Below are positions 1-64,000 of a stretch of DNA of 64,000 nt, piece by piece (within the stretch, counting starts at the first letter, position 1; every line of letters starts with the position of its first letter). The DNA lies in contig JBFXJJ010000006.1 in the NCBI GenBank assembly GCA_050175015.1, positions 85,716 to 149,715 of the forward strand. The letters run 5' to 3'. Below the pieces are notes generated by a model. It saw only the letters and a program-made list of their open reading frames with translations. It was not told the origin of the DNA and made no database searches. This DNA comes from Alphaproteobacteria bacterium. GTDB taxonomy: Bacteria; Pseudomonadota; Alphaproteobacteria; JBFXJJ01. The position numbers were made by a program, and so were the translations under genes.

Positions 1-1496
1 GCAACAGCGGCATCATCTTCACGCATTTTTTGAAGTTCTGGTTCTGCGGCAATGGCATCGGTTAACGTTATTTGCTTTCCAGGAGCATTTGGTATCATTT
101 TACAAATACGATCAACTTGACCGTAAGGCATTTGCAGAACTCTTCCAACATCACGTAAAACCGCTCTTGCTTGAAGCTTTCCGAAAGTAATAATCTGTGC
201 AACTCGCTCTTTTCCATATTTTTGCTGCACATATTCTATAACTTTGCCACGTTTATCCTGGCAAAAGTCAACGTCAAAGTCAGGCATTGAAATACGTTCA
301 GGATTAAGAAAACGCTCAAAAAGCAAACCAAATTTTGTGGGATCTAAATCCGTAATAAGAATAGACCAAGCAACTAAAGAACCAGCACCGGAACCACGCC
401 CAGGCCCCACAGGAACGTTATGAGCCTTAGCCCAGCTTATAAAATCAGAAACAATTAGAAAATAACCAGCAAAGCCCATTTTCTCAATAACTTCTAATTC
501 GTGTTCCATTCTTTTGTAGTAAGTTTGGGCTATTTTATCACGATCATCGCCCTTCATACTGTCGTTAAAGACATATTTTTTTAGACGTTCCTCAAGACCT
601 TGCTTAGCCTTTTCTCTAAGCATTTTTTTCTCGCCCTCTGCTCCTCCAGAAGTAAATGGCGGCAATATTGGCGGAATAGCTTCAACCATTAACGCGCATC
701 TCTTGGCTATGGAAACTGTATTTTCAATAGCCTCTGGAATGTCAGAAAACAGTTCTTTCATCTCCTCAGGGCTTTTGAGATAATGCTCAGGAGTTAATCT
801 GCGCCTATCTGCTTGATCAACAAAACTTCTATCTTGAATACAAATCAGAGCATCGTGAGCTTCAAACATATTTTTATCTAAGAAATATGCTTGATTGGTT
901 GCGACCAAAGGTATGTCAAATTTATACGCCAAATCAATGAGCTTAGGTTCAACAAAATCTTCTTCTTTTAAACCGTGCCTCATTAGTTCTATATAAAAAC
1001 GGTTTTCAAAAATTGAGGACAGTCTCTTAGCATTTTCTTCTGCTTCCGCATTGTTTTCTTCCAGCAAAAAGCGCCCTACTGCTCCTTCAATGCCGCCCGA
1101 AAGAGCTATTAATCCTTTATTATGATGTTCTAAAAGTTCTAAACTTACTTGAGGTTTCTGATGCTCTGGACTACTTAAGTGAGATGCACTAACCAGTTTT
1201 AGCAGATTGCGATACCCTTGGTCATTTTGCGACAGTAATACTAAAGCGTCAGGTTCTAATATTTTGCCGTTTTTACTTTCTCTAGAGATATTAAGATGAC
1301 AACCGATAATTGGCTGAATTCCACTGCCCGCACAATAAGAAGAAAATTCCATAGCTCCAAACAGATTGCTTTTATCGGTCATAGCGACTGCTGGAGTTTC
1401 AAAACTTTGGCATTTTTTTACTAATGCTCCAACTTTTATGGCACTTTCTAAAAGTGAAAATGCAGTATGAATATGGAGATGAATAAAATCAGGCAT
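1..1496 (-). CDS. dnaE: DNA polymerase III alpha subunit (5' part; runs off the window start)
   Basis: Manual translation from ATG at 1496 gives MPDFIHLHIHTAFSLLE...AMTD (PHP domain), GPGRGSGAGSLVA and FERFLNPERISMPDFDVDF. Not in the ORF track because it is truncated. Confidence 0.97.
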   Translation of the reverse strand, partial: MPDFIHLHIHTAFSLLESAIKVGALVKKCQSFETPAVAMTDKSNLFGAMEFSSYCAGSGIQPIIGCHLNISRESKNGKILEPDALVLLSQNDQGYRNLLKLVSASHLSSPEHQKPQVSLELLEHHNKGLIALSGGIEGAVGRFLLEENNAEAEENAKRLSSIFENRFYIELMRHGLKEEDFVEPKLIDLAYKFDIPLVATNQAYFLDKNMFEAHDALICIQDRSFVDQADRRRLTPEHYLKSPEEMKELFSDIPEAIENTVSIAKRCALMVEAIPPILPPFTSGGAEGEKKMLREKAKQGLEERLKKYVFNDSMKGDDRDKIAQTYYKRMEHELEVIEKMGFAGYFLIVSDFISWAKAHNVPVGPGRGSGAGSLVAWSILITDLDPTKFGLLFERFLNPERISMPDFDVDFCQDKRGKVIEYVQQKYGKERVAQIITFGKLQARAVLRDVGRVLQMPYGQVDRICKMIPNAPGKQITLTDAIAAEPELQKMREDDAAV

Positions 1497-1526
1497 AATT
1501 AAAGGAGGCCTCTTTATAATTTAACT

Positions 1527-2282
1527 TTAGGTTCTTCTTGAAACAAAATAATTATCGATTTCAATTAACTTACCGTCTCTTAACGCAACTTTGCGGTCCA
1601 TACGTCCTGCTAAATCAGGATTATGTGTTGCAATGATAGCCGCTAGCCCTGTTGTTTTTACGATTGCTATCAGCTCTTCAAAAACGACATTGGAAGTTGC
1701 AGGATCTAAGTTGCCTGTCGGCTCATCGGCTAAAAGAAGCTTAGGGCTATTAGCTAAAGCTCTAGCAATTGCAACCCTTTGCTGCTCACCTCCAGATAGT
1801 TCAGAAGGCCTATGCGATGCTCTTTCCGCGATTTTAAGCTTAGTTAAGAGTTCCAAAGCATAATCTTTTGCATCTTTATACTTTTTGCCATCAACCATTT
1901 GCGGAAGCATAACATTTTCTAATGCCGTAAATTCAGGAAGCAAATTGTGATTTTGATAAACAAAACCCAAATAATTACGCCTTATAACTGTACGCTGCCT
2001 CTCACTTAAATCCGAGCAGAAATTGCCAGCAATAACAACATTTCCACCATCATTTTTTTCTAAAAGTCCGGCAATATGAAGCAGTGTTGATTTGCCTGCA
2101 CCTGAAGGACCTATTAAAGCAACAACTTCACCTTCATTAACGGTTAAATCAATTCCTTGAAGAACTTTAAGTGTTTCTTGTCCTTGCTTAAAGCTTCTCG
2201 TAACCTTTGATAACATTATCGTTGGTTTTTTTTCATTTTTTTCTGGCATAATCTGAGGTTCTTTTTTTTCAAAATCATTCAT
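1527..2282 (-). CDS. lolD: Lipoprotein-releasing ABC transporter ATP-binding protein
   Basis: [33 protein letters not shown]; directly downstream of lolC/E. Confidence 0.93.
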
Positions 2283-3522
2283 AACGAAGAGCCTCCACTG
2301 GGTCTAGTTCAGATGCTCTCCAAGAAGGATATAACGTTGCTAGAAAAGACAGCACAAAAGACATAACAGCAACGGAGAAAACCTCAATAGGATCCACAAC
2401 AGCAGGAAGCGTTGATAAAAAGTATATTTCGGCTGAAAACAGATCCGAACCAGTTATATGCTGTAAAAACTGTCTGATATTTTCAATATTATCGCAGAAA
2501 AGCAAGCCTAACGCGATACCACTTAATGTTCCGACGATGCCAATAAACGATCCGCTTATAAAAAATATACGCATAATCATAGACTTGCTTGCCCCAATAG
2601 TTCTAAGAACGGCAATGTCTTTTCCCTTATCCTGTACCAGCATAATTAAACCCGAAATAATATTAAAGGCCGCAACCAAAATAATAAGAGTTAAAATAAG
2701 AAACATAACATTACGTTCAACCTTAATAGCGTTGAAAAAAGCAGAATTAGCCTGCTGCCAATCATGTATCACTGCCTGCCTTCCTACTATTGGAACCACA
2801 GAATCTCTAACACTATCAACCAAATTTGGGCTCGTTGTATAAATTTCTAAATTTGATACCCCTTTACCTGTTGCAAAATATAGACTTGCCGTATCAAGAG
2901 GCATAAAAACAAAGTTAGAATCGTATTCAAACATTCCAACATTGAATGTAGCATCAACAACAAAACTCTTCATACGGGGAATAGTTCCAAAAGCTGTAAT
3001 CGTCCCTTGAGGCGAAATCAAGGTAACTTCATCGCCAATGCGAACACCCATCTTTTCAGCCAGACGATAACCCATAATTATATGATTGCCTCTAAAGCCA
3101 TCTAACGTCCCGCTGTGAATATTATCAGCTATAATATCCCGAGCCTTTAGGTCTGCTTCTTTCATACCTCTAACGATTGCACCTTGAGCATTACCTGTAG
3201 AGGTAATCATAACCTGCCCTTCAATAACAGGATATACCGCTTCAACTTCAGGAATAATTCTGATTCTCTCGGCCATAAAGTCATAGTCTTCTAAAAATTC
3301 ACTGCCGACAGCGTAAATTCCCAAATGACCATTTAAGCCTAAAATTCTTGAAAGCAGCTCCTGCCTGAAACCATTCATAACCGACATTACAATAATTAAT
3401 GTCGCAACTCCTAAGCATATTCCCAAAAGAGAAAACCCTGTAATTACGGACACAAAGCCTTCTTTCCTTTTAGAACGCAGATAGCGCCAAGCAACCATTC
3501 TTTCAAAGGCAGAAAAAATCAT
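2275..3522 (-). CDS. lolC: Lipoprotein-releasing ABC transporter permease LolC/E
   Basis: [38 protein letters not shown]-terminal PVEALRYE. Confidence 0.93.
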
Positions 3523-3533
3523 ATTATAAATTC

Positions 3534-4847
3534 CTATTTAGTTAAGATATTGAAAGCTTCGTCTATCGTTACTTCCTGCTTTTCTCCAGTTCTGCGATTC
3601 TTAATTTCAACCTTGCCACGTTCTATTCCTTTAGGACCAACAACTAACTGATAAGGCAAGCCTATTAAATCCATATCATTAAATTTAACACCTGCTCTTT
3701 CATCTCGGTCATCATAAAGAACTTCAACTCCAGCATTTAGCATTTTTTCATAAAAATCTTCACATACTTTATCTGTTTTAGCATCACCTGATTTTAAATT
3801 GATAATACCAACCTTAAAAGGAGCAACAGCTTCAGGCCATATAATGCCGGCATCATCGTGAGATGCTTCAATGATAGCACCAATAAGACGAGAAACACCG
3901 ATACCATAACACCCCATTTCAGGTATTAAATATTTGCCATCAGAACCAAGAATTTCAACATTCAATGCTTTTGAATATTTCTTGCCAAGATAGAAGACCT
4001 GTCCAACCTCAATACCCCTCGCGGTGATAATATCATCTTTAATATCAGCAATATCTTCATCTTTATACATATCTTCTGTGGCAGCATAAAGAGAGGTCCA
4101 CTTATTGAAAACATCATCAAGGTTGCCTTGATAATCAATCTTTTCATCAGGGACTTCCATTTCTAAATAGTCTTTATGGCAATAAACTTGGCTCTCTCCT
4201 GTTTCTGCCAGAACAATAAATTCATGAGAAAGATTTCCTCCAATAGGACCAGTATCGGCTCTCATAGGTATCGTTTTAAGCCCCATACGGTCAAATGTTC
4301 TTAGATATGCGGCAAACATTCTCTTGTAGCTTTTGGTTGCATTTTCATAGTCAACATCGAAAGAATAAGCATCTTTCATTAAGAATTCACGACCACGCAT
4401 AACTCCAAAACGAGGTCTTACTTCATCTCTAAATTTCCACTGAATGTTATAAAGCGTAACAGGCAAACTTTTGTAACTTTTCACATAAGTTCTAACAATA
4501 TCTGTAACAACTTCTTCTGCGGTTGGCCCATAAAGTAAATCACGGCCTCTGCGATCTTTGATTCTAAGAAGTTCGGGACCATAAGCATCACTGCGTCCGC
4601 TTTCAATCCATAAATCTGCCGGCTGAAGTGTCGGCATTAAAATTTCCTGCGCTCCAGCTTTATCTTGTTCTTCTCTTACAATCTGCTGAATTTTGCGAAG
4701 AACTTTCTGTCCCATAGGAAGCCAGTTATAAACACCAGCACTAGATTGTTTAATCATACCAGCACGAAGCATAAGACGATGAGAAACGATTTCTGCTTCT
4801 GATGGAGTTTCTTTCATTGTTGGTAAAAAATATTGAGATAAACGCAT
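3534..4847 (-). CDS. proS: Proline--tRNA ligase (short form without the editing insertion)
   Basis: [44 protein letters not shown]. Start placed at MRLSQYF (the track starts at 4859). Confidence 0.97.
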
Positions 4848-4864
4848 AACTAACACCATAAAAA

Positions 4865-5368
4865 TTATTTATTATTCTTTTTATTTAGGTCAGAGCAGGC
4901 TTTAATCACCATATCTCTAGCCTTTTCATCTAGAACTTCATTATTAAACATAAATTTGCCGTCCTTGAGCGATATTTGCCCAAGCTTAAAATCTTTTGCT
5001 TCAACCCCTTTTGCTTCTATATTCTGCCAAGCAATAGGATCAAATGAAAAGGATATTTCACTTTGCCCCGCAAAAATACTTTCTCTCTGCCCGCTGTCTG
5101 CGGAAACAACGTTCCTGCCATAGACATCAATATTAGGAACATAGTCAGCGCTGGCGGGTTTAACTTTAGAATCAACATCTTTTTCAAATTCTGACTTTAA
5201 TTCTGCCATAAACTTTTTGCAATCATCTTCATTCACAACCAGAACAGTTTTTTCTAAAACCGCCTGCTTCCCATCTTCTATCATCTTTGATATAGAGCTG
5301 TCCTGAGCTAAAACTATTTGACTATTAGTAAGGATTATTACGGAAAGTAATAAACACCACAATTTCAT
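4865..5368 (-). CDS. Exported hypothetical protein
   Basis: Signal-peptide-like N-terminus ([21 protein letters not shown]); tightly packed between rnj and proS. Confidence 0.7.
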
Positions 5369-5372
5369 AACA

Positions 5373-7028
5373 TCAAATCCTTATAACGTGAACATTAATT
5401 AACGGTTTTTTTCCGCAAATAGCCGTAAAAGAATGCCTTACTGCCAGCCTTAAAGTTTCTGATACTTTGCCATCATCGAGCTTGTCTTCTTTTAGCATTT
5501 TAGCTAAAGATTTTTGGGCATCTCCTATTATTTTCTGTAAAATATCGGGACTTTCAATATCCTCCAGTAAATCTGGAGCTGAAATTTGGATATTGCCTTT
5601 AACGTTGCCTTTTTTATCAATGGCAACAGATACTACAGCCGAAGAATTCCACATAATTTTGCGCCGCATCTTGATAAGATTAGAATCTAAAGAAACCAAA
5701 CGATTGCCATCTAAAACTAAAATCCCGACATCAAACTCGTCAATCACGCTGGCATCATCGTCTTCAAATTTGATAACCTGACCATTGTTAACCCTTAAAG
5801 CTTTATCAACACCAAGACTTAAGGCAAGTTTTTCATGTTCAATTAAATGTATGGGCTCACCATGTATTGGAATTGCGATTTTAGGTTTTAGAAAGCCATA
5901 CATTTTCCTTATTTCTTCTTTGGGAGGATGTCCTGAAACGTGAACAAGCTCATCTTTGCCTGTGATAATTTCTATTTTCTTTTCTGCTAAAATATTTTGG
6001 AGTTTCAAAATAGATTTTTCATTGCCAGGAATAACCCTTGAAGAGAAAATTACGACATCACCTTCGTCGAGATAAATATGCTTATGATTATCTGACGCTA
6101 TCCTTAACAAAGCCGAACCCGTTTCACCCTGACTGCCTGTACAGATATATAAAATTTCATTCTCAGGCAAAAAACCTGCTTCGCTTTCCGTTAAAAAATT
6201 AACCCCGTCTAAATAACCAACAGCTTTAGCGGCATCTTCAACTTTCCATAAAGACCGCCCAACCAGACAAACTTGGCGTCCGTTGGCTTTAGCTGCCCAA
6301 GCTATGCTCTCTATTCGAGCAACGTTTGAAGAGAAACACGCAACAGCTATTCTCTTTTTAAATTTTGAAAAAAGTGTAACTAGGCTGTTTCTTACTTCTG
6401 ATTCTGATTTTGATTTGCCCTCAACTAAAACATTGGTAGAATCGCAAACAAAAGCTAAAACGCCTTCTTTGCCTACAGATTTAAGCGTTTTATAATCACT
6501 CTCTTCCCCAATCAAAGGATCTGTATCAAATTTCCAATCACCGCTATGAACAATATTGCCGTAAGGCGTTTTGATAAACAACGCATTTGCCTCTGGAATA
6601 GAATGCGTTACAGAAATAAACCTTATTTCAAAAGGTCCTAAATTGATGGTACTGTTTAACGGCAGAACATCAACATCTACTCTTCCTAAAAGCCCCGTTT
6701 CGTCAAGTCTTGGTTCCAGCATTTCGGCGGCAAACGGTGTTGCATAAACCGGAAATTTTATCTTTGACCATAAATGAGCAATAGCTCCAATATGATCTTC
6801 ATGAGCATGGGTAACAACTACACCTAAAAAATCTTTTCTGCGTTCTTCAATAAAAGTAGGATCGACCATCATAATATCTATGCCAGGAAAATCATCTCCC
6901 GCAAAGCCTATCCCCATATCAACGGCTATCCATTTATTGTCACAGCCGTATAGATATAAGTTCATACCAATTTCGCCAACTCCACCCAAGGGAATAAAAT
7001 AAAGTCCTTTATCGTATTTTTTATCCAT
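5373..7028 (-). CDS. rnj: Ribonuclease J
   Basis: PLGGVGEIGMN, THAHEDHIGA, HSGDWK, TGSQGE, HVSGH, PIHGE (MBL/beta-CASP). Confidence 0.96.
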   Translation of the reverse strand: MDKKYDKGLYFIPLGGVGEIGMNLYLYGCDNKWIAVDMGIGFAGDDFPGIDIMMVDPTFIEERRKDFLGVVVTHAHEDHIGAIAHLWSKIKFPVYATPFAAEMLEPRLDETGLLGRVDVDVLPLNSTINLGPFEIRFISVTHSIPEANALFIKTPYGNIVHSGDWKFDTDPLIGEESDYKTLKSVGKEGVLAFVCDSTNVLVEGKSKSESEVRNSLVTLFSKFKKRIAVACFSSNVARIESIAWAAKANGRQVCLVGRSLWKVEDAAKAVGYLDGVNFLTESEAGFLPENEILYICTGSQGETGSALLRIASDNHKHIYLDEGDVVIFSSRVIPGNEKSILKLQNILAEKKIEIITGKDELVHVSGHPPKEEIRKMYGFLKPKIAIPIHGEPIHLIEHEKLALSLGVDKALRVNNGQVIKFEDDDASVIDEFDVGILVLDGNRLVSLDSNLIKMRRKIMWNSSAVVSVAIDKKGNVKGNIQISAPDLLEDIESPDILQKIIGDAQKSLAKMLKEDKLDDGKVSETLRLAVRHSFTAICGKKPLINVHVIRI

Positions 7029-7047
7029 ATTATTTTTCTCTTCTTTT

Positions 7048-7836
7048 TTAGTCTTTATTAAAGAAAACTTCTCCTGAGTTTATTCTTTGTCTCTGTCCAT
7101 ATTCATTAATAAATAAAATTGCTCCATCTTGATCTATATCTTCAAATTTTCCCTTTAGGGTTTCTTTTGGCAGTCTAATTACAATATCTTGACCTAAACC
7201 ATAGGCATTTTCTAGCCAATCTTGTCTTATACCACTAAATCCCTCAATTTTCCAAAAATTAAACATCTCCAAAAATTTTTCTAAAAAAAGTTCTAGCAGC
7301 TTCTCATTTTCAATACTTATACCACAATCAGATAAAGATGTTGCTTTAATAGCACCGTCAACATCATCTGGGTGATTTTTGTTATTAACACCCATTCCGA
7401 TAATAACAAAATCATTTAAGCTCGTACCTGTTGTTTCTATTAATATGCCTGACACTTTGCAATAATCAGATGTTATTACGTCATTTGGCCATTTACATAA
7501 GAACTTTGATTTACCTGTTAACTCGTTAAGGACTTTTGTTAAAGCTAAAGATACAACAAAACTTAATTGCCCCATAACAAAAGCTTCAGAACTGAATTTT
7601 AATATCATTGAAAGATATAAATTTCCTTGGGGACTATGCCATAAACGTCCTCTTCGCCCTTTGCCGCTTTTTTGAATTTTTGAGACGACAATCGTTCCCT
7701 CTGGTGCGCCATTTGCTGCTAAATCCCTAGCATAATCATTAGTGCTACCAACTTCATCTAATCTAATTATATTCCAAAAAACGCTGTTTTTATCCAAAGG
7801 ATGCCACCTAAAACAAAACAGTTCCTTAATAAACAA
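7048..7836 (-). CDS. birA: Biotin--[acetyl-CoA-carboxylase] ligase (no HTH); exact start uncertain
   Basis: STND, QKSGKGRRGRLWHSP, KWPNDV, KVSGILIE; follows nuoN as in alphaproteobacteria. Confidence 0.93.
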   Translation of the reverse strand: MFIKELFCFRWHPLDKNSVFWNIIRLDEVGSTNDYARDLAANGAPEGTIVVSKIQKSGKGRRGRLWHSPQGNLYLSMILKFSSEAFVMGQLSFVVSLALTKVLNELTGKSKFLCKWPNDVITSDYCKVSGILIETTGTSLNDFVIIGMGVNNKNHPDDVDGAIKATSLSDCGISIENEKLLELFLEKFLEMFNFWKIEGFSGIRQDWLENAYGLGQDIVIRLPKETLKGKFEDIDQDGAILFINEYGQRQRINSGEVFFNKD

Positions 7837-7839
7837 CCA

Positions 7840-9249
7840 CTAATTGGGCAATAAAAATGGATACGCACAAACAAGCAGCATTACAAAAAAACTACAAATC
7901 ATAACAATACTATTATATAACCCTATATTATCAAATTTTTCATCTGTTTTTTTAAAATAAACAACATCTATAATTCTGATAAAGCTTAGCAGCATTAAAA
8001 CAAGGGAAATAACTACACATACAATTAGCCAGTATATTTTGGTTTTCAATAATATCATTAGCAGATGAAAAATACCGTAAAAGCCAGCTAAAGCTGGAAC
8101 GCCCGATAAAGACATCATAAAACAAACAAGGACAATAGCCCCAAACGGATGAGAAGAAGCAAAACCTTTAACATCTGCAATATTTTCAATTAGATTTCCA
8201 TTTTTTCTTAAGGATAAAACAATTGAGAAAATACCAACGATGCTAATACTGTAAGATGTTACAAGAAATACTACAGCAGACAAATCATTTTCTTTGATGC
8301 CGATGAATGATGCCCATATATAACCACTATAAACCATAGAACAATATGCCATCATTCTTTTTATGTTTGTTTGAGAAATCATAGCTATGGAACCTAGAAG
8401 CATTGACGCCGCAGCAAAAAACATTAATACAGGCATAAGCTGCGGCCATAAAGGCAAAAAGACATCTTTGATTAAACGAAGCAACACGACAAAATAGGCG
8501 ATCTTCGGTGTTGACAATAAAAATGATGTTACTGGTGTTGGAGCGCCTTCCGCAATATTAATACTGCCAAAGTTGAACATCGCCATATCACATTTAAATA
8601 ATAAACTGGCAATAACCATAAAAAAACCAGCCATAAGCAAGGCATTGTTTCCGTTCTTTGAAACATACTCCGATACGATTTTAAACCCCATACCACCTGT
8701 TGTTCCATAAATAAAAGAAACACCGTACAAATAAAATATTGCAACCACTAAACCTATGGCTAAAAATCTTGTTCCCATAATTGTTGAACGAGTTGCCCTT
8801 CTTTTAAAGGCAACCATCAAATACATCGGAAGCATAGAAAGCTCTAACCCCAAATAAAGGGTTATAAATCCTTTTGCAGAGATTGCTATCATCATTCCAG
8901 CTATCGAGAAAATTAAGAAAAAAGGATATTCATAACGCTTAAATTTTTTCAAAATAAGCCATTCATTGGCTAAGAAAATATTAGCCAAACCACAAAATAG
9001 AATTAATATCTTAAAATAAAGTGTTAGCTTATCATTAACTAAAAATGCCTCTAAATTATAATTAGACATATTGAAAAGAGAGAATGTTAGAAATAAAGCA
9101 CCCAATATAATGACTATTGATGATTTTAGAGCCGTATGATGAGAAATTCCGTGCCTAAATGCCCCCAAAACCAACATCACTACAGGAGCCATCAACAACA
9201 AAATTTCAGTTGTTACAAAACCAAATATATTATGAATTAAACTTATCAT
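7840..9249 (-). CDS. nuoN: Complex I subunit N homolog (divergent)
   Basis: LYLGLELSML, FK...AEGAPTPVTSFL..PK, QTNIKRMMAY, SLSGVPALAGF; last gene of the nuo order. Confidence 0.88.
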   Translation of the reverse strand: MISLIHNIFGFVTTEILLLMAPVVMLVLGAFRHGISHHTALKSSIVIILGALFLTFSLFNMSNYNLEAFLVNDKLTLYFKILILFCGLANIFLANEWLILKKFKRYEYPFFLIFSIAGMMIAISAKGFITLYLGLELSMLPMYLMVAFKRRATRSTIMGTRFLAIGLVVAIFYLYGVSFIYGTTGGMGFKIVSEYVSKNGNNALLMAGFFMVIASLLFKCDMAMFNFGSINIAEGAPTPVTSFLLSTPKIAYFVVLLRLIKDVFLPLWPQLMPVLMFFAAASMLLGSIAMISQTNIKRMMAYCSMVYSGYIWASFIGIKENDLSAVVFLVTSYSISIVGIFSIVLSLRKNGNLIENIADVKGFASSHPFGAIVLVCFMMSLSGVPALAGFYGIFHLLMILLKTKIYWLIVCVVISLVLMLLSFIRIIDVVYFKKTDEKFDNIGLYNSIVMICSFFVMLLVCAYPFLLPN

Positions 9250-9254
9250 AAGCT

Positions 9255-10628
9255 TTACCCTAACTCCGCAATAACTTGATTGGCAAAACTAAAAATTACA
9301 GCAAAAATTTTAGTTTGAAAAACAGCAAGAATAATGGTTGCTGCAATTAATGATAAAAAAGTTAGATAGTCTTTTTTATATCCTATTTTGCTATTAGCAA
9401 TATTGCGATTTTTTGCAAGCACGCTGATTGACGAGAAGAAAATAGCAACAACCGCAATTATCATAAAAACAATATCTTTCTTCATTAGCTCTGAAATCAT
9501 TATAATAAAACCAGAGAATACCGCAAAAGGAGGAAAAACAATAATTACAGGCAAAATTAAAAATTTTAAAACATCTAATATGCTTTTTTCATTATCCAAG
9601 ATTTCCTCAAATTCAAATTGCAGCATCATCAAGGGAAAACAAAAAGCAATAAAGATAAAAATTACCGATGCCATCAAAAGTGCATCAAATGAAAACAATC
9701 CGATTGTAACTATTCCCAAATAAATTCCAAAAAGATAGCTTAAAAATCTAAACGTATTCCGCTCTAAAACAACACATATAGAGCAATATACCGTAGTAAT
9801 AGAAGCCATAATTACTATAATATTGCCATATTCAACACAAACTTTAGGCAACAGCGGCATCACAAAGTGCAAAACCACATAAACAAAGCTCATAATTTGA
9901 CAAGTAAGGAAAAATGATGCCACAGGAGCCTCTAGTTTCCTTAAAAAACCAGCCAGCCAAAAATGATTAGGAACAAAGCCTAGTCTCAAAAATAGCGAAG
10001 CTGCTATTAAAATAAACGTCAGCCTATTTATGTTACAATCTCCTGTTTCCTTATTAAAAAGGTAGCAGACAACCGCCGTTAAAAATAAAAAAGAAGATAA
10101 CAATAAATTAAGAACAGGCCACTTTTCTTTGGTGTTGTCCTCTTCTTCCATATTTATTCGACTTATAAAAATGAAAGGAATTGGAAGTATGAAGAAAAAC
10201 ACATTAAAAAGCATAATATTCAAAGATGAAAACATACCGTTACCAATGGCTGTGGCCAAAAGTATACTAACAATATATTCTTTGTGTTTTTCTTTATTCT
10301 TATCTCTTAAGGAAAAAACACAAAGCATACTCAAAAATGAGTTAATCATAATAAATATTAAAGATACAGCTTCAACGCCAACAGCGTGTTCTATTTTAAA
10401 TTCATTATTAAAAATATCTCTTTTTTCTAATAATTGAAACCCAAGCTTGCTAAAGTCATAACGAAGCACCAAAGATGCGGCAAGAATAAAAGTTGATATT
10501 ACAGTTAATAATGCAACATTGCTGGTATTTTTAGAAATCGTCAAATTTTCGTTTCTAATAAAAAAGATAAAAAATATGCCCATTAGCGGCAAAAATGTAA
10601 TTAAAGATAAAATCGGCCAATTTGTCAT
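9255..10628 (-). CDS. nuoM: Complex I subunit M homolog (highly divergent)
   Basis: Typical alphaproteobacterial NuoM start MTNWPILSLITFLPL; PxHxWL remnant (VPNHFWL) followed by EAP; lies between nuoL and nuoN. Confidence 0.8.
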   Translation of the reverse strand: MTNWPILSLITFLPLMGIFFIFFIRNENLTISKNTSNVALLTVISTFILAASLVLRYDFSKLGFQLLEKRDIFNNEFKIEHAVGVEAVSLIFIMINSFLSMLCVFSLRDKNKEKHKEYIVSILLATAIGNGMFSSLNIMLFNVFFFILPIPFIFISRINMEEEDNTKEKWPVLNLLLSSFLFLTAVVCYLFNKETGDCNINRLTFILIAASLFLRLGFVPNHFWLAGFLRKLEAPVASFFLTCQIMSFVYVVLHFVMPLLPKVCVEYGNIIVIMASITTVYCSICVVLERNTFRFLSYLFGIYLGIVTIGLFSFDALLMASVIFIFIAFCFPLMMLQFEFEEILDNEKSILDVLKFLILPVIIVFPPFAVFSGFIIMISELMKKDIVFMIIAVVAIFFSSISVLAKNRNIANSKIGYKKDYLTFLSLIAATIILAVFQTKIFAVIFSFANQVIAELG

Positions 10629-12355
10629 TTATAAAACACTACAAAACTTAAAGTTAAAATCAACGTTACGGCAAAAAACAGAGCATTAAATGTAAAATTA
10701 TTCTTTTGATAAAGTTTGGCAAATTTCTTTAAAAGCTCAAACATTTTATCAATAATTTTTTCGATTGTCCTATTCAAAATTCTGTTATTAACTTTGTTTT
10801 TTAAGGCTATACCAAAACGAAACATAGGGAAAGCAACCACTTTAAAAAAGAACATATCCGCTTTTTCAGCAAAAGAAAACCTAACTTCTTTAGAGCAGAT
10901 ATTCCGTCTGTAAATTTTTTCAGCCCAAAAAATGCCGACAGCAACTGCGATTAAACGATAACCAGAAAACATATTAAACTTGATATAGTAAGAAACGATA
11001 CTCAAAAATATAGCAGTAACAGACATTGATGATAAAATAAACAATGAACGTTCTTGAACTCTTGCAAACACAGCGTCTTCAGCTTTGGTTGTCCCCAAGC
11101 AGGAACAAATGATAATTCTTGCAACCGCAAAAGCAAAAACACCACTTGCCAAAAGCTCCCAGACATTAATCATATAATCAATTTTTACTATTTTTATGCT
11201 TAGATAAGGAACAAGCATAAAAGCTGCCCCAACCAACATCATAAAATATGTTGCTGGCAAAAGCTTTTTTGCTCCCCCCATTTTATCCAGCCTGTACTCG
11301 CTAGAAAATGCCTCTATCAAAGAACCACAAGCTAGGAAATAAAGCAGGCTTGCCGTGATTTGAAATACTGCAAAGAAAACAAAACCGTCCAAACCATTTA
11401 AAACAAAATAAGTAATCATTAAACCCATCTGTGATGAAATCAAAAAAGCGAGCGATGATGCGATATCTTTTTCAAAAACAGCAAATATTGGCGATAAAAA
11501 TACAGTTGCTACCCCAAGAATCATAGCTATTTCAACAATTTTAGGATTAAACAACAAAACATCAGAAAGCCTTGTCATAACAATCATAAAACATAATGGA
11601 ACGGTAATTGTTGCCGTGACAATAAAACTTGGGAAATGAGCTCTTGATGTTTTTATAAAGACCAAATTTCCAATAATAAAACCGCCTTTTACCCATACAA
11701 ACAGCCAAAGCAAGCTCGAAACAATGTTAATGAGTTCCTTTTTATTCTCAAAATTATTATCTTGAACAAAACCATCATTGCCAAAAGTTGAAAGCCAAAT
11801 GGCAAAAGCTACAAATATCAAGAAACTGCCAATGGTCTCAAACACCATAAAGCTCAAAAGGCTATCTTTGGATTCATCTTGCCTGCGACCGTTGACAATT
11901 AATATCCCTGCAAACAAAAGAGCCAAATCCATACCTAAAATTAATTGAAAAAAACCTGTGGCTAAAATAGCTATTTTTAAGAAAAATATCTGTGAACTGA
12001 GAATAGAAAAAATTGCATTTTTGCTTGTTCCAACGATAGAGAAAGAATAACAAAAAACAAAAACACAAAAATAGATTATTGCAAGAATTAAAAGATACGT
12101 TACTGAGGCTTTATCAACAATGAAGCCGTAAGTTAAATAAAAATTTTCCTTAAAAAGCAGCTGAAAAACCGCGGTCTGTAAATTTCCATCTGCTCCAATA
12201 AAAACTAAAAAGCTAAAAAAAACATCAACAAAAGCTAAAAGAGGAAAAACTAACTCTGATGCCTTTTTTTTGTTAAACTTTTCCAAAACTATACTAGCGA
12301 AAACGGCTAAAAAATTAACCGATAAAACACTGTAAAAAGAAAAAAGTGTCACCAT
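10625..12355 (-). CDS. nuoL: Complex I subunit L homolog (highly divergent)
   Basis: Multi-TM protein with DIxxxLAF..SSQMGLM, FLACGSLIEAF, MGGAKKLLPATY; follows nuoK. Confidence 0.8.
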   Translation of the reverse strand: MVTLFSFYSVLSVNFLAVFASIVLEKFNKKKASELVFPLLAFVDVFFSFLVFIGADGNLQTAVFQLLFKENFYLTYGFIVDKASVTYLLILAIIYFCVFVFCYSFSIVGTSKNAIFSILSSQIFFLKIAILATGFFQLILGMDLALLFAGILIVNGRRQDESKDSLLSFMVFETIGSFLIFVAFAIWLSTFGNDGFVQDNNFENKKELINIVSSLLWLFVWVKGGFIIGNLVFIKTSRAHFPSFIVTATITVPLCFMIVMTRLSDVLLFNPKIVEIAMILGVATVFLSPIFAVFEKDIASSLAFLISSQMGLMITYFVLNGLDGFVFFAVFQITASLLYFLACGSLIEAFSSEYRLDKMGGAKKLLPATYFMMLVGAAFMLVPYLSIKIVKIDYMINVWELLASGVFAFAVARIIICSCLGTTKAEDAVFARVQERSLFILSSMSVTAIFLSIVSYYIKFNMFSGYRLIAVAVGIFWAEKIYRRNICSKEVRFSFAEKADMFFFKVVAFPMFRFGIALKNKVNNRILNRTIEKIIDKMFELLKKFAKLYQKNNFTFNALFFAVTLILTLSFVVFYK

Positions 12356-12646
12356 TTAAACAGCCTCCTCTCCGTCGGTTCTGTGCTTACGGAAACAAAC
12401 AAGCATAATAGCAAGAGAAACCGCTATTTTAGCCGCACCAACAGCAAGAATAAGCATATAAAAAACTTCTCCCATAATATCGCCGTGATACTTTGCAAAA
12501 GCCATAAAATTAATCGCTATACCTGCCTGCATAACAAAGAAAGCGATTATAATCCGAGCAATTGAACCTTTACTAGTAACGGCTCCATAAAAACCGATTA
12601 CAAAGACCACGAAAGCAAGCAGAAGAAAATGATAAATTGTAATCAT
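12356..12646 (-). CDS. nuoK: Complex I subunit K homolog (divergent)
   Basis: 96 aa, 3 TM; HFL..A...F.IG..G, INF.AF..Y.GD..G.VF, LAI.LV.FR. Confidence 0.85.
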   Translation of the reverse strand: MITIYHFLLLAFVVFVIGFYGAVTSKGSIARIIIAFFVMQAGIAINFMAFAKYHGDIMGEVFYMLILAVGAAKIAVSLAIMLVCFRKHRTDGEEAV

Positions 12647-13236
12647 ATTTTGGCTCCCTCTTTTTCTGGTGCAAGTTTAACTAGCTCTAAATCTTCATCT
12701 TTATGGATTTTTGATTTTTTAATTTTTTCCTGTTCTTTGCCTTCTATACCATAAACAAGCATTATAGCCCCCGAAGCTCCACAGAAAAGAATGACACCTG
12801 AAATTTGAAATAGGAAATATCTGCTGTAAAAGAGGTGACGTCCAAGTTCTTTAAATGAAAAAATATCATTATTTACTGCTATTTCTTTTACATTACTTAC
12901 CCCAAAAAATGCCGCAACAACGTTAATTAGAAATACTAGAAATAAAGAGAACATAAAAAAAGCAAATAAATTTTTAATGTTTTTGGAATCATACGAATTA
13001 TTTTCTTCAATCATAATGGCAAAAACAGTAACCACGCATATTGAAGATAAATCTATCAGCCCTAAAGACAACGCAACAAACTCGAAACCAAGAGCAATCA
13101 AAATTCCTGATAAAGTACAAATAAAAGGCACCAAAAACAATAAACCGCTTATTTTATTTTTGGAACTAACCGCAAGTATTGCAAAAAATATTAGCAATAC
13201 TGCGAAAAAATAAAATATGGTATCACTTAAAATCAT
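12643..13236 (-). CDS. nuoJ: Complex I subunit J homolog (divergent)
   Basis: FYFFA start, LGxEFVA, LG..LF...Y.FLFQISGVIL....GAI; overlaps the nuoK start. Confidence 0.82.
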   Translation of the reverse strand: MILSDTIFYFFAVLLIFFAILAVSSKNKISGLLFLVPFICTLSGILIALGFEFVALSLGLIDLSSICVVTVFAIMIEENNSYDSKNIKNLFAFFMFSLFLVFLINVVAAFFGVSNVKEIAVNNDIFSFKELGRHLFYSRYFLFQISGVILFCGASGAIMLVYGIEGKEQEKIKKSKIHKDEDLELVKLAPEKEGAKI

Positions 13237-13244
13237 AATATAAA

Positions 13245-14126
13245 TTATCCATTAAAAACCACATAACCTGCGGTAAAAAAGCTCCAAAAAACGTTTATTG
13301 GAAAAATAAATTTCCACAAAAAACCCAAAAGTTGATCTTCTCTAAATCTTGGGGTCGTATATTTAATAAACATCATAAGAACTAAACATAAGGCTATTTT
13401 AAGAACAAACCAGACAAACTGAGGAATTTTTAACAGCCAAAGAGCGCCACCTATCGGCAGCCAGCCACCTAAAAACATAACCGTAACAAAAGCTGCAACC
13501 GCAAGCATTGAGAGAATGTCGCCCAAATCAAACAACATTAAAGATAGTCCAGAATATTCACTGCGGTACCCTCCTGTAATCTCGGTTGTACCATCAGAAA
13601 AATTGAGAGGTTTCAACATCATAAAAGCAATCATAGAGAAAACAAAACCTATGAAAGTAAGAATATGCGGAAAAACAAACCACATATCTCTCTGGGCATC
13701 AACAATGTCAGCAAATTTCAAAGAATGAGACGAAATAACAACAGGAATAACACTAGAAAATGCTACAAGCCTAGAGTTTATAATCTGCCTAGCTGCTCGG
13801 AGGCTTCCAATAACAGCATTTCTTGTATTACTACCTATGCCTGCCATAATGCAGCCAAAAACATCAAGGCATAAAACCACAAATACCAAAAACAAACCGG
13901 CCTCAACATTCGCAAAAGCCGCCTTTTCACTAAAAGGAATAAGCAGAAAAACAAGCATTGCAACACAAATGTTGATTACAGGAGCAACCGCGAAAAAGAC
14001 ACTATCGGCATCTTTAGGTAAACTGTATTTTTTAGTATGTACTTTAAAAATTGATAAAAAATCTGAAGTCAAACCTTTTGCTAAATTTATGAAAAACTGA
14101 GATAAAAAACACTTCATAATAACCAC
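13245..14126 (-). CDS. nuoH: Complex I subunit H homolog (N-terminally truncated, divergent)
   Basis: AD..F..AP, AG.GSN...A.IGSLRAA.Q, GY.SEYSG, FLGGWLP, PRFREDQL...WK. Confidence 0.88.
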   Translation of the reverse strand: MVIMKCFLSQFFINLAKGLTSDFLSIFKVHTKKYSLPKDADSVFFAVAPVINICVAMLVFLLIPFSEKAAFANVEAGLFLVFVVLCLDVFGCIMAGIGSNTRNAVIGSLRAARQIINSRLVAFSSVIPVVISSHSLKFADIVDAQRDMWFVFPHILTFIGFVFSMIAFMMLKPLNFSDGTTEITGGYRSEYSGLSLMLFDLGDILSMLAVAAFVTVMFLGGWLPIGGALWLLKIPQFVWFVLKIALCLVLMMFIKYTTPRFREDQLLGFLWKFIFPINVFWSFFTAGYVVFNG

Positions 14127-14131
14127 AATTC

Positions 14132-15274
14132 CTATTTATCAATATTAGCAGAAGAAACGTCTAAACTCGCAACAATCAAAGGAACATCTGAAATAAAGCT
14201 TCCCTTAAGCAGCATATTTAAGGATCCTGCATGAGCAAGGCTTGGCGTCCTGATGCTACAACGATAAGGCTTATCTGTTCCATCAGATACAATAAAAACA
14301 CCTAACTCGCCTTTAGGGCTTTCAACACAACTTAAAACCTCATCTTTATCATTAGGTTTTATATCATAACTACTTAAAATACTGCTATATTTATTATTCC
14401 TGCCTGAACTTAAAACATCAATTTCACCTTGCGGAATCTTAATAAGAGCCTGATTAATTATTGCCATTGATTGTTTTATCTCTTCAAATCTTACAAGACA
14501 TCTAGCATAGCAATCTCCAGCCTCACACACTGGAATTTCAAAGTCAAAATCAGCATATACACCATAAGATGTTTTTCTTCTCAAGTCCCACACACAGCCT
14601 GAAGCTCTAAGACAAGGACCAGAAAAACCTAAAGACATCGCTTGATCAAAATCAACAAACCCGACATCTTTTGTCCTGACCTTAAAACCATAATTATTGG
14701 TTACAACCTTATCAACTTCTTCAAGAAAACAAGATAATTCATTGTTTAAAAATGATTTTATTCCAAAAACAAAATCATCAGACAAATCAAATCTAACTCC
14801 GCCCAAACAAAAGAGACCTTCTTGAATTCTAACATCTAGCGTTTTTGTATAAATTTCAACAAGTTGCCGTTTTAACTTAACCGATACACTTAAGATATTG
14901 TCCATACCAACTGTGTTGCAAATATTTCCAATATTAATAATATGATTGATAATTCGAGCAATTTCAGCGTGAACAGTTCTTATATAAGATGCCCTTTTGC
15001 TAACCTCGATATTAGCCAGATATTCACAAGCTAAAACAAATGGATATTCAGAAGAAAAAGGAACGCTATTATCAATACGGCTCATATAGGGAATAATATT
15101 GGCATATTTTTTACTTTCAAAGCTCTTCTCTAAGCCTTTATGATAATATCCAACATAAGTCTCGGCATCACTTATAGCCTCACCCTCAACGTGAAGACGG
15201 AACTTTATCCCGCAAGCAAGATAATTCTCAACCCCTATCTCAAATGTATCAGAAACAGCTTTATTATGAACCAT
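14132..15274 (-). CDS. nuoD: Complex I subunit D homolog (divergent; quinone-site residues lost)
   Basis: HKGLEK, GFSGPCLRASG..WDLRR, GDCYARCLVR.EE, VESPKGELGV, DGTDKPYRC.IR; no NiFe CxxC motifs. Confidence 0.92.
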   Translation of the reverse strand: MVHNKAVSDTFEIGVENYLACGIKFRLHVEGEAISDAETYVGYYHKGLEKSFESKKYANIIPYMSRIDNSVPFSSEYPFVLACEYLANIEVSKRASYIRTVHAEIARIINHIINIGNICNTVGMDNILSVSVKLKRQLVEIYTKTLDVRIQEGLFCLGGVRFDLSDDFVFGIKSFLNNELSCFLEEVDKVVTNNYGFKVRTKDVGFVDFDQAMSLGFSGPCLRASGCVWDLRRKTSYGVYADFDFEIPVCEAGDCYARCLVRFEEIKQSMAIINQALIKIPQGEIDVLSSGRNNKYSSILSSYDIKPNDKDEVLSCVESPKGELGVFIVSDGTDKPYRCSIRTPSLAHAGSLNMLLKGSFISDVPLIVASLDVSSANIDK

Positions 15275-15295
15275 AGCTAAACCCTAAAATATCTA

Positions 15296-15889
15296 TCAGC
15301 CCTTTATCTGGCAGCAAGCCCCAAAAGCACTACAAGTTGTTTGCTCGTTTTCTTTGGGAAAAAGCCTAATAATTTTGCGATTATCATCAAATTTTTTCTC
15401 GAACTCACCATTAAGAGGAAAATCTTTTCTTAAAGGATACCCCTTAAACCCAAAATCATTATAAAGACGCCTTAAATCTGGGTGTTCGGCAAAACATATC
15501 CCAAACATATCCCAAACCTCTTGCTCATACCAAACAGCAGAGTCATAGACTTGAGATACTGATTTTACCAGTTTCAAGCCATCGTTTGTTATTCGAACAA
15601 TAATTCTCTGATTAAGCTCGTGGCTTAAAATATGATATAAAACCTCAAAACGCTCTTCTTTTTCAGGGTAATCTATCCCCGAAATATTAGTTAAACTAGA
15701 AAATCTACAGTTAGCATCATCTCTTAGAAAAGAAAGAACTCTAGGAAGCAGCCTAGGCTGCGCATATATATTAAGAATGCCGTTTTTTATCACAACATTT
15801 TTAATGCTGTCTTGAAGACTCGCTTCAATATAAGCCGCAAGATTTTCAAGATTATTCTCTATTTGTAACCGACGATGTTTCTTTTTCAT
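15296..15889 (-). CDS. nuoC: Complex I subunit C
   Basis: DYPE..ERFEV.YH.LS, WYEQEVWDMFG, HPDLRR...D.GF.GYPLRKDFPL. Confidence 0.93.
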   Translation of the reverse strand: MKKKHRRLQIENNLENLAAYIEASLQDSIKNVVIKNGILNIYAQPRLLPRVLSFLRDDANCRFSSLTNISGIDYPEKEERFEVLYHILSHELNQRIIVRITNDGLKLVKSVSQVYDSAVWYEQEVWDMFGICFAEHPDLRRLYNDFGFKGYPLRKDFPLNGEFEKKFDDNRKIIRLFPKENEQTTCSAFGACCQIKG

Positions 15890-15898
15890 AGCTTTTTG

Positions 15899-16360
15899 CT
15901 AGTCCTTGTTAGTAATAAATTTAAAAACATCAAAAATGAGACTTGGATCTGGAGGACAACCAACCACCTGAATATCAACAGGCACAATCTTATCAACGCC
16001 TCTAACTAAGGAATAAGAAGAATAAAGCCCACCAGAACAGGCGCAAGATCCAACCGCCACAACCCATTTAGGAAACGCCATTTCGTCATAAACATGCCTT
16101 ATAATTGGAGCAACCTTATTAGTTATTTCTCCAGAAAAGACCATAACATCACAATGTTTAGGACTATTTTTAATCGAGACTTTTAAGCTTTTATCAACAC
16201 TGCTGTACGGCATAAACATATCCAGCCCACAACAGCCTTGATCCAATAGATATACCGCAAGAGAATTAGTTATAATTTTCTTATTTTCTCTTAAAACCAC
16301 AAATTTTGAATTAGATGGAACTTTACCAGCATCATTAAGACTACAGCTTATCTTTTCCAT
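15899..16360 (-). CDS. nuoB: Complex I subunit B homolog (N2 Fe-S ligands retained)
   Basis: GCCG, SP...D.MV, VYDEM..PKWV.AVGSCA.SGG, SYS.VRG.DKIVPVD..V.GCPP. Confidence 0.92.
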   Translation of the reverse strand: MEKISCSLNDAGKVPSNSKFVVLRENKKIITNSLAVYLLDQGCCGLDMFMPYSSVDKSLKVSIKNSPKHCDVMVFSGEITNKVAPIIRHVYDEMAFPKWVVAVGSCACSGGLYSSYSLVRGVDKIVPVDIQVVGCPPDPSLIFDVFKFITNKD

Positions 16361-16704
16361 TCGAAGCCTCCCTTACACAAAACGTATACCAACGTAAAGA
16401 GTTGAATAAGAAAGTAGGCTAAAATCACAAAGAATAGTTTCCAGCCAATATTAAACAATGAAACCGCCCAAAGCATAAAAAACACCATAACCGGAGAAAA
16501 TACTACAAAGACTATCGCAACAGGAAAATTTTGAAACGAGAAATAGCCATTAAAAAACGCTTTTTCTTTTCTTATTTCTGAGATTTTTTGATTATTATCG
16601 GTTATTTTTTTAGCGATAAAAAAGGAAACAAGCGGCATAATGATAATAAAAATCAATACAAAAAAAAGAAAAAATCCTAGATAGCCGTCAGGAATAGTAA
16701 CCAT
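16348..16704 (-). CDS. nuoA: Complex I subunit A homolog (divergent)
   Basis: 118 aa, 3 TM; F.VAIVFVVF.....F..WAV and C-terminal KGGFEW; first gene of the nuo order. Confidence 0.8.
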   Translation of the reverse strand: MVTIPDGYLGFFLFFVLIFIIIMPLVSFFIAKKITDNNQKISEIRKEKAFFNGYFSFQNFPVAIVFVVFSPVMVFFMLWAVSLFNIGWKLFFVILAYFLIQLFTLVYVLCKGGFEWKR

Positions 16705-16752
16705 TTTAAAGTCGCTCTATAATAATCTTTATAATATTTTTTTGAATAACCG

Positions 16753-17094
16753 TTATTTTCTCAAACCAGAAAAACTTTCTTGAGAAATTGGCAATTTTTT
16801 GACAATTCTAATTGGCACTTCATATTCAACTGCAATATCATCATTATCAAATTCAACCACCAAGACAGTATCAGCATAAAACAATGACTGTCTAGCTTCT
16901 GGGTGAATGTAATCAAGCATAATAGTAAGTCCGTTATTGCGGTACAGCAAAGCGTGTTCGCCGCCGTCATAAACGATTTTAGGCTCTTCTGGCAGCCCTT
17001 TTCTTGCTTTAATTGAGATTAACAAATCACCAGAAGAATTTTGCAATATATCATAGAGTTCTTCTTGTTCTGGTTTTACTTGTTTCTCTAACAT
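16753..17094 (-). CDS. Hypothetical protein upstream of nuoA
   Basis: 113-aa ORF with an AGGAG RBS upstream (ctcct at 17101-17105); no recognisable family. Confidence 0.7.
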   Translation of the reverse strand: MLEKQVKPEQEELYDILQNSSGDLLISIKARKGLPEEPKIVYDGGEHALLYRNNGLTIMLDYIHPEARQSLFYADTVLVVEFDNDDIAVEYEVPIRIVKKLPISQESFSGLRK

Positions 17095-17218
17095 AAGAAA
17101 CTCCTATTTTCGTTGATTAAACTTAATTTAGCACTTTAATTCTAAATTAAAACAATATAAAGATAAAAAATAACTTTTCATATCATTTTTATAAAACTTA
17201 GACTACAAGACTGCAATA

Positions 17219-18190
17219 ATGAAAATTTTTAATAAGATAAAAGAATATAAAAAAACCAATAATCTTGTTTTGGCAATTGGCAATTTTGATGGCGTTCACC
17301 TTGGGCATCAAGCCATTCTTGAACAAGCTAAAAACATTGCCAAAGAAAAAAACTACCGTTTTGGGGTTATGACTTTTGAACCGCACCCCAAAACATACTT
17401 TAACCCTGATTTGAAAAATTTTCGTTTAACACCAATAAACATAAAAAAAAGACTGCTAACAGAATTTGAAATTGAAGAACTTTATGTTATTGATTTCAAT
17501 CATAGTTTTTCCCAAACAGAGCCTGAAGATTTCATCAAAACTTGGGTTAAAGACAAGTTAAACGTTAAGCATATTGTTGTCGGGTATGATTTTGTTTTTG
17601 GAAAAAATGGCAAGGGAAACGCAGAAACTCTTCGCCAAATGTCCTCAAAATATGATTTTGATGTAACTATTGTTTCTCAAATTTCCAATCAAGACGGGCT
17701 AAATTATTCATCAACAGCAGTTAGGAATGCTTTATTTGAAGGCTTTCCTCTAAAAGCCGCTTCAATCTTGGGACGTTTTTTTGAGCTAAACGGAAGAATC
17801 CAGCTTGGAAGACAAACAGGAGCCAAGTTAGGGTTCCCAACTGCCAACACTGCTATCGGTAATTTCTTCAAGCCGAAAGAAGGAATTTATGCTGTTTTTG
17901 CCGATATAATATTAGATGGTAAACATAAAATCTTAAAAGGTGTAACAAACATCGGTGGCAGTCCAACTTTTGACATTAATAATTATTTAGTGGAAACGCA
18001 CCTTCTTAATTTTTCTGGTGATATTTATAAAAAAAATCTCACAATTTATTTAGTTGACTATATAAGAGATTCTATAAAATTTAATAGTGTTGACGATTTA
18101 ATAAAAGAAATAACGCTTGATACAATCAAAGCTCAGGATATTCTTTTAAAATATGAAAAGAGTGATCTTCTAAAAAAATATAACAATTAA
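17219..18190 (+). CDS. ribF: Bifunctional riboflavin kinase / FAD synthetase
   Basis: IGNFDGVHLGHQ, TFEPHP, VGYDFVFG, SSTAVR, LGFPTAN, ETHLL. Confidence 0.96.
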   Translation: MKIFNKIKEYKKTNNLVLAIGNFDGVHLGHQAILEQAKNIAKEKNYRFGVMTFEPHPKTYFNPDLKNFRLTPINIKKRLLTEFEIEELYVIDFNHSFSQTEPEDFIKTWVKDKLNVKHIVVGYDFVFGKNGKGNAETLRQMSSKYDFDVTIVSQISNQDGLNYSSTAVRNALFEGFPLKAASILGRFFELNGRIQLGRQTGAKLGFPTANTAIGNFFKPKEGIYAVFADIILDGKHKILKGVTNIGGSPTFDINNYLVETHLLNFSGDIYKKNLTIYLVDYIRDSIKFNSVDDLIKEITLDTIKAQDILLKYEKSDLLKKYNN

Positions 18191-18206
18191 AATATTAGGA
18201 TATGTT

Positions 18207-18674
18207 TTGCAGAAAAAATTTTTAGTCTTATCGATAGCTGTATTTTTAGATCAAATCTCAAAATGGTGGTTTATGAACCTTCTATCAGAACCGCCACACT
18301 TTATTAGAGTAATGCCGTTATTCAATTTAACCGCAGCTTGGAATAAAGGCGTAAGTTTTTCGATGTTTACTAGCGATAATGTTTATGCTCCCTATATCCT
18401 TACTTTGGTTGCGATAGCCATTGTAGCTTTTATTTTAAGATGGCATTTAACCGAAGCTAACAAATACAACAAGATAGCTTTAGAGCTTATTGCTGGCGGG
18501 GCTATCGGAAATATTATTGATAGAATCAGATTTGGTGCTGTTTTTGATTTCTTAGACTTTTATATTGGAAAACATCATTGGCCAGCATTTAATGTTGCCG
18601 ATAGTGCAATAACTATTGGCGCCGCAATTCTTATTATGGTAACATTTTTTGAAAAAAAAGTTATAAAGGGTTAA
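18207..18674 (+). CDS. lspA: Lipoprotein signal peptidase
   Basis: DQISK, NKGVSFS, GGAIGNIIDR, AVFDFLD, WPAFNVAD. Confidence 0.96.
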   Translation: MQKKFLVLSIAVFLDQISKWWFMNLLSEPPHFIRVMPLFNLTAAWNKGVSFSMFTSDNVYAPYILTLVAIAIVAFILRWHLTEANKYNKIALELIAGGAIGNIIDRIRFGAVFDFLDFYIGKHHWPAFNVADSAITIGAAILIMVTFFEKKVIKG

Positions 18675-18680
18675 ATCACT

Positions 18681-19298
18681 ATGTCAAAACGTTTAACTGT
18701 TGTTATGATTGTTGTTTGTTTTGCTGTCAGTTCTTGCAGCAACAAAGCAAAACAAGCTTTGGGTTTAAGCAGAAAAGCTCCTGATGAATTTACGGTTATA
18801 TCAAGGGCTCCTCTTACTATTCCTCCTGTTTTTAATATGCGTCCGCCTAAACCAGGTGAAACCAGACCTCAAGAAGGAACAGCTTTAGATGCTGCTAAAA
18901 CAGCATTAATAACAAATGGAGAAACAGCGCAAGGCAACACTAACTCTGGCAACGCAGTTTCTATGAATGACTCAAATCTTTTGTTCCCAATCAAACAAAA
19001 TTCTGCAATGGAGTTTTCATCTGGAGAAAAAGCGCTATTAACCAAAGCCAATGCAGAAGATTCTCAACAAGATATTCGCAAAGTAATTGACCAAGAAAAC
19101 AGCTCTTTAATCAAAGAAAGCAAACAATTTGTTGATAAAATTGTTTTTTGGAAAGAAACCGAAGACCCAACGGCTATAGAAGTCGACCCTACGCTTGAAG
19201 AAAAAAGAATCCAAGAAAATGCAGCCTTAGGTAAAACGGTTACAGAAGGAGAAACGCCTGTTATCGAAAAACGGCGCAAGGGTATTTTTGAAAAATAA
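18681..19298 (+). CDS. DUF3035-like lipoprotein
   Basis: Lipobox (AVSSC), PDEFTVISRAPLTIPP, RPPKPG..RPQE; usual position after lspA. Confidence 0.8.
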   Translation: MSKRLTVVMIVVCFAVSSCSNKAKQALGLSRKAPDEFTVISRAPLTIPPVFNMRPPKPGETRPQEGTALDAAKTALITNGETAQGNTNSGNAVSMNDSNLLFPIKQNSAMEFSSGEKALLTKANAEDSQQDIRKVIDQENSSLIKESKQFVDKIVFWKETEDPTAIEVDPTLEEKRIQENAALGKTVTEGETPVIEKRRKGIFEK

Positions 19299-19324
19299 CT
19301 TATTTCTGGTAATACACTGTAAAA

Positions 19325-20687
19325 ATGGCAACGAATTATAAAAAAAGTATTTTTATTAAAATATTATTTTTAACTTTATGGGGGCTTGTTTCTTTCAGCT
19401 CTGGGGCTTTAGCTGAAATTTATGTAAAGGGAGAAACTTTCGTTTTAGACAACGGCTTAACTGTTGCCGTAATACCACAAAAAAGAGCTCCAATCATTAA
19501 TCATATGATATGGTATAACGTCGGTTCTAACGATGAAATATCAGGAAAATCAGGACTCGCCCATTTTAACGAGCATTTAATGTTCAGGGGTTCGCAAAAA
19601 ATTCCTGATGGCGATTTTTCCAAAATTATAGCTTTAAACGGCGGCGAAGATAATGCCTTTACTTACCGCAACTATACCGCCTATCACCAAACTATTGCCT
19701 CTAACCGTTTGGATTTAGTTATGGCAATGGAAGCTGACCGTATGGAAGCTTTAAACCTTTCTCAAGATGTTTTTGATGCTGAACATAAGGTTATTATTGA
19801 AGAGCGTTTGACTAGGTATGAAAACAATCCTTCGGCTCTCCTTAATGAACGTATGATGGCGGCCTTATGGTATAACAATAACCTTGGGATATCGGTTATT
19901 GGCACTATGGAAGATATAAAAAATCTAGAGTTAAACGATGTTAATAACTTTCATCAAACGTGGTATGCCCCAAACAATGCTTATGTTGTAATCGCGGGAG
20001 ATGTTGATTTAGAAGAGGCTAAAAAACTTGCCATAAAAAACTATGGTTCATTAAAACCCAAAGTACTTCCAAAGAAAAAAAACTATCCTATGCCTCCAAG
20101 TAACCTAGATATAAAAATAACTCTGCCTCATAGTTTAGTTTTACAAAAATCGCTATTAAAGTATTACGCTGTACCGCCAGAGACAAAAGATAATGAAACG
20201 TTTATCTTATCTTTAGATTTATTATCAGAAATTTTAGGAAACCCTTCGGTTGGAAAACTTTATCGCAATCTTGTCGAAAATAATAAAAAAGCAACCGCTG
20301 TTGGCTGCTCATACAGTTTTATGACAAACTATCCTTCAGTTTTCAGTTTCTACGGCTATCCAAGAGATAACAAAGACAGCCTTTCGCAGCTAGGAAAAGA
20401 TATTGAAAATGAAATAAAAAATATTGCAAGCGGCAATTTAACTGAACAAGATGTTAACCTAGCTCAAGAACGAATTATCGCTAATATGGTCTATTTAGAA
20501 GATTCACCCAATACATTAGCAAATCTTGTGGGTGAAATGCTCGTTTCTGGAAGAAAGCTTGATGACATTAATAAATATCCTGATAAAATAAAAAAAATAA
20601 CCGCTCAAGATATAATAGACGCAGCTTCCTTCTTAACAAATAAAACAGCAAAAATTACAGGTTACTTAATTCCTCTCGAGAAAACAG

Positions 20688-20704
<17 letters not shown>
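19325..20704 (+). CDS. M16 family zinc peptidase (catalytic subunit)
   Basis: LDNGL, GLAHFNEHLMF (HxxEH), NAFT, EADRM, WYAPNNA. Confidence 0.92.
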
Positions 20705-23715
<3,011 letters not shown>

Positions 23716-23716
<1 letters not shown>

Positions 23717-25587
23717 TGCCTATAAGAATTTTATCTCAAAATCTTATCAATCAGATAGCCGCAGGAGAAGTTGTTGAACGCCCGCATTCTGTAGTCAAAG
23801 AGCTTGTTGAAAATGCCCTTGATGCTGGCGCTAAAAGAATAGATATTTCTTTAGCTGATGGCGGTAAATCTCTGATTACGATTGATGATGACGGGATAGG
23901 TATGGCAGCCGAAGAGCTGTTTTTAGCCGTTGAAAGGCACGCAACCTCTAAACTTGATGATGAAAATCTTTTTGCGATAAAAACCTTAGGCTTCAGAGGT
24001 GAAGCCCTGCCCTCAATCGGCTCTGTGGCACGGCTGGAAATAACCACCCGCAGTCAATCATCAGACAATGGTTATAAGATAAGTGTTGAAGGCGGACTTA
24101 AAAGCGATGTCAGTCCTGCTTCACGCAATAAAGGGACAAGAGTTGAAGTTCGAGACTTATTTTATGCAACTCCTGCAAGATTAAAATTTTTAAAAACAAG
24201 CCAGACCGAAACCAGATATACCGTTGAGATTGTCAACAGCCTTGCTTTAGCCCAACCTACGGTTTCTTTTTCTTTAAGTGATGAGAAACGTAAAAAAATT
24301 AATTTGCCCGCTCAAAAAGATTATTCTCTTCAATCCATTGCCACAAGAGCTGCCGAAATTATAGGATCTGACTTTGCAACCAATTCTGTCCCTGTGAACT
24401 CAGAAGGTGAAACAATAAGCATCAGAGGCTATTGCTCGCTTCCAACCTTTACAGCCAGCAGTCCACAAAATCAATTCATCTTCGTTAATAACCGAGCCGT
24501 AAAAGACAAAATATTAACGTCTGCTCTCAGAGCCGCCTATCAGGATCTTGCTCCCCACGGACGCTATCCTCAAGTAGTGATTTTTATTGATGTGGCACCT
24601 TCTGAAGTTGATGTTAATGTTCACCCTGCCAAAACTGAAGTAAGATTCAGAGATGCGGGAAGCATTAGAGGCGCCTTAATTGCATCAATACGTGCCTCTT
24701 TAAGCGAAGCGGGGCATAAAACATCTTCGGCTTTCACTATTCCACAAAGAAATTCTAGCTTCTCTTATCAATCTCAGCCGCAAAATAGGAATCTTACTCA
24801 AAACTATTTGGGCAATTCTTATAATAGCTATGAGAAAAAACCGAATAACCAATCAAGTTTTAACTACTTCGAAAAAGCAAGAGAAGCACAAGCCCCGCTT
24901 GAAAATAATAATCAATCATTCCAACTTGATGAAAACTCTTATCTTAATTCTGAATATGGAAATAAGGAACAAACAAGGGAATATGAAGGCTTAAATCCAG
25001 AATATGACCTGCCTTTAGGCTGTGCGATATGTCAAATTGCCAATACGTATATTGTTGCTAAAAACGCCAATGGAATTGTAGTAATTGACCAGCACGCTGC
25101 CCACGAAAGACTTGTATTTGAAAAAATCAAAGCCAATCTTTTAACAAACACTCCTTCAAGCCAGCAATTACTGCTTCCTGAAGTTGTCGAAATGGAAAGT
25201 TCTTTATGTGAGATTCTTTGCAGCAAAAGCGAAAACCTTGCAAAAATAGGACTAGTTTTGGAAAGCTTTGGCGATGATGCAGTAATAGTTAGAGCAACCC
25301 CTTCTATTTTAAAAAAATGTGATTTAAAAAGCCTTATCATTGATTTAGCAAACGAATTTTCTGAATGGGATAAAAGTTTTACAATCGAAGATAAACTTTC
25401 TAATATTTGTGCGACATTTGCCTGCCACTCATCAATAAGAGCAGGACGCAAGCTTAATATTGAAGAAATGAATGCCCTTCTAAGACAAATGGAAAGCACG
25501 CCTTTTTCTGCTCAATGCGGACACGGTCGTCCTACAAGTATTGAACTTGGAATCAAGGAATTAGAAAAATTATTTGGAAGAACGTAG
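23716..25587 (+). CDS. mutL: DNA mismatch repair endonuclease MutL
   Basis: NQIAAGEVVERP, HATSK, GFRGEAL, DVNVHPAK, DQHAAHER, CGHGRP. Confidence 0.97.
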
Positions 25588-25655
25588 CAATAAAAATTAT
25601 CTTTTAAAAACTAAAACACCACACTTGATACCAAACAATTAAATTAGAACAAAAA

Positions 25656-26075
25656 ATGCATCAAAAACAAGACACTTTCAGTATTCAAACAAAAGGCTTA
25701 GGCTTTTTAGACATCACCAAAGATATTAGAAATTGGGTAAGACAAAGCGGAATAAAAAGCGGGATTTTAACCTTATTTGTAAAACATACTTCGGCAGGAA
25801 TTACCATTCAAGAAAACTACGATCCTGACGTTATGATGGATTTGAATAGCTTTTTTGAAAAAATATCGCCTCAAGATGCATCTCTTTACCGCCACTATAT
25901 GGAAGGGGCTGATGATATGCCTGCCCATATCCGCTCATCTTTGGTGGGCGTTTCTCTAAATATTCCAGTGTGTAATGGCGATTTATGTACAGGAACTTGG
26001 CAAGGAATATATCTTTGCGAATTTAGAAAAGACCCTCATATCCGAAACGTCGTTCTTCATCTTATCGGCGAATGA
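25656..26075 (+). CDS. yjbQ: YjbQ / UPF0047 family protein
   Basis: HTSA..IQENYDPDV..D, DDMPAHIR, GTWQGIYLCE. Confidence 0.9.
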   Translation: MHQKQDTFSIQTKGLGFLDITKDIRNWVRQSGIKSGILTLFVKHTSAGITIQENYDPDVMMDLNSFFEKISPQDASLYRHYMEGADDMPAHIRSSLVGVSLNIPVCNGDLCTGTWQGIYLCEFRKDPHIRNVVLHLIGE

Positions 26076-26167
26076 TTTATCAATTTAAGAAGGCATATCT
26101 TAAGCTGCAATAAACATTCTTTATATATAACCAAAATATAATCTTAATTTTTAAAACCATATAAAAC

Positions 26168-26193
26168 AAGGGCAGAGATTACTCCCCGCCCTT
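26168..26193. terminator. Weak hairpin between convergent genes
   Basis: aagggc...gccctt stem between yjbQ and the opposite-strand ORF; T-rich tail on the minus strand. Confidence 0.4.
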
Positions 26194-26225
26194 ACTTTAA
26201 GATTTTAAGCACTATAGTTAAAACA

Positions 26226-26852
26226 TTATGGCATAAACTCTGAGGGTTCAAAACCTTCAGTGTCATTGCTTTCTTCCGAAAATTCTTCCGTATTATCTCT
26301 ATTAATTTCTACCTGCATAGGAACTTCTGTTTCAGGCTCAGCTTCATTAACCATAGGTTCTGCATTTTCATCAGGCAAAACAAGCAAACTGTTTTCACCG
26401 CCAGACTTTCCTTGTTCAATCATACTAGCGGCTTTAGCCTTAACCGCTGCCCGCTTACTGCTGACAGAAGCATAAGCTCCAAAATAAATTAAAACGACAA
26501 CAAAAGCCATTGCTACCAAAAACACTTTCCACAAAAGGTCATCTTGTTTTGTTTTCTTAGCCGTAATTTCTGCAATTTCATCTTCGGTAGATGCTGGATT
26601 ATTTTTATCCAAAACAACCATTACTTTGTCTGCTTTAGAATTACACCAATATGCCCAAAAGATATTAAATAAACCAAAGGTAATAATGAGAATTAAACAA
26701 TGTTCAAAGAAACTTCCAAAAGCTCTCTTCTTTAGAAGAACAGATGCATCATTTTTTTTCTTAATCCGGTATTTTTTAGAAGTGAGACTTTCTATAACTT
26801 TTTTATAGTCAGCTTCCGTGTTTAAAGAAATTGTTTTAATATTTTCAGCCAT
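26226..26852 (-). CDS. Hypothetical membrane protein with an acidic C-terminal tail
   Basis: Two hydrophobic segments and an E-rich tail; likely start MAENIKTI at 26852 (the track starts at 26924). Confidence 0.7.
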   Translation of the reverse strand: MAENIKTISLNTEADYKKVIESLTSKKYRIKKKNDASVLLKKRAFGSFFEHCLILIITFGLFNIFWAYWCNSKADKVMVVLDKNNPASTEDEIAEITAKKTKQDDLLWKVFLVAMAFVVVLIYFGAYASVSSKRAAVKAKAASMIEQGKSGGENSLLVLPDENAEPMVNEAEPETEVPMQVEINRDNTEEFSEESNDTEGFEPSEFMP

Positions 26853-26984
26853 GGAGATAAAACCCTTTATAGGAAAAATAAAATAAGATATTTTTAGATT
26901 ATAAAAACAAACATTAAGCGTCAAATAAAATACAAAATATTTACAATATTAATTCATAAATTATAAAAACTTATAAAAAATCAA

Positions 26985-27962
26985 ATGTTCAAAAAATTAC
27001 TTATTTTTACAGCCTTAATTTTTTTAACCTTTTCGAGCTATGCTTTTGCTCAAAACCGTCCTTTATTAAATTTTATAAAAAATAAACTTGCTGCCAAAAA
27101 TTCTTCGAACATTGAAAAAATCGCTCAAAACAAACACCGCATTGTTATAAATGGAATTAAAAGAAGCTATTATCTGTTTACACCATCTAATTATAGCTCT
27201 CAAAAAATATATCCTGTAATCTTTGCTTTTCACGGTGGCGGCGGAAACGCTTATAACATCTTAAATATGACGAATTTTAAAAGTTATATTGATGATTATG
27301 ATTTTATCCTAATTGCACCTAATGGTTCAGGAAATAATTCTAATGAAATGCTTTTAACTTGGAATGCTGGGAACTGCTGTGGTTATGCATTAGAACAATC
27401 TGTAAATGAAGCCGATTTCATTAATGCTATTATCGAGCAAAGCGCCAAAGATTACAGCATAAATCGCAATCAAATCTTTTTAACTGGAATGTCTAATGGC
27501 GCAATGCTAAGCCACCGCCTTGCCTGCGAGCTATCTGATAAGATAGCGGGAATAGCAACTGTATCTGGCGCTATGAATTTCGAGCAATGCTCTCCATCAA
27601 AACCAATAAAAGCCATTATTTTTAATGGCAAAAAAGATGAACATGTCCGTTATGACGGGGGCGTTCCATCAAAAAATATGGATAAAAGAAATCCCAGAAT
27701 AGACAATCCTGTATTTTATGCCGTTAATTTTTGGGTCAATAATAATCATTGTTCTCCCAAGCCACACCAAGAAACGTTTGGAAATATCATAATTGATAAA
27801 TACTTAGATTGTAATGACAACCAAGATGTTACTCTTTATACTATTGTTGATGGAAAACACGCCTGGCCTGGCGGCGAGAAAGGTTCTTTCTTAGGTGATG
27901 AACCAACCAATGAAATAAACGCAACCCAGATTATTCTAAACAGTTTTATACCTAAACAATAA
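26985..27962 (+). CDS. Exported alpha/beta-hydrolase (LpqP / PHB-depolymerase-like esterase)
   Basis: Signal peptide, FHGGGG, WNAGNCCG, GMSNG nucleophile elbow, HAWPGG. Confidence 0.85.
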   Translation: MFKKLLIFTALIFLTFSSYAFAQNRPLLNFIKNKLAAKNSSNIEKIAQNKHRIVINGIKRSYYLFTPSNYSSQKIYPVIFAFHGGGGNAYNILNMTNFKSYIDDYDFILIAPNGSGNNSNEMLLTWNAGNCCGYALEQSVNEADFINAIIEQSAKDYSINRNQIFLTGMSNGAMLSHRLACELSDKIAGIATVSGAMNFEQCSPSKPIKAIIFNGKKDEHVRYDGGVPSKNMDKRNPRIDNPVFYAVNFWVNNNHCSPKPHQETFGNIIIDKYLDCNDNQDVTLYTIVDGKHAWPGGEKGSFLGDEPTNEINATQIILNSFIPKQ

Positions 27963-27984
27963 AAATATTTTAAGGATAACAAAA

Positions 27985-28476
27985 ATGGATTATCAAATTG
28001 TTCCTCTTGAAGAAAAGCATATCAAAGAATTTAACGCTGCAGTTGGAGTTGTCGCTAGAGAAAAAAAATATTTGATTTTTATTGATACTCCAACAATTGA
28101 AAGCACTAAAGCCTTTGTTAAAGAAAGCATAAAACAAGACTTTCCTCATTTTGTAGTTATCGTTGATAACAAACTTGTTGGCTGGTGTGACATTTGCTTA
28201 TCTAATAAAGGCGGCGATAATCACGTCGGAGTTTTAGGGATTGGCTTGCTTCCTGATTTCAGAAGTCAAGGAATTGGTGAAAAACTTATGAGAAAAACCA
28301 TTGAAAAAGGCAAAGAAAAAGGACTTACTCGAATCGAACTTGGAGTCAGAGAAGGAAATGAAAGAGCTTTCAAACTCTATAAAAAGTTAGGATTTGAAAT
28401 TGAAGGGGTTGCAAGGAACTCAATATTAATTGACGGCAAATATGAAAACACAATCAAAATGGCTCTTCTTTTTTAA
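27985..28476 (+). CDS. GNAT N-acetyltransferase
   Basis: FRSQGIGEKL, N.RA..LY.KLGF.IEG. Confidence 0.9.
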   Translation: MDYQIVPLEEKHIKEFNAAVGVVAREKKYLIFIDTPTIESTKAFVKESIKQDFPHFVVIVDNKLVGWCDICLSNKGGDNHVGVLGIGLLPDFRSQGIGEKLMRKTIEKGKEKGLTRIELGVREGNERAFKLYKKLGFEIEGVARNSILIDGKYENTIKMALLF

Positions 28477-28555
28477 TTTTTCAAGTACTTAAAGATTATA
28501 GAATTAAAGAAATACTGGTTTCAATATTGTTAAAATAGTATTACAATGCACACGT

Positions 28556-28579
28556 ATTTGTTGCAAAACCGCAACAAAT
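28556..28579. promoter_or_regulatory. Perfect 9-bp inverted repeat upstream of hemerythrin (candidate operator or hairpin)
   Basis: atttgttgc-aaaacc-gcaacaaat, about 60 nt before the hemerythrin ATG, with no poly-T tail. Confidence 0.35.
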
Positions 28580-28642
28580 GTGATAAATTATTCTAATAAC
28601 TTTAATGATAAATAATAATAACAATAATTAGAGGACAAAAAA

Positions 28643-29071
28643 ATGCCTGTACTTTGGAGAAATGACTTAAGTGTTGGCTGCAAAGATATTGATAACGACC
28701 ATAAAAATTGGCTTAATGTAGTCAATGTTGTATCAATGGGAGTTGATTCTGGAGATGTTAAGTTAGTAAAAAAAGCTATGGATGATGCTGTTGAATATTC
28801 TAGGCAGCATTTTTATCGTGAAGAAAAACTAATGAAAAACATCAGTTACCCGTATTATGAAGAACACTTTGAAATTCATTCAACTTTTATTGAAAAAATA
28901 AATGATTTTCAAACAGATATGAATATGAATATGGATTATCACCCTGAAGAAGCTATGAAAATAGGTAAAAAGTTCGCAACTTTTACTAGGAACTGGCTTT
29001 TGAGTCACATAAAAAATGAAGACAGCAAAATCAGTCCTTTCATTAATAACAAATGTGATAATCTCGATTAA
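28643..29071 (+). CDS. Bacteriohemerythrin
   Basis: W...LSVG..ID.DH, HF..EE.LM, YP...H...H, WL..HI..ED: a full di-iron ligand set. Confidence 0.92.
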   Translation: MPVLWRNDLSVGCKDIDNDHKNWLNVVNVVSMGVDSGDVKLVKKAMDDAVEYSRQHFYREEKLMKNISYPYYEEHFEIHSTFIEKINDFQTDMNMNMDYHPEEAMKIGKKFATFTRNWLLSHIKNEDSKISPFINNKCDNLD

Positions 29072-29250
29072 GAATTAATTTACCTGAACCTTAATTTAAG
29101 ATTTTAAAACTATCTCATTATTCAAGATGCATAATGATATCAAATATGCTTTAGTTATTTGTTTTAATAAAACAACAAGAAAGCATCAAGTATATAAATT
29201 TAAACATAAAACATAATTTAATAAAAGCTGCACGCTTGTATTTGAGATAA

Positions 29251-30039
29251 TTATTCTTGCTTGGTTATATTTCGACTATCGCAATATATTTTATAAAGAC
29301 CTTTTAAAGTTATATCTGCGTCATATACATCAAAAACCGTTGTTTCCTCGATAAAAATTGGAGCAAGACCGCCCGTTGCAACAACACGTAAATCATGCCC
29401 ATATTCTTTAATAATCTTGGCAACCAGCCCCTCAACCAAACTTAAATATCCCCAAAAGATACCCGAAGTCATGGCTTCCACAGTGTCTCTGCCAATCACC
29501 TTTTTGGGTTTTTTCACTTCAATATGAGGAAGGAGTGCGGTTCTTTCATAAAGCGCCTCAAGTGAAATATTAATTCCTGCCATAAAGCTGCTTCCAATAA
29601 AATTACCCTCACCGTCAAGTACATCAAATGTTGTTGCGGTTCCAAAGTCAATAACAATCAAATTCCCGCCATATTTAGCATAAGCCCCAGTTAAGTTGCA
29701 TATTAAATCTGCTCCGACTTCTGACGGATTTCCAACTTTTTCTAAACATTTGACAACCGTTTCTTCCTGCCCAACGACAAGAGGCTTAACTCCCAAACAA
29801 TGCGAACAAAAATTTATTATTTCAAAATTTTTGTTAGGCACAACCGAAGATATTATAACGCCATTAATATCTTTAACTCCAAGTTCTCCCTTTTTCAGGT
29901 TTTCATCTAACCACAAGGAATATTCATCAAGATTTTTGCTTACAGCTGTATCTAAACGCCACTTATGTTTAATGATGCCACTGTCATCTATTACCGCAAA
30001 AACCATACTGGTATTGCCAATATCTATTGCAAAAAGCAT
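29251..30039 (-). CDS. coaX: Type III pantothenate kinase
   Basis: AIDIGNT, ISSVVP, VGAD, VIDFGTATTFD, VATGG; start placed at MLFAIDIGNT. Confidence 0.95.
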   Translation of the reverse strand: MLFAIDIGNTSMVFAVIDDSGIIKHKWRLDTAVSKNLDEYSLWLDENLKKGELGVKDINGVIISSVVPNKNFEIINFCSHCLGVKPLVVGQEETVVKCLEKVGNPSEVGADLICNLTGAYAKYGGNLIVIDFGTATTFDVLDGEGNFIGSSFMAGINISLEALYERTALLPHIEVKKPKKVIGRDTVEAMTSGIFWGYLSLVEGLVAKIIKEYGHDLRVVATGGLAPIFIEETTVFDVYDADITLKGLYKIYCDSRNITKQE

Positions 30040-30056
30040 ATCATTATGTCCTAAAA

Positions 30057-31478
30057 TCAACTAAGGCGTTTTTTTAGTTCTTTCGTTGAAACGCCCGTTT
30101 CCATTTCAAAAAATTCAATCTTTTCCAAGTGCTTATTTAACTTCTCATCAGGAAGCTTAGTTTGAATACGAGCAACCGTTCCTTCTGGAACTTTTGAAGC
30201 ATCTATCGTTTTAAAAAGATTTTTATCAATTTTTATCAAAGAGTTTTTATTGGGAGAAACCATCTCACATTCTTTGTCATTAACGGCATCGATAAGTTTA
30301 TCCAAAACTACTTGATGATTGCCCATACCATTGGGCATAACAAACTCAATAACATCGTTTGGTCTTAGTGTATTTTTAACCTCAAACACAATTTGACTAT
30401 CGCTGTTTTCTTTAATCATTCCCGCAAACAGCCACTCACCTAAAGGTGATGTTACGTTATAATCGTGAGCCAGATGCGTTGGTATTCCTCGATGGAACCC
30501 TAAACTGTAACCTCTGGTTTGAACGGTATAAAGCTCTTTCATAAAAGGAATAGGCGAAAAGTCTTCGGGATTATTAAAATAGCTGTCTATTGCTAAGCGA
30601 TAAGCTTTTGCGGTAACCGCTACATAATAAGCACTCTTATTTCTTCCTTCTATTTTCAAGGAATCAAGATTAGCCGATAAAACCTCATCTAAGACAGGAA
30701 GCAGACATAAATCTTTAGCGTTAAAAAGAAAACTGCCATTTTCGTTTTCTTCAACTTCCAAAAACTCTCCTGGTCTGAATTCCTCTTCTACTAAGAAATT
30801 AAATAAATCCCTATTCTTATCATTTATTGGTATTTCTTCAATACTGCCATCTTTAAGTTTTAAATGCAGCTTATAATTCCAGCGGCAGGAATGAGAACAT
30901 ATTCCTTTATTAGCGGAACGATTGGTTAAATAAGATGATATTAAACATCTTCCCGAATGGCTCATACACATTGCGCCGTGAACAAACGCCTCCAACCTAA
31001 CATCAGGGCATTTTTCTCTTATGGTTTTAATTTCATTAATCGAAAGCTCTCGGGCAAGAATACAAAGACTTGCGCCTCTTTTCTGCCACGATTTAACGGT
31101 TAAATATGATGCTATATTAGCCTGTGTCGAAATATGCTTAGGAACATTAGGAGCAAGATCCATTGCCAAATCAAAAACCCCGTTATCCGAAATGATAAAG
31201 CCGTCAGGATTAAGAGTAGCTAACTTAGGAATAGCAACTGCCAGCTTTTCAATATCATCATTGCGGGAAACAACGTTTAAGTTAAGATAAACTTTTTTCC
31301 CTAAACTATGAGCAAATTTTATTCCTTCACTAAGTTCATCAGCTTCAAATTTAGCCTGAGAACGCAAAGAAAAAGCGGAAGAACCTGCATAGATAGCATC
31401 TGCGCCATATAAAAATGCGGTCTTCATTTTTAAATAATCGCCAGCTGGCAACAATAATTCTGGTTTTTTTATCTTCAT
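30057..31478 (-). CDS. U32-family protein, probably tRNA hydroxylase TrhP (YegQ-like)
   Basis: PELLLPAG, YGADAIY, HISTQAN, HGAMCMSHSGRCLIS, C.HSCRW.Y, SLKIEGR.KS.YY. Confidence 0.85.
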   Translation of the reverse strand: MKIKKPELLLPAGDYLKMKTAFLYGADAIYAGSSAFSLRSQAKFEADELSEGIKFAHSLGKKVYLNLNVVSRNDDIEKLAVAIPKLATLNPDGFIISDNGVFDLAMDLAPNVPKHISTQANIASYLTVKSWQKRGASLCILARELSINEIKTIREKCPDVRLEAFVHGAMCMSHSGRCLISSYLTNRSANKGICSHSCRWNYKLHLKLKDGSIEEIPINDKNRDLFNFLVEEEFRPGEFLEVEENENGSFLFNAKDLCLLPVLDEVLSANLDSLKIEGRNKSAYYVAVTAKAYRLAIDSYFNNPEDFSPIPFMKELYTVQTRGYSLGFHRGIPTHLAHDYNVTSPLGEWLFAGMIKENSDSQIVFEVKNTLRPNDVIEFVMPNGMGNHQVVLDKLIDAVNDKECEMVSPNKNSLIKIDKNLFKTIDASKVPEGTVARIQTKLPDEKLNKHLEKIEFFEMETGVSTKELKKRLS

Positions 31479-31554
31479 TTTTCTTACTTTAAAGATTGTA
31501 AATGTTGTTTTAGTTATAATACTATATCAATAAAAATAGAAAGGTTTTTATATA

Positions 31555-32850
31555 ATGAATTTAGTTTTTATCGCCATTGTTTTTTCCGCATTTACCGTAA
31601 CCGCTGTTAAGCAATTTTTATGGATACCATCTGGCTCAGAGCAATCTCCGATGGATATTCTAGGACTGGAAATGATAAATACCGCAGGTTCCGCCGTTAC
31701 CTTGGCTATAGGACTAATCGGTGTTATGTCATTATTCTTAGGAATGATGAAAATTGCCGAAGAAGGAGGTTTATTAAAGATTATTGCAAAACTTCTAAGA
31801 CCTTTGATGATAAAACTTTTTCCTGAAGTCCCATCTAATCACCCCGCAATGGGAGCAATGATTATGAACATTTCGGCAAACGTTTTAGGGCTAGGAAATG
31901 CGGCCACCCCCTTTGGCATAAAAGCTATGCAGGAACTTGATAAGCTCAATCCCGAAAAAGGAACAGCAACGAATGCTATGGCGCTGTTTCTTGCTATAAA
32001 CACCTCAAGTGTAACTCTGCTGCCAACGGGTATTATTGCCCTTAGAGCTGCCGCAGGATCTCACAACCCTGCCGCAATCGTTCCAACCACTCTTTTTGCC
32101 ACCATCTGCTCAACGGCTATCGCTATTATTACGGCGAAACTTTTAGAAAAGAAAAGTAAAAAAAGCTTTGCGACAAACGATGCTAAAAATGTTGCGGCTT
32201 TAGATGACGCCAATTTAAAAAATAACGATGAAAATGATGCTTATCCCTTTTGGGTATCAAGCCTGACGATAATAATTATGATGGCATTGGTGCCTTTAAC
32301 GGTTATTTATGGCAATCACATTGCGCCTTGGATTGTCCCCAGCATTATGGTTTTACTTATGACTTTTGGACTGTGCAAGGGGGTTAAAATTTATGAAACT
32401 TTTGTTGAAGGGGCTAAAGACGGCTTTAATGTTGCCTTAAAAATTATCCCATACCTTGTTGTTATATTAGTTGCGATTGCAATGTTTAGAGTCAGCGGCG
32501 CTTTAGATGCTTTAATTATTCCTCTTGGAAAAATAACCGAACCTTTAGGACTGCCTGCCGAAGCTTTGCCTATGGCTCTAATGCGCCCGTTATCTGGTTC
32601 TGGAGCCTATGGAATTGTCGCAGATATTTTAAACAATCCGCAAATAGGTCCTGACAGCTATGTTGGATATTTAGTCAGTACTTTTCAGGGATCAACAGAA
32701 ACAACCTTTTATGTGCTTGCTCTTTATTTTGGCTCAGTTCAAATCAAAAGAGTCCGCCACGCACTAGCCGCCGCCTTATGTGCTGATTTAGCTGGTGTTA
32801 TTGCCGCAACGGCTGCTTGCTATTTTCTTTTTGGATATTTAATAAAATAA
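31555..32850 (+). CDS. SpmA/SpmB fusion (Gate / nucleoside-recognition domain membrane protein)
   Basis: ANVLGLGNAATPFGIKAM.EL (SpmA half); YETFVEGAKDG, MRPLSGSG, GSTETTFYV..YFG (SpmB half). Confidence 0.9.
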   Translation: MNLVFIAIVFSAFTVTAVKQFLWIPSGSEQSPMDILGLEMINTAGSAVTLAIGLIGVMSLFLGMMKIAEEGGLLKIIAKLLRPLMIKLFPEVPSNHPAMGAMIMNISANVLGLGNAATPFGIKAMQELDKLNPEKGTATNAMALFLAINTSSVTLLPTGIIALRAAAGSHNPAAIVPTTLFATICSTAIAIITAKLLEKKSKKSFATNDAKNVAALDDANLKNNDENDAYPFWVSSLTIIIMMALVPLTVIYGNHIAPWIVPSIMVLLMTFGLCKGVKIYETFVEGAKDGFNVALKIIPYLVVILVAIAMFRVSGALDALIIPLGKITEPLGLPAEALPMALMRPLSGSGAYGIVADILNNPQIGPDSYVGYLVSTFQGSTETTFYVLALYFGSVQIKRVRHALAAALCADLAGVIAATAACYFLFGYLIK

Positions 32851-32872
32851 ATCAATTTTGAAGAAAGGTATA

Positions 32873-34576
32873 ATGACAGATATTAAACAGCGTTTTGAAA
32901 CTCTTTATGGAGAAGATATTTCTCCAAAAATTGTTTCCCAATATGAAAATTTGATTGCAAAATATCAAAACCTAATTGGTCAGAGCAAAGAAATAAAACC
33001 CAAGTGGAATGAAAAAGATATTATTCTTATAACCTATGCCGATATGGTTAACAATACTGGAGAAAAAACTTTAAAAACTCTCCATAATTGGTTGAAAAAC
33101 CGCCTTAATGACACAACAAATATCGTCCATTTCCTTCCCTTCTTTCCATCTACTTCAGATGGTGGTTTTGCGGTAAGTGATTATAAAACAATTAATCCTG
33201 AGTTTGGAAACTGGGAAGATGTTGCCAATATCAAAAGTGATTTTGACTTAATGTTCGATTTTGTAATCAACCACTGTTCGGCATCACATTTCTGGTTTAA
33301 AGAATATCTAAAATCTAATTCTCCCTACACTGAATATTTCATTGAAGCATCACCTGACGATGAACGGCTAAAAAAAGTAACAAGAGCAAGAAGCCACCCT
33401 CTGTTAACCCCTTTTATGACGGCTAACGGTGAAAAATTTTTATGGACAACTTTTAGCACTGACCAAATAGATGTTAACTTTAAAAATCCAGATGTCCTGT
33501 TAGCTTATCTTGATATTCTATTATTTTATGTCTCAAAAGGTATGCGCATTGTTAGATTAGATGCCCTGCACTGCTGTTATAAGGAGCTGGGAACAAGTTG
33601 TATGAGCTTGCCTCAGACGCACGAAGTCTGCAAAATACTTCGTGATACGGTTCATAAAGTCGCACCTAGTGTCATTGTTCTAACGGAAACTAATCTGCCT
33701 CACGAAGAAAACATCAGTTACTTTGGAAATGGCGATGAAGCTGAAATGGTTTATCAATTTGCTCTGCCGCCGCTTATTCTTTATGCTCTGACTTTTGAGG
33801 ACGCTAGTCTGCTTAGTCTATGGGCAAAAGGTCTTGATAAAATTCCCCAAGACTGCACCTTCTTAAACTTTACCGCTTCTCACGATGGAATAGGCGTTCG
33901 GGCATTAGAAAAGCTAGCACCGCCTGATAAGTTTAAAGAACTTATATCTGTTATGGAAGCCAAAGGCGCTAAAATTAATACAAGACAACAACAAGATGGT
34001 TCCCATACCCCTTATGAAATATGTACGACCTATTTTGATGCTTTTAGTGAAGATAAAAACAACGTAACTTCCAAACAAATTAAAAAATTCTTATGCTCGC
34101 AGTGTATTCCATTAAGTCTTGCTGGAATTCCCGCTTTTTATTTTCATAGTTTTACAAGCTGCAGCAACAATTATGAAGGCTTATCAAAAACCAATCATAA
34201 TCGAGACTTAAACCGTTATAAATGGCAGCTCAACGAACTAGACAATCACCTAAACAGCGGCTATGGAAAACAAATTTTTGAAACTTTAAAAAATCTTATC
34301 ATTCTAAGAAAACAAACCCCAGAGTTTCACCCTGATGCAAAAATGGAAATTGTCGATTTAGATAAAAGCCTTTTTATAGTGAAACGAGAAAATTCGGCAG
34401 GGCAAAAAATTATAGCCATTCACAATGTTTCTGAAAAAACCATCAACTTTAATCTTGCCAAAATAGATGCGAAAGTAGTAAGCATTATTAATCCTTTGAA
34501 CAATCAAAAAATTGACCCTTCAAACAGCATTCTTACGCTTAACGATTTTGATGTTTACTGGATAAAGATTTCTTAA
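32873..34576 (+). CDS. GH13_18 sugar phosphorylase (glucosylglycerate/sucrose phosphorylase family, YcjM-like)
   Basis: ILITYAD, HFLPFFP..SDGGFAV, DFVINH.S, WTTFS.DQID.N, RLDA, TETN, SHDGIG.R; ATG at 32873 after a GAAAGG RBS. Confidence 0.88.
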   Translation: MTDIKQRFETLYGEDISPKIVSQYENLIAKYQNLIGQSKEIKPKWNEKDIILITYADMVNNTGEKTLKTLHNWLKNRLNDTTNIVHFLPFFPSTSDGGFAVSDYKTINPEFGNWEDVANIKSDFDLMFDFVINHCSASHFWFKEYLKSNSPYTEYFIEASPDDERLKKVTRARSHPLLTPFMTANGEKFLWTTFSTDQIDVNFKNPDVLLAYLDILLFYVSKGMRIVRLDALHCCYKELGTSCMSLPQTHEVCKILRDTVHKVAPSVIVLTETNLPHEENISYFGNGDEAEMVYQFALPPLILYALTFEDASLLSLWAKGLDKIPQDCTFLNFTASHDGIGVRALEKLAPPDKFKELISVMEAKGAKINTRQQQDGSHTPYEICTTYFDAFSEDKNNVTSKQIKKFLCSQCIPLSLAGIPAFYFHSFTSCSNNYEGLSKTNHNRDLNRYKWQLNELDNHLNSGYGKQIFETLKNLIILRKQTPEFHPDAKMEIVDLDKSLFIVKRENSAGQKIIAIHNVSEKTINFNLAKIDAKVVSIINPLNNQKIDPSNSILTLNDFDVYWIKIS

Positions 34577-34604
34577 TTTTTCTTTTTTTTAACGGTGATC
34601 TCTA

Positions 34605-35495
34605 GTGCAGCTAACTAAAAAGCAGAAAGCCGAGTTGTGGCTGGTTCTTACTACCTTAATTTGGGGTGGAACATTTGCTATCATTCAAGTCGGATTGAAT
34701 GATGCTAGCCCTTTTTTATTTTTATCAATAAGGTTTTTTATTTGCTTTTTAGTCTTAACGATATTCTTTCCTAAGATTTACAAAGATATCGACAAAGCCC
34801 TGCTGAAAAAAGGCATCATCTTAGGAATTTTGATGTTTGGCGGCTACGGATTACAATTTCTTGGTCTGAAATATACAACTGTTGCCAAGTCTAGTTTGAT
34901 AACCTACAGCTTTGTTTTACTGATTCCCTTCCTGCAATATTTCGTAAGAAAAAGAATGCCTCATATTGGCAATATAATTGGACTTATTATTGTAAGTGTT
35001 GGAATGATAATTCTTAATAATCCTGGACATACCACTTTTAATATTGGAGATTTAGTTACCTTTGGCAGCGCTTTTGTTTATGCCTTTTATGTCATAGGTT
35101 TAGATGCGATTAACTCCAACAAAACCCTTTTGCTGACTTCTATTCAATTTCTTGTAACAGCCGTACTTGGAATAATTTCGTCATTTTATTTTGAAGATGC
35201 TTATCTCAACCCAACAACCGATTTAGCTTTATGCCTATTCTTCTTAAGCATTCCTGCTGGCGTTATTGCGTTGTTCCTTCAAACCAATTTTCAAAAAGAA
35301 ACCAGCCCAGTTAAAGCTTGCATAATTTATGCCCTAGAACCAGTTTTCGCCATTATTTTAGGCTTTGTAATGCTCCATCAAACACTAAGCTCTTCAGAAA
35401 CCATAGGTGTTGCAATTATCTTATCTGGGGTACTTATTTCTGAAGCTTGGGGCTTTGTCCAAACAAAGTTTTTTACTAAAACAATCAAGTCTTAA
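34605..35495 (+). CDS. DMT/EamA family transporter
   Basis: IWGGTF, Q..GL.YTT..KS, N.GD, Q..TSP.KA.IIYALEPVFA; about 10 TM. Confidence 0.9.
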   Translation: MQLTKKQKAELWLVLTTLIWGGTFAIIQVGLNDASPFLFLSIRFFICFLVLTIFFPKIYKDIDKALLKKGIILGILMFGGYGLQFLGLKYTTVAKSSLITYSFVLLIPFLQYFVRKRMPHIGNIIGLIIVSVGMIILNNPGHTTFNIGDLVTFGSAFVYAFYVIGLDAINSNKTLLLTSIQFLVTAVLGIISSFYFEDAYLNPTTDLALCLFFLSIPAGVIALFLQTNFQKETSPVKACIIYALEPVFAIILGFVMLHQTLSSSETIGVAIILSGVLISEAWGFVQTKFFTKTIKS

Positions 35496-35534
35496 AAATT
35501 CGCTCTAATACTCTTAACAACTTATAAAATGAGA

Positions 35535-35563
35535 TTGACCTTGGGTATGTCTTGACATAGAAT
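35535..35563 (+). promoter_or_regulatory. Sigma70-like promoter for serC-serA
   Basis: TTGACC-N17-TAGAAT about 80 nt upstream of serC. Confidence 0.55.
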
Positions 35564-35644
35564 TTCAGACTGTTTCTTTTTCCATAAAATTCATATCTAT
35601 GGAAAATAATCATGCAATTTTTTTATATGAAGGAATTTTCATAA

Positions 35645-36808
35645 ATGAACAATGTTGTAAAACCTACATTACGCCCTAAATGTCCTAATTTCTCTTCAGG
35701 ACCTTGCGCTAAACGCCCTGGCTGGACGGTTAAAGCTTTAGAAAGTGCTTTAGTCGGACGCTCACACCGTTCCAAACCAGGAGCAGCAAGATTAAAAGAA
35801 TCTATCGACCTTATGGCTAAGGTTCTTAATCTTCCTGAAGGCTATCGTGTAGGTATTGTTGCAGGTTCTGATACTGGTGCTGTTGAAATGTGTATGTGGT
35901 CAATGCTTGGCGGTAGAGGCGTTGATGTTTTTGAATGGGAATCTTTCAGCGGCGGTTGGGTTACCGACATTACAAAACAATTAAAACTCGCCAATGTTAG
36001 AACTTTCAAAGCTCCTTACGGTGAGCTTCCAGACTTGACCCAAGCTGATTTTAAAAATGATGTCGTTTTTGTTTGGAATGGCACAACTTCAGGCGTAAAA
36101 GTACCTAATGGTGACTGGATTCCTGCTGATCGCGAAGGCATTACCATTTGCGACGCAACCTCGGCTGTTTATGCTATGAAACTTCCTTGGGAAAAATTAG
36201 ATGTTACAACTTTCTCTTGGCAGAAAGTTTTAGGCGGTGAAGCGGCTCACGGTGTTATCATTTTAAGCCCAAGAGCTATTGCTAGACTTGAAAGCTATAC
36301 CCCATCTTGGCCAATGCCAAAAATTTTCCGTATGGTAAGCAAGGGCAAAGTTAATGAAGCTTTGTTTGAAGGCTCAACAATCAACACGCCTTCAATGCTC
36401 TGCGTTGAAGACGTTATTGATGCCTTAAAATGGGCAGAAAGCATTGGTGGATCAGATGCGTTAGTTCGTCGTTCTAATGCTAATCTTGAAGCTCTTAGCA
36501 AATGGGTCAAAAAAACTGATTGGGTTGAATTTTTAGCCAAAGAAGAAGCATCACGTTCAAATACGTCCATCTGTTTATCAATCGTTGCCCCTTGGTTTAC
36601 CAAATTATCAGTCGAAGACCAATGGAAAGCCTCTAAGAAGATTACTTCCTTATTAGATAAAGAAGGTGTTGCCCACGATATTAATGCTTACAAAGATGCC
36701 CCTCCGGGAATCAGAGTATGGGGCGGTGCAACCGTTGAAACTTCTGATATTGAAGCTTTATGTGCTTGGCTTGACTGGGCATATGCTGAAGTTGCCAAAG
36801 AATATTAA
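35645..36808 (+). CDS. serC: Phosphoserine aminotransferase (alphaproteobacterial/Methanosarcina type)
   Basis: [51 protein letters not shown]. Confidence 0.96.
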
Positions 36809-36837
36809 TTTTAACCTTATTTTTTTAGGAGTATCTA

Positions 36838-37794
36838 ATGCCAAAAGTTTTAGTCGCTGACAAACTAAGTAATGAAGCTGTTGCCATCTTTCAAAAGAAT
36901 GGCATTGAAACTGTTGTTAAAACAGGTATGACAACCGATGAATTTGTTAAAGAAATCGCTGATGTTGATGGCTTAGTTGTTCGTTCAGCAGCAAAACCAA
37001 ATGCCGAAATTATTAAAGCTGGAAAAAATCTTAAAGTAATCGGCAGAGCTGGAATTGGCGTTGACAACATAGATATTGCTGCTGCTAGCGCACAAAAAGT
37101 TATTGTAATGAACACCCCTTTCGGTAATACCATTACAACCGCTGAACACGCTGTTGCAATGATGATGTCTCTTGCCCGCAATATCCCACAAGCAAATGCT
37201 GAAATGACAGATGGTGCTTGGCCTAAAGCAAAATATCAAGGCGTTGAGCTATGCGGCAAGACTCTTGGTGTTGTTGGCTGCGGCAATATTGGTTCGATTG
37301 TCGCTGACAGAGGTCTTGGTTTAAAAATGAAAGTTATCGCTTTTGATCCATTCCTAACTGAAGAAAAAGCAACCACTTGGGGTATTACTAAAGTAGAACT
37401 CGACGAACTTTTAAAGAGCGCTGACTTTATTACGCTCCACACACCATCAACCCCTGAAACTAAAGGTATGATTAATAAAGACAGTATCGCAAAAATGAAA
37501 AAAGGCGTTTACATTATTAACTGTGCTAGAGGTAATTTAGTTGTTGCTGAAGATTTGGTTGCAGCGATTGACAATGGTCAGGTTTCTGGTGCCGCTATCG
37601 ACGTTTTTGATGGGGAACCTCCTGCCGAAGATCACGTTTTCCGCAAGCACCCCAAAGTAATCTGCACACCGCATCTTGGAGCCTCAACGAAAGAAGCCGA
37701 AGAAAAAGTATCTTTGCAGGTTGCGGAACAAATTTCGGAATATCTCTTAACAGGTAAAGCTGTTAACGTAATTAACAAAGATGTTCTAAAATAA
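36838..37794 (+). CDS. serA: D-3-phosphoglycerate dehydrogenase (short; no ASB/ACT domain)
   Basis: GRAGIGVDNID, MNTPFGN..TTAEH, G.GNIG, INCARG, TPHLGAST.EA; follows serC. Confidence 0.9.
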   Translation: MPKVLVADKLSNEAVAIFQKNGIETVVKTGMTTDEFVKEIADVDGLVVRSAAKPNAEIIKAGKNLKVIGRAGIGVDNIDIAAASAQKVIVMNTPFGNTITTAEHAVAMMMSLARNIPQANAEMTDGAWPKAKYQGVELCGKTLGVVGCGNIGSIVADRGLGLKMKVIAFDPFLTEEKATTWGITKVELDELLKSADFITLHTPSTPETKGMINKDSIAKMKKGVYIINCARGNLVVAEDLVAAIDNGQVSGAAIDVFDGEPPAEDHVFRKHPKVICTPHLGASTKEAEEKVSLQVAEQISEYLLTGKAVNVINKDVLK

Positions 37795-37812
37795 AAAATA
37801 TGTAACTAAACG

Positions 37813-37847
37813 AAAAGCGGCTCTTAATTTTTAGGAACCGCTTTTTT
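37813..37847 (+). terminator. Rho-independent terminator after serA
   Basis: aaaagcgg...ccgctttttt. Confidence 0.75.
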
Positions 37848-37881
37848 CTTATATTTAATCTCTAATTTTGATGGATACTAT

Positions 37882-38442
37882 ATGACAAAGAATTTCAAAA
37901 AATTTAATTTATTATTAGCTTTATTATTATCTGGCTGTTTTGTAACTGCCACTTTACAAAAAGAACCTCCTATGGTTGTGAGAGATGGCAAAGCCCCTAA
38001 AGCTGCATTCATCACTTATTCTGATGACAAAGATGTCGCTTCTTTTGCTCAAGAAAAATTAAAAACCTGCCTTGAAACACGCAATGTTTTCAAATTTGTT
38101 GACAGCAAAAAAGTTGCCGCTGCTATAAAAAAAGCTGGGATTGATACCAATAAAATTTATGGTCTAAGCAACGATGATTATAAAAAATTAGCCGAAAGCT
38201 TAAAAGTTGATTATGTTTTTTTTGGTAATTTAGGCGTTGTTAAAGCTCTTAAACTTACAGGCTGGCGCAAAGATATTTATTCTTTGTTCTATCTTTATGA
38301 TAATCAGAAAGGCGATAAAGTTAACTCTTGGCGCTCTGACACAACAATGACAACGACTGATGCCGCAAGTGAACTTGATGCCTTAAAAATGTCAGAATCT
38401 GTCATAAATCATACTTGTGCTAAAATTATTGAAGATTTCTAA
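37882..38442 (+). CDS. Hypothetical lipoprotein
   Basis: Lipobox LLSGC after a basic/hydrophobic leader. Confidence 0.75.
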   Translation: MTKNFKKFNLLLALLLSGCFVTATLQKEPPMVVRDGKAPKAAFITYSDDKDVASFAQEKLKTCLETRNVFKFVDSKKVAAAIKKAGIDTNKIYGLSNDDYKKLAESLKVDYVFFGNLGVVKALKLTGWRKDIYSLFYLYDNQKGDKVNSWRSDTTMTTTDAASELDALKMSESVINHTCAKIIEDF

Positions 38443-38450
38443 AATAACTT

Positions 38451-38486
38451 AAAAAAAAGAGGGGAATGCAAATTCCCTTCTTTTTT
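38451..38486. terminator. Bidirectional terminator
   Basis: aaaaaaaagaggggaat-gcaa-attcccttctttttt between convergent genes. Confidence 0.75.
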
Positions 38487-38661
38487 ATTTAAACAGCCTG
38501 TAATAAAATTGTGTTTGCTATTCTTACTATGATACAAAACTGAATCTTCAAATAACGATATATTCTAAAAATTATTATTTTTCTTCTTAGAATCTGTCAC
38601 AATAAATGGTTGATATTTGTCATTTTTAAAGATTTGATTACATCAAGCTTTTACTATTACT

Positions 38662-39558
38662 TTATTTTTGAAGTTGCAATTGTTTAGGTTCTTGATATGT
38701 ACAAAATAGAGTATTTGCTCCCCTAAGAATATCTTGCACTTTCAAATCGTCTGGTTCATTAACATAATACTCTGCTGTATTATTATATAGGCTTAAAAGT
38801 AAACAAGGTGGCTTAGCAATATCTTGAATATAGCACTTCTTCTTTTCATTAATAAATTGTCTTTCAATAATCATTTTGCTAAGTGCAGAAACAGACGTTT
38901 GCGATGGAATCCATATATCTATTGTATCCCCCATACCTTTACTTAATGACACATTTATATATTCTTTTTTTATGATAGAATCCATTGTTTTGATACTACA
39001 ATGATAATGATTATGAATATAAATAGCTTTGCAATCTTTAGGAATATACTTTTTTATTTTAGGTTCAATATAAATCATATCAAACTCACTCAAAGGAGCG
39101 GTCATCGAACAAAAATTATGTTCATCTGTTGAATATAGTACATAATAGCCGTTATAATAAAAAACGCCGTTACTATTTGGCTTTGGTATGAAGTTATCCT
39201 TAACGAACAGCATTTCTGCCAAATCCATATTTATATCATCTAAGGAAAACTGATGCTTTGCATTTTTATTCGACGATGGAAATTCTCTTAATAAGATGGT
39301 AGAGTTCTTAACATATTTGTCATATAACTCATTAAAATCTTCTTTAGTGGGGTTATTGAACTCTGCAAGCATAAGTGTTTTATAACACGATAAGCTTATT
39401 TGAGCATATTCAAAATAATCATCATTTTTGTTAGGATGCCCATATGCAATTGCATATATTTTATAACCATTAACATAAAAATAACCAATATCTATTCTTA
39501 TTGTACTTGTCAGCACTTTTGTAAGAATATAGTTAATGCTTTTATATAATGGGCCCAT
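38662..39558 (-). CDS. Hypothetical protein (very AT-rich, Tyr/Ile-rich orphan)
   Basis: 298-aa ORF with an AAGGAG RBS upstream; no recognisable motif. Confidence 0.65.
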   Translation of the reverse strand: MGPLYKSINYILTKVLTSTIRIDIGYFYVNGYKIYAIAYGHPNKNDDYFEYAQISLSCYKTLMLAEFNNPTKEDFNELYDKYVKNSTILLREFPSSNKNAKHQFSLDDINMDLAEMLFVKDNFIPKPNSNGVFYYNGYYVLYSTDEHNFCSMTAPLSEFDMIYIEPKIKKYIPKDCKAIYIHNHYHCSIKTMDSIIKKEYINVSLSKGMGDTIDIWIPSQTSVSALSKMIIERQFINEKKKCYIQDIAKPPCLLLSLYNNTAEYYVNEPDDLKVQDILRGANTLFCTYQEPKQLQLQK

Positions 39559-39648
39559 ATATTCTTATCTCCTTATTGAACCAAGTCTTTATTCCACAAT
39601 ATACAATCAACATTATGTTTCATCTATAATTAAATTCTTTATAGTCAT

Positions 39649-39682
39649 AAAAAAATCCTTAAAATACAAAGTTTAAGGATTT
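39649..39682 (-). terminator. Probable terminator after the 137-aa ORF
   Basis: aaaaaaatccttaaa...tttaaggattt; poly-T tail on the minus strand. Confidence 0.55.
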
Positions 39683-39746
39683 ATAAAAGTTTATAATAAT
39701 ATAAAAAATAGATTCTATATAAATATATTAATTAAGAGTTTTTATC

Positions 39747-40160
39747 TTATCTGCCTTTACTTGCAGCCATTGCTGCTGCTAGTTTTTTTGATGCTTCATC
39801 AAGCTTTGCTCCGTCAGATAAGCTTAATGCATATTTGCTGTGTTTGGCACTTTTTAAATCAAAGCCTTTACTTTGCATAATAGTATTATATTTTTCAGCA
39901 ACAAAAGCTTCAATTTCAGAATTTTTGGACATTGTCTTAGGAATAGATATTGGCATTTGCCTTGCCTTTTGAACTTTATTAACTTCGCCTGTTCCTCGTT
40001 CCATAGCATTAAGGTTGGTTAAAACCATACCCAAGCTCATTCGAGCTGATTTTGCTTTGGGAATTTCAGTACTATACAAAAGCTTAAGGTTCTGCTCAAG
40101 CGAACGCTTACACCATAAGAAAGAATTATCTGCCCTTTGAGTTATGTTATTTACAACCAT
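39747..40160 (-). CDS. Hypothetical basic protein
   Basis: 137-aa ORF with an AAGGAG RBS; ends in AAAMAASKGR. Confidence 0.7.
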   Translation of the reverse strand: MVVNNITQRADNSFLWCKRSLEQNLKLLYSTEIPKAKSARMSLGMVLTNLNAMERGTGEVNKVQKARQMPISIPKTMSKNSEIEAFVAEKYNTIMQSKGFDLKSAKHSKYALSLSDGAKLDEASKKLAAAMAASKGR

Positions 40161-40415
40161 AGAAGGCTCTCCTTAATAAAAATACAAAGATATAACATAC
40201 TAGTTAAGTATATAACATATTTTTGGACTTTTTGGAAATATTTTTTTGCAATTTTGGAAAATAAAAAAGAAAATTTAGCTCCATTATAAATTAAGTTATT
40301 GATAAAAAGGAAAAACAATCAAGAAAAAAGTTGCAATTGATGCAATATTTTTATTTAATATTAGTATGAAATAATACATAATATATTAAAAATTTTTTAT
40401 GGAAGGGTTAAAAAT

Positions 40416-40907
40416 ATGTCCGAAGATCACGACCGCGTTATATTTTGTGGCTGCATAATGAAAACTTCCCCAGATTGTGTTCACAAAGATGAAAAACTCG
40501 GAACAGCTATAAAAAAGATGATAGATGGGCATATTAGGTTTATTCCAGTTCTTGATGGTGACGGGGTATTGCTTGGTGAAGTTAATGCCGAAAACCTAGT
40601 TCATAACCTGCTTCCGAAGTCTATGAGACTTCTTAATCCATCAAACAGATCCAACTTTTTAAGAGAAACTATCCAAGATTTCAAAGAACGTCTTGACGCA
40701 ATGCTTGAAGATAAAGTAAAACAGCATTTGCAAACAATGCCGATGGTGGTTGAAACTGCTCCTGCTGCGCAAGCTCTAGCTATGATTTGTAACACACATC
40801 GACTTATTGCCGTTGTAGACAATGAAAAAGATAAAAAATTAAAAGGTATAATTGATTTTACCTCTATTTTATCTGCAATAGAAAAGTGTAAAAAAGTTGA
40901 ATCTTAA
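40416..40907 (+). CDS. CBS-domain protein
   Basis: Tandem CBS pattern: IPVLDGDG.LLG and IAVVD...LKGII. Confidence 0.8.
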   Translation: MSEDHDRVIFCGCIMKTSPDCVHKDEKLGTAIKKMIDGHIRFIPVLDGDGVLLGEVNAENLVHNLLPKSMRLLNPSNRSNFLRETIQDFKERLDAMLEDKVKQHLQTMPMVVETAPAAQALAMICNTHRLIAVVDNEKDKKLKGIIDFTSILSAIEKCKKVES

Positions 40908-40940
40908 AATTTAAAAATCAATAAAAAATCAGGCAGAAAA

Positions 40941-42296
40941 ATGCATTCTACTATTACTGAAACAGTAGCAACGACTCACGTTGTTATGAATATGAATCCT
41001 GTTTTTATGGCTTCTCTTATTCTTGTGTTATCTTACCTCGTTTTATTTACTGAAAAAGTTAACAGTGCAGTTGTTGCTTTAATCGGCGGCGCCTTTATGG
41101 TTTTTTCAGGTATTATAAACGAGGAACAAGCGTTTGAAGGCGTTGACTTTAACACGTTATCGCTTTTGATTGGAATGATGTCCATTGTTGGAATCGCAGA
41201 AAAAAGCGGCATCTTCCAATATGTGGCAATTTGGTCGGCAAAAAAAGTTAGGGCAAATCCTAGAGCTATCTTAGCTATGATGATTGTGATTACCGCTTTA
41301 TTTTCAGCATTCCTTGATAATGTTACAACCGTTCTTCTGATTGTTCCTGTAACCTTTCTTGTTTGTGAAAAGCTTGAAGTTGAGCCTTATCCGTTTATTG
41401 TAGCGGAAATTTTTGCATCGAATATTGGCGGTACAGCGACTTTAATTGGCGACCCTCCCAACATTATTATTGGTTCCGCAGCACAACTTTCTTTTACAGA
41501 TTTTATGTTTGAATTAGGGCCTTTGATTCTATTTTGTTTGGCTGCTCTTATCGTATTCATGGACTTTTTATATGGTAGAAAGATGATATCTTCTTTACGC
41601 TCTAGAGCTAAAGTTATGATGTTTGACGAGAGAGACAGCATTACCGATAAAATATTACTAATAAAATCTTTAGTTATTATCTTTTTGGTTATATGCGGTT
41701 TTGTTGCAGCTGAACATATTCACATTCAAAACGGAACAATAGCTATGTTTGGAGCGGCTGTTCTTTTAATGCTTTACGTTAAAGGCAATGAAAAAGATGA
41801 GCAAGACAAAAAAGTTGAAGCTGTTTTTGCCCATGTTGATTGGACAACCATTTTCTTCTTTGCAGGCTTATTCGTTATCGTTACAGGTTTTGAGCAAGTT
41901 GGTCTTCTAGAAGTTATGGGGCAATGGATTTTAGAAATATCTAAAGGCAGCCTTATTATTACAACAATGGCTCTTACTTGGATTTCGGCTATAGTTTCTT
42001 CTGTTATTAATAATATTCCTTTCGTTGCTACGATGATCCCTATGATTAACAGCATTGAACCAGACTTAGGCGGGAGAGAAGCTGCTATGCCATTATGGTG
42101 GGCTCTGTCTCTTGGTGCTTGCTTGGGTGGCAACGGTACCCTAGTTGGAGCATCGGCTAACGTTATGGTTGCTGGTATGGCTCAAAGAATGGGATATCAA
42201 GTAAGTTTTGGTAAGTTTTTAATATTAAGCTTGCCCGTTATGTTAGGAACAATGGTTCTATCAACTTTATACTTATACATAAGACATTTTATGTAA
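40941..42296 (+). CDS. ArsB/NhaD (P-protein-like) ion transporter
   Basis: SAFLDNVTTVL, ASNIGGTATLIGDPPNIII, NNIPFVATMIP, GACLGGNGTLVGASAN. Confidence 0.92.
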   Translation: MHSTITETVATTHVVMNMNPVFMASLILVLSYLVLFTEKVNSAVVALIGGAFMVFSGIINEEQAFEGVDFNTLSLLIGMMSIVGIAEKSGIFQYVAIWSAKKVRANPRAILAMMIVITALFSAFLDNVTTVLLIVPVTFLVCEKLEVEPYPFIVAEIFASNIGGTATLIGDPPNIIIGSAAQLSFTDFMFELGPLILFCLAALIVFMDFLYGRKMISSLRSRAKVMMFDERDSITDKILLIKSLVIIFLVICGFVAAEHIHIQNGTIAMFGAAVLLMLYVKGNEKDEQDKKVEAVFAHVDWTTIFFFAGLFVIVTGFEQVGLLEVMGQWILEISKGSLIITTMALTWISAIVSSVINNIPFVATMIPMINSIEPDLGGREAAMPLWWALSLGACLGGNGTLVGASANVMVAGMAQRMGYQVSFGKFLILSLPVMLGTMVLSTLYLYIRHFM

Positions 42297-42305
42297 TATT
42301 AAATT

Positions 42306-42344
42306 TAGAACCTGTCTAAAAATTTAGATAGGTTCTAGTTTTTT
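42306..42344 (+). terminator. Terminator after the ArsB/NhaD gene
   Basis: tagaacctgtctaaa...tttagataggttcta followed by gtttttt. Confidence 0.7.
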
Positions 42345-42361
42345 AATCTATACGAGGCTAA

Positions 42362-43009
42362 ATGTTTACAGGAATTGTTCAAGGCCTAGGCAAGATAACA
42401 AAAATCAATAAATCTTCTAATGAAGTTATTTTTGACATTTGCCCTTTATTTAAGATTAACGATTATACAAAAGGTGAAAGCATAGCTGTTAATGGCGCTT
42501 GCTTAACTGTTGAGAAATTTGATGATAGCTCTTTTAGTGTTTATGCTTCACAAGAAACCTTAAATAAAACCAACTTAAAAGAACTAGCAATCGATTCTAT
42601 TGTTAATCTAGAAAGAGCGCTTAGTCTAAAAGACAGACTTGGCGGTCATTTGGTAACGGGTCATATTGATGGCACTATAAAACTCAAACATATTTTAAAA
42701 GCAAATTCATCAATAAAACTTGTTTTTGAAATGCCTGAAGAATTTTATCCATTTATTGTCAGCAAAGGCTCCGTTTGTTTAGATGGTATTAGTTTGACAG
42801 TTAATGAATGTCTTGGCGATAGTTTTGATGTCAATATTATTCCCGAAACACAAAATGAAACTACAATTAAGCATTGGTCTGTTGGTGATGCTATTAATTT
42901 AGAAACAGATATCCTTGGCAAATATGTTTATAAGAACCTTGGTTTCAATAAAGATAAAGTTAAGTCCAATATTAGTTTTGAATTTTTAGCAGAAAACGGC
43001 TATATGTAA
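42362..43009 (+). CDS. ribE: Riboflavin synthase (alpha chain)
   Basis: MFTGIV, GESIAVNGACLTV, NLERAL...DRLGGH.VTGH, DGISLTVN. Confidence 0.96.
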   Translation: MFTGIVQGLGKITKINKSSNEVIFDICPLFKINDYTKGESIAVNGACLTVEKFDDSSFSVYASQETLNKTNLKELAIDSIVNLERALSLKDRLGGHLVTGHIDGTIKLKHILKANSSIKLVFEMPEEFYPFIVSKGSVCLDGISLTVNECLGDSFDVNIIPETQNETTIKHWSVGDAINLETDILGKYVYKNLGFNKDKVKSNISFEFLAENGYM

Positions 43010-43046
43010 TTATCTATTATTTCTTAGATGTAAGGATTTTTAAATA

Positions 43047-44273
43047 ATGTCTGTTAGTAAAATAGAAGATGCCATCAAAGATTTCAAAGATGGCAAAATG
43101 GTTATTTTGGCTGATGAAGAAACCAGAGAAAATGAAGGTGATATAATCATTGCCGCTGAATTTATAACTCCAGATGTTATTAACTTTATGGCAAAATACG
43201 CTAGAGGCTTAATCTGTTTAGCTATGGCTCCAGAAATGGTTGATAAACTTGAATTGCCGATGATGACCAATAAAAATGAATCCAGTTTTGGAACGGGTTT
43301 TACGGTTTCTGTCGAGGCAAGAAAAGGCGTAACCACAGGAATTTCAGCTAAAGACCGAGCAACAACGATATTAGCAGCTGTAGCCAAAGATGCTGTTCCT
43401 GACGATTTAGTTTCACCGGGACACGTTTTTCCTTTAAGAGCTAATCCTGCCGGCGTATTAGGCAGAACAGGACAAACAGAAGGCAGTGTAGATTTGGCAA
43501 CCCTTGCAGGACTTAGGCCAGCTAGTGTTATCTGCGAAATAATGAAAGATAACGGCGAAATGGCAAGAATGCCAGATTTAGAAATCTTTGCTGAAAAGCA
43601 TAATATTAAAATTATTACAACGAAGGATTTGATTACATACCGTATGCGTTATGACAAATCCGTAATTACACGAGTTGCCGAAGCTAAAATGCCAACCGTT
43701 TATGGTGGCGAATTCAAAATGATTGCCTATAAAAGTTTTTTTGAAAAAGATACTCACATTGCTTTAGTAAAAGGTGATATAAAACCAGATGATGAAGTCC
43801 TTGTTAGGGTTCACAGCGAATGCCTAACTGGAGATGCCTTTGGTTCTTTGCGTTGTGATTGTGGTGAACAACTTCATGAAGCAATGAAAATGATAGACAA
43901 AGAGGGCAAAGGAGTTATCTTGTATATGCGTCAAGAAGGACGAGGCATTGGCTTAGAAGCAAAAGTAAAAGCATATCATCTTCAAGATGATGGTTTAGAT
44001 ACAGTTGATGCGAATACTAAACTTGGTTTTGCGCCAGATTTAAGAGACTATGGCGTTGGGGCTCAAATCTTGGTAGATCTTGGCGTTTCTAAAATGAGAT
44101 TAATGACAAATAATCCTAAAAAAATTGTAGGATTAGAAGGTTATAATCTCCATATTGTTGAAAGAGTTCCTATTGAAATAGCAGCTCACAAAGAAAATGT
44201 TACATATCTTGCGACCAAGCAAGAAAGAATGGGACATATGATTAATATTAAAGAATGCAGTTGTAAAAAATAA
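43047..44273 (+). CDS. ribBA: DHBP synthase / GTP cyclohydrolase II
   Basis: RENEGD, FTVSVEA, PGHVFPL, RVHSECLTGD.FGS.RCDCG, QEGRGIG, TNNPKK. Confidence 0.97.
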   Translation: MSVSKIEDAIKDFKDGKMVILADEETRENEGDIIIAAEFITPDVINFMAKYARGLICLAMAPEMVDKLELPMMTNKNESSFGTGFTVSVEARKGVTTGISAKDRATTILAAVAKDAVPDDLVSPGHVFPLRANPAGVLGRTGQTEGSVDLATLAGLRPASVICEIMKDNGEMARMPDLEIFAEKHNIKIITTKDLITYRMRYDKSVITRVAEAKMPTVYGGEFKMIAYKSFFEKDTHIALVKGDIKPDDEVLVRVHSECLTGDAFGSLRCDCGEQLHEAMKMIDKEGKGVILYMRQEGRGIGLEAKVKAYHLQDDGLDTVDANTKLGFAPDLRDYGVGAQILVDLGVSKMRLMTNNPKKIVGLEGYNLHIVERVPIEIAAHKENVTYLATKQERMGHMINIKECSCKK

Positions 44274-44293
44274 GATAAAAAGGTTTTAAAGCT

Positions 44294-44764
44294 ATGACAA
44301 AGATAAAAACAATAGAAGGTAAGCTAGATGCAAAAGGATTAAAATTTGCTTTGGTTGCCAGCAGATTTAATGATTTTTTTGTATCAAAGCTTATTGAAGG
44401 AGCGCTAGATTTCCTAGTAAGACATGGAGCTGAAGAGAGCGATATTACTATCGTAAGAGTTCCTGGTGCTTTTGAGATGCCACTTGCTGTTAAAAAGACC
44501 GCTAATTCTAAAAAATATGATGGTGTTATAGCTCTTGGAGCTGTTATTAAAGGCGCAACTCCTCACTTTGACTTTGTTGCAAATGAGGCAACCAAAGGCT
44601 TAGCTCATATTTCTTTAGAAAGTGAGATTCCTGTTGGTTTTGGGCTCTTAACTACAGATAATTTAGAGCAGGCAATCGAAAGATCAGGAACAAAAGCTGG
44701 CAACAAAGGGGTTGAGGCTGCTGAAGCAACTTTAGAATTAATTAGAGTTTTAGAACAGCTATAG
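44294..44764 (+). CDS. ribH: 6,7-dimethyl-8-ribityllumazine synthase
   Basis: [34 protein letters not shown]. Confidence 0.97.
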
Positions 44765-44933
44765 TTTATTTTTTATCTTTCACGTAAAAAATAAGCTTGT
44801 TATTCAAAACTTTCTAACTCTATAACTTATAAATGGTTCTTAATTTTTTATTAAAGTACTGTAATCAATAAATATTTTGATTATAAGACAATAGGAAGAA
44901 ATAAAGATTTAGAACGTCTTGCTATAATTATGG

Positions 44934-44971
44934 AAAAGCACTTTTAGGTTTTATTTAAAAGTGCTTTTTTT
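44934..44971. terminator. Bidirectional terminator
   Basis: aaaagcactttta...taaaagtgcttttttt between convergent genes. Confidence 0.7.
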
Positions 44972-45006
44972 AATAGGTTCGTATCTAATTAAAAAATACT
45001 TCAATT

Positions 45007-46659
45007 TTATTTCTTCTTAGCTTTCTTCTTGAGTGCATCAATATCGCCTACAGTATTGACATCTAAGGCCTCGTCATCACTAGCAAAAGGCACTTCACAA
45101 AGATAATCATAATGTTCGACCAGCACAGGGTGCAAATGGGCATTCTCGGGGACAATCTTAGCAACACTAAACAAGCTTCTTGCCCATAAAATAGGATTAC
45201 TCTTAACTTTTTTTGAAGTTGATACGCAAACAGCTTTCTTATCAAGAGGATCAAATTTCTCTATAAGCCTGTTAATCTGCTCTGGTGTCACAAATGGCAT
45301 ATCTCCAGGAAGAATAACCGCTCCGTTTATCGCTTGATTCAAGACTTCCAACCCAGTTTTAATTGATGTCGAAACGCCGCTTGTAAAGTCATTGTTTTTT
45401 ATGATTATGACATCTTTATCTTTTAATTCTTCTGTTATTAAATCTTCCTCAAACCCTGTTACTACAACCACTGGACTAGCTTTTGATTTCAAAGCAGCGT
45501 CAACCGTATTAGAGATAATAGTCTTCCCATCTTCTAGTTCATATAAAAGTTTATTATCGCCCATCATTCTTGCTCCTTTACCAGCAGCAAGAATGACTAC
45601 GGCTATTTTCTCTTTATTATCATCAACCTCGATTTTGACCAAGTTTTCGATTTTATCCAAAGCAACTGGCTGCCAAGCCTCTTTAGTTAAAAGCCCCCCT
45701 GCTCCTGTTTTGATTAAACTGTCATAAGTTACTGAACAATCAGCCATAACTCGTCTTAAAATTAAATCGATTGCACTATAATCGGCCTTATTACAATTGT
45801 CTGGCAAGACTATAATCTTTTTATATTTTTTATAATTGGCAATAAGAATATTTTCCCCAGGAAAATTAGGAACAAAAAAATTATCAACTTCAAAAGAAGC
45901 TTCTTCTAACACTTTAACAATAACGTCATCTTTATGATAATTAGCAAAGGCTCCTGAAAAAATAATAATCTCAGCATTAGAAGCCAAAGCATTGCTCAAG
46001 GCTTGATATATTTCCTCTTTTAAATGTTCACATCTGCTCTGTTCAACTACAGTCGCCCCAAAAGATGCTACTCTTGCAGCAATATTAGCTAAAACCGCTT
46101 GTTCGTTATCTTCATTAGTTTGAGATAGGAAACTTTGAATGAAATAAACCTTCTTCGGTTTATAGGGAGCAATATTAACTATTGAACCTAATCCCAATGT
46201 TGTTTTCAAATATTTTTCAATATTATCTTCCGATATAGCAGGAGGAATAAGGGAAACGGCTGCCAGCATCTGCCCGCTAGAAACTTGAGAAAAAGGAGGA
46301 ATTGTCGCTAAAATTACCTCTTGACCAGAACGATTAAATCTCTCAACTCTTTCGGTATCAATGTTGGCCAAACCATTTTTCGCCGCATAAATAAAACACC
46401 TGCCATTATCGTCAATGCGGTATGCCGTATCATTGCCAGCAATCGCTGACGCTAACTTTACAATAGCGGTATTCTTTAATAAATCGCTGGAAACAATTTT
46501 TGCCCCGCATACAAAGTGATAGCCTGCGCTTTTAAGCATTGCGACATCAGTATAATCAAGAATTTTGCCTGCAGGAATTGAATTATCTTCTCCCAACGCA
46601 ATACAAGTTGCAGTAACAACACCTAAGGCATCGTGTAACGGAAAATCTTTAAATTCCAT
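45007..46659 (-). CDS. Molybdopterin-binding domain / MocA-like nucleotidyltransferase fusion (divergent)
   Basis: N-terminal MoeA-like region (LATIPPF, PGE.IL); C-terminal VILAAGKGARM..NKLL, GDMPFV, DVNT..D. Confidence 0.75.
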   Translation of the reverse strand: MEFKDFPLHDALGVVTATCIALGEDNSIPAGKILDYTDVAMLKSAGYHFVCGAKIVSSDLLKNTAIVKLASAIAGNDTAYRIDDNGRCFIYAAKNGLANIDTERVERFNRSGQEVILATIPPFSQVSSGQMLAAVSLIPPAISEDNIEKYLKTTLGLGSIVNIAPYKPKKVYFIQSFLSQTNEDNEQAVLANIAARVASFGATVVEQSRCEHLKEEIYQALSNALASNAEIIIFSGAFANYHKDDVIVKVLEEASFEVDNFFVPNFPGENILIANYKKYKKIIVLPDNCNKADYSAIDLILRRVMADCSVTYDSLIKTGAGGLLTKEAWQPVALDKIENLVKIEVDDNKEKIAVVILAAGKGARMMGDNKLLYELEDGKTIISNTVDAALKSKASPVVVVTGFEEDLITEELKDKDVIIIKNNDFTSGVSTSIKTGLEVLNQAINGAVILPGDMPFVTPEQINRLIEKFDPLDKKAVCVSTSKKVKSNPILWARSLFSVAKIVPENAHLHPVLVEHYDYLCEVPFASDDEALDVNTVGDIDALKKKAKKK

Positions 46660-46887
46660 AAATACCACCTTTATGTTTTTTAGTTTAATTATGAAGTTTA
46701 ATCTGATTTTAAACTAAAACAATATTCTTTAAAGCTTTAATATAATTATTATCAAAATCTATTAGGCTAATGGTTTAGAGTTTTCAACACTTGGCTGTAT
46801 GCTTTTATTTAATTAGCAGACATTCTAAGCACTACTAATTAAACAAAATTAGCCATATTTATTATGATTTCGCCTAAATGCAGGCAT

Positions 46888-46917
46888 AAAAAAAGAGGGG
46901 TTGCCCCCTCTTCTTTT
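46888..46917 (-). terminator. Terminator after rpsI
   Basis: aaaaaaagagggg-ttgc-cccctctt; poly-T tail on the minus strand. Confidence 0.8.
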
Positions 46918-46932
46918 GTTTTCCAACAAAAC

Positions 46933-47427
46933 TTAACGTTTTGAGAATTGGTAACTTCTTCTTGCTTTTGCTTTACCATATTTCTTACGTTCAACAACTC
47001 TAGGATCTCTGGTTAAGAAACCATTTTTCTTAAGAGCTGTATGAAGGTCTGGTTCAAAAGCATCAAGACATTTACTAATACCGTGACGGATAGCTCCTGC
47101 CTGACCAGAAAGACCGCCGCCTTTAACTGTACAGAAAACGTCGAACTGAGAAGCTCTGTTTGTAACCACGAAAGGTTGGTTAATAATCATACGCAAAACA
47201 GGACGTGGAAAATATGTTTCTAATTCCTGATTGTTAACCGTGATTTTGCCAACACCTGGTTTAATCCAAACTCTAGCTACAGCATTTTTACGTTTACCTG
47301 AAGCATAAGAACGACCTAATTTGTCTTTTACAGCTTTGCGAGGTGCTTTTGCTTCTGTTGCAGAAGTAGAAGTGCTTACTGTTCCGAGTTTTTTCAGATC
47401 TTCGAAAGATTTGATTTCTTCAGCCAT
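46933..47427 (-). CDS. rpsI: 30S ribosomal protein S9
   Basis: [37 protein letters not shown]...QFSKR. Confidence 0.98.
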
Positions 47428-47897
47428 TATTTTACACTCCTTACATTTTTACGATTTTTTGAAGCAAGATCAAACACTTCTGGTTTTTGTGCTTCATGAG
47501 GATGAACAGCGCCAGCATAAATATGAAGTTTACCCATTTGCTTTGCACCCAAAGAATTTCTTGTAATCATTCTTTCAACAGCTTTTTCGATAACTCTTTC
47601 AGGATATTTACCACCTAAAACAGCTTCAGCTGAAACACCTTTAATACCGCCTGGGTGACCAGTGTGTCTGTAATAAAATTTTTGTTTTGCTTTATTATTG
47701 CCTGTAAGATGAATTTTCTCGGCATTAATAATAATAACGTTATCACCACAATCAACGTGAGGTGTAAAAAGGGTTTTATGTTTACCACGAAGCAGTTTAG
47801 CTACTGTGGTTGCAAGTCTTCCGAGAATAAGCCCATCGGCATCAATAAGATACCACTTACGCTCAATTTCGGTTTCTTTTGCAGAAATTGTTTTCAT
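47427..47897 (-). CDS. rplM: 50S ribosomal protein L13
   Basis: W.LIDA...[37 protein letters not shown]. Confidence 0.98.
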
Positions 47898-47966
47898 TGC
47901 TTTTTTCCAAAATTCTATAAAATAATTAAACTAATGCTTAAAAATATAATTCTTAAGATAAAAGGA

Positions 47967-47994
47967 ATTATGCACAAAGAAAAAAGATTGTCAA
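47967..47994 (-). promoter_or_regulatory. Sigma70-like promoter for rplM-rpsI
   Basis: Minus strand TTGACA-N16-CATAAT. Confidence 0.55.
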
Positions 47995-48205
47995 CAACAA
48001 AAAAACTCTTGTTTTCAATGTGTTAACAGCAGGTATTATAATACCATATCATAACATATTGATATATAATGTTTTATGCCATTTTTTGTGTGTTGTTTTT
48101 TTTATTGTTTGTCTTATCTTATAATTTAAAATACTATTCCTAGTAATAAATTACAAAAAAACACTATATATATTGTTTAATTTTTTTATAAGGTTAATTC
48201 GAGTA

Positions 48206-49489
48206 ATGGCTGCAACTAATCTTGCTTATAAAGAATATGAAAAATTCGAAACTGAAATAGATGATAGCAATTCAAACAATGATACTGAAAAACAAGAACA
48301 TTTTTTAGTATCACCTATTTTGGTTGACTTAGCTGACAATGGCGGCAATGTCGCATTCAGAACTTTTGAAGACTCCATAAATTGGGCAAGTGAAGAATTG
48401 GACACTTGGCGTTATATTGCGGTTTCATCTTCACCATCACAAAGGCTGCCGTTCTTAGCCGACATCTTAGCTCAACAGTTAAGCCCCGCTGAAAACATTC
48501 TAGAAACTGCTCATTCTGCCATTAATGGCGATTTAAGCTTTAAAGAAGCCGCGGGAGCAATCAGAAGATATCTTGATGCTTATGCCGCTTTTTGCTGTGT
48601 CCACAGCAAAAGCACTTTAGGGCAGATGGCTCTAACTATGGAAAAATATCGTCCTATGGTTTTAGGTATGCTTGCAGGAGCAACAGGTTGTGTTAGACCT
48701 GAAGCTGGCAGAGGTTTTGATAAAAGTGCTGATGTTGAAGCTTTTACTTTTGGCTATGCTATCGCGTTACAATTCAGATCAGGCTCACGTCCAGAAACAT
48801 TATCTGAAAAAATTGCGGAACTAGAAAACAGAATTAATGATTTCTGCAAAAAATTTGAGCCTTCAGAATTTAAACTAACAGATCTTTCTGAAGAATGTCT
48901 TTCCCTGCAAAAACAAATTGATGAAATTAAATTTAATATGGAAAGCATTGAAGAAATCAATAATCCTTTTTTAAATGATCTTTATAGCCAAAAAGAAAGC
49001 ACGGCAAAAACCGTCTCTCAGAATAAAAAAGAAAATGTATTAGAAAAAGATGAAAACGAGCAGATTATGACAAGAAAAACAATAGGGTCTGAGAAAGAAA
49101 CTGATACTCAAATGCCAAAAGCTGTTAATTACTGGCTGGAAATGGCTAATATGCACAACAGAAAATCGGCACAATCATTATACTGGTTTATTATTACGGG
49201 ACTATTTTCTATCACCACAATGATGATGATTATTGTTGCATTACAGCAATCAGGTTTCATTTTCAGAGGTCATTTTGACTTTGTAACTTTCGCCGTTTTA
49301 AGCGTTCCTATGTTTGTATCATTCTTGTTATTAGGTATGCTGGCATTTTCTCGTATAAAAAACGATAAGCTTGCAGATAAAGCCAGAGAAAAGATTGCAT
49401 TGCTTGAAACTTTAAATGAAATGAATTTTGGTGATTTAACTGATGTAACGACTAAAAAGAAAATCTTTGAAGAAGTTTTCATCAAATAA
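48206..49489 (+). CDS. Coiled-coil, two-TM membrane protein (resembles the DUF6161 architecture)
   Basis: Central coiled coil, then KAVNYW..A..H and two TM helices; likely start MAATNL at 48206. The family call is from memory. Confidence 0.6.
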   Translation: MAATNLAYKEYEKFETEIDDSNSNNDTEKQEHFLVSPILVDLADNGGNVAFRTFEDSINWASEELDTWRYIAVSSSPSQRLPFLADILAQQLSPAENILETAHSAINGDLSFKEAAGAIRRYLDAYAAFCCVHSKSTLGQMALTMEKYRPMVLGMLAGATGCVRPEAGRGFDKSADVEAFTFGYAIALQFRSGSRPETLSEKIAELENRINDFCKKFEPSEFKLTDLSEECLSLQKQIDEIKFNMESIEEINNPFLNDLYSQKESTAKTVSQNKKENVLEKDENEQIMTRKTIGSEKETDTQMPKAVNYWLEMANMHNRKSAQSLYWFIITGLFSITTMMMIIVALQQSGFIFRGHFDFVTFAVLSVPMFVSFLLLGMLAFSRIKNDKLADKAREKIALLETLNEMNFGDLTDVTTKKKIFEEVFIK

Positions 49490-49527
49490 CTATCAATTTT
49501 TTTAATAAAAAAATCAAAAATATAAAA

Positions 49528-49574
49528 AACACCTTAAATTTATGTCTGACTACATACATACTATTTAAGGTGTT
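49528..49574. terminator. Long hairpin after the membrane-protein gene
   Basis: aacaccttaaat...atttaaggtgtt (12-bp stem) with an inner tatgt/acata stem. Confidence 0.5.
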
Positions 49575-49735
49575 ATCTTTTAGCTATACGAAAAAATCTT
49601 TGAAACAAAAACCAGAAATTATCATTATTAAGACCTCTTTAAATCGCATAATTTTTATCAAAATCCTTGCCAAAACAGAGCGCTTGATGTCATAATCCCT
49701 GCTGAAAAAATAATATTATTTTAAAGGTCTTAATA

Positions 49736-50503
49736 ATGAAAGCTGTAATTTTAGCTGGAGGAATGGGAACACGAATTTCTGAAGAATCCCACCTCAAACC
49801 CAAGCCTATGATAGAAATAGGAGACCGCCCTATTCTATGGCATATTATGAAAATATATTCTCACTATGGCATAAATGAATTTGTTGTTTGTCTTGGTTAT
49901 AAGGGTTACGTAATCAAAGAATACTTTGCTAACTATTTTCTCCATATGTCCAATATCACCTTTGATATGAAAAACAACAAAATGGAAATTCACCAGCAGA
50001 AAGCTGAGCCTTGGCGAATTACGCTAATTGATACAGGTGAAGAGACTATGACAGGCGGCAGAATCAAACGCATAAAAGAATATGTCAACAATGATACTTT
50101 CTGCCTGACTTACGGTGATGGCGTTTCTGATATTAATATCGGTGACCTGATTAAGCACCACAAAGATAACAACCGCTTAGCAACGTTAACTGCAATTCAA
50201 CCTCCTGGACGTTTTGGTGCCCTTTCTCTTGACGGCAGCAAGATATTAAAGTTCCAAGAAAAACCTGCTGGAGACGGCGCTTGGATTAATGGTGGTTTTT
50301 TTGTTTTAGAACCTAAGATATTTGATTATATCCAAGACGATAAAACTGTTTGGGAAAATGAGCCATTACAAAACCTTGCTAATGACGGCGAATTAACAGC
50401 TTATTTTCATAAAGGTTTCTGGCAGGCAATGGACACCTTACGTGATAAAAGGCAACTAGAAGAATATTGGTCTAACGCAAAAGCTCCTTGGAAAGTTTGG
50501 TAA
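49736..50503 (+). CDS. rfbF: Glucose-1-phosphate cytidylyltransferase
   Basis: [13 protein letters not shown]...[37 protein letters not shown]. Confidence 0.96.
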
Positions 50504-51555
50504 TGGTTCAATTTGCAGATATTTATAACAATCGTAAAGTATTAGTTACGGGGCATACGGGTTTTAAAGGAAGCTGGCTTAGTCTATGGCTTCAGAAAAT
50601 GAAAGCTGAAGTTACAGGAATTTCCTTAAAACCAGAAACTTCACCTAATCATTTTGATTTACTTAACTTAAGCATTAAAAACTATCTGCAAAATATTAAT
50701 GATTTTAATAATGTCCTTGATATTTTTCAAAAAGAAAAACCTGAAATAGTTTTTCATCTTGCCGCTCAAGCTTTAGTAAGACGGTCTTACAAAAATCCAC
50801 TAGAAACGTGGCAAAACAATATCATCGGAACCGCAAATATTATTGAAGCCTGTAGGCTTACGCCTTCAGTTCGAGCAATTATTATTATCACTACTGACAA
50901 ATGCTATGAAAACAAAGAATGGGTCTGGGGATACCGTGAAAATGACAGGCTTGGCGGTTATGATCCCTACAGTGCGTCCAAAGCTTGTGCTGAAATTGTT
51001 GCCGCAAGTTACCGCCAGTCTTTTTTTAATAACAATGATAACTCTCCGCTTTTAGCAACAGTTAGAGCTGGCAACGTCATTGGCGGCGGCGACTGGGCAG
51101 AAGATAGATTGATTCCTGATTTAGTTAGAGCTGTTGCCGACAAACAAACCTTAGAAATCAGATCGCCCAAAGCTACAAGACCTTGGCAGCACGTTTTAGA
51201 ACCGCTTTCGGGCTACTTATTGCTTGGGCAACGGCTTCTAGAGGGCGACAAGGACTGTGCAACATCTTTTAATTTTGGACCAGATGCAAACGGCAATAAA
51301 ACAGTTGAGAATGTCTTAAATGAGGCTAAAAAATCTTGGAGCCATATTAATTGGCATCAAGATAATACCCCCTCACCTCACGAGGCTGGTTTTCTGCATC
51401 TCGACTGCTCTAAGGCAAAAGCTATGCTCGGCTGGAGACCTTTATGGAATTTTGAATGCAGCATAAAAAAGACTGCCGAATGGTATCAAAATTATTATGA
51501 AAACAACAAGTGTATAAGCTTAAGTCAATTAGAAGAATACAGCAATGAACTTTGA
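50503..51555 (+). CDS. rfbG: CDP-glucose 4,6-dehydratase
   Basis: TGHTGFKGSWL, HLAAQALV, TDKCYEN, DPYSASK, RAGNVIGGGDW, RPWQHVLEPL; TAATG overlap with rfbF. Confidence 0.96.
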   Translation: MVQFADIYNNRKVLVTGHTGFKGSWLSLWLQKMKAEVTGISLKPETSPNHFDLLNLSIKNYLQNINDFNNVLDIFQKEKPEIVFHLAAQALVRRSYKNPLETWQNNIIGTANIIEACRLTPSVRAIIIITTDKCYENKEWVWGYRENDRLGGYDPYSASKACAEIVAASYRQSFFNNNDNSPLLATVRAGNVIGGGDWAEDRLIPDLVRAVADKQTLEIRSPKATRPWQHVLEPLSGYLLLGQRLLEGDKDCATSFNFGPDANGNKTVENVLNEAKKSWSHINWHQDNTPSPHEAGFLHLDCSKAKAMLGWRPLWNFECSIKKTAEWYQNYYENNKCISLSQLEEYSNEL

Positions 51556-52096
51556 AAAAACTCCTATTGATGGCGTTTTCATTGCCACAACCTCACCTTT
51601 TATTGATAACCGTGGAGCTTTTGCCAGACTATTTTGCGAAAATGATTTAAAACCTGTGATTGGCAAGCGCCATATCGTCCAGATAAATCATTCAAAAACC
51701 AAGACTATTGGTGCTGTTAGAGGAATGCATTTCCAAAAACCACCTTTTGCTGAAATGAAAATGATAAGATGTCTAAAGGGAAAAGTTTTTGATGTTGCCG
51801 TAGATTTAAGAGCTGGCTCAAAAACTTTTTTAAAGCATTACGCCTTGGAATTAAACCCTGAGAACAGCAAAATGATAATAATACCTGAAGGATTTGCCCA
51901 CGGTTTTCAGGTGTTGGAAGAAGACAGTGAACTTTTATACCTCCACACCGAGTTTTATAATAAAGATTATGAAGATGGTCTTTCTTATGCCGACCCTCTT
52001 CTTAATATTAAATGGCCTATACCAATTAAAGATTTATCTGACAGGGATAAAAATCACCAACTTATAACCCCAAGTTTTACAGGAATAGAAATATGA
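51545..52096 (+). CDS. rfbC: NDP-4-keto-6-deoxyglucose 3,5-epimerase (RmlC family)
   Basis: DNRG.F.R, RGMHFQ, DVAVDLR.GS.TF, IPEGFAHGFQ.L. Confidence 0.9.
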   Translation: MNFEKTPIDGVFIATTSPFIDNRGAFARLFCENDLKPVIGKRHIVQINHSKTKTIGAVRGMHFQKPPFAEMKMIRCLKGKVFDVAVDLRAGSKTFLKHYALELNPENSKMIIIPEGFAHGFQVLEEDSELLYLHTEFYNKDYEDGLSYADPLLNIKWPIPIKDLSDRDKNHQLITPSFTGIEI

Positions 52097-53316
52097 AATG
52101 TCGTCATTGCCATCAAGAACTGGAACATATTTTTTTAGATTTAGGCTTTGCTCCTCCTTCTAATGCTTACTTAAAAAAAGAAGATTTAAGCAAACCTGAA
52201 CGCTACTTTCCTTTAAATATAAAAGTATGCTCTAATTGCTGGCTGGTGCAAACCGAAGATTATGCTGATGCCGACGAATTGTTTGATGCCGAATATGCTT
52301 ATTTTTCCTCAACATCACAAGGCTGGCTGAACCACGCCAAACAATACTGCGATATGATAACCAATAAGCTTAATCTCAACGAAAACAGCTTGGCCGTAGA
52401 AGTAGCCTCAAATGATGGTTATCTTCTAAAGAACTTTGTCGAGGCAGGCATTCCTTGTCTGGGGATTGAACCAACGAAAAGCACTGCCGATGCTTCCAAA
52501 AAACTAAACATTCCTGTTGTTGAAGAATTTTTTGGCGAAAACCTTGCTATCTACTTAATTAGTAGAGGTAAAAAAGCTGATTTGATTATCGGCAACAATG
52601 TTTACGCTCACGTTCCAGACATTAATGACTTTACCAAAGGCTTAAAAATATTATTAAAAGATGACGGCGTGATAACTCTTGAATTTCCACATCTTTTAAA
52701 CCTTATCAATTTAAACCAATTTGATACAGTCTATCACGAACATTATTCTTATTTATCCTTAGGAGCAGTATCTGCTATTTTTCAAAAACAAGGATTAAAA
52801 GTTTTTGATGTCGAAAAACTGCCAACTCATGGTGGAAGCCTGCGTGTTTATGGCTGTCATAATGATTGCCCCAAAGATGTTTCAAATGCAGTCAAAGAAT
52901 GTCTTAAAGAAGAAATTGCAGGCGGTTTGCAACAGCTTGAAACTTATAAAGCATTTCAGCTTAAAGCTAATAAAATAAAAAATGATTTAGTTAAATTTTT
53001 GATTGATTGTAATGAACAAAACAAAAAAGTTGCCGCCTATGGTGCTGCGGCAAAAGGGAACACACTTCTTAATTATGGCGGGGTAAAAACAGATTTGCTG
53101 CCTTTTGTGTGTGATGCCGCGCCATCAAAACAGAATAAATATATGCCCGCCAGCCATATTCCAATATTAGCTCCAGAGGCTATTAAAGAATACAAACCCG
53201 ATTATGTTGTTATTCTGCCTTGGAATATTGCCGAAGAAGTAACAAATAAGTTATCTTATATTAAAGAATGGGGCGGAAAATTTGTAACAGCGGTTCCTGA
53301 ACTAAAGGTTTGGTAG
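52093..53316 (+). CDS. NDP-sugar C-methyltransferase (SAM-dependent, Zn-binding)
   Basis: CRHC...C..C.LVQ, EVASNDGYLL, GNNVYAHVP, YHEHYSY, HGGSLR, YGAAAKGNT. Confidence 0.9.
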   Translation: MKCRHCHQELEHIFLDLGFAPPSNAYLKKEDLSKPERYFPLNIKVCSNCWLVQTEDYADADELFDAEYAYFSSTSQGWLNHAKQYCDMITNKLNLNENSLAVEVASNDGYLLKNFVEAGIPCLGIEPTKSTADASKKLNIPVVEEFFGENLAIYLISRGKKADLIIGNNVYAHVPDINDFTKGLKILLKDDGVITLEFPHLLNLINLNQFDTVYHEHYSYLSLGAVSAIFQKQGLKVFDVEKLPTHGGSLRVYGCHNDCPKDVSNAVKECLKEEIAGGLQQLETYKAFQLKANKIKNDLVKFLIDCNEQNKKVAAYGAAAKGNTLLNYGGVKTDLLPFVCDAAPSKQNKYMPASHIPILAPEAIKEYKPDYVVILPWNIAEEVTNKLSYIKEWGGKFVTAVPELKVW

Positions 53317-53362
53317 AACGTTAGAATAAAATGCAACAATATTATTAAAAGTCAGGCTTGAT

Positions 53363-54205
53363 ATGAAAGTTTTAGTAACTGGTGCAACGGGATTTATTGG
53401 CAGACATCTAATAACCGAACTTTTAAAAAACAATCATCACGTTATTGCAACCGCACTTGATGACAGCAATCTTAAAACGATGCCTTGGAATAAAGAGGTT
53501 GAGTTCAAAGCTTGCGATTTAACTAATACTGACCTTACTTTTGCTGATTATTTTGGCATTCCAGATGCTTTAATTCATCTGGCTTGGGCGGGTCTTCCTA
53601 ATTATAAAGACCTTTTCCATTTTGAAAAAAACCTTCCTCAGTCTTATGACTTCATTAAACAAATGGTAAAATCTGGCTGCAAACAAGTTATGATTACAGG
53701 AACTTGCTTTGAATATGGTATGCAGGAAGGCTGTCTTAATGAGGATATGCCAACAAAACCATCTAATCCTTATGGTCTTGCCAAAGATGTTTTAAGACGT
53801 TTTTTAATGGAACTGCAAAAAAAAGAACCTTTCACCCTTAAATGGGTAAGACTTTTTTATCTTTATGGCTATGGTCAAAGTCCAAAAAGCATTTTATCTC
53901 AATTAGATAAAGCTATCAGTGATGGTGATAAAACGTTTAATATGTCTGGTGGTGAGCAGCTAAGAGACTATCTTCCTATAGAAACGGTTGCTTATAATAT
54001 GGTTAAAATTTTAGAGCATAAGAGCTTTGACGGCATAGTTAACTGCTGTAGCGGCTCGCCCATATCCATCAAAGATTTGGTTGCATCTCATATCGCAGAA
54101 AAAAATTCTGATATAAAACCTAATCTTGGTTTTTATCCTTATCCTGATTATGAACCAATGACTTTTTGGGGCGATAATACCAAATTACAAGGATTACTTA
54201 AATGA
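53363..54205 (+). CDS. NAD-dependent epimerase/4-reductase
   Basis: TGATGFIG, HLAW, TGTCFEYG, YGLAK, RLFYLYG. Confidence 0.88.
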   Translation: MKVLVTGATGFIGRHLITELLKNNHHVIATALDDSNLKTMPWNKEVEFKACDLTNTDLTFADYFGIPDALIHLAWAGLPNYKDLFHFEKNLPQSYDFIKQMVKSGCKQVMITGTCFEYGMQEGCLNEDMPTKPSNPYGLAKDVLRRFLMELQKKEPFTLKWVRLFYLYGYGQSPKSILSQLDKAISDGDKTFNMSGGEQLRDYLPIETVAYNMVKILEHKSFDGIVNCCSGSPISIKDLVASHIAEKNSDIKPNLGFYPYPDYEPMTFWGDNTKLQGLLK

Positions 54206-54780
54206 GATTATTTAAGAAAAAAAACAAAGCTAAATCTAACCCCTATATAACAATTGGCAGACATACTTATGGCGTTGAAAATGACACCATTTTCAATCCT
54301 TCGGCTAAAGCTCCTGTAACTATCGGCAATTTTTGTTCTTTTGCCAAAGGAGCTGTTATTTTAGCTCACGGCGATCACCCTTTAAATCTGCCGTCAACGT
54401 TTCCTTTTAAAACTCTTATGTTTCAAGCAACCCCGATTACAAACTATGATGCAATAACCAAAGGTGCGGTAAATATTGGACACGATGTCTGGGTCTGCCG
54501 CAATGCGGTTATATTGTCAGGAGTAACCATTGGAACAGGCGCCGTTATAGGAGCTGGCGCTGTTGTAAGCAAAGATGTTCCGCCTTATGCTATTGTCTGC
54601 GGCAATCCTGCTGAAATCATAAAATACCGCTTTGATGAAAACACCATAAAAGAACTACTTGATTCTAAGTGGTGGCTTTTGCCAGATAATGCCATCAAAA
54701 CTTTGGAAAAAGAATTATATCAAACTGATATTAAAGCCTTTATCGCCGCTGTAAAAAATTGGGAAAGGGAAAACAAATAA
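54202..54780 (+). CDS. CatB/Vat-like hexapeptide O-acetyltransferase
   Basis: IGNFCS, STFPF, IGHDVW...A.ILSGVTIG.GAVIGAGAVVSKDVPPYAIV.GNPA...KYRF. Confidence 0.9.
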   Translation: MRLFKKKNKAKSNPYITIGRHTYGVENDTIFNPSAKAPVTIGNFCSFAKGAVILAHGDHPLNLPSTFPFKTLMFQATPITNYDAITKGAVNIGHDVWVCRNAVILSGVTIGTGAVIGAGAVVSKDVPPYAIVCGNPAEIIKYRFDENTIKELLDSKWWLLPDNAIKTLEKELYQTDIKAFIAAVKNWERENK

Positions 54781-54781
54781 T

Positions 54782-55627
54782 ATGGCAAAAGTTACGGTTG
54801 GACTTCCTGTTTATAATGGCGATAAATACTTGGATAAGGCTCTAGAATCATTATGCTGTCAAAGCTTTGACGATTTTGAAATTTTAATCTCTGATAACGC
54901 CTCGACAGATAAAACCCCTGATATTATTTCTAAGTGGCAAGAACAAAGCTCCAAAATAAAGTATTTCCGCCAAAATGAGAATCTCGGAATGGTTGGCAAC
55001 TTTGACTGGGTTTTTAACAATGCCTCATCACCGTTTTTTATCTTGGCGGCTCACGATGATCTCTGGTCAAAAGATTATGTAAAAGAACTCTATGAAACAA
55101 TGGTCAGTAATGATGGCTGCCTCTTAGCTGTACCCAAGGTTATTAAAACTAATCCTGATGGCAGTGAAAATTTAGTAACCCCTTTTAATGACAGAATTGA
55201 TGAATATAAAGGCACCAAAAGAGTAAAAAAACTTTTGCGCTGGGCTCAAAGCGGCTGGGTTTATGGCATCTTTAATAAAGAAGAGCTGATAAAAGCTAAT
55301 AAGGCAACCAAAGTTTATGGTTTTGCTTGGGGAAACGAATTTATTACTATGCTGCCTTTTTTATTGTCAGGAAAAGTTTTTGGTAACAACAACGCTATTT
55401 ATTACCAAAGACAAACAGGGCTTTCGGAAGATAGATACAAACCTAAAAATTTAAAAGAGCAGTATAAGCTTTATAAATCTTTTTTAAGAGAAAGCTTAAA
55501 CATTCTCAAAACATCAAAGCATTCGGCAATAGCTAAAGCCAGACTGTTTTTTGCTATTTTAAAATATACCGATAAACACGCTTGGAAAATAAGAAGACTT
55601 ATCCGCTCTCTTGTTTTTTTCAAGTAA
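54782..55627 (+). CDS. Glycosyltransferase family 2
   Basis: VGLPVYNG, ISDNASTD, ENLG...NF, AAHDD.W. Confidence 0.9.
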   Translation: MAKVTVGLPVYNGDKYLDKALESLCCQSFDDFEILISDNASTDKTPDIISKWQEQSSKIKYFRQNENLGMVGNFDWVFNNASSPFFILAAHDDLWSKDYVKELYETMVSNDGCLLAVPKVIKTNPDGSENLVTPFNDRIDEYKGTKRVKKLLRWAQSGWVYGIFNKEELIKANKATKVYGFAWGNEFITMLPFLLSGKVFGNNNAIYYQRQTGLSEDRYKPKNLKEQYKLYKSFLRESLNILKTSKHSAIAKARLFFAILKYTDKHAWKIRRLIRSLVFFK

Positions 55628-56038
55628 TGTTATCTGTCATATGGCAGTCAAAAAAATTGCCTTGCGAATCAATGCCTTTTAAAAAAACAATCTTTAAAAA
55701 AAGAAAACCGTTGTTTTTAGAGCATTGTGCATTTAATTGTACGCACCTTTTTATTTTGCCTTACGGCAAATGTCTGCCGACAGCTTTGCTTTTATAAAAG
55801 CAAAGGCAAAACTTTTATTATTCTTAACTCTTTTTGTAAACAAAGATTTGAAAGTAATAAAAATAGTTTTTTGAGATTGCTAAGGATTTTTTTTACAAAA
55901 AAAATCTTAGTTTGCGTAAGCAAATTTTTAAATAAAGCGATTCTATTTAAAGGAACATTGCTTTTAAAAATGCAATTACCTGTTTCTAAAAAAACATTTC
56001 TTAAAAACAGGTAATTATAGCAATTTATATTTCTAATA

Positions 56039-57064
56039 TTATGAAGCGCAGATGTGTTTTAATGGCTCAACTTGCTCGGTTGAATGATAAATGCCATGGC
56101 GCTCCAAAGACGCCGTTACAATCCTTTTTATCAATTCATTAAAAGTCATGCCTGTCATATTAGCCATAATAACTAAATCTGAACGAGTAGGATTAAGCCC
56201 TGCTAAAGGATTTACTTCAAGAAAATGAGGTATCCCATATTTATCAGATCTCAAATCAACCCTGCCGCCGTCTCTACAGTCAAGAAGCCTCCAAGCATCT
56301 AAAGCGGTTTTGGCTGCAAGCTGTGCTTCGGGGTCATCGACCAAACGATAAGTCACTCTATCTTCATATTTTTCCTTATTTTCATAAGAATAGCCTATGG
56401 CGTCAGCTTTTTTACCTAAGATAATTTCCATAACTCCGATAACTTGAGCTTTTTCACCATTACCAACAACGCCAACAGTGAACTCACGACCTTCAAGATA
56501 AGATTCAACAATTACTGGCTGGTTAAACCTTTTTAAAAGCTTAGCGCAAGTTCTAATAAGCTGTTTGCTGTTCTTGACACAAGATGCCGAATTAATACCT
56601 TTACCGGTTCCCTCAGCAACAGGTTTTACAAAAACAGGAAAATTTAAATTAACCTTTTTAGCATCGTCCATCGTCTTAACGACTTCAAACTTTGCGGTAC
56701 TGACATTGTGGTCGCATAAAATCCTTTTGGTAAGACCTTTATCAAGGCAAACCGCCAAAGTTAATGGCGATGAAAAACAAAAAGGAATATCATAAGCCTC
56801 CAAAAGAGCTGGCACAACAGATTCCCTAGCTCCTCCTCTAAGTCCTTCACAGATATTAAAAACAAAGTCCCAGCGATTGCCGATAGCTAAGTTTCTAACT
56901 AACTGCTGAACATTTCCAATTCTCTCAACTTCGAACCCCATATTTTCAAGAGCTGAAGTAATCCCGTCAATAGTTTCTGGGCAGTCAAATTCTGCCGTTT
57001 CTTCTTTTGTGTAACCTTTTGCAAGATAATCATTACGAAGGTCATAAGTAAAGCCTATACGCAT
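56039..57064 (-). CDS. Ddl-like ATP-grasp ligase (not a canonical D-Ala-D-Ala ligase)
   Basis: FNICEG..G..RES, CLDK, FVKPVAEGTGKGI, YLEGREFTVG, GRVD.R, EVNPLAGL; lacks the Ddl motifs GG.S.EH and LHG..GEDG. Confidence 0.88.
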   Translation of the reverse strand: MRIGFTYDLRNDYLAKGYTKEETAEFDCPETIDGITSALENMGFEVERIGNVQQLVRNLAIGNRWDFVFNICEGLRGGARESVVPALLEAYDIPFCFSSPLTLAVCLDKGLTKRILCDHNVSTAKFEVVKTMDDAKKVNLNFPVFVKPVAEGTGKGINSASCVKNSKQLIRTCAKLLKRFNQPVIVESYLEGREFTVGVVGNGEKAQVIGVMEIILGKKADAIGYSYENKEKYEDRVTYRLVDDPEAQLAAKTALDAWRLLDCRDGGRVDLRSDKYGIPHFLEVNPLAGLNPTRSDLVIMANMTGMTFNELIKRIVTASLERHGIYHSTEQVEPLKHICAS

Positions 57065-57076
57065 TTTGCACCTAAA

Positions 57077-57418
57077 TTAAGCTATATGTTTGATTGTTAA
57101 TAAGAACATAAAAATAGCCCCATGCAACAAAACCCGACTGACTAATCGGGCTTTTTTAAACAAGAGGCTACAAATATTGACATTTTGGGATCTAAAATAC
57201 TTACTAGGAAAGCATTTGATTGAACCAAATACATTCCAATATAAATACGTTAGCTCGTAAATTATTTTATGAGAAAATTTACTGTAGAAAACAGATTTTT
57301 CTGTCGATTTAATCCTAGCAAAGTCTGGAGGTTCTATATCGCCAGAGTCTGGAGGTTCTTCTTCAGAAGACTCACACTGCGGAGGCTCTCCATCTGACAT
57401 CGAAACCATATCTTCCAT
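57077..57418 (-). CDS. Short ORF with a triple acidic EPP repeat (putative leader or precursor peptide)
   Basis: MEDMVSMSDGEPPQCESSEEEPPDSGDIEPPDF...; AGGA upstream of the start; stops 12 nt before the ATP-grasp start. The C-terminal half looks less protein-like. Confidence 0.5.
   Translation of the reverse strand: MEDMVSMSDGEPPQCESSEEEPPDSGDIEPPDFARIKSTEKSVFYSKFSHKIIYELTYLYWNVFGSIKCFPSKYFRSQNVNICSLLFKKARLVSRVLLHGAIFMFLLTIKHIA
57129..57157. terminator. Terminator-like hairpin inside the EPP ORF, upstream of the ATP-grasp gene
   Basis: aaaa-cccga-ctgactaa-tcggg-ctttttt; the minus strand reads GCCCGA..TCGGGT-TTTGTT. Confidence 0.5.
57322..57389 (-). repeat. Direct repeats encoding EPP(D)
   Basis: agtctggaggttct at 57322-57335 and 57346-57359 (exact, 14 bp), plus degenerate tgcggaggctct at 57378-57389. 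Confidence 0.8.
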
Positions 57419-57526
57419 AATAAAAAAAGTATCCTAATAAAATAGTTAATTACTTTAAAAAAATATTTAGCATAACGATATTTTTATACTATATATAAAA
57501 AAACATTATACACAAAAAAAAGCAAA

Positions 57527-58534
57527 ATGATAATGAACTTTGTAAATAATTCTAAAAATATTATTATTGTTCACGGTGCAGATGAAGAGCGTCTTACAAA
57601 AGATGAAGAGGACACTATTAATCAGGCTTTGGAAATAAAAGAGACGGTAAATAAAATAGGATTAAATGCTGATATTTATAACCTTAAAATACCGTTCAAA
57701 AAAAATATGAACCACTTAAAAAATGGTTCTCATCATTTAATTTTCAACCTTGTTGAAGCTATTAAAGGTAAAGGAAAATATTCCCATCTAGCACCAGCAC
57801 TGTTTGATAAAATGCAGATTCCTTATACTGGGAATAACAGCAATGCGATTAGAATAACCTCCAACAAAATTCTAACAAAAGAAATTTTAAACCAAAACAA
57901 TATCCCGACTCCTCATTGGCTTTATGGCGACGATGTTGAGGAATTTGACTCTCCATATATTGTCAAATCTGTTACAGAAGATGCATCAATCGGTATCGAT
58001 ATGAATTCTGTCGTCTACAGTAAAAGTGAAATGCAGAATTTAATAATAGATAAAACTAATACCTTTGGAGGAAGATGGTTTGCTGAACAGTATATCGACG
58101 GCAGAGAATTTAATATTTCCATCTTAGAACAAGACGGAAATCCATTTGTTATGCCGTGCGCAGAAATCGTTTTTGACAGCGTCTATAACAACCATCATAA
58201 AATAGTTGACTATGCCTCAAAATGGGAAGAAAACAGTGTATTTTATAAAGCAAGCCGTAGAGTATTCCCTGAAGAAGAACGTGTTTTGTTTGATAAACTT
58301 CGGGAAATATGTATCAAATGCTGGAAAATATTTGGTCTTTCAGGATACGCCAGAATTGACTTCAGAGTAGATAAAAACGAAAATCCTCTAGTTTTAGAAA
58401 TAAACACAAATCCTTGCCTTGCTCAAGACGCAGGTTTTGCACAAGCCTGTCTTCAAAAAGGAATTGAATACCACAATTTGATAAGATATATTTTAAAATC
58501 TGCAACTTTTTCAAAGGAAAAAACAAATGAGTAG
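57527..58534 (+). CDS. Second Ddl-like ATP-grasp ligase
   Basis: FNLVEA, PYTG, IVKS..EDAS.GID, YIDGREFNI, YASKW, GYARIDFR, LEINTNPCL. Confidence 0.88.
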   Translation: MIMNFVNNSKNIIIVHGADEERLTKDEEDTINQALEIKETVNKIGLNADIYNLKIPFKKNMNHLKNGSHHLIFNLVEAIKGKGKYSHLAPALFDKMQIPYTGNNSNAIRITSNKILTKEILNQNNIPTPHWLYGDDVEEFDSPYIVKSVTEDASIGIDMNSVVYSKSEMQNLIIDKTNTFGGRWFAEQYIDGREFNISILEQDGNPFVMPCAEIVFDSVYNNHHKIVDYASKWEENSVFYKASRRVFPEEERVLFDKLREICIKCWKIFGLSGYARIDFRVDKNENPLVLEINTNPCLAQDAGFAQACLQKGIEYHNLIRYILKSATFSKEKTNE

Positions 58535-59012
58535 CGAGATTTATCTTCGTACTAATATCAAAAAAACTGATGCTGAAGACATTGCCAATATAATTGCTAA
58601 AACTGGGGTATTCATAGATGAAGATGTTCTTCTTGCTAAAGAAGTCGCAGATGAAACTATTGAAAAAGGCAGCGAAGCTGGATATGGTTTTGTCTTTGCC
58701 GAAGTCGACGGTAAAGTTGTAGGTTATAGCTGCTATGGCGATATTCCAACTACCGAAAATCGTTATGACCTATATTGGATAGCCGTACTTCCTGAGTTTC
58801 AAAAGCAACATATCGGTTCCAAAATTTTAAAATATACCGAAGAAATTATCGCCTCAATAAACGGTAAACATATTTATATTGAAACATCATCAACTTCTAA
58901 GTTTGAAAAAACTAGAAAATTTTACATAAAAAACAATTATACTGAAGCTGTTGTTTTAGATGACTTTTTCCGTGATGGTGATGGCAAAGTTATATACGTC
59001 AAAAAATTCTAA
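58527..59012 (+). CDS. GNAT N-acetyltransferase coupled to the ATP-grasp gene
   Basis: GY.CYG.IP.T...YDLYWIAV, ETSS...TR.FY, DFF.DGDGK; overlaps the ATP-grasp stop. Confidence 0.9.
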   Translation: MSSEIYLRTNIKKTDAEDIANIIAKTGVFIDEDVLLAKEVADETIEKGSEAGYGFVFAEVDGKVVGYSCYGDIPTTENRYDLYWIAVLPEFQKQHIGSKILKYTEEIIASINGKHIYIETSSTSKFEKTRKFYIKNNYTEAVVLDDFFRDGDGKVIYVKKF

Positions 59013-59102
59013 TTCAAAGAATTAGCGCCACCATATATCATTCGCTAAATAAATCCTTTTTAGAGCATATTTCATTTATGCCCTATCCATTTTGATTAAA
59101 CC

Positions 59103-59136
59103 AAAAAGAAAGGCAGAAAATAGTTTTCTGCCTTCT
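59103..59136. terminator. Terminator between convergent genes
   Basis: aaaaagaaaggcagaaaa-tag-ttttctgccttct. Confidence 0.75.
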
Positions 59137-59163
59137 AATTAGAGCAATTTGCTTTTTTATATC

Positions 59164-59589
59164 TTATATTTTGCCTAAATCTTCATCAAAATCAGAAAGA
59201 GCCCTTTCTAACCTTGTCGCTAAGATGCTTATTTTCTCACATCTGTCTTCTAAATCTGAAGGCAAAGCCTTATCATCATCGACATCAGCAAAATCCATCA
59301 TTTCATTTATCGCATTTAAGATGTTGGCTCCAAGTTCGTCTTCCGCTAAATTGATGAGACTTTTATTGAAGAATTTTTCAGATAAATCATCAGCTTTAGC
59401 ATATACAACAGCTAAACTACCTCTTATTGATGAAAAACGGCTGCGAATATCTTCTTCAGATAATTCATTAATATTAACCTCATCTGTACTGTCGAAAATT
59501 CTTTTGATATTGAAATAAGCCTCTGCTAACTCAGGTCTATTCGTAAAAGTTTTTTCAAACTCATAAATATCAGCCGTCTCTAAACTCAT
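59164..59589 (-). CDS. Hypothetical acidic helical protein
   Basis: 141 aa, D/E-rich; ATGA overlap with the upstream helicase. Confidence 0.7.
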   Translation of the reverse strand: MSLETADIYEFEKTFTNRPELAEAYFNIKRIFDSTDEVNINELSEEDIRSRFSSIRGSLAVVYAKADDLSEKFFNKSLINLAEDELGANILNAINEMMDFADVDDDKALPSDLEDRCEKISILATRLERALSDFDEDLGKI

Positions 59590-61409
59590 CTTGAAGCTCC
59601 TTTAAGATATTTATGTTTTAATACCAACTTAGGAGCAATATCAATAACATTATCTTTATCATTACGAATTGATGCATCTTTTGCTAACGTTTCAAGATCA
59701 GGATAAACAGATTTATCAATCACGACAGAAACACGTCTTTGATGTCTAGTCATAGCAACCATCATTTCTGCTAAATCAACTTTGCGGTCAACCCCGACAA
59801 AAGCCCGTTCTTTCGACATACCCTGAGATGTCCTAACATCAACACAATAAGAATAATTTAAAGCATCAAGATGTTCTTTCTCAAGTTTTACCAATCTATT
59901 ATCTTCAAGCCTAACAGAAATATTCCCTTCCTTTGAAATATTTTCTATTGTACCCGTAGTTCCTGAGCTGACTTTCTGCCTATGTTCACCTTCAACAACA
60001 ACTTTTTCTGAAAAAATAACTTTTTCAGAAACACCAAATTCCTTATGAGAACCTTTAGCTGTTTCAAAAAGTCTTGAATCTGTAATTGCTCCGATTTTTT
60101 TCAAACCTTCTCTGATTTCGTGGTTAACTTTTTTAGCTCCTGTTCTATCTATCGTTATCGCAACGGCATCTTCCGGCTTAGGTTCGATTCCTGTATCAGC
60201 ATAGACTTCAACACTTTCAAGAATAATAGGTCTGTTTTCATACCAATCAAGATAGCTTTTAGCTACTCCAGATAAGGTTTCATCACTATTTTCGGCGAAT
60301 TTAATCGGATTATATGTTAACTTGTCACTAGGTGTTTTTCCCGCTTTTACATTTTCTTCAAAATCTTTACGGCTTACATCGGTATAAGATTTGCTATCAT
60401 AAATTTTAAGTCCACGTAAAGCATCACCACCTCTAAATGCTTCAGAAGCAATCTTTTCATCTTGAGCTTTTTGTCTTAAGGTCTGAGTTAAATACGATGG
60501 TTTAATTTCACCACTATCTCTCATATACTCCGTTAATATTCTGTAAGGCTCTCCACCTTCAGAAGGAGGAAGCTGTTTAGCGTCACCCATAAGTATCAGT
60601 CTTACTTTGGATTTTTCTGCGGCCTCTAAAAGTTTCGCCATATTATGAGTTCCAAGCATACCAGCTTCATCAACAACAACAAAACAGCCTTCGCTAATTT
60701 TTCCGTTGTTCATTCCACGAATAATGCCATCGAGACTCCCGCCCTTTACTTTGCTCTTATCTGCATCATAAGTTGCTTTATAAATATCGCTATACATAGC
60801 ACTAGCAGCTTTATCGGTTGAACCGGTCGCAAAAATATTAGGAACACCTCTTTTGGTTTTTGCAAGGGCTCTAGTAACACCTTCAAGTACAGTTGACTTT
60901 CCTGAGCCAGGAGGTCCATCAATAATCTTCAAGTCACCCTTATCAAGCAAATCTCTAATAGCATTAAGCTTGCCATCATTTGCCTCAGAGCCATAAAATT
61001 CTCTATTAAACTCTCTAAAATCTTGTGCTGCTTGTTCTCTTTCTTCTTCAGAAAGTCCGTTTTTGCCATTATTCGCAATACGCTTGCTTATTTCAATAAT
61101 CTTAGCTTCATCTTCAATGATTTGCTTTGTTGTATAAGTCTCTCTTCCGTCTTTTTGAGGAACTTTAACAAAAATATCACTTCTTTTTTTAAGAACTTCT
61201 GAAGTTTTAGCTTTGGCAATATTGCTTATAATTGATGACCAATTTTTCGTACTCGTATTATCTGGCCTATCCTGTTTAAGTTCTCTATATGCCCTGACAA
61301 AAACAGCTCCATAAAGGAGCTTCTCATCAAAAATAGACTTTACACTAGTAATATCATCAACAGCCTTAAGAACTATTGAATCAAATTTCTGCTGAAGAGT
61401 CTTAGCCAT
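59586..61409 (-). CDS. SF1B helicase, TraA/RecD2-like (AAA_30), without a relaxase domain
   Basis: DGPPGSGKST, VVDEAGM, MGDAKQLPP, RQ, SQG.S, VAMTRH. Confidence 0.82.
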   Translation of the reverse strand: MAKTLQQKFDSIVLKAVDDITSVKSIFDEKLLYGAVFVRAYRELKQDRPDNTSTKNWSSIISNIAKAKTSEVLKKRSDIFVKVPQKDGRETYTTKQIIEDEAKIIEISKRIANNGKNGLSEEEREQAAQDFREFNREFYGSEANDGKLNAIRDLLDKGDLKIIDGPPGSGKSTVLEGVTRALAKTKRGVPNIFATGSTDKAASAMYSDIYKATYDADKSKVKGGSLDGIIRGMNNGKISEGCFVVVDEAGMLGTHNMAKLLEAAEKSKVRLILMGDAKQLPPSEGGEPYRILTEYMRDSGEIKPSYLTQTLRQKAQDEKIASEAFRGGDALRGLKIYDSKSYTDVSRKDFEENVKAGKTPSDKLTYNPIKFAENSDETLSGVAKSYLDWYENRPIILESVEVYADTGIEPKPEDAVAITIDRTGAKKVNHEIREGLKKIGAITDSRLFETAKGSHKEFGVSEKVIFSEKVVVEGEHRQKVSSGTTGTIENISKEGNISVRLEDNRLVKLEKEHLDALNYSYCVDVRTSQGMSKERAFVGVDRKVDLAEMMVAMTRHQRRVSVVIDKSVYPDLETLAKDASIRNDKDNVIDIAPKLVLKHKYLKGASR

Positions 61410-61451
61410 TTTTTCACCTTAAAAAATTTACTGTTATTATTATTTTATTTA

Positions 61452-61479
61452 ATTTTAACCTACTATTGGTTTTTGTCAA
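61452..61479 (-). promoter_or_regulatory. Sigma70-like promoter for the helicase pair
   Basis: Minus strand TTGACA-N16-TAAAAT, about 40 nt upstream of the ATG. Confidence 0.5.
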
Positions 61480-61533
61480 CATTTTTTCAACACAGTCTAA
61501 AAAGATACTGCCATTTTCAATACACACTAAAAC

Positions 61534-61992
61534 TTAAAAATCATTACCCGCGATATCTTCGTCCCAAACATCAGGCTTCTCCGCAATAAACCTTGCCATA
61601 AGCTTCTTACAGTCATCATCGTCCATAAGCACAATCTTAACCCCACGGGATTCTAGAAAATCAATATTGCCTTTAAAATTAATATCTTCCCCAACGACCA
61701 CTTGCTTAATGCCGAATTGAACAATAGCACCAGAACACATCATACAAGGGCTTAAGGTTGTATAAAGAGTAACATCATCATAACGGCGGCGCCTTCCAGC
61801 TTTTCGGATACAATCCATTTCACCGTGAGCTATGGGATCTCCTTGTTGTTCTCTTTGATTCCGTCCTGTTGCAATTATTTCACCTGTAATATTGCTAACC
61901 ATAGCAGCACCGATTGGCAAACCACCTTCATTATAACCTGCCAAAGCCTGCTCATATGCTGCTCGCATAAATTTTTTATGATTAAGTTCCAC
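61534..61992 (-). CDS. Cytosine/nucleoside deaminase (yeast FCY1-like CDA fold)
   Basis: EGGLPIG, HGEMDC, YTTLSPCMMC, W.EDI; GTG start at 61992 after GAAAGG. Confidence 0.88.
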   Translation of the reverse strand: MELNHKKFMRAAYEQALAGYNEGGLPIGAAMVSNITGEIIATGRNQREQQGDPIAHGEMDCIRKAGRRRRYDDVTLYTTLSPCMMCSGAIVQFGIKQVVVGEDINFKGNIDFLESRGVKIVLMDDDDCKKLMARFIAEKPDVWDEDIAGNDF

Positions 61993-62093
61993 ACTCAAAC
62001 CTTTCAAAAAACCTAAGGCATAATAATTATGGAAAAGATATTAAAGAAAAGCATTTAAAAATAAAGCTCTTTTTAGCTAATCAAACCTTTTTA

Positions 62094-62819
62094 CTATTTT
62101 TTGTCAGCAACAATCGTAACCAAGCCATTTTTAGTTTCAGTGAACACAGAAAAACCTATCTTCTCTAGTTCGGTTTTTATACATTCGGCAGACAGTCTTA
62201 GTTTATGATAAAAACTTTTTTTAAATACCCAATTATTATCAAGTTTTTTATAGAGCAAATCATGCACTTTTACTGTTTCTTCTTCATATTCTAAAAAGCA
62301 CAACAACTTGGTATTATCATCACTTTTAATAGGTATAAAACGATCTAAATCCCTTAGTTCAAATGTCAAATCACGAAAAGTTAAAAGCATTTTGCCTTTT
62401 GTATCTAAGCTATCATATGCTTTATGAAAAACCTCAAACAGCTTTTCTTTGCTTTTAAGATGAAGAATGGTATCTGTCATACAAACTATAAGTTCAAACT
62501 TACCATCAATATATTTTTCGAAATTGAGCAAATCGTCTTTTATGGTTCTTATTTTTCTTAAGCCTTTAAATTGATTTAATTCATCAAGAAGATTTTCATT
62601 AAAATCGATTGCTGTTACTTCAAACCCTGCATCAGCCAAAGGAATAGACTGGAAACCGCAGCCACAACCAAGATCCAACGCTTTTTTAGAGCCTTTAGGA
62701 ACAATATTATTTTGCCTAAAAAATTCCTCATTCCTAGTTAACGCATTTTCAAAACCTCCCATCATCCAAGAGTAAACTCCCGCTAACAATTCTTGATAAT
62801 GGTTACAAACATCTGCCAT
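62094..62819 (-). CDS. Class I SAM-dependent methyltransferase
   Basis: ALDLGCGCGFQS, V.AID, CM.DT..HL. Confidence 0.88.
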   Translation of the reverse strand: MADVCNHYQELLAGVYSWMMGGFENALTRNEEFFRQNNIVPKGSKKALDLGCGCGFQSIPLADAGFEVTAIDFNENLLDELNQFKGLRKIRTIKDDLLNFEKYIDGKFELIVCMTDTILHLKSKEKLFEVFHKAYDSLDTKGKMLLTFRDLTFELRDLDRFIPIKSDDNTKLLCFLEYEEETVKVHDLLYKKLDNNWVFKKSFYHKLRLSAECIKTELEKIGFSVFTETKNGLVTIVADKK

Positions 62820-62913
62820 TTTTTTTATCCTCTGCTATCAATTCAATTTGTTTTTAATTTTCTACGGGTATATGTTTTTTTATGTTCAATTTTTTTAATA
62901 CAGGATTAAGGGA

Positions 62914-63669
62914 ATGTATAGCACTGATATTGATTTAGCCGCCGAAACAATTCTTAATGCCAAATATCTTGTTGTTTTTACTGGAGCTGGCATTTCAGTT
63001 GAAAGCGGAATACCTCCATTCAGAGGCGCTGATGGTTTATGGTCAAAAGTTAATCCTGATTTTATCGATCTTGATATTTTCACTCAAAATCCTAAATATT
63101 CGTGGCCTAAAATCAAAGAGATTTTTTATGATTTTATGGGTGATGCCAAACCTAATCAGGCTCACCAAATTCTTGCCAAACTTGAACAAAAAGGCATTGT
63201 TAAATCTATTGTTACTCAAAACATTGATAATCTCCATCAAGATGCTGGAAGCAAGAAAGTTTTAGAATTTCACGGCACGACCAAAACTATTTCCTGTATA
63301 AAATGTGATTATTCGGTTGCTGCCGACAAAGCAGAATTAGATAATCTCCCTCCATATTGTCCTGAATGCGGCGGACTTCTTAAGCCTGATTTTATCTTCT
63401 TTAGTGAATCAATTAACCCCAAAATTATGACTGAATCTTTTGAAGAAGCCGTAAAAGCTGATGTTATGCTCGTGATTGGAACATCGGGCGATGTTATGCC
63501 TGCGTGTCAAATGCCTATAAGATGTAAATTTCCAAACGAAGGAATTGGGGGAACTATTATTGAAATCAACCCAAGTGAATCCGTTTTTACCCCATCTTAT
63601 ACTGATATTTTCCTTCAAGGAAAAGCCGGCGACATTATGTCTTTACTAGGTGAAAAACTAAAAATTTAA
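62914..63669 (+). CDS. cobB: NAD-dependent protein deacylase (sirtuin)
   Basis: TGAGISVESGIP.FRG, TQNIDNLHQ.AG, EFHG, CxxC...CxxC, IGTSG.V.PA. Confidence 0.93.
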   Translation: MYSTDIDLAAETILNAKYLVVFTGAGISVESGIPPFRGADGLWSKVNPDFIDLDIFTQNPKYSWPKIKEIFYDFMGDAKPNQAHQILAKLEQKGIVKSIVTQNIDNLHQDAGSKKVLEFHGTTKTISCIKCDYSVAADKAELDNLPPYCPECGGLLKPDFIFFSESINPKIMTESFEEAVKADVMLVIGTSGDVMPACQMPIRCKFPNEGIGGTIIEINPSESVFTPSYTDIFLQGKAGDIMSLLGEKLKI

Positions 63670-63818
63670 CTCCCAGAAAAAACTTGAAATCTTGCTGCAA
63701 ATGGCACGAAACAAGCCTTATCTTTAATTTTATAGCTTTAATTACATAAAGCTTGTATAAATATTATTAAAAACATATTCTTAATATAGATATTTTTTAA
63801 CATCGATTTTTAGCAATT

Positions 63819-64000
63819 ATGAATAACAAAATTAAAACTTATCTTGTTTTAGGCAGTGCTGGTATGTTAGGGCAGGCACTATGCTGTGAATTGAAAGCCA
63901 AAAGACAAAAAGTTATTACGATTGATAAAAAAGAAGCCGACTTTAAAATTGATGTTACTGATGCAGCCAACCTTCTCAAAACTTTAGAAGAAATTAATCC
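63819..64000 (+). CDS. RmlD-like dTDP-4-dehydrorhamnose reductase family (5' part; runs off the window end)
   Basis: Manual translation: MNNKIKTYLVLGSAGMLGQAL...IDVTD...EEIN. Confidence 0.65.
   Translation, partial: MNNKIKTYLVLGSAGMLGQALCCELKAKRQKVITIDKKEADFKIDVTDAANLLKTLEEIN

Follow-up and report, generated by a model that had tools for sequence, protein, structure and literature searches.

The operon nuoA-B-C-D-H-J-K-L-M-N occupies positions 16704-7840 on the minus strand of the window, the 64,000-nucleotide stretch of alphaproteobacterial DNA analysed here, and all ten of its reading frames are open (Table 1). The whole stretch that holds the operon is found in one 31,150-base contig, with no differences, in an independent assembly of run X1, which may be its source sample. 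The nuoA and nuoB genes overlap by 13 nt, and nuoJ/nuoK and nuoL/nuoM by 4 nt each. The remaining junctions are gaps of 9 nt (B/C), 21 nt (C/D), 5 nt (D/H), 8 nt (H/J), 0 nt (K/L) and 5 nt (M/N), and birA follows nuoN after 3 nt. In 15 of the 16 class-level reference loci the D-to-H distance is about 4 kb and the H-to-J distance about 0.5 kb. The 5 nt and 8 nt left here provide no space for remnants of nuoEFG or nuoI, and the ferredoxin motif CxxCxxCxxxC is absent from all six reading frames across window positions 7001-17500. A sequence-only reading had described this gene order, the open frames and the clean absence of nuoE/F/G and nuoI. All three descriptions hold: the ten ORFs are co-oriented, free of frameshifts and in several cases tightly spaced or overlapping, and the D/H and H/J gaps contain no remnants.

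Table 1. Genes of the nuo operon (window coordinates)
Gene	Position	Strand	Length (aa)	Property
nuoA	16348..16704	-	118	29% of canonical invariant columns retained
nuoB	15899..16360	-	153	About 190 aa in relatives
nuoC	15296..15889	-	197	Best conserved subunit; 72% of invariant columns retained
nuoD	14132..15274	-	380	Quinone ligands replaced
nuoH	13245..14126	-	293	Shorter than the median of 342 aa
nuoJ	12643..13236	-	197	23% identity to reference relatives
nuoK	12356..12646	-	96	Both channel glutamates replaced
nuoL	10625..12355	-	576	19% identity to reference relatives; 26% of invariant columns retained
nuoM	9255..10628	-	457	No Pfam match; NCBIfam NuoM model 124.6 bits
nuoN	7840..9249	-	469	58% of invariant columns retained

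Downstream of the operon are genes for BirA, RNase J, a 167-aa ORF without family, a class II tRNA synthetase (taken as ProS), a MacB/FtsX-type permease, an ABC ATPase and DnaE. Of the 16 reference loci, 12 likewise have birA following nuoN. Upstream lies orf113, which has no cysteines. The open frames exceed what chance would give: in 200 shuffled versions of the operon the longest stop-free run averages 91 codons and never exceeds 150, versus up to 576 codons in the real genes, and the two off-frames of the nuo genes have 5 to 64 stops each. Pfam names nine of the ten genes, all except nuoM. NCBIfam Nuo-subunit models match all ten, with every equivalog-level model below its cut-off; the only two subfamily-level models above cut-off are those for NuoB (NF005012, 126.8 bits versus 116) and NuoC (TIGR01961, 132.2 versus 122.45).

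Several subunits have altered ends or loops. NuoB is shortened at the N-terminus and in the loop after the CC motif, and NuoC has a Cys-rich C-terminal tail (C186, C192, C193). In NuoH, the region corresponding to roughly the first 58 profile positions in relatives is only 17 residues long, which is read as a probable loss of the first helix region. NuoL is colinear with NuoL models through the C-terminus, but its best non-self match is 63 bits, and no relative closer than 25% identity was found among 1.84 billion cluster representatives.

Missing modules and host metabolism

The genome (2.53 Mb, 99.4% complete) was searched with HMMs for NuoE, F, G and I built from 11-13 alphaproteobacterial sequences. 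The only NuoE/F/G-like genes are those for HydC, HydB and HydA of a HydABC-type [FeFe] hydrogenase (G000:C4:420-4414; Fe_hyd_lg_C 316 bits). No NuoI was found genome-wide. The best match to the NuoI HMM is 19.9 bits, inside a 479-aa protein, and the best to TIGR01971 is 29.4 bits against a cut-off of 113.05, with all matches in other Fe-S proteins. In a sample of 200 other alphaproteobacterial genomes, 180 have NuoI. The ten nuo genes are all single-copy in this genome.

A UbiA-family prenyltransferase was not found in the genome, and the control search was positive in 14 of 14 genomes. Cytochrome bd (CydA), haem-copper oxidase (COX1), cytochrome b, Sdh/Frd (SdhA/FrdA) and molybdopterin enzymes were likewise not found. 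Rnf and ATP synthase are present and, with PFOR-sized Fe-S proteins, Rnf and HydABC, metabolism is centred on ferredoxin. The genome has no PF00361 gene outside the operon, and thus no Mrp system was found.

Catalytic and cluster residues

The roles of catalytic residues are taken from bioRxiv 10.1101/2021.04.09.439197. Per subunit, 26-72% of canonical invariant columns are retained, versus leave-one-out medians of 97-100% in the references, and NuoB, C and D are relatively better retained than A, L and M. All four NuoB cysteines that ligate cluster N2 are kept (E. coli C63, C64, C129 and C158; here C43, C44, C106 and C135), and binding of the cluster is predicted. With 48% retention of invariant columns in NuoB, simple arithmetic gives a chance of about 5% that all four would be kept.

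The quinone ligands of NuoD are not kept. In E. coli numbering, His224 is replaced by Cys21 and Tyr273 by Asn69, and His and Tyr are found in all 16 references. Two homologues from other metagenomes, P0002 and P0003, have Leu and Asn, and Ser and Asp, respectively, at these positions. The loop that bore the His now displays a derived motif, EIG[AV]ENY, invariant in the three clade members. Similarly, none of five channel carboxylates of NuoA, H and K remains, and all 15 references keep them: in NuoA, Asp79 is replaced by Ser70 and Glu81 by Val72; in NuoH, Glu157 by Arg119; in NuoK, Glu36 by Phe37 and Glu72 by Lys73.

The Lys/Glu relays of the antiporter-like subunits differ in their fate. NuoM keeps none of four residues (Glu144 to Phe, Lys234 to Arg, Lys265 to Phe, Glu407 to Phe), with the alignment gapped around Lys265. 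NuoL keeps Lys229, has Asp for Glu144, and has lost Lys342, Lys399 and Asp400; the alignment is gapped and uncertain near helix 12, where K388 is no more than two residues away from the position expected for Lys399. NuoN keeps three of four (Glu133, Lys217, Lys247), Lys395 being replaced by Ile393. Because the NuoA/H/K carboxylates and the NuoM relay have been replaced, mostly by non-ionisable residues, there is no evident coupled ion-transfer path.

These replacements bear on two alternatives. The complex might still convert energy as a redox pump in the manner of the 11-subunit enzymes (NDH-1, Fpo, Campylobacter-type), passing electrons from ferredoxin or another donor to a non-quinone acceptor. 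The N2 cysteines and the ferredoxin-centred metabolism are compatible with such a pump. In addition, PMC3787301 describes fermenting Melainabacteria that carry an 11-subunit complex I without quinones, and PMC4758237 describes mbx-like operons in which another subunit replaces NuoI. Here, however, neither NuoI nor a substitute gene for it is found in or beside the operon, the upstream orf113 having no cysteines to serve, and with the carboxylates and the NuoM relay gone a pump appears improbable.

Alternatively, the operon might encode an Mrp-like channel or secondary ion transporter that works via the remaining NuoN path and carries the peripheral stub as an inert cap. NuoN is comparatively well preserved, it has no PF00361 counterpart elsewhere in the genome, and a cell with Rnf and ATP synthase would benefit from cation/proton exchange. 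But the Lys395 position of NuoN is now Ile, NuoL and NuoM, which are the homologues of Mrp antiporter subunits, are without their relays, and the better retention of NuoB, C and D would be left unexplained. We consider this rather improbable.

Relatives and descent

Homologues of NuoD and NuoJ in other metagenomes show 56-58% identity to the proteins encoded here and have derived residues in common (for NuoJ, 57-58% identity to clade members P0122 and P0123). All three clade members carry an acidic residue in the third NuoJ helix where Tyr is canonically invariant. Clade homologues were found for NuoD and NuoJ only, and none for NuoB or NuoL. In the NuoD tree, the protein groups with P0002 and P0003 (SH-aLRT 100) within the alphaproteobacterial and mitochondrial group (SH-aLRT 99). 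The stem of the clade has a length of 2.88 changes per site and its tips 0.51-0.71. For the NuoD homologue P0003, as for P0122 (NuoJ), a single ENA contig is listed, of 6,954 bases; in 15 reference loci the span from D to J is never below 7,187 bases. We infer that the clade relatives share the nuoEFG and nuoI deletions.

A further alphaproteobacterial family, f27 (genomes G181 and G026), has scattered complex I remnants: a pair of NuoC-like and NuoD-like genes beside that of ribosomal protein L25, one or two PF00361 genes at other loci and, in G026 only, a NuoB-like gene. No NuoI or NuoH was found in these two genomes. The NuoD-like protein, whose frame is open in G181, is without the His and Tyr and has 24% identity to the NuoD of the window.

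Divergence and selection

The nuo subunits have 19-41% identity to the references, versus 50-71% among the references themselves. The flanking proteins are normally diverged: BirA shows 34% identity to references that are mutually 31% identical, and RNase J 43% (42%). The extreme divergence is therefore specific to nuo. Within the clade, constraint follows the canonical pattern. In NuoD, all three members are identical at 60% of canonical-invariant columns and at 27% of variable ones (p about 1e-4); the corresponding NuoJ figures are 62% and 23% (p about 2e-4). Shared derived residues amount to 19 of 62 for NuoD and 11 of 21 for NuoJ. When neutral change to 57% identity was simulated, stop-free runs resulted in 0 of 2000 cases for nuoD and 4 of 2000 for nuoJ, and drift to clade-level identity left an average of 11.5 and 6.0 stops, respectively.

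A closer comparison comes from a related organism, represented in run X1 by short contigs. Among the differences listed, 27 are synonymous and 7 nonsynonymous, 25 of the 34 fall at third codon positions, and pN/pS is about 0.07 (binomial p 2e-12), a value that is based on 63 codons in contigs of depth 2-3.4 and that favours conserved stretches, because only those with nucleotide identity of at least 80% were used.

Under plain pseudogene decay, the operon would have lost its function together with respiration, too recently for its frames to have closed. The loss of nearly all catalytic residues, a genome in which quinone synthesis genes and oxidases were not found, and the isolation of NuoL in the databases are what decay would leave, and the scattered f27 remnants suggest that it runs to completion in other lineages. 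Nevertheless, the quinone-ligand losses are common to three lineages that are 56-58% identical and retain full-length frames, where neutral drift would have introduced many stops; constraint within the clade tracks fold-critical sites; the pN/pS ratio is low; and ten genes, several of them tightly spaced or overlapping, are without a frameshift. Decay is thus very improbable.

Proposed explanation

It is quite likely, judged from sequence, that the operon encodes a selection-maintained, non-respiratory derivative of complex I, a 'pseudo-enzyme' that is neither an NADH:quinone oxidoreductase nor a canonical proton pump, since the input modules, quinone ligands, channel carboxylates and most of the relay are gone. 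With the parts and residues for quinone reduction and proton pumping lost but the genes intact under purifying selection, the complex probably does something other than respiration. The sequence-only reading had arrived at much the same view. Its statement that there is no electron-input module agrees with the absence of nuoEFG and nuoI from the operon, with only HydABC homologues and no NuoI elsewhere. The searches it proposed for nuoE/F/G/I and a second nuo operon yielded the hydrogenase and single nuo copies, and those for ubi genes and terminal oxidases yielded no UbiA family, CydA or COX1. Selection rather than decay, its other main point, is supported by the nuo-specific divergence, the clade-wide constraint in NuoD and NuoJ, the neutral simulation and, for the dN/dS comparison it had suggested, the 27 versus 7 changes. 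The non-respiratory role it inferred is in keeping with the loss of the quinone site and most relay residues and with a genome in which no quinone prenyltransferase or quinone-dependent enzymes were found.

The overall account that fits best, and which we regard as fairly likely, is as follows. An alphaproteobacterial nuo operon would have been vertically inherited in a lineage that turned into a fermenter without detectable quinone synthesis, with an energy metabolism of PFOR-like enzymes, Rnf, HydABC hydrogenase and ATP synthase. Clean deletion would have removed nuoEFG and nuoI. A burst of change may then have eliminated the NuoD quinone ligands, the NuoA/H/K channel carboxylates and the relay of NuoM and most of that of NuoL, with the ten remaining genes being kept open under strong purifying selection.

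How such a complex might work is a more tentative matter. The NuoB-C-D cap would still carry the predicted cluster N2 and, because the ferredoxin-like NuoI is lost, N2 is proposed to be exposed and directly addressable by soluble ferredoxin. Its redox state might be passed on to the full-length membrane arm, which has no working relay in NuoL or NuoM and would then not pump but serve a structural or conformational purpose, either as a scaffold gated by redox state or as a gate that keeps no more than one residual path for ions, in NuoN. Better retention of NuoB, C and D than of A, L and M speaks for this redox-gated mode, as does the clade-invariant derived motif in the former His loop. Against it, a mere anchor would need no intact NuoL and NuoM, and the four NuoB cysteines could have been kept by chance at the level calculated above. 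We regard the redox-gated mode as possible but doubtful. Still more speculative, and unlikely as it stands, is the idea that the ten subunits represent a new complex I superfamily branch, a machine working without NuoI and independently of quinone, in which soluble ferredoxin addresses N2 and the remodelled NuoD pocket (with its derived loop) reduces a non-quinone acceptor or gates the membrane arm. If true, this would be a redox-gated channel or sensor built out of a former proton pump. The NuoC/NuoD-only relics of family f27 hint that such a cap has its own use.

As a rule, organisms either retain a functional complex I or lose it. In this genome, where the searches turned up no genes for quinone synthesis, selection keeps ten subunits (about 2,900 codons) although the electron input, Fe-S wire and quinone site are gone, along with most of the proton relay. 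Provided that the complex is made, it offers a natural dissection of complex I that shows which parts are kept for non-catalytic reasons, and a test bed for a membrane arm and NuoBCD cap acting alone. This bears on how respiratory complexes are dismantled or re-used in alphaproteobacteria that turn anaerobic, and the same question applies to mitochondrion-related organelles.

Comparison with known systems

The operon shares with the canonical 14-subunit complex I of alphaproteobacteria and mitochondria its orthologous genes, their ancestral order and position (nuoN, then birA and rnj), subunit lengths, hydrophobic profiles, model colinearity and the N2 cysteines. It differs in having no NuoE, F, G or I and no NuoH N-terminus, and in the replacement of the quinone-ligand His/Tyr, the NuoA/H/K carboxylates and the NuoM and NuoL relays. 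With no quinone prenyltransferase or quinol-using enzymes found in the genome either, it does not belong to respiratory complex I, the N2 cysteines being the feature that agrees.

The 11-subunit complex-I-like enzymes (cyanobacterial NDH-1, Fpo, Campylobacter or Desulfitobacterium type) keep a NuoI homologue and are treated as energy-converting. They are also without the NADH module NuoEFG, but here NuoI is gone as well and coupling residues are replaced. With ten subunits, the operon is not of the NuoABCDHIJKLMN type. PMC4453560, PMC3787301 and PMC11238625 place such enzymes in anaerobes, including fermenters reported without quinones.

Ehr and mbx-like complexes, relatives of group 4 hydrogenases without Ni-Fe ligands, resemble this locus in having a NuoD-type subunit with neither Ni-Fe ligands nor quinone site, and a function that is unknown or altered. 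They are separate, old branches of the superfamily, whereas the locus here derives from a true alphaproteobacterial Nuo operon; the position of NuoD in the alphaproteobacterial and mitochondrial group and the ancestral nuo position speak against descent from Ehr or group 4 [NiFe] hydrogenases. In mbx-like operons a GltD-like flavoprotein stands in for NuoI, and this locus has no substitute gene.

Mrp cation/proton antiporters consist of an MrpA-G set without homologues of NuoB, C, D or H, and depend on a Lys/Glu relay. Antiporter-like subunits (PF00361), a NuoK-like subunit and the lack of redox input are common to both systems, but the presence of NuoB, C, D and H and the loss of the relay in the NuoL and NuoM homologues set the operon apart from Mrp. 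Finally, the f27 remnants are similar in that no NuoI was found and the NuoD-like protein is without His and Tyr; compared with them, the ten-gene operon described here is far more complete.

Operon organization and gene identity

The nuo operon consists of ten open reading frames in the order nuoA-B-C-D-H-J-K-L-M-N. The genes are tightly packed or overlapping; the gaps are 5 nt between nuoD and nuoH and 8 nt between nuoH and nuoJ. Nine of the ten frames match Pfam families (NuoA, B, C, D, H, J, K and two Proton_antipo_M proteins), and the 457-aa NuoM frame has no Pfam match. NCBIfam assigns all ten, as NuoA, B, C, D, H, J, K, L, M and N. None of the equivalog-level NCBIfam models reaches its cut-off for the operon's proteins (NuoD, 334 bits versus a cut-off of 360; NuoL, 51 versus 556; NuoM, 125 versus 585), and only the subfamily-level models of NuoB and NuoC pass theirs. 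On the 3′ side are birA and genes for RNase J, a class II tRNA synthetase and a Lol-like permease and ATPase, followed by dnaE. The sequence-only reading of the operon is thus borne out in every particular checked, as is its downstream setting. Its statement that nuoEFG and nuoI have left no remnants in the operon also holds, given the short gaps and the absence of a ferredoxin-type cysteine motif from all frames of the region.

Scans gave 57 candidate promoters versus 46.9 (SD 6.3) in shuffled sequences and 11 candidate terminators versus 8.3 (SD 2.7), neither clearly higher. A 167-aa open reading frame lies between the RNase J and tRNA synthetase genes; it matches no Pfam family, and the genome contains no paralogue of it. 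Upstream of nuoA, orf113 was considered as an extra subunit and rejected, because it is cysteine-free, falls in no Pfam family and has 11 paralogues at scattered sites elsewhere in the genome (phmmer E-values from 2.7e-26 to 3e-09). In Atlas it has a weak PilZN/PilZNR lead (0.90-0.91) alone.

Features of the operon, its genome and the loci compared (G000, genome carrying the window; G181 and G026, genomes of f27, another alphaproteobacterial family; C, contig; L, locus)
Feature	Location	Strand	Remarks
nuoA-B-C-D-H-J-K-L-M-N	window 16704-7840	minus	ten open reading frames
orf113	window 16753-17094	minus	113 aa; 48 nt upstream of nuoA
167-aa open reading frame	window 4865-5368	minus	
NuoC Cys-rich tail	window 15296-15340		C186, C192, C193
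Hemerythrin-domain protein	window 28643-29071		
U32 peptidase-family protein	window 30057-31478		473 aa
Second-organism contigs	window 8466-8799, 9910-9998, 16209-16310		~80-89% identical in nuoN, nuoM, nuoB
HydABC-type [FeFe] hydrogenase	G000:C4:420-4414 (L123)		HydA 591 aa; NuoF-like HydB 558 aa; NuoE-like HydC 163 aa
ApbE-RseC-RnfBCDGEA cluster	G000:C5:36505-43027 (L124)		
NuoC-like and NuoD-like pair	L131 14744-16348 (G181:C1)		143 and 379 aa; alone, adjoining ribosomal protein L25
NuoC-like and NuoD-like pair	L127 (G026:C129)		next to ribosomal protein L25; one TAG in NuoD-like frame

Missing electron-input module

The 40 relatives considered for the genome (2.53 Mb in 49 contigs, 99.4% complete) all share its class, and none shares its order, family or genus. 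Reference loci were 20-kb nuo regions from 16 of these. Fifteen show A-B-C-D, ∼4 kb, H, ∼0.5 kb and J-K-L, with M and N where the region reaches; one has A-D alone. HMMs of all 14 subunits, made from these loci, were searched against genome open reading frames of at least 40 aa. Each of the ten Nuo subunits is found in a single copy, and the NuoE-, NuoF- and NuoG-like matches cluster at the HydABC locus. The top NuoI score in the genome is 19.9 bits, within a 479-aa protein. A curated NuoI model reaches at most 29.4 bits versus a cut-off of 113, and everything it matches is a larger Fe-S protein, apart from one 86-aa frame. NuoI is present in 180 of 200 other alphaproteobacterial genomes sampled; the unpublished genome G040 is included only in this tally and in that of the relatives.

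HydA has an H-cluster domain (316 bits) and a small-subunit domain in Pfam. HydABC was rejected as a displaced or stand-in N-module since the H-cluster domain is complete and the genes are on another contig than the nuo operon. The search that had been proposed for nuoE, nuoF, nuoG, nuoI and a second nuo operon thus upholds the claim that no electron-input module is encoded.

Cellular setting

Taken together, HydABC and Rnf speak for an anaerobic metabolism based on ferredoxin in this alphaproteobacterium. The genome has genes for ATP synthase alpha and beta, and two frames (1178 and 1196 aa) that carry Fe-S motifs and are taken as putative PFOR-like proteins. The check for ubi genes and terminal oxidases, also proposed from the sequence, found no UbiA-family prenyltransferase in the genome (the control was positive in 14 of 14 known genomes) and no cytochrome bd, haem-copper oxidase, molybdopterin oxidoreductase or cytochrome b. 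SdhA/FrdA was not found in the genome, the matches being to Rossmann-type N-terminal regions only. To our knowledge, every known quinone pathway needs a UbiA-family prenyltransferase. Because oxidases and UbiA were not found, and Rnf, ATP synthase and the Fe-S frames are present, the organism reads from its gene content as a ferredoxin-centred fermenter without a quinone chain.

The window also encodes a hemerythrin-domain protein and a U32 peptidase-family protein. Some members of these families are tied to oxygen sensing or oxygen-independent hydroxylation, and the two proteins are notable because the genome is without oxidases.

State of the ten proteins

Each subunit was compared with 13–16 references. 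Identity to these ranges from 19% (NuoL) to 41% (NuoB), versus 50–71% among the references. Reference-invariant columns are kept at 26% in NuoL, 29% in NuoA, 30% in NuoM, 43–49% in NuoJ, K, H, B and D, 58% in NuoN and 72% in NuoC; left-out references keep a median of 97–100%. Crude counts of hydropathy, and the colinearity of NuoL, M and N with their models, indicate that the overall architecture is retained.

Residue roles are those in the excerpted parts of an E. coli complex I structure preprint (bioRxiv 10.1101/2021.04.09.439197). Positions follow E. coli numbering, mapped via the K-12 operon. For some NuoB, NuoL, NuoM and NuoN positions, the roles are general background on complex I. Both NuoD quinone ligands are replaced, His224 by Cys and Tyr273 by Asn, and a PDB alignment gives the same result. 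Other replacements are Asp79 by Ser and Glu81 by Val in NuoA, Glu157 by Arg in NuoH, Glu36 by Phe and Glu72 by Lys in NuoK, and Glu144 by Phe, Lys234 by Arg, Lys265 by Phe and Glu407 by Phe in NuoM. About the first 58 profile positions of NuoH are matched by just 17 residues. NuoL retains Lys229, has Asp for Glu144 and has lost Asp178, His254, His334, His338, Lys342, Lys399 and Asp400; its helix-12 alignment is gapped, with a Lys two residues off. All four N2 cysteines of NuoB are retained. NuoN keeps Glu133, Lys217 and Lys247 and has lost Lys395; an Mrp-like transporter using this remaining path is an unlikely reading of the complex.

The missing modules, ligands, relay and quinone thus exclude both NADH:quinone oxidoreduction and proton pumping in their canonical forms. 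A still-coupled pump would need an acceptor other than quinone, and we regard it as quite improbable.

The C-terminus of NuoC bears a Cys-rich tail, which aligns where three residues invariant in 16 references are absent from the window protein.

Decay or selection

Five results argue for selection and against plain decay of the operon, as the sequence-only reading had supposed. First, BirA, encoded next to the operon, is 34% identical to references that are mutually 31% identical, and RNase J is 43% identical to references that share 42%. As both are no more diverged than the references from each other, the acceleration is specific to nuo.

Second, a collection of 5.8 billion proteins holds metagenomic homologues, here grouped with the window proteins as a clade. 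NuoD has two (P0002 and P0003; 56% identity, next match 37%), both likewise without the quinone His and Tyr, and NuoJ has two (P0122 and P0123; 57–58%). In a tree, the three NuoD proteins group together (SH-aLRT 100) within the alphaproteobacterial and mitochondrial group (SH-aLRT 99), with a stem of 2.88 changes per site and tips of 0.51–0.71; the tree program flagged all three for unusual composition, and long-branch effects are possible.

Third, the sites conserved within the clade tend to be those conserved in canonical proteins. Columns in which the three members agree make up 60% of canonical-invariant and 27% of variable sites in NuoD (Fisher p ∼1e-4), and 62% and 23% in NuoJ (p ∼2e-4). 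Derived residues are common to all three members at 19 of 62 positions in NuoD and 11 of 21 in NuoJ. Fourth, simulated neutral drift to 57% identity left nuoD free of stops in 0 of 2000 runs and nuoJ in 4 of 2000.

Fifth, in the DNA sequencing run X1, which may be the source sample, parts of nuoN, nuoM and nuoB are also covered by short contigs of low depth from a second, related organism; the sample therefore includes a related species or strain that has these divergent genes as well. Of 34 listed differences from the window, 25 are at third codon positions; 27 are synonymous and seven nonsynonymous. The pN/pS is 0.07 over 63 codons (binomial p 2e-12), in a small, low-depth sample that favours stretches at least 80% identical; even so, the third-position bias would be difficult to explain without purifying selection. 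Decay thus appears very unlikely.

A NuoB homologue search gave 22 matches, all of canonical or hydrogenase type and none a clade member. For NuoL, the closest match among 1.84 billion representatives had 63 bits and 25% identity. No relative was found together with its DNA context: JGI metagenome contigs yielded one locus at 27% identity, and GTDB genome contigs reached 37% at best. P0003 and P0122 are each listed with just one ENA contig, 6,954 bases long. If they share one contig, at least part of E, F, G or I would be missing there too, since this is less than the shortest nuoD-to-nuoJ span in 15 reference loci (7,187 bases).

Possible mode of action

As judged from sequence, the complex probably cannot respire and is maintained by selection. 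NuoI is a ferredoxin-like protein, and its loss would expose the N2 side of NuoB. Perhaps a soluble ferredoxin addresses N2, with the membrane arm acting structurally or as a gate and not as a pump. This device is put forward tentatively. It is favoured because NuoB, C and D retain relatively more invariant columns than do A, L and M, the predicted N2 ligation is intact, NuoI has been removed, and the loop that formerly bore the quinone-ligand His of NuoD has a derived motif, EIG[AV]ENY, invariant in the clade. The probability left over from these readings goes to a purely structural role, or to something not thought of.

Remnants in other Alphaproteobacteria

Of the 20 sampled genomes without NuoI, 19 were examined, and four have a NuoD-like gene. 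One is canonical (578 bits), and for this reason NuoI may simply be unassembled in that genome. Another genome has two NuoD-like frames of 510–528 aa, taken as putative hydrogenase large subunits. The other two belong to family f27, one being the complete 1.3-Mb genome G181. Their NuoD-like protein, paired with a NuoC-like protein, likewise lacks the quinone-ligand His and Tyr. Elsewhere, f27 genomes have one or two PF00361 genes (one in G181); NuoH was not found in f27, nor NuoB in G181. Complex I remnants therefore persist in more than one alphaproteobacterial lineage, and the window operon is the most complete among those compared here.

Comparison with known systems

No nuoABCDHJKLMN operon and no complex I lacking NuoI is described in the full texts searched, and, judged by titles and abstract openings, papers that link Rnf, FeFe and complex I with fermentative alphaproteobacteria concern no such operon. 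Excerpts of one source describe Ehr complexes without Ni-Fe ligands, and mbx-like operons in which a GltD-like flavoprotein takes the place of NuoI (PMC4758237); the window operon has no such substitute gene. Partial nuo operons without NuoEFG are, according to the excerpted literature, well known and regarded as functional (PMC4453560), and an 11-subunit complex I occurs in fermenting Melainabacteria without quinones (PMC3787301). The window operon resembles these 11-subunit systems in being without NuoEFG.

Follow-up and report, generated by a model that had tools for sequence, protein, structure and literature searches.

A ten-gene complex I operon without NADH module, NuoI or quinone ligands in a fermenting alphaproteobacterium, possibly kept as a membrane scaffold or sensor

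The window (the whole 64,000-nt stretch of an alphaproteobacterial contig that was analysed) carries a minus-strand operon at 7840-16704 with the gene order nuoA-B-C-D-H-J-K-L-M-N, that is, ten of the 14 complex I genes (Table 1). Gaps from gene to gene range from -13 to +21 nt, and the ten open reading frames are intact over 2936 codons in total, in which 4.2% of single-base changes would produce a stop codon. Pfam domains were found in nine of the ten proteins, NuoM being the one without a match. None of the ten proteins reaches any NCBIfam equivalog cut-off, and subfamily models are passed only by NuoB (NF005012) and NuoC (TIGR01961). In the 14 relatives examined, nuoE, nuoF and nuoG invariably lie between nuoD and nuoH, and nuoI lies between nuoH and nuoJ; both sites are short junctions here. 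The birA gene starts 3 nt downstream of nuoN, and the presence of birA and rnj downstream, as at 11 of the 14 relatives' loci, identifies this as the ancestral nuo locus. Judged by its gene order and neighbours, the operon descends from the 14-gene nuo operon of Alphaproteobacteria and was reduced secondarily in place.

Table 1. Genes and junctions of the operon. Invariants are positions constant in 12-14 alphaproteobacterial operons; fractions give those kept in the window.
Feature	Coordinates	Strand	Invariants kept	Remarks
nuoA-like, 118 aa	16348..16704	-	11/42 (charged 0/6)	Pfam PF00507, E 2.2e-6
nuoB-like, 153 aa	15899..16360	-	39/84	Pfam PF01058, E 1.7e-22
nuoC-like, 197 aa	15296..15889	-	29/42	Pfam PF00329, E 1.2e-38; best-kept subunit
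nuoD-like, 380 aa	14132..15274	-	68/149	Quinone ligands gone; no CxxC
nuoD-nuoH junction	14127..14131	-		5 nt; site of nuoE, nuoF and nuoG in 14/14 relatives examined
nuoH-like, 293 aa (290 aa from ATG)	13245..14126	-	44/101	TM1 and ERK..GPN loop deleted
nuoH-nuoJ junction	13237..13244	-		8 nt; site of nuoI in relatives
nuoJ-like, 197 aa	12643..13236	-	16/43	Pfam PF00499; conserved TM3 motif gone
nuoK-like, 96 aa	12356..12646	-	12/29 (charged 0/2)	Pfam PF00420
nuoL-like, 576 aa	10625..12355	-	38/151 (charged 4/26)	Pfam PF00361, only E 2e-11; most degenerate subunit
nuoM-like, 457 aa	9255..10628	-	39/129 (charged 1/19)	NCBIfam NuoM E 4.5e-36, 124.6 bits vs cut-off 585
nuoN-like, 469 aa	7840..9249	-	38/69 (charged 8/14)	Pfam PF00361, E 5.4e-42; best-kept membrane subunit

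The missing subunits were sought throughout the host genome, which is 99.4% complete. Searches by tblastn with the relatives' proteins and with PF01512 recovered only HydABC (contig C4) and RnfC (contig C5) as homologues of NuoE, NuoF and NuoG. For NuoI, the best TIGR01971 score in the genome was 29.4 bits, where the cut-off, passed by 31 of 40 relatives, is 113.05, and tblastn gave only a 51-residue ferredoxin-like match. A preliminary description of this DNA had proposed that NuoB retains a cluster with neither donor wire nor quinone acceptor, and the genome-wide searches agree on both counts. In addition to the loss of the pocket ligands described below, no UbiA-family prenyltransferase was matched in the genome (0 matches; controls 14/14), cytochrome bd and haem-copper oxidase (COX1) each gave 0, and SdhA/FrdA was not found, FAD_binding_2 matching only at the Rossmann tip. 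Rnf, HydABC and ATP synthase are present. No second Proton_antipo_M protein occurs in the genome outside the operon, hence no separate Mrp was found with that family. On this gene content, the host is a fermenting, quinone-free alphaproteobacterium.

The motifs of NuoD were placed with HMMER against solved complex I chains and with MAFFT against canonical NuoD. The alignments agree on four replacements that had previously been read by eye: GPQHPAAHG to GVENYLACG (15209-15235), with both His gone; RLDY to RIDN (15068-15079), with loss of the Tyr; A(L/M)DVG to CNTVG (14906-14920), with loss of the Asp; and, at the C-terminus, GEIDR to ANIDK (14135-14149). The preliminary description had named a His or Tyr at a shifted position as a finding that would overturn it. 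None appears in the HMMER or MAFFT alignments of NuoD, where the sole new candidate is Tyr18 of the ENY motif in the same loop. The quinone headgroup ligands of NuoD are given as H38, Y87 and D139 in Thermus numbering (PMC4758237); in the window these positions have changed from H to C, Y to N and D to T, and the neighbouring His is gone too. The protein scores under both NCBIfam NuoD cut-offs (334.1 vs 360; 302.9 vs 459.35), and among solved structures it is matched best by the 49-kDa/NuoD chains of mitochondria and Paracoccus (E about 1e-67). Twelve Cys were counted in it, none in a CxxC arrangement, as had been stated. We rejected identity as a group 4 membrane-bound [NiFe] hydrogenase, given the absence of the N- and C-terminal CxxC pairs. 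A second complex encoded in another genome discussed below (G023) has both CGIC and CISC, in contrast to the window NuoD.

The preliminary reading of NuoB was likewise borne out by alignment. All four N2 cysteines (Cys43, 44, 106 and 135) are present, in the motifs GCCG (16226-16237), GSCA (16040-16051) and GCPP (15950-15961), and binding of the cluster is predicted. About 40 N-terminal residues are absent from this protein, and SPRQ has become SPKH. NuoC carries TTCSAFGACCQIKG (15299-15340) in place of the canonical C-terminal tail.

NuoH had been described as only about 290 aa long and devoid of TM1 and the ERK..GPN segment; the alignment places a gap of ~48 residues there, and no hydrophobic segment precedes residue 40. 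The deletion is common to a relative, P0136. In place of SYEVS and AETNR, window NuoH reads NSRLV and AFMML, so that the Glu of both motifs is gone. The YECGF and FDLE motifs are gone from NuoA by alignment, and the two class-invariant membrane Glu of NuoK are replaced by Phe and Lys73. In NuoL, WEG has become MDL and a 24-letter block is gone, while the KSAQ-motif Lys, the acidic TM5 residue, the C-terminal transverse helix and the last TM are present. In NuoM, Phe replaces the TM5 Glu and Arg the TM7 Lys, and neither the TM8 Lys nor the TM12 Glu is present. Three of the four channel residues remain in NuoN (TM5 Glu, TM7 Lys, TM8 Lys), the fourth, the TM12 Lys, being Ile. The invariance of the Lys, Glu and His residues of the antiporter subunits (NuoL, M and N) was computed here, and they presumably lie on the helices to which we assign them. 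Hydrophobic segments are preserved across the operon proteins. The E-channel and antiporter residues are gone along with the quinone site, which speaks against a pump that has exchanged its substrate.

The losses extend well beyond the two subunits to which they had first been ascribed. Degeneration of NuoD and NuoH is evident, yet all ten subunits are degenerate, keeping 25-69% of invariants each, whereas relatives scored by leave-one-out keep at least 80%. For NuoD, where 68 of the 149 positions invariant in 14 alphaproteobacterial sequences are kept in the window, each of the 14 keeps at least 94% when compared with the other 13. Neighbouring genes keep 86-100% (BirA 17/17, RNase J 49/52, ProS 83/96), indicating that the acceleration is specific to nuo. 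The losses recur in two metagenomic relatives, which nevertheless retain 91-96% of the canonical NuoD residues left in the window (P0002 65/68, P0003 62/68), and P0136 retains 37/44 for NuoH. Identity to these relatives is 51-55% at other sites and only 56-58% overall. Such retention of the remaining canonical residues indicates, at the sequence level, that the operon is under continuing purifying selection. The sites already lost behave differently. Among the 81 lost NuoD invariants, the window residue is common to P0002 at only 29 sites and to P0003 at 31, and at the quinone-ligand positions the three clade members have C/L/S, N/N/D and T/A/A; because these positions differ among members, they point to relaxation and not to a re-tuned site. 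The same replacement occurs in all three members at 21 of the 81 sites, including E16-N17-Y18 of the former quinone loop, K46, N377 and K380, and these shared replacements may mark a new site.

An operon of this type, without nuoE, nuoF, nuoG and nuoI, quinone-blind and N2-retaining, occurs in four genomes (G000, G002, G023 and G041) of three alphaproteobacterial families, three of the genomes lying in two further families. All four encode an [FeFe] hydrogenase. The four N2 cysteines are kept in 4/4 of these genomes, while 39-60% of the other NuoB invariants are lost in the same proteins, which argues that the N2 cluster itself may be under selection; the count covers the four genomes, as NuoB of the window's two closest relatives was not found. 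Invariants kept form a graded series, from 55-74% in G002 through 30-62% in G023 to 24-71% in the window. G002 keeps both NuoK Glu, 64% of the NuoL invariants and most NuoL residues, and given also the three NuoN channel residues of the window, some ion movement may persist. Conservation is highest for C, D, B and H and lowest for L, M, J and A in the two most derived lineages, with N joining the well-kept subunits in the window. The former quinone loop reads TMQQT in G002 and GLQPL in G023, neither of which shares the ENY motif of the three clade members. In family f27, nuo survives only as fragments: an in-frame TAG interrupts NuoD in G026, and only C and D are present in the locus examined in G199.

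We found no published account of such a complex I relic in the literature, and comparison with known systems places the operon closest to the 14-subunit Nuo complex I of Alphaproteobacteria and mitochondria. The ten subunits are homologous to their counterparts in that enzyme, with the same gene order and locus, ahead of birA and rnj; the N2 cysteines, the NuoL transverse helix and the hydrophobicity of the TM segments are shared. Unlike that enzyme, the window complex has no NuoE, NuoF, NuoG or NuoI; its NuoD is without the quinone ligands and its NuoH without TM1 and the loop, carboxylates are gone from NuoA, H and K, and NuoM and NuoL have lost most of their Lys/Glu. All its subunits lie under the NCBIfam equivalog cut-offs, and its host lacks quinone biosynthesis and oxidases. 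The 11-subunit complex I-like enzymes (cyanobacterial and plastid NDH-1, and those of strict anaerobes such as Desulfitobacterium and of quinone-free Dehalococcoides mccartyi) are also without an NADH module. They keep NuoI with two clusters and, as described, the acceptor site and pump residues, whereas the window has no NuoI and the others are degenerate. Since NuoI/NdhI, their electron entry point, is absent and the acceptor site is degenerate, identity with these enzymes was rejected. PMC11238625 and PMC3144371 relate to this group. Dehalococcoides, compared with the window operon by description, has quinone-independent respiration, and a complexome study of D. mccartyi reports that none of the 11 complex I subunits was detected (PMC6005880).

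The Mbx/MBS complexes of Pyrococcus and the Ehr complexes have, as in the window, a NuoD-like subunit without NiFe cysteines and quinone ligands, and the window NuoD matches MBS (6u8y_L, E 5e-44) and MBH (6cfw_L, E 9e-34) structures. Forms of NuoD without H38/Y87 are described for Mbx, Nautiliales, Desulfurobacteriales and Sulfolobus (PMC4758237). These forms are ancestral or separate lineages; they have a NuoI-like subunit or a GltD-like substitute for it (PMC4758237), and Mrp-type gene sets. The window operon, in contrast to Mbx/Ehr forms, is a secondary reduction of the 14-subunit type at the ancestral locus. Mrp (Mnh/Pha) antiporters are homologous to the NuoL/M/N/K membrane arm, have no redox chemistry and lack NuoB, C, D and H. 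Their function rests on conserved Lys/Glu residues of which window NuoM, L and K have lost the larger part. The NCBIfam models for the D subunits of Mrp and Mnh match NuoN with E-values of 1e-24 to 1e-11, the hits lying far under the cut-offs. Identity as an Mrp-type antiporter was set aside, as NuoB, C, D and H, foreign to the MrpA-G gene set, are present and channel residues are mostly lost.

With ten of 14 genes kept, a single iron-sulfur site left and the NADH module, electron wire, quinone site and most pump residues lost, the operon no longer encodes a respiratory enzyme, and genome annotations should not read it as one. Our preferred reading, tentative at a probability of roughly 0.4, is that a redox-dead, non-pumping complex persists as a membrane scaffold or sensor that carries an Fe-S cluster. 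NADH oxidation would be impossible without NuoE, F and G, and the usual electron chain to N2 would be broken without NuoI. Quinone binding and reduction would be gone with the two His, the Tyr and the Asp of NuoD and the NuoH entrance, in an organism that makes no quinone, and the proton path would have lost most of its charged residues in NuoA, H, J, K, M and L. What would remain is an assembled L-shaped membrane complex with a selected core formed by a NuoB (one [4Fe-4S], N2)-NuoC-NuoD stub on NuoH, NuoN being next best kept. In this non-respiratory, non-pumping pseudoenzyme, a scaffold or a sensor of redox state or O2, N2 would serve folding and assembly or sensing, without turnover; a scaffold or sensor role is what is left to the complex once the other functions are taken away.

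N2 lies under NuoI in established structures. With NuoI gone, N2 would be open to the cytoplasm and could instead take electrons directly from reduced ferredoxin, flavodoxin or the 2x[4Fe-4S] domain of HydABC and pass them to a non-quinone acceptor at the NuoD loop, perhaps moving ions via NuoH/NuoN. We regard such a new redox enzyme as doubtful, if worth serious thought. The four N2 cysteines in 4/4 genomes, the invariance of ENY in the former quinone loop of three clade members and the ferredoxin economy shown by Rnf are consistent with it, as are the [FeFe] hydrogenase of all four genomes and HydABC as the only NuoE/F/G homologues in the window genome. However, the quinone-ligand positions vary within the clade, ENY is missing from G002 and G023, E-channel carboxylates and NuoM residues are gone, and no candidate partner gene occurs in the operon, hydABC lying on another contig. 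That the operon encodes a redox-independent cation or proton antiporter with an Mrp-like arm, its B-C-D stub retained only for assembly of the arm, strikes us as quite unlikely. The genome has no other Proton_antipo_M protein, and the channel residues kept in NuoN and NuoL, like the two NuoK Glu and the NuoL invariants of G002, would suit it. Yet charged invariants are down to 1/19 in NuoM, 4/26 in NuoL, 0/2 in NuoK and 0/6 in NuoA, the TM12 Lys of NuoN is Ile, and it is the distal arm (L, M) that is worst conserved and the stub that is best, the opposite of an arm-centred prediction.

The gradient across three lineages could also be read as slow decay after the loss of quinones, of an operon simply not yet deleted. 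Relaxation of formerly invariant sites, scores under the curated equivalog cut-offs for all subunits and the f27 remnants (fragments, the TAG in G026, the C and D of G199) agree with a functionless relic, but we consider it rather improbable. Ten tightly coupled open reading frames are intact though more than half of the residues have changed, relatives only 56-58% identical keep 91-96% of the remaining canonical residues, and clean excision of nuoEFG and nuoI in four genomes of three families, with the rest kept, fits selection for the remainder in deletion-prone genomes. Lateral acquisition of an ancient complex, of the 11-subunit or Mbx/Ehr type and without a quinone site from the start, is very improbable as an alternative to a degenerate 14-subunit Nuo. 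NuoD trees do not draw the clade into the canonical alphaproteobacterial group and leave it on a long stem (1.06-1.63) at an unresolved base, and ancestral types without H38/Y87 are described (PMC4758237), but the operon occupies the ancestral locus, with birA and rnj after it like 11/14 relatives' loci, mitochondrial and Paracoccus chains match best among solved structures, NuoD has no CxxC, and the NuoI homologue carried by 11-subunit and Mbx types is absent.

A bolder extension, which we rate as a long shot, is that the EFG-less, I-less, quinone-blind complex constitutes a distinct functional Fe-S membrane family of H2-producing, quinone-free alphaproteobacteria. N2 would be fed by a soluble partner, and the complex I body would serve fermentative H2 metabolism as a membrane anchor, a redox sensor or a remaining ion gate; the 2x[4Fe-4S] domain of HydA in HydABC could occupy the place of NuoI and feed N2. 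If true, this would be a new re-use of the complex I chassis. Four genomes of three families, together with metagenomic proteins, make up its scope.

The window carries a nuo operon of ten closely packed genes, with gaps of -13 to +21 nt and several overlaps, that Pfam and NCBIfam searches identify as nuoA, B, C, D, H, J, K, L, M and N. NuoM has no Pfam match and is recognized by NCBIfam NuoM models (E 4.5e-36) at scores far under their cut-offs, and none of the ten proteins reaches any NCBIfam equivalog cut-off. Given the spacing of 5 nt between nuoD and nuoH and of 8 nt between nuoH and nuoJ, nuoE, nuoF, nuoG and nuoI are cleanly absent from the operon. Downstream of nuoN, birA follows after 3 nt, and then the RNase J and ProS genes. 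The nuo regions of 14 alphaproteobacterial genomes used for comparison have the gene order A-B-C-D-E-F-G-H-I-J-K-L-M-N, with BirA and RNase J homologues downstream in 11 of the 14 loci; the operon thus occupies the ancestral alphaproteobacterial locus. Scans of the window for promoters (60 vs 53.5 expected) and terminators (12 vs 8.6 expected) stayed at chance level, and no tRNA or Rfam family was found in it. Two additional ORFs lie nearby. P0140 is an acidic protein of 113 aa whose ORF shares the strand of nuoA and lies 48 nt upstream of it; it has a good AGGAG ribosome-binding site, no Pfam or NCBIfam match and a weak PilZN/PilZNR-like lead from a protein-atlas feature search (score 0.91); a complex prediction of NuoB and NuoD with P0140 returned no answer (score 0.00), which speaks neither for nor against a partnership. 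P0141 (167 aa), between the RNase J and ProS genes, has a signal-peptide-like N-terminus, belongs to no Pfam or NCBIfam family and has no homologue in the 14 relatives' loci.

Locations of the nuo operon and of other features discussed in the text.
Feature	Sequence	Coordinates	Strand
P0141 ORF	window	4865-5368	-
nuo operon, ten genes	window	7840-16704	-
NuoC C-terminus	window	15299-15340	-
P0140 ORF	window	16753-17094	-
Hemerythrin-domain gene	window	28643-29071	+
U32-family peptidase gene	window	30057-31478	-
Hydrogenase and Nuo-like gene cluster	G023:C70 (L127)	2002-11309	+
Region with NuoC-/NuoD-like ORFs	G199, C1 (L143)	785000-804000	
Operon with short G-like and I-like genes	G018:C37 (L124)		
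NuoD with in-frame TAG	G026:C129 (L125)		

The preliminary description held that the quinone site is erased in NuoD and NuoH while NuoB keeps the cysteines of cluster N2, and the alignments bear this out. Substitutions in NuoD were read from HMMER alignments to solved complex I chains, the best matches being mitochondrial and Paracoccus 49-kDa/NuoD chains (E about 1e-67), and from MAFFT alignments. Canonical GPQHPAAHG is replaced by GVENYLACG, RLDY by RIDN, A(L/M)DVG by CNTVG and GEIDR by ANIDK, so that both His, the Tyr, and the AMDVG and GEIDR motifs are lost as first described. In Thermus NuoD, the quinone-binding residues are H38, Y87 and D139 (PMC4758237). A His or Tyr in a shifted position, replacing the lost ligands, was looked for in both sets of alignments and not found; Tyr18, part of an ENY motif, is the sole new aromatic residue in the former quinone loop. 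NuoH is missing ~48 residues spanning TM1 and the ERK..GPN loop, and has no hydrophobic segment before residue 40, in agreement with the truncation originally noted. All four N2 cysteines of NuoB are kept (Cys43, 44, 106 and 135, in GCCG, GSCA and GCPP). NuoD has no CxxC, and a [NiFe] hydrogenase large subunit is rejected, again as first proposed; the same absence sets the complex apart from group-4 hydrogenases.

Degeneration spans the entire complex and is specific to nuo. Of the positions that are invariant in 12-14 canonical alphaproteobacterial operons, the window keeps 11/42 in NuoA, 39/84 in NuoB, 29/42 in NuoC, 68/149 in NuoD, 44/101 in NuoH, 16/43 in NuoJ, 12/29 in NuoK, 38/151 in NuoL, 39/129 in NuoM and 38/69 in NuoN, and the relatives, each tested against the others, keep at least 80% and mostly at least 94%. 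Invariant charged residues are retained at 0/6 positions in NuoA, 0/2 in NuoK, 1/19 in NuoM, 4/26 in NuoL, 9/21 in NuoH and 8/14 in NuoN. The assignment of motifs to helices follows the complex I literature. YECGF and FDLE are gone from NuoA, as are the Glu of SYEVS and AETNR from NuoH and a 24-residue block from NuoL, and the two membrane Glu of NuoK are replaced by Phe and Lys. In NuoM, the Glu of TM5 and TM12 and the Lys of TM8 are lost and the TM7 Lys is Arg; in NuoN, the TM5 Glu and the Lys of TM7 and TM8 remain and the TM12 Lys is Ile. Among the neighbours, BirA keeps 17/17 invariants, RNase J 49/52 and ProS 83/96, and all three are as similar to their relatives as the relatives are among themselves, so a generally fast-evolving lineage is rejected. 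NuoC ends in TTCSAFGACCQIKG, with three Cys arranged as CxxxxxCC where the NuoC of 14 relatives has a conserved tail, ..SPWEG..LPGDEKA; the Cys-bearing tail is a candidate metal or cluster ligand.

The gene content of the host genome (2.53 Mb, 49 contigs, 99.4% complete) is that of a quinone-free fermenter. It has one NuoD gene and no antiporter-like genes beyond the operon; its single PF00346 and two PF00361 matches all fall in the operon, which rejects a second, compensating nuo operon. The best NuoI match in the genome scores 29.4 bits vs a cut-off of 113.05, and genome-wide tblastn for NuoI returned only a 51-residue ferredoxin-like match. NuoE/F/G-like genes are confined to the [FeFe]-hydrogenase HydABC cluster and RnfC. 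No UbiA-family prenyltransferase (controls 14/14 positive), cytochrome bd, haem-copper oxidase or SdhA/FrdA-type flavoprotein was found in the genome, which encodes an Rnf complex and an ATP synthase. The complex cannot accept electrons from NADH, has no NuoI to reach N2, lacks quinone ligands as well as a quinone to reduce, and is missing most proton-path residues. A sequencing-run search listed the window stretch in one DNA run, labelled landfill metagenome, which may be the source sample, and in no RNA runs; none of the 40 nearest genomes compared is closer than the same class. The window also encodes a U32-family peptidase, with a hemerythrin-domain gene near it, in this genome without a UbiA-family prenyltransferase. 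Within the U32 family, UbiU/UbiV act in ubiquinone synthesis without oxygen; the one in the window more likely belongs to the RNA-hydroxylating branch.

Does selection still act on such a complex? In a search of 5.8 billion clustered proteins, close relatives were limited to two metagenomic NuoD, P0002 and P0003, at 56-58% identity, and one NuoH, P0136, at 60%; the next NuoD is at 38% identity. No close NuoB relative was found: the best matches, P0132-P0134, are ordinary NuoB. When 1.84 billion representatives were searched with a profile, the cluster of this clade was the only match ahead of the NuoD protein P0142 (325 bits). Scanned with the clade alignment, metagenome contigs yielded a single, irrelevant locus (27% identity) and genome contigs 80 loci, of at most 37% identity and none from the clade. 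The losses are common to the window and P0002, P0003 and P0136. Of the 68 canonical invariants remaining in the window's NuoD, P0002 keeps 65 and P0003 keeps 62, with 51-52% identity at other sites; P0136 keeps 37/44 remaining NuoH invariants vs 55% identity at other sites. At the 81 lost NuoD invariants the relatives have the window's residue at just 29 and 31 sites, and the three quinone-ligand positions read C/L/S, N/N/D and T/A/A across the three clade members; at 21 lost invariants, including E16-N17-Y18, all three share one identical replacement. The ten genes comprise 2936 codons in which 4.2% of single-base changes create a stop, so, by a rough estimate, frames would have been broken many times had more than half of the residues changed unconstrained. 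These patterns point to ongoing selection on fold and assembly, and to relaxation at former catalytic sites.

The reduced operon type recurs in three alphaproteobacterial families. In 251 alphaproteobacterial genomes, each at least 80% complete, NuoI was detected in 218 (E <= 1e-25) and NuoD in 230 (E <= 1e-30), and crossing the listings by hand gave 14 genomes with NuoD and without NuoI, six of them on the strength of absence from the list of 218. The tallies contain one or two genomes marked unpublished (G040, G233), on which no claim rests. Loci were inspected in 12 of the 14 (all except G141 and G194), and D-H and H-J are directly adjacent in four: the window's genome, G002 (family f3), and G023 and G041 (family f24), the contigs of the latter three stopping within nuoL or nuoM. 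The remaining loci are canonical with a contig break (G004), carry some of E, F and G along with divergent I-like genes (G018, G225, G108), have E, F and G (G067), or hold fragments or lone genes only, in the locus examined (G123, G199, G026). All four D-H-J operons encode a NuoD without both His and Tyr and a NuoB with its four cysteines, and all four genomes encode an [FeFe] hydrogenase; none has a UbiA match above cut-off, at completeness of 99% (the window's), 81% (G002), 87% (G023) and 87% (G041). Degeneration is graded, with 55-74% of invariants kept in G002 (including both NuoK Glu), 30-62% in G023 and 24-71% in the window. Indels differ in length and position among the four operons' proteins, and no flanking genes common to the window's operon and the other three were found. 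Of two quick NuoD trees, the first groups the window clade with P0142, P0143 and P0146 at 97% support, which falls to 9 in the second; stem lengths run from 0.5 to 1.6, and long-branch attraction probably plays a part. The trees leave the deep order open, so one origin and several are indistinguishable.

What might the complex do? It probably still assembles, given the preservation of fold-determining residues, of membrane-segment hydrophobicity, of translational coupling and of the transverse helix of NuoL. NuoB, C, D and H (plus NuoN) are best kept and NuoL, M, J and A worst, so the selected core would be NuoB with N2, NuoC and NuoD seated on NuoH. Our preferred reading, at a probability of roughly 40%, is a pseudoenzyme: an Fe-S-bearing membrane scaffold or redox sensor, with N2 kept for assembly or sensing. 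The preliminary description had suggested a structural or sensing role, or a different soluble partner, for a cluster with neither donor wire nor acceptor; the loss of the wire (no NuoE/F/G, no NuoI) and of the acceptor stands, and sensing or work with a new partner would be a candidate role.

A new redox enzyme, fed by ferredoxin or HydABC directly at an exposed N2, seems unlikely; the retained N2 cysteines and the hydrogenase in every D-H-J genome would suit it, and with the quinone ligands lost it would need a non-quinone acceptor. Less probable still is a redox-independent antiporter resembling Mrp, for which the charged residues of NuoN could speak; those of NuoL and NuoM are mostly gone, and the window, as distinct from Mrp, has NuoB, C, D and H. 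We give similarly poor odds to a relic in slow decay, a reading that accords with graded degeneration and sits uneasily with ten open frames and the shared retention of remaining invariants in the clade. Lateral acquisition of an ancestral-type complex is highly improbable for an operon at the ancestral locus.

As this operon shows, selection can maintain the complex I chassis after every part of its textbook chemistry has gone. Relative to its ancestor Nuo14, the window complex lacks the N-module, NuoI, the quinone site, the E-channel and the antiporter residues and falls short of curated scores; the N2 cysteines are the only defining feature that it has. It is not an 11-subunit NDH-1-type enzyme either, being without NuoI. 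The nearest published analogy that we found is the 11-subunit Nuo of quinone-free Dehalococcoides, a complex of unknown role whose subunits went undetected in a complexome study (PMC6005880). We found no description of a Nuo without NuoI and quinone site in alphaproteobacteria in the openly accessible full-text literature. Such operons bear on which parts of complex I serve folding and assembly vs catalysis, and the N2 cluster stands out, its cysteines being kept in all lineages examined. Three families, all with [FeFe] hydrogenase and without a quinone prenyltransferase seen, provide comparative material at three stages of degeneration. Automated pipelines and MAG metabolic reconstructions would annotate such genes as NADH-quinone oxidoreductase and deduce a respiratory metabolism, wrongly here. 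In anaerobic eukaryotes, organelles of the hydrogenosome type have mostly retained NuoE and NuoF and shed the other subunits; the free-living anaerobic alphaproteobacteria described here have the reverse pattern.

Further public NuoD without the quinone His/His/Tyr are P0142, P0143, P0146 and P0147. The NuoD of G002 matches P0142 at 82% identity, and that of G018 groups with P0146. In the G018 operon the gene order is A-B-C-D-G'-H-I'-K-L-M-N: E and F are missing, and the G-like and I-like genes are short. It thus seems that several kinds of operon encode a quinone-blind NuoD. In family f27, one NuoD contains an in-frame TAG (G026), and another genome, a single contig, has only NuoC-/NuoD-like ORFs within 19 kb (G199); these remnants may mean that loss has gone further, or that a different genetic code is used. 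G023 also encodes HydC-, HydB- and HydA-like proteins followed by NuoL-, H-, B-, C-, D- and I-like proteins, the D-like protein having the NiFe motifs CGIC and CISC. Since the cluster is on a single strand and has NiFe motifs, an [FeFe] hydrogenase and a group-4 [NiFe] hydrogenase module appear to share one operon, and G041 has matches at the corresponding places.

Follow-up and report, generated by a model that had tools for sequence, protein, structure and literature searches.

A leader frame with three EPP motifs and an internal terminator-like hairpin in the kamA position of an ATP-grasp ligase cassette: a candidate translation-coupled attenuator

The window, a 64,000-nt stretch of DNA from an alphaproteobacterium, encodes two ATP-grasp ligases (graspA and graspB) and a GNAT acetyltransferase, with graspA and the genes graspB-GNAT on opposite sides of a low-GC spacer (Table 1). 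Both ligases match PF07478 and Ddl NCBIfam models. Directly 5' of graspA, on the same strand, lies a short open reading frame (P0001) that spans a terminator-like hairpin. Upstream of the cassette, at 52093-55627 (plus strand), the window carries a run of sugar-modification genes, which encode a C-methyltransferase, an NAD-dependent epimerase, a hexapeptide transferase and a family 2 glycosyltransferase. A literature search found no description of the gene cassette, its head or its leader.

Table 1. Features of the leader-graspA / graspB-GNAT region of the window, and decayed or interrupted homologues in other loci
Feature	Position	Strand	Description
Long-stem terminator-like hairpin	55973..56017	minus	just 3' of graspA; stem up to 20 pairs, then T-run; 21-24% GC stretch
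graspA (P0002)	56039..57064	minus	Ddl-like ATP-grasp ligase, 341 residues, intact
Spacer, P0001 stop to graspA ATG	57065..57076	minus	12 nt; contains graspA ribosome-binding site AGGTG
Leader ORF P0001	57077..57418	minus	113 codons; codons 1-14 = conserved cassette head; codons 36-113 AT-rich, poor coding score
Terminator-like hairpin	57114..57171	minus	in P0001, about codons 83-102; inner stem 57157-57129, then UUUUGUUG; outer 8-bp stem around inner
Three EPP motifs	57323..57388	minus	EPPQ 57388-57377, EPPD 57358-57347, EPPD 57334-57323
Low-GC spacer	57419..57526	.	15-17% GC; promoter-like sites on both strands; likely inversion joint, leader-graspA / graspB-GNAT
graspB (P0003)	57527..58534	plus	second Ddl-like ATP-grasp ligase; strand opposite to graspA here
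GNAT acetyltransferase (P0004)	58527..59012	plus	overlaps graspB end
Homologues with in-frame stops	L050 833-1798, 1824-2783; L026 3776-4741; L072 G055:C53:1999-2991		

P0001 has the N-terminus MEDMVSMSDGEPPQCESSEEEPPDSGDIEPPD; its translation begins, at greater length, MEDMVSMSDGEPPQCESSEEEPPDSGDIEPPDFARIK..., and its head in the form used for comparison is MEDMVSMSDGEPPQ. The three EPP motifs occupy codons 11-13, 21-23 and 29-31, and every one is encoded GAR CCT CCN. They are held by a 17-nt unit with copies at 57319, 57343 and 57373, two of which share an exact 14-mer, and the spacings of 24 and 30 nt keep the copies in frame. The three motifs are a product of DNA duplication and hence do not count as three independent events. 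The stop codon is TAA (57079-57077) and the graspA ATG follows at 57064. The original prediction had described a triple-EPP ORF with an exact 14-bp repeat that reads through a hairpin and stops 12 nt before the ATP-grasp start, and each of these features was confirmed. Upstream of the P0001 ATG at 57418, the sequence AGGA is weak and distant as a ribosome-binding site. A promoter-like site on the plus strand (57394-57421) overlaps the start of the frame.

The motif cluster stands out in its genome. EPP[DQE] occurs as a cluster in P0001 and nowhere else in the six frames of the 2.53-Mb genome, and of 3476 genome ORFs nine have [ED]PP within their first 35 residues, P0001 being the one with two or more. 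Codons 1-35 form an island of 48-49% GC in a genome of 35.5% GC and have a coding score of 0.63 (gene mean 0.38). Codons 36-113 (29% GC) score -0.10, under the 5th percentile of real genes. They are free of stops in just 62 of 20,000 dinucleotide shuffles, and codons 65-113 in 703 of 20,000, while the remaining five frames over this tail have 3-10 stops each.

Searches for relatives of the whole frame returned little. A phmmer search against 1.84 billion representative proteins retrieved P0001 and no other protein, and comparison with Pfam and NCBIfam gave no match. The region 57065-57526 has no further copy in the genome, unlike repeated or mobile DNA, and a DNA comparison with 40 relatives turned up no homologous region, its three weak matches being short and AT-rich. 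A predicted complex of graspA, graspB and P0001 residues 1-60 scored 0.01, a value that is not evidence either way.

The hairpin within P0001 resembles an intrinsic terminator, with a GC-rich stem of eight pairs, a tetraloop and the run UUUUGUUG on the minus strand, 5' of graspA. The minus-strand RNA from 57175 to 57110 folds at -28.6 kcal/mol (z = -6.4), and none of 200 shuffled sequences is as stable. The plus strand of this region reaches only -14.2 kcal/mol, so that the fold is much weaker on the strand opposite the ORF. No promoter-like site was predicted in the stretch from the hairpin to graspA, and a search of Rfam 15 over positions 55800-57800 of the window returned nothing relevant.

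To place the locus in context we compared 83 loci with a graspA homologue (46-64% identical); species genomes and metagenomes supplied 29 each, and 400 same-class genomes the other 25. Every locus with enough downstream DNA has graspA, graspB and the GNAT gene in that order on one strand. The divergent layout of graspA against graspB-GNAT is peculiar to the window among the loci examined, and this points to an inversion of graspA relative to graspB-GNAT. The upstream DNA reaches at least 1300 nt in 67 loci. Of these, 50 have kamA immediately 5' of graspA on the same strand, two have it one gene away and 15 lack it. The upstream gene of L012 scores 349.6 bits against TIGR00238 (cut-off 199.2). 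The resulting kamA-graspA-graspB-GNAT cassette is widespread across many phyla and is uncharacterised. Compared with this usual form, the window keeps graspA, graspB and GNAT, has graspA inverted and lacks the kamA body, and P0001 occupies the kamA position. Some graspA or graspB homologues carry in-frame stops (one each in graspA and graspB of L050, one in L026 and four in L072), which could be signs of decayed cassettes, sequencing errors or another genetic code.

The first 14 codons of P0001 match a head, M-[DE]-[DE]-R-x-[SA]-x-[DE]-x-E-P-P-S, that in other genomes is the opening of the first ORF of the cassette. This head is about 14 codons long and consists of an acidic stretch and E-P-P-S/D/Q around codons 11-13, encoded as CCU-CCN in the window and as CCU-CCN-AGU elsewhere. 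Cassette KamA proteins begin in the same way, with an acidic stretch and then xPPS/D about 10-13 residues from the start, as in MEDRMSLDTEPPS (L088), MDDRLSIESEPPS (L077), MDDLEAAQSEPPD (L073) and MPNDAEQPPST (L075). The motif [EDQHRK]PP[SDQP] is found in 27 of 44 distinct KamA N-termini, PP[SD] in 26 and [ED]PP in 19, which bears out the earlier claim that KamA genes leading this ligase operon often carry EEPP-like motifs at their N-terminus. The 17 N-termini without a Pro-Pro motif belong mostly to one clade starting MTAHTIF. Within KamA the head motif occurs twice in L055 and L068 and three times in L081.

P0001 agrees with the KamA head in both sequence and spacing. Its E11-P12-P13 falls at the same position as in L068 and in the stand-alone leader ORFs described below, and its motifs end in Q or D, in contrast to the AGU-encoded Ser found elsewhere. 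In a tblastn comparison of the L081 KamA with the 561-nt region, residues 26-65 aligned to P0001 residues 8-49 in the frame of P0001 (28.9 bits, E 2e-5, a value obtained in a tiny search space with composition correction off). HMMs of the head rank P0001 142-173 of 19741 genome ORFs, which corresponds to about p = 0.008 for a place chosen beforehand; the genome-wide E of about 200 is not significant, so it is only the rank at this a priori place that counts. With an earlier head HMM, built before the same-class loci joined the set, the rank was 582 of 19741.

The likeness to KamA is confined to the head. Neither tblastn nor a full-length KamA HMM run over six frames of 57040-57540 detected any beyond it, P0001 comes only 6641st of 19741 with an HMM built on the core-adjacent segment of KamA, and the frame has no radical SAM core (TIGR00238, WNDWRWQ region). 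The original prediction had raised the possibility that P0001 is the retained N-terminus of a deleted kamA. Its position and the graspA tree (see below) make descent from kamA plausible, but the sequence past the head is unlike KamA.

A survey of the regions upstream of homologous ligases, which the original prediction had proposed, found EPP-bearing heads in stand-alone ORFs as well as in KamA N-termini. Thirteen of the 15 loci without kamA have, 122-277 nt 5' of graspA, a short ORF that begins with this head, here with the form M-x-[EA]-R-[LP]-A-[RP]-E-[DE]-x-E-P-P-S. These 13 loci share an invariant ATG and invariant codons GAG CCT CCC AGT. A terminator, GCCGGC-UUU-GCCGGC with a U-run, is nearly invariant too, the exceptions being one leader with G-U in one stem pair and one with C inside the U-run. 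The leaders have 54-73 codons, the terminator starts at codon 32-41, and the frame ends 9-31 nt beyond the graspA ATG and so overlaps the graspA start. The distance from ATG to ATG is 2 mod 3 in 12 of the 13 loci, covering six of seven distinct lengths. In DNA of 65% GC, open frames come cheaply. P0001 is twice as long as these leaders and, unlike them, stops short of the graspA ATG.

Past the head, the stand-alone leader peptides are not conserved, and the stretch between motif and terminator is unalignable between leader groups. Gene callers seldom report them, with two database proteins, both unnamed. Rfam 15 gave no match at the gathering score in any of the 13 leader loci, nor for the L010 leader at E up to 10. 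In the leaders RNAalifold also proposes a long-range helix (alignment A3, columns 45-50 / 214-220) in which four pairs change on both sides; it joins bases just 5' of the leader Shine-Dalgarno to bases just 3' of the terminator U-run. In five of five leader-type genomes (G401-G405, with loci L010, L014, L017, L027 and L032), whose assemblies may be incomplete, no KamA-family gene was found anywhere, which raises the possibility that the ligase pair works without a beta-amino acid made by KamA.

Conservation of the motif extends to its codons. The first Pro is CCT in 29 of 33 GC-rich loci (13/13 leaders and 16/20 KamA heads) and the motif Ser is AGT in 13/13 leaders and 14/17 KamA heads, although these counts run over related loci and overstate independence. 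In graspA of the same GC-rich loci, CCT makes up 16 of 498 Pro codons (3%) and AGT 11 of 400 Ser codons. The 9-mer CCTCCNAGT tags the kamA head in 19 of 46 loci and is almost absent otherwise from these loci. CCC/U-CCN pairs are described as slow, prone to +1 slippage and mostly avoided (Krafczyk et al., PMC8129111). At the CCU-C of the window, the +1 frame reaches a stop about 16 codons on.

The graspA phylogeny (FastTree) separates the window from the stand-alone leaders. The leader-type loci form one shallow clade (support 0.999, graspA 80-90% identical inside it) and thus count as about one origin. The window falls outside this clade, in groups made up purely of kamA-type loci (supports 0.87-0.89), which suggests that its kamA-less state arose in a separate event. 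The head would then have outlived kamA twice, in both cases followed by a frame that spans a terminator-like hairpin and reaches graspA. We infer that in the window the kamA body was lost separately and the leader-graspA unit was inverted against graspB-GNAT, while the head was kept together with an open frame through the hairpin.

Fragments of related strains are present in run X2, which belongs to another study than the likely source run. One 179-nt contig covers 57318-57471; cover is absent over 57108-57241, the part with the tail and the hairpin. Three changes fall in the head among the listed part of 13 differences, and each affects a third codon position and is synonymous. A GAA indel is aligned with the codons, and indels upstream of the ATG measure 1, 1, 1, 4, 1 and 2 nt.

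The window genome has two further KamA-family genes away from the cassette, in L090 (G000:C13:26000-36000) and L089 (G000:C6:1-6000). One encodes a true lysine 2,3-aminomutase (602.6 bits, cut-off 525.4), whose neighbours, judged from the starts of their ORFs, read as a lysine-fermentation cluster. The second gene encodes an unassigned paralogue of 370 residues that lacks the N-terminal head. We considered the paralogue at C6:2296-3408 as the relocated body of the cassette kamA and found no support for this, as both paralogues lie outside the cassette KamA clade in a quick tree with long branches. Neither reaches the EpmB cut-off (about 235 bits vs 369). The genes for EpmA and EF-P adjoin divergently at G000:C11:35737-36708 (-) and C11:36901-37449 (+) (loci L091 and L095), with EpmA scoring 371 bits (cut-off 286.9). 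EF-P modification in this genome is thus of the beta-lysylation (EpmA) type.

We propose that P0001 is a stand-alone cassette head that acts as a pyrBI-like attenuator sensing translation speed, through EF-P or Pro-tRNA, and we give this reading a probability of about one half. We infer the following steps. Transcription of graspA would start upstream of the leader, so that RNA polymerase must cross the hairpin. A ribosome close behind the polymerase would cover the hairpin arms, suppress termination and come to its stop codon at the graspA ribosome-binding site. A ribosome paused at the three EPP motifs would lag, the hairpin would form and transcription would end. Pausing would be expected if EF-P is weak, if Pro-tRNA is scarce or if a ligand acts on the nascent head, and three motifs would prolong the pause, as runs of regulatory codons do in hisL. 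The translation-coupled attenuator of the original prediction gains comparative support from the 13 of 15 kamA-less loci with a candidate leader.

The closest natural likeness is E. coli pyrBI, where a translated leader frame (pyrL) covers an intrinsic terminator before the structural gene and a close ribosome suppresses the hairpin. The input of pyrBI is RNA polymerase pausing at low UTP, whereas the input here would be pausing of the ribosome. Such an input has been built into pyrL artificially: a PPPPPP site placed 5' of its terminator in the translated frame cut expression 26-fold when EF-P was missing, against less than 2-fold when it was present, as reported by Elgamal et al. 2016 (PMC5021804). 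Polyproline 5' of a hairpin makes readthrough EF-P-dependent in that reporter, a behaviour that for P0001 is a proposal. Unlike the man-made reporter, the leader described here is natural and tied to one gene cassette, and its head is the N-terminus of an enzyme in most genomes.

Other leaders share some of these elements. hisL and trpL likewise combine a leader peptide rich in repeated regulatory codons with a following terminator, and the multiplied EPP parallels their runs of His or Trp. Their frames, however, end ahead of the terminator, and a stalled ribosome switches the operon on by way of an antiterminator, whereas the present frame crosses the terminator and stalling should turn the gene off. 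We found no antiterminator of the trp/his type competing with the terminator 5' arm; eight stand-alone leaders folded with and without the 3' arm gave no consistent partner for the 5' arm, and RNAalifold gave none. Salmonella mgtP and mgtL are short leader ORFs in which proline codons tie expression of the downstream operon to the pace of translation, with a link to EF-P (PMC3641672, PMC5299641, PMC6460261). They act via alternative stem-loops, and they differ from P0001 in having no sequence relation to it and different downstream genes. In CadC, CCU/CCC proline codon pairs within a triproline set pausing strength and hence expression, but there the effect is on the copy number of a single protein, and no terminator takes part (PMC8129111).

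Several other explanations account for part of these data. P0001 could be an inert relic, the decaying 5' end of a deleted kamA in which frame and hairpin are functionless and graspA has a promoter of its own. The poorly scoring tail, the weak Shine-Dalgarno and the lack of relatives in 1.84 billion representative proteins fit such decay, as do the clearly rearranged locus with its unique divergent layout and the existence of other decayed cassettes (four stops in L072, in-frame stops in L050 and L026). Decay sits poorly with a tail that shuffling leaves free of stops so seldom (62/20000) and with a head that stays at 48% GC amid AT-rich DNA. The listed changes in related strains are synonymous and the indel is in frame, a second, independent kamA-less lineage retains head and terminator, and the stretch between hairpin and graspA offers no promoter-like site. 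We consider an inert relic unlikely. The three 17-nt units might instead be operator repeats that bind a transcription factor for divergent promoters, the ORF being incidental. They do lie within a divergent control region, and the plus-strand promoter-like site overlaps the start of the ORF. But their spacings preserve the reading frame, the same motif is coding and multiplied in frame in the KamA genes of L055, L068 and L081, and no regulator gene adjoins the locus, which leaves operator repeats barely credible.

The conserved codons raise the question of whether CCUCC(N)AGU acts as RNA, for example as an anti-Shine-Dalgarno element that pairs with GGAGG-type sites of the leader or of graspA, with the frame secondary. 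CCT and AGT keep their third positions against a strong GC bias, GCCUCC exactly complements the GGAGGC that 8 of 13 leader loci have as part of their graspA ribosome-binding site, and a possible helix GGCUCGG/CCGAGCC takes in the Glu codon. Five of the 13 leader loci nevertheless lack GGAGGC at graspA, the window site AGGTG is a poor partner, the helix shows no covariation and is broken in two sequences, and no Rfam family matches. The ATG is invariant, third-position variation in codons 6, 8 and 9 is conservative in its outcome, and the peptide head is alike in KamA-fused and stand-alone forms despite different DNA, all of which makes a purely RNA-based role improbable. The likeness of the head peptide in both forms would equally suit a protein function, in which the acidic EPP head serves the two ATP-grasp ligases and the GNAT as docking tag, carrier or substrate and persisted as a small protein once KamA was gone. 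Some ATP-grasp systems use an acidic carrier tail, LysW being one. The ligases, however, match D-Ala-D-Ala-ligase models and not RimK or graspetide types, the residues past the head are unconserved, gene callers rarely report the peptides (two unnamed database proteins) and conservation of rare codons is unexpected for a mere tag. The suggestion that the peptide is modified by the ligases and the GNAT, as in a graspetide or RiPP cluster, thus found no support in ligases of the Ddl type and in leaders with no conserved core, and we regard a tag or substrate as very improbable.

Returning to the attenuator, we tentatively extend it to the family as a whole. The head, encoded by the slow, slippery pair CCU-CCN and a rare AGU, may be a natural sensor of translation speed. 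It would work either at the start of the KamA reading frame or, where kamA has been lost, as a leader through a terminator, a form that two lineages reached independently. The cassette KamA is an aminomutase of the beta-lysine type and EF-P in the window genome is of the beta-lysylated (EpmA) kind, and the head could thus make the cassette respond to EF-P or proline status; another possibility is that the nascent head senses a metabolite of the cassette itself. Very few natural attenuators that read ribosome speed at proline pairs have been described, the Salmonella mgt leaders among them, and the design of polyproline plus terminator has otherwise been demonstrated only as an engineered reporter, while here it would be natural and conserved in both peptide and codons. 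If this is true, the leader would be a compact natural reporter of EF-P or prolyl-tRNA status. It would also give a handle on when the cassette is switched on and a clue to its product, and it would mean that the first codons of an enzyme gene can outlast the enzyme as a regulatory leader.
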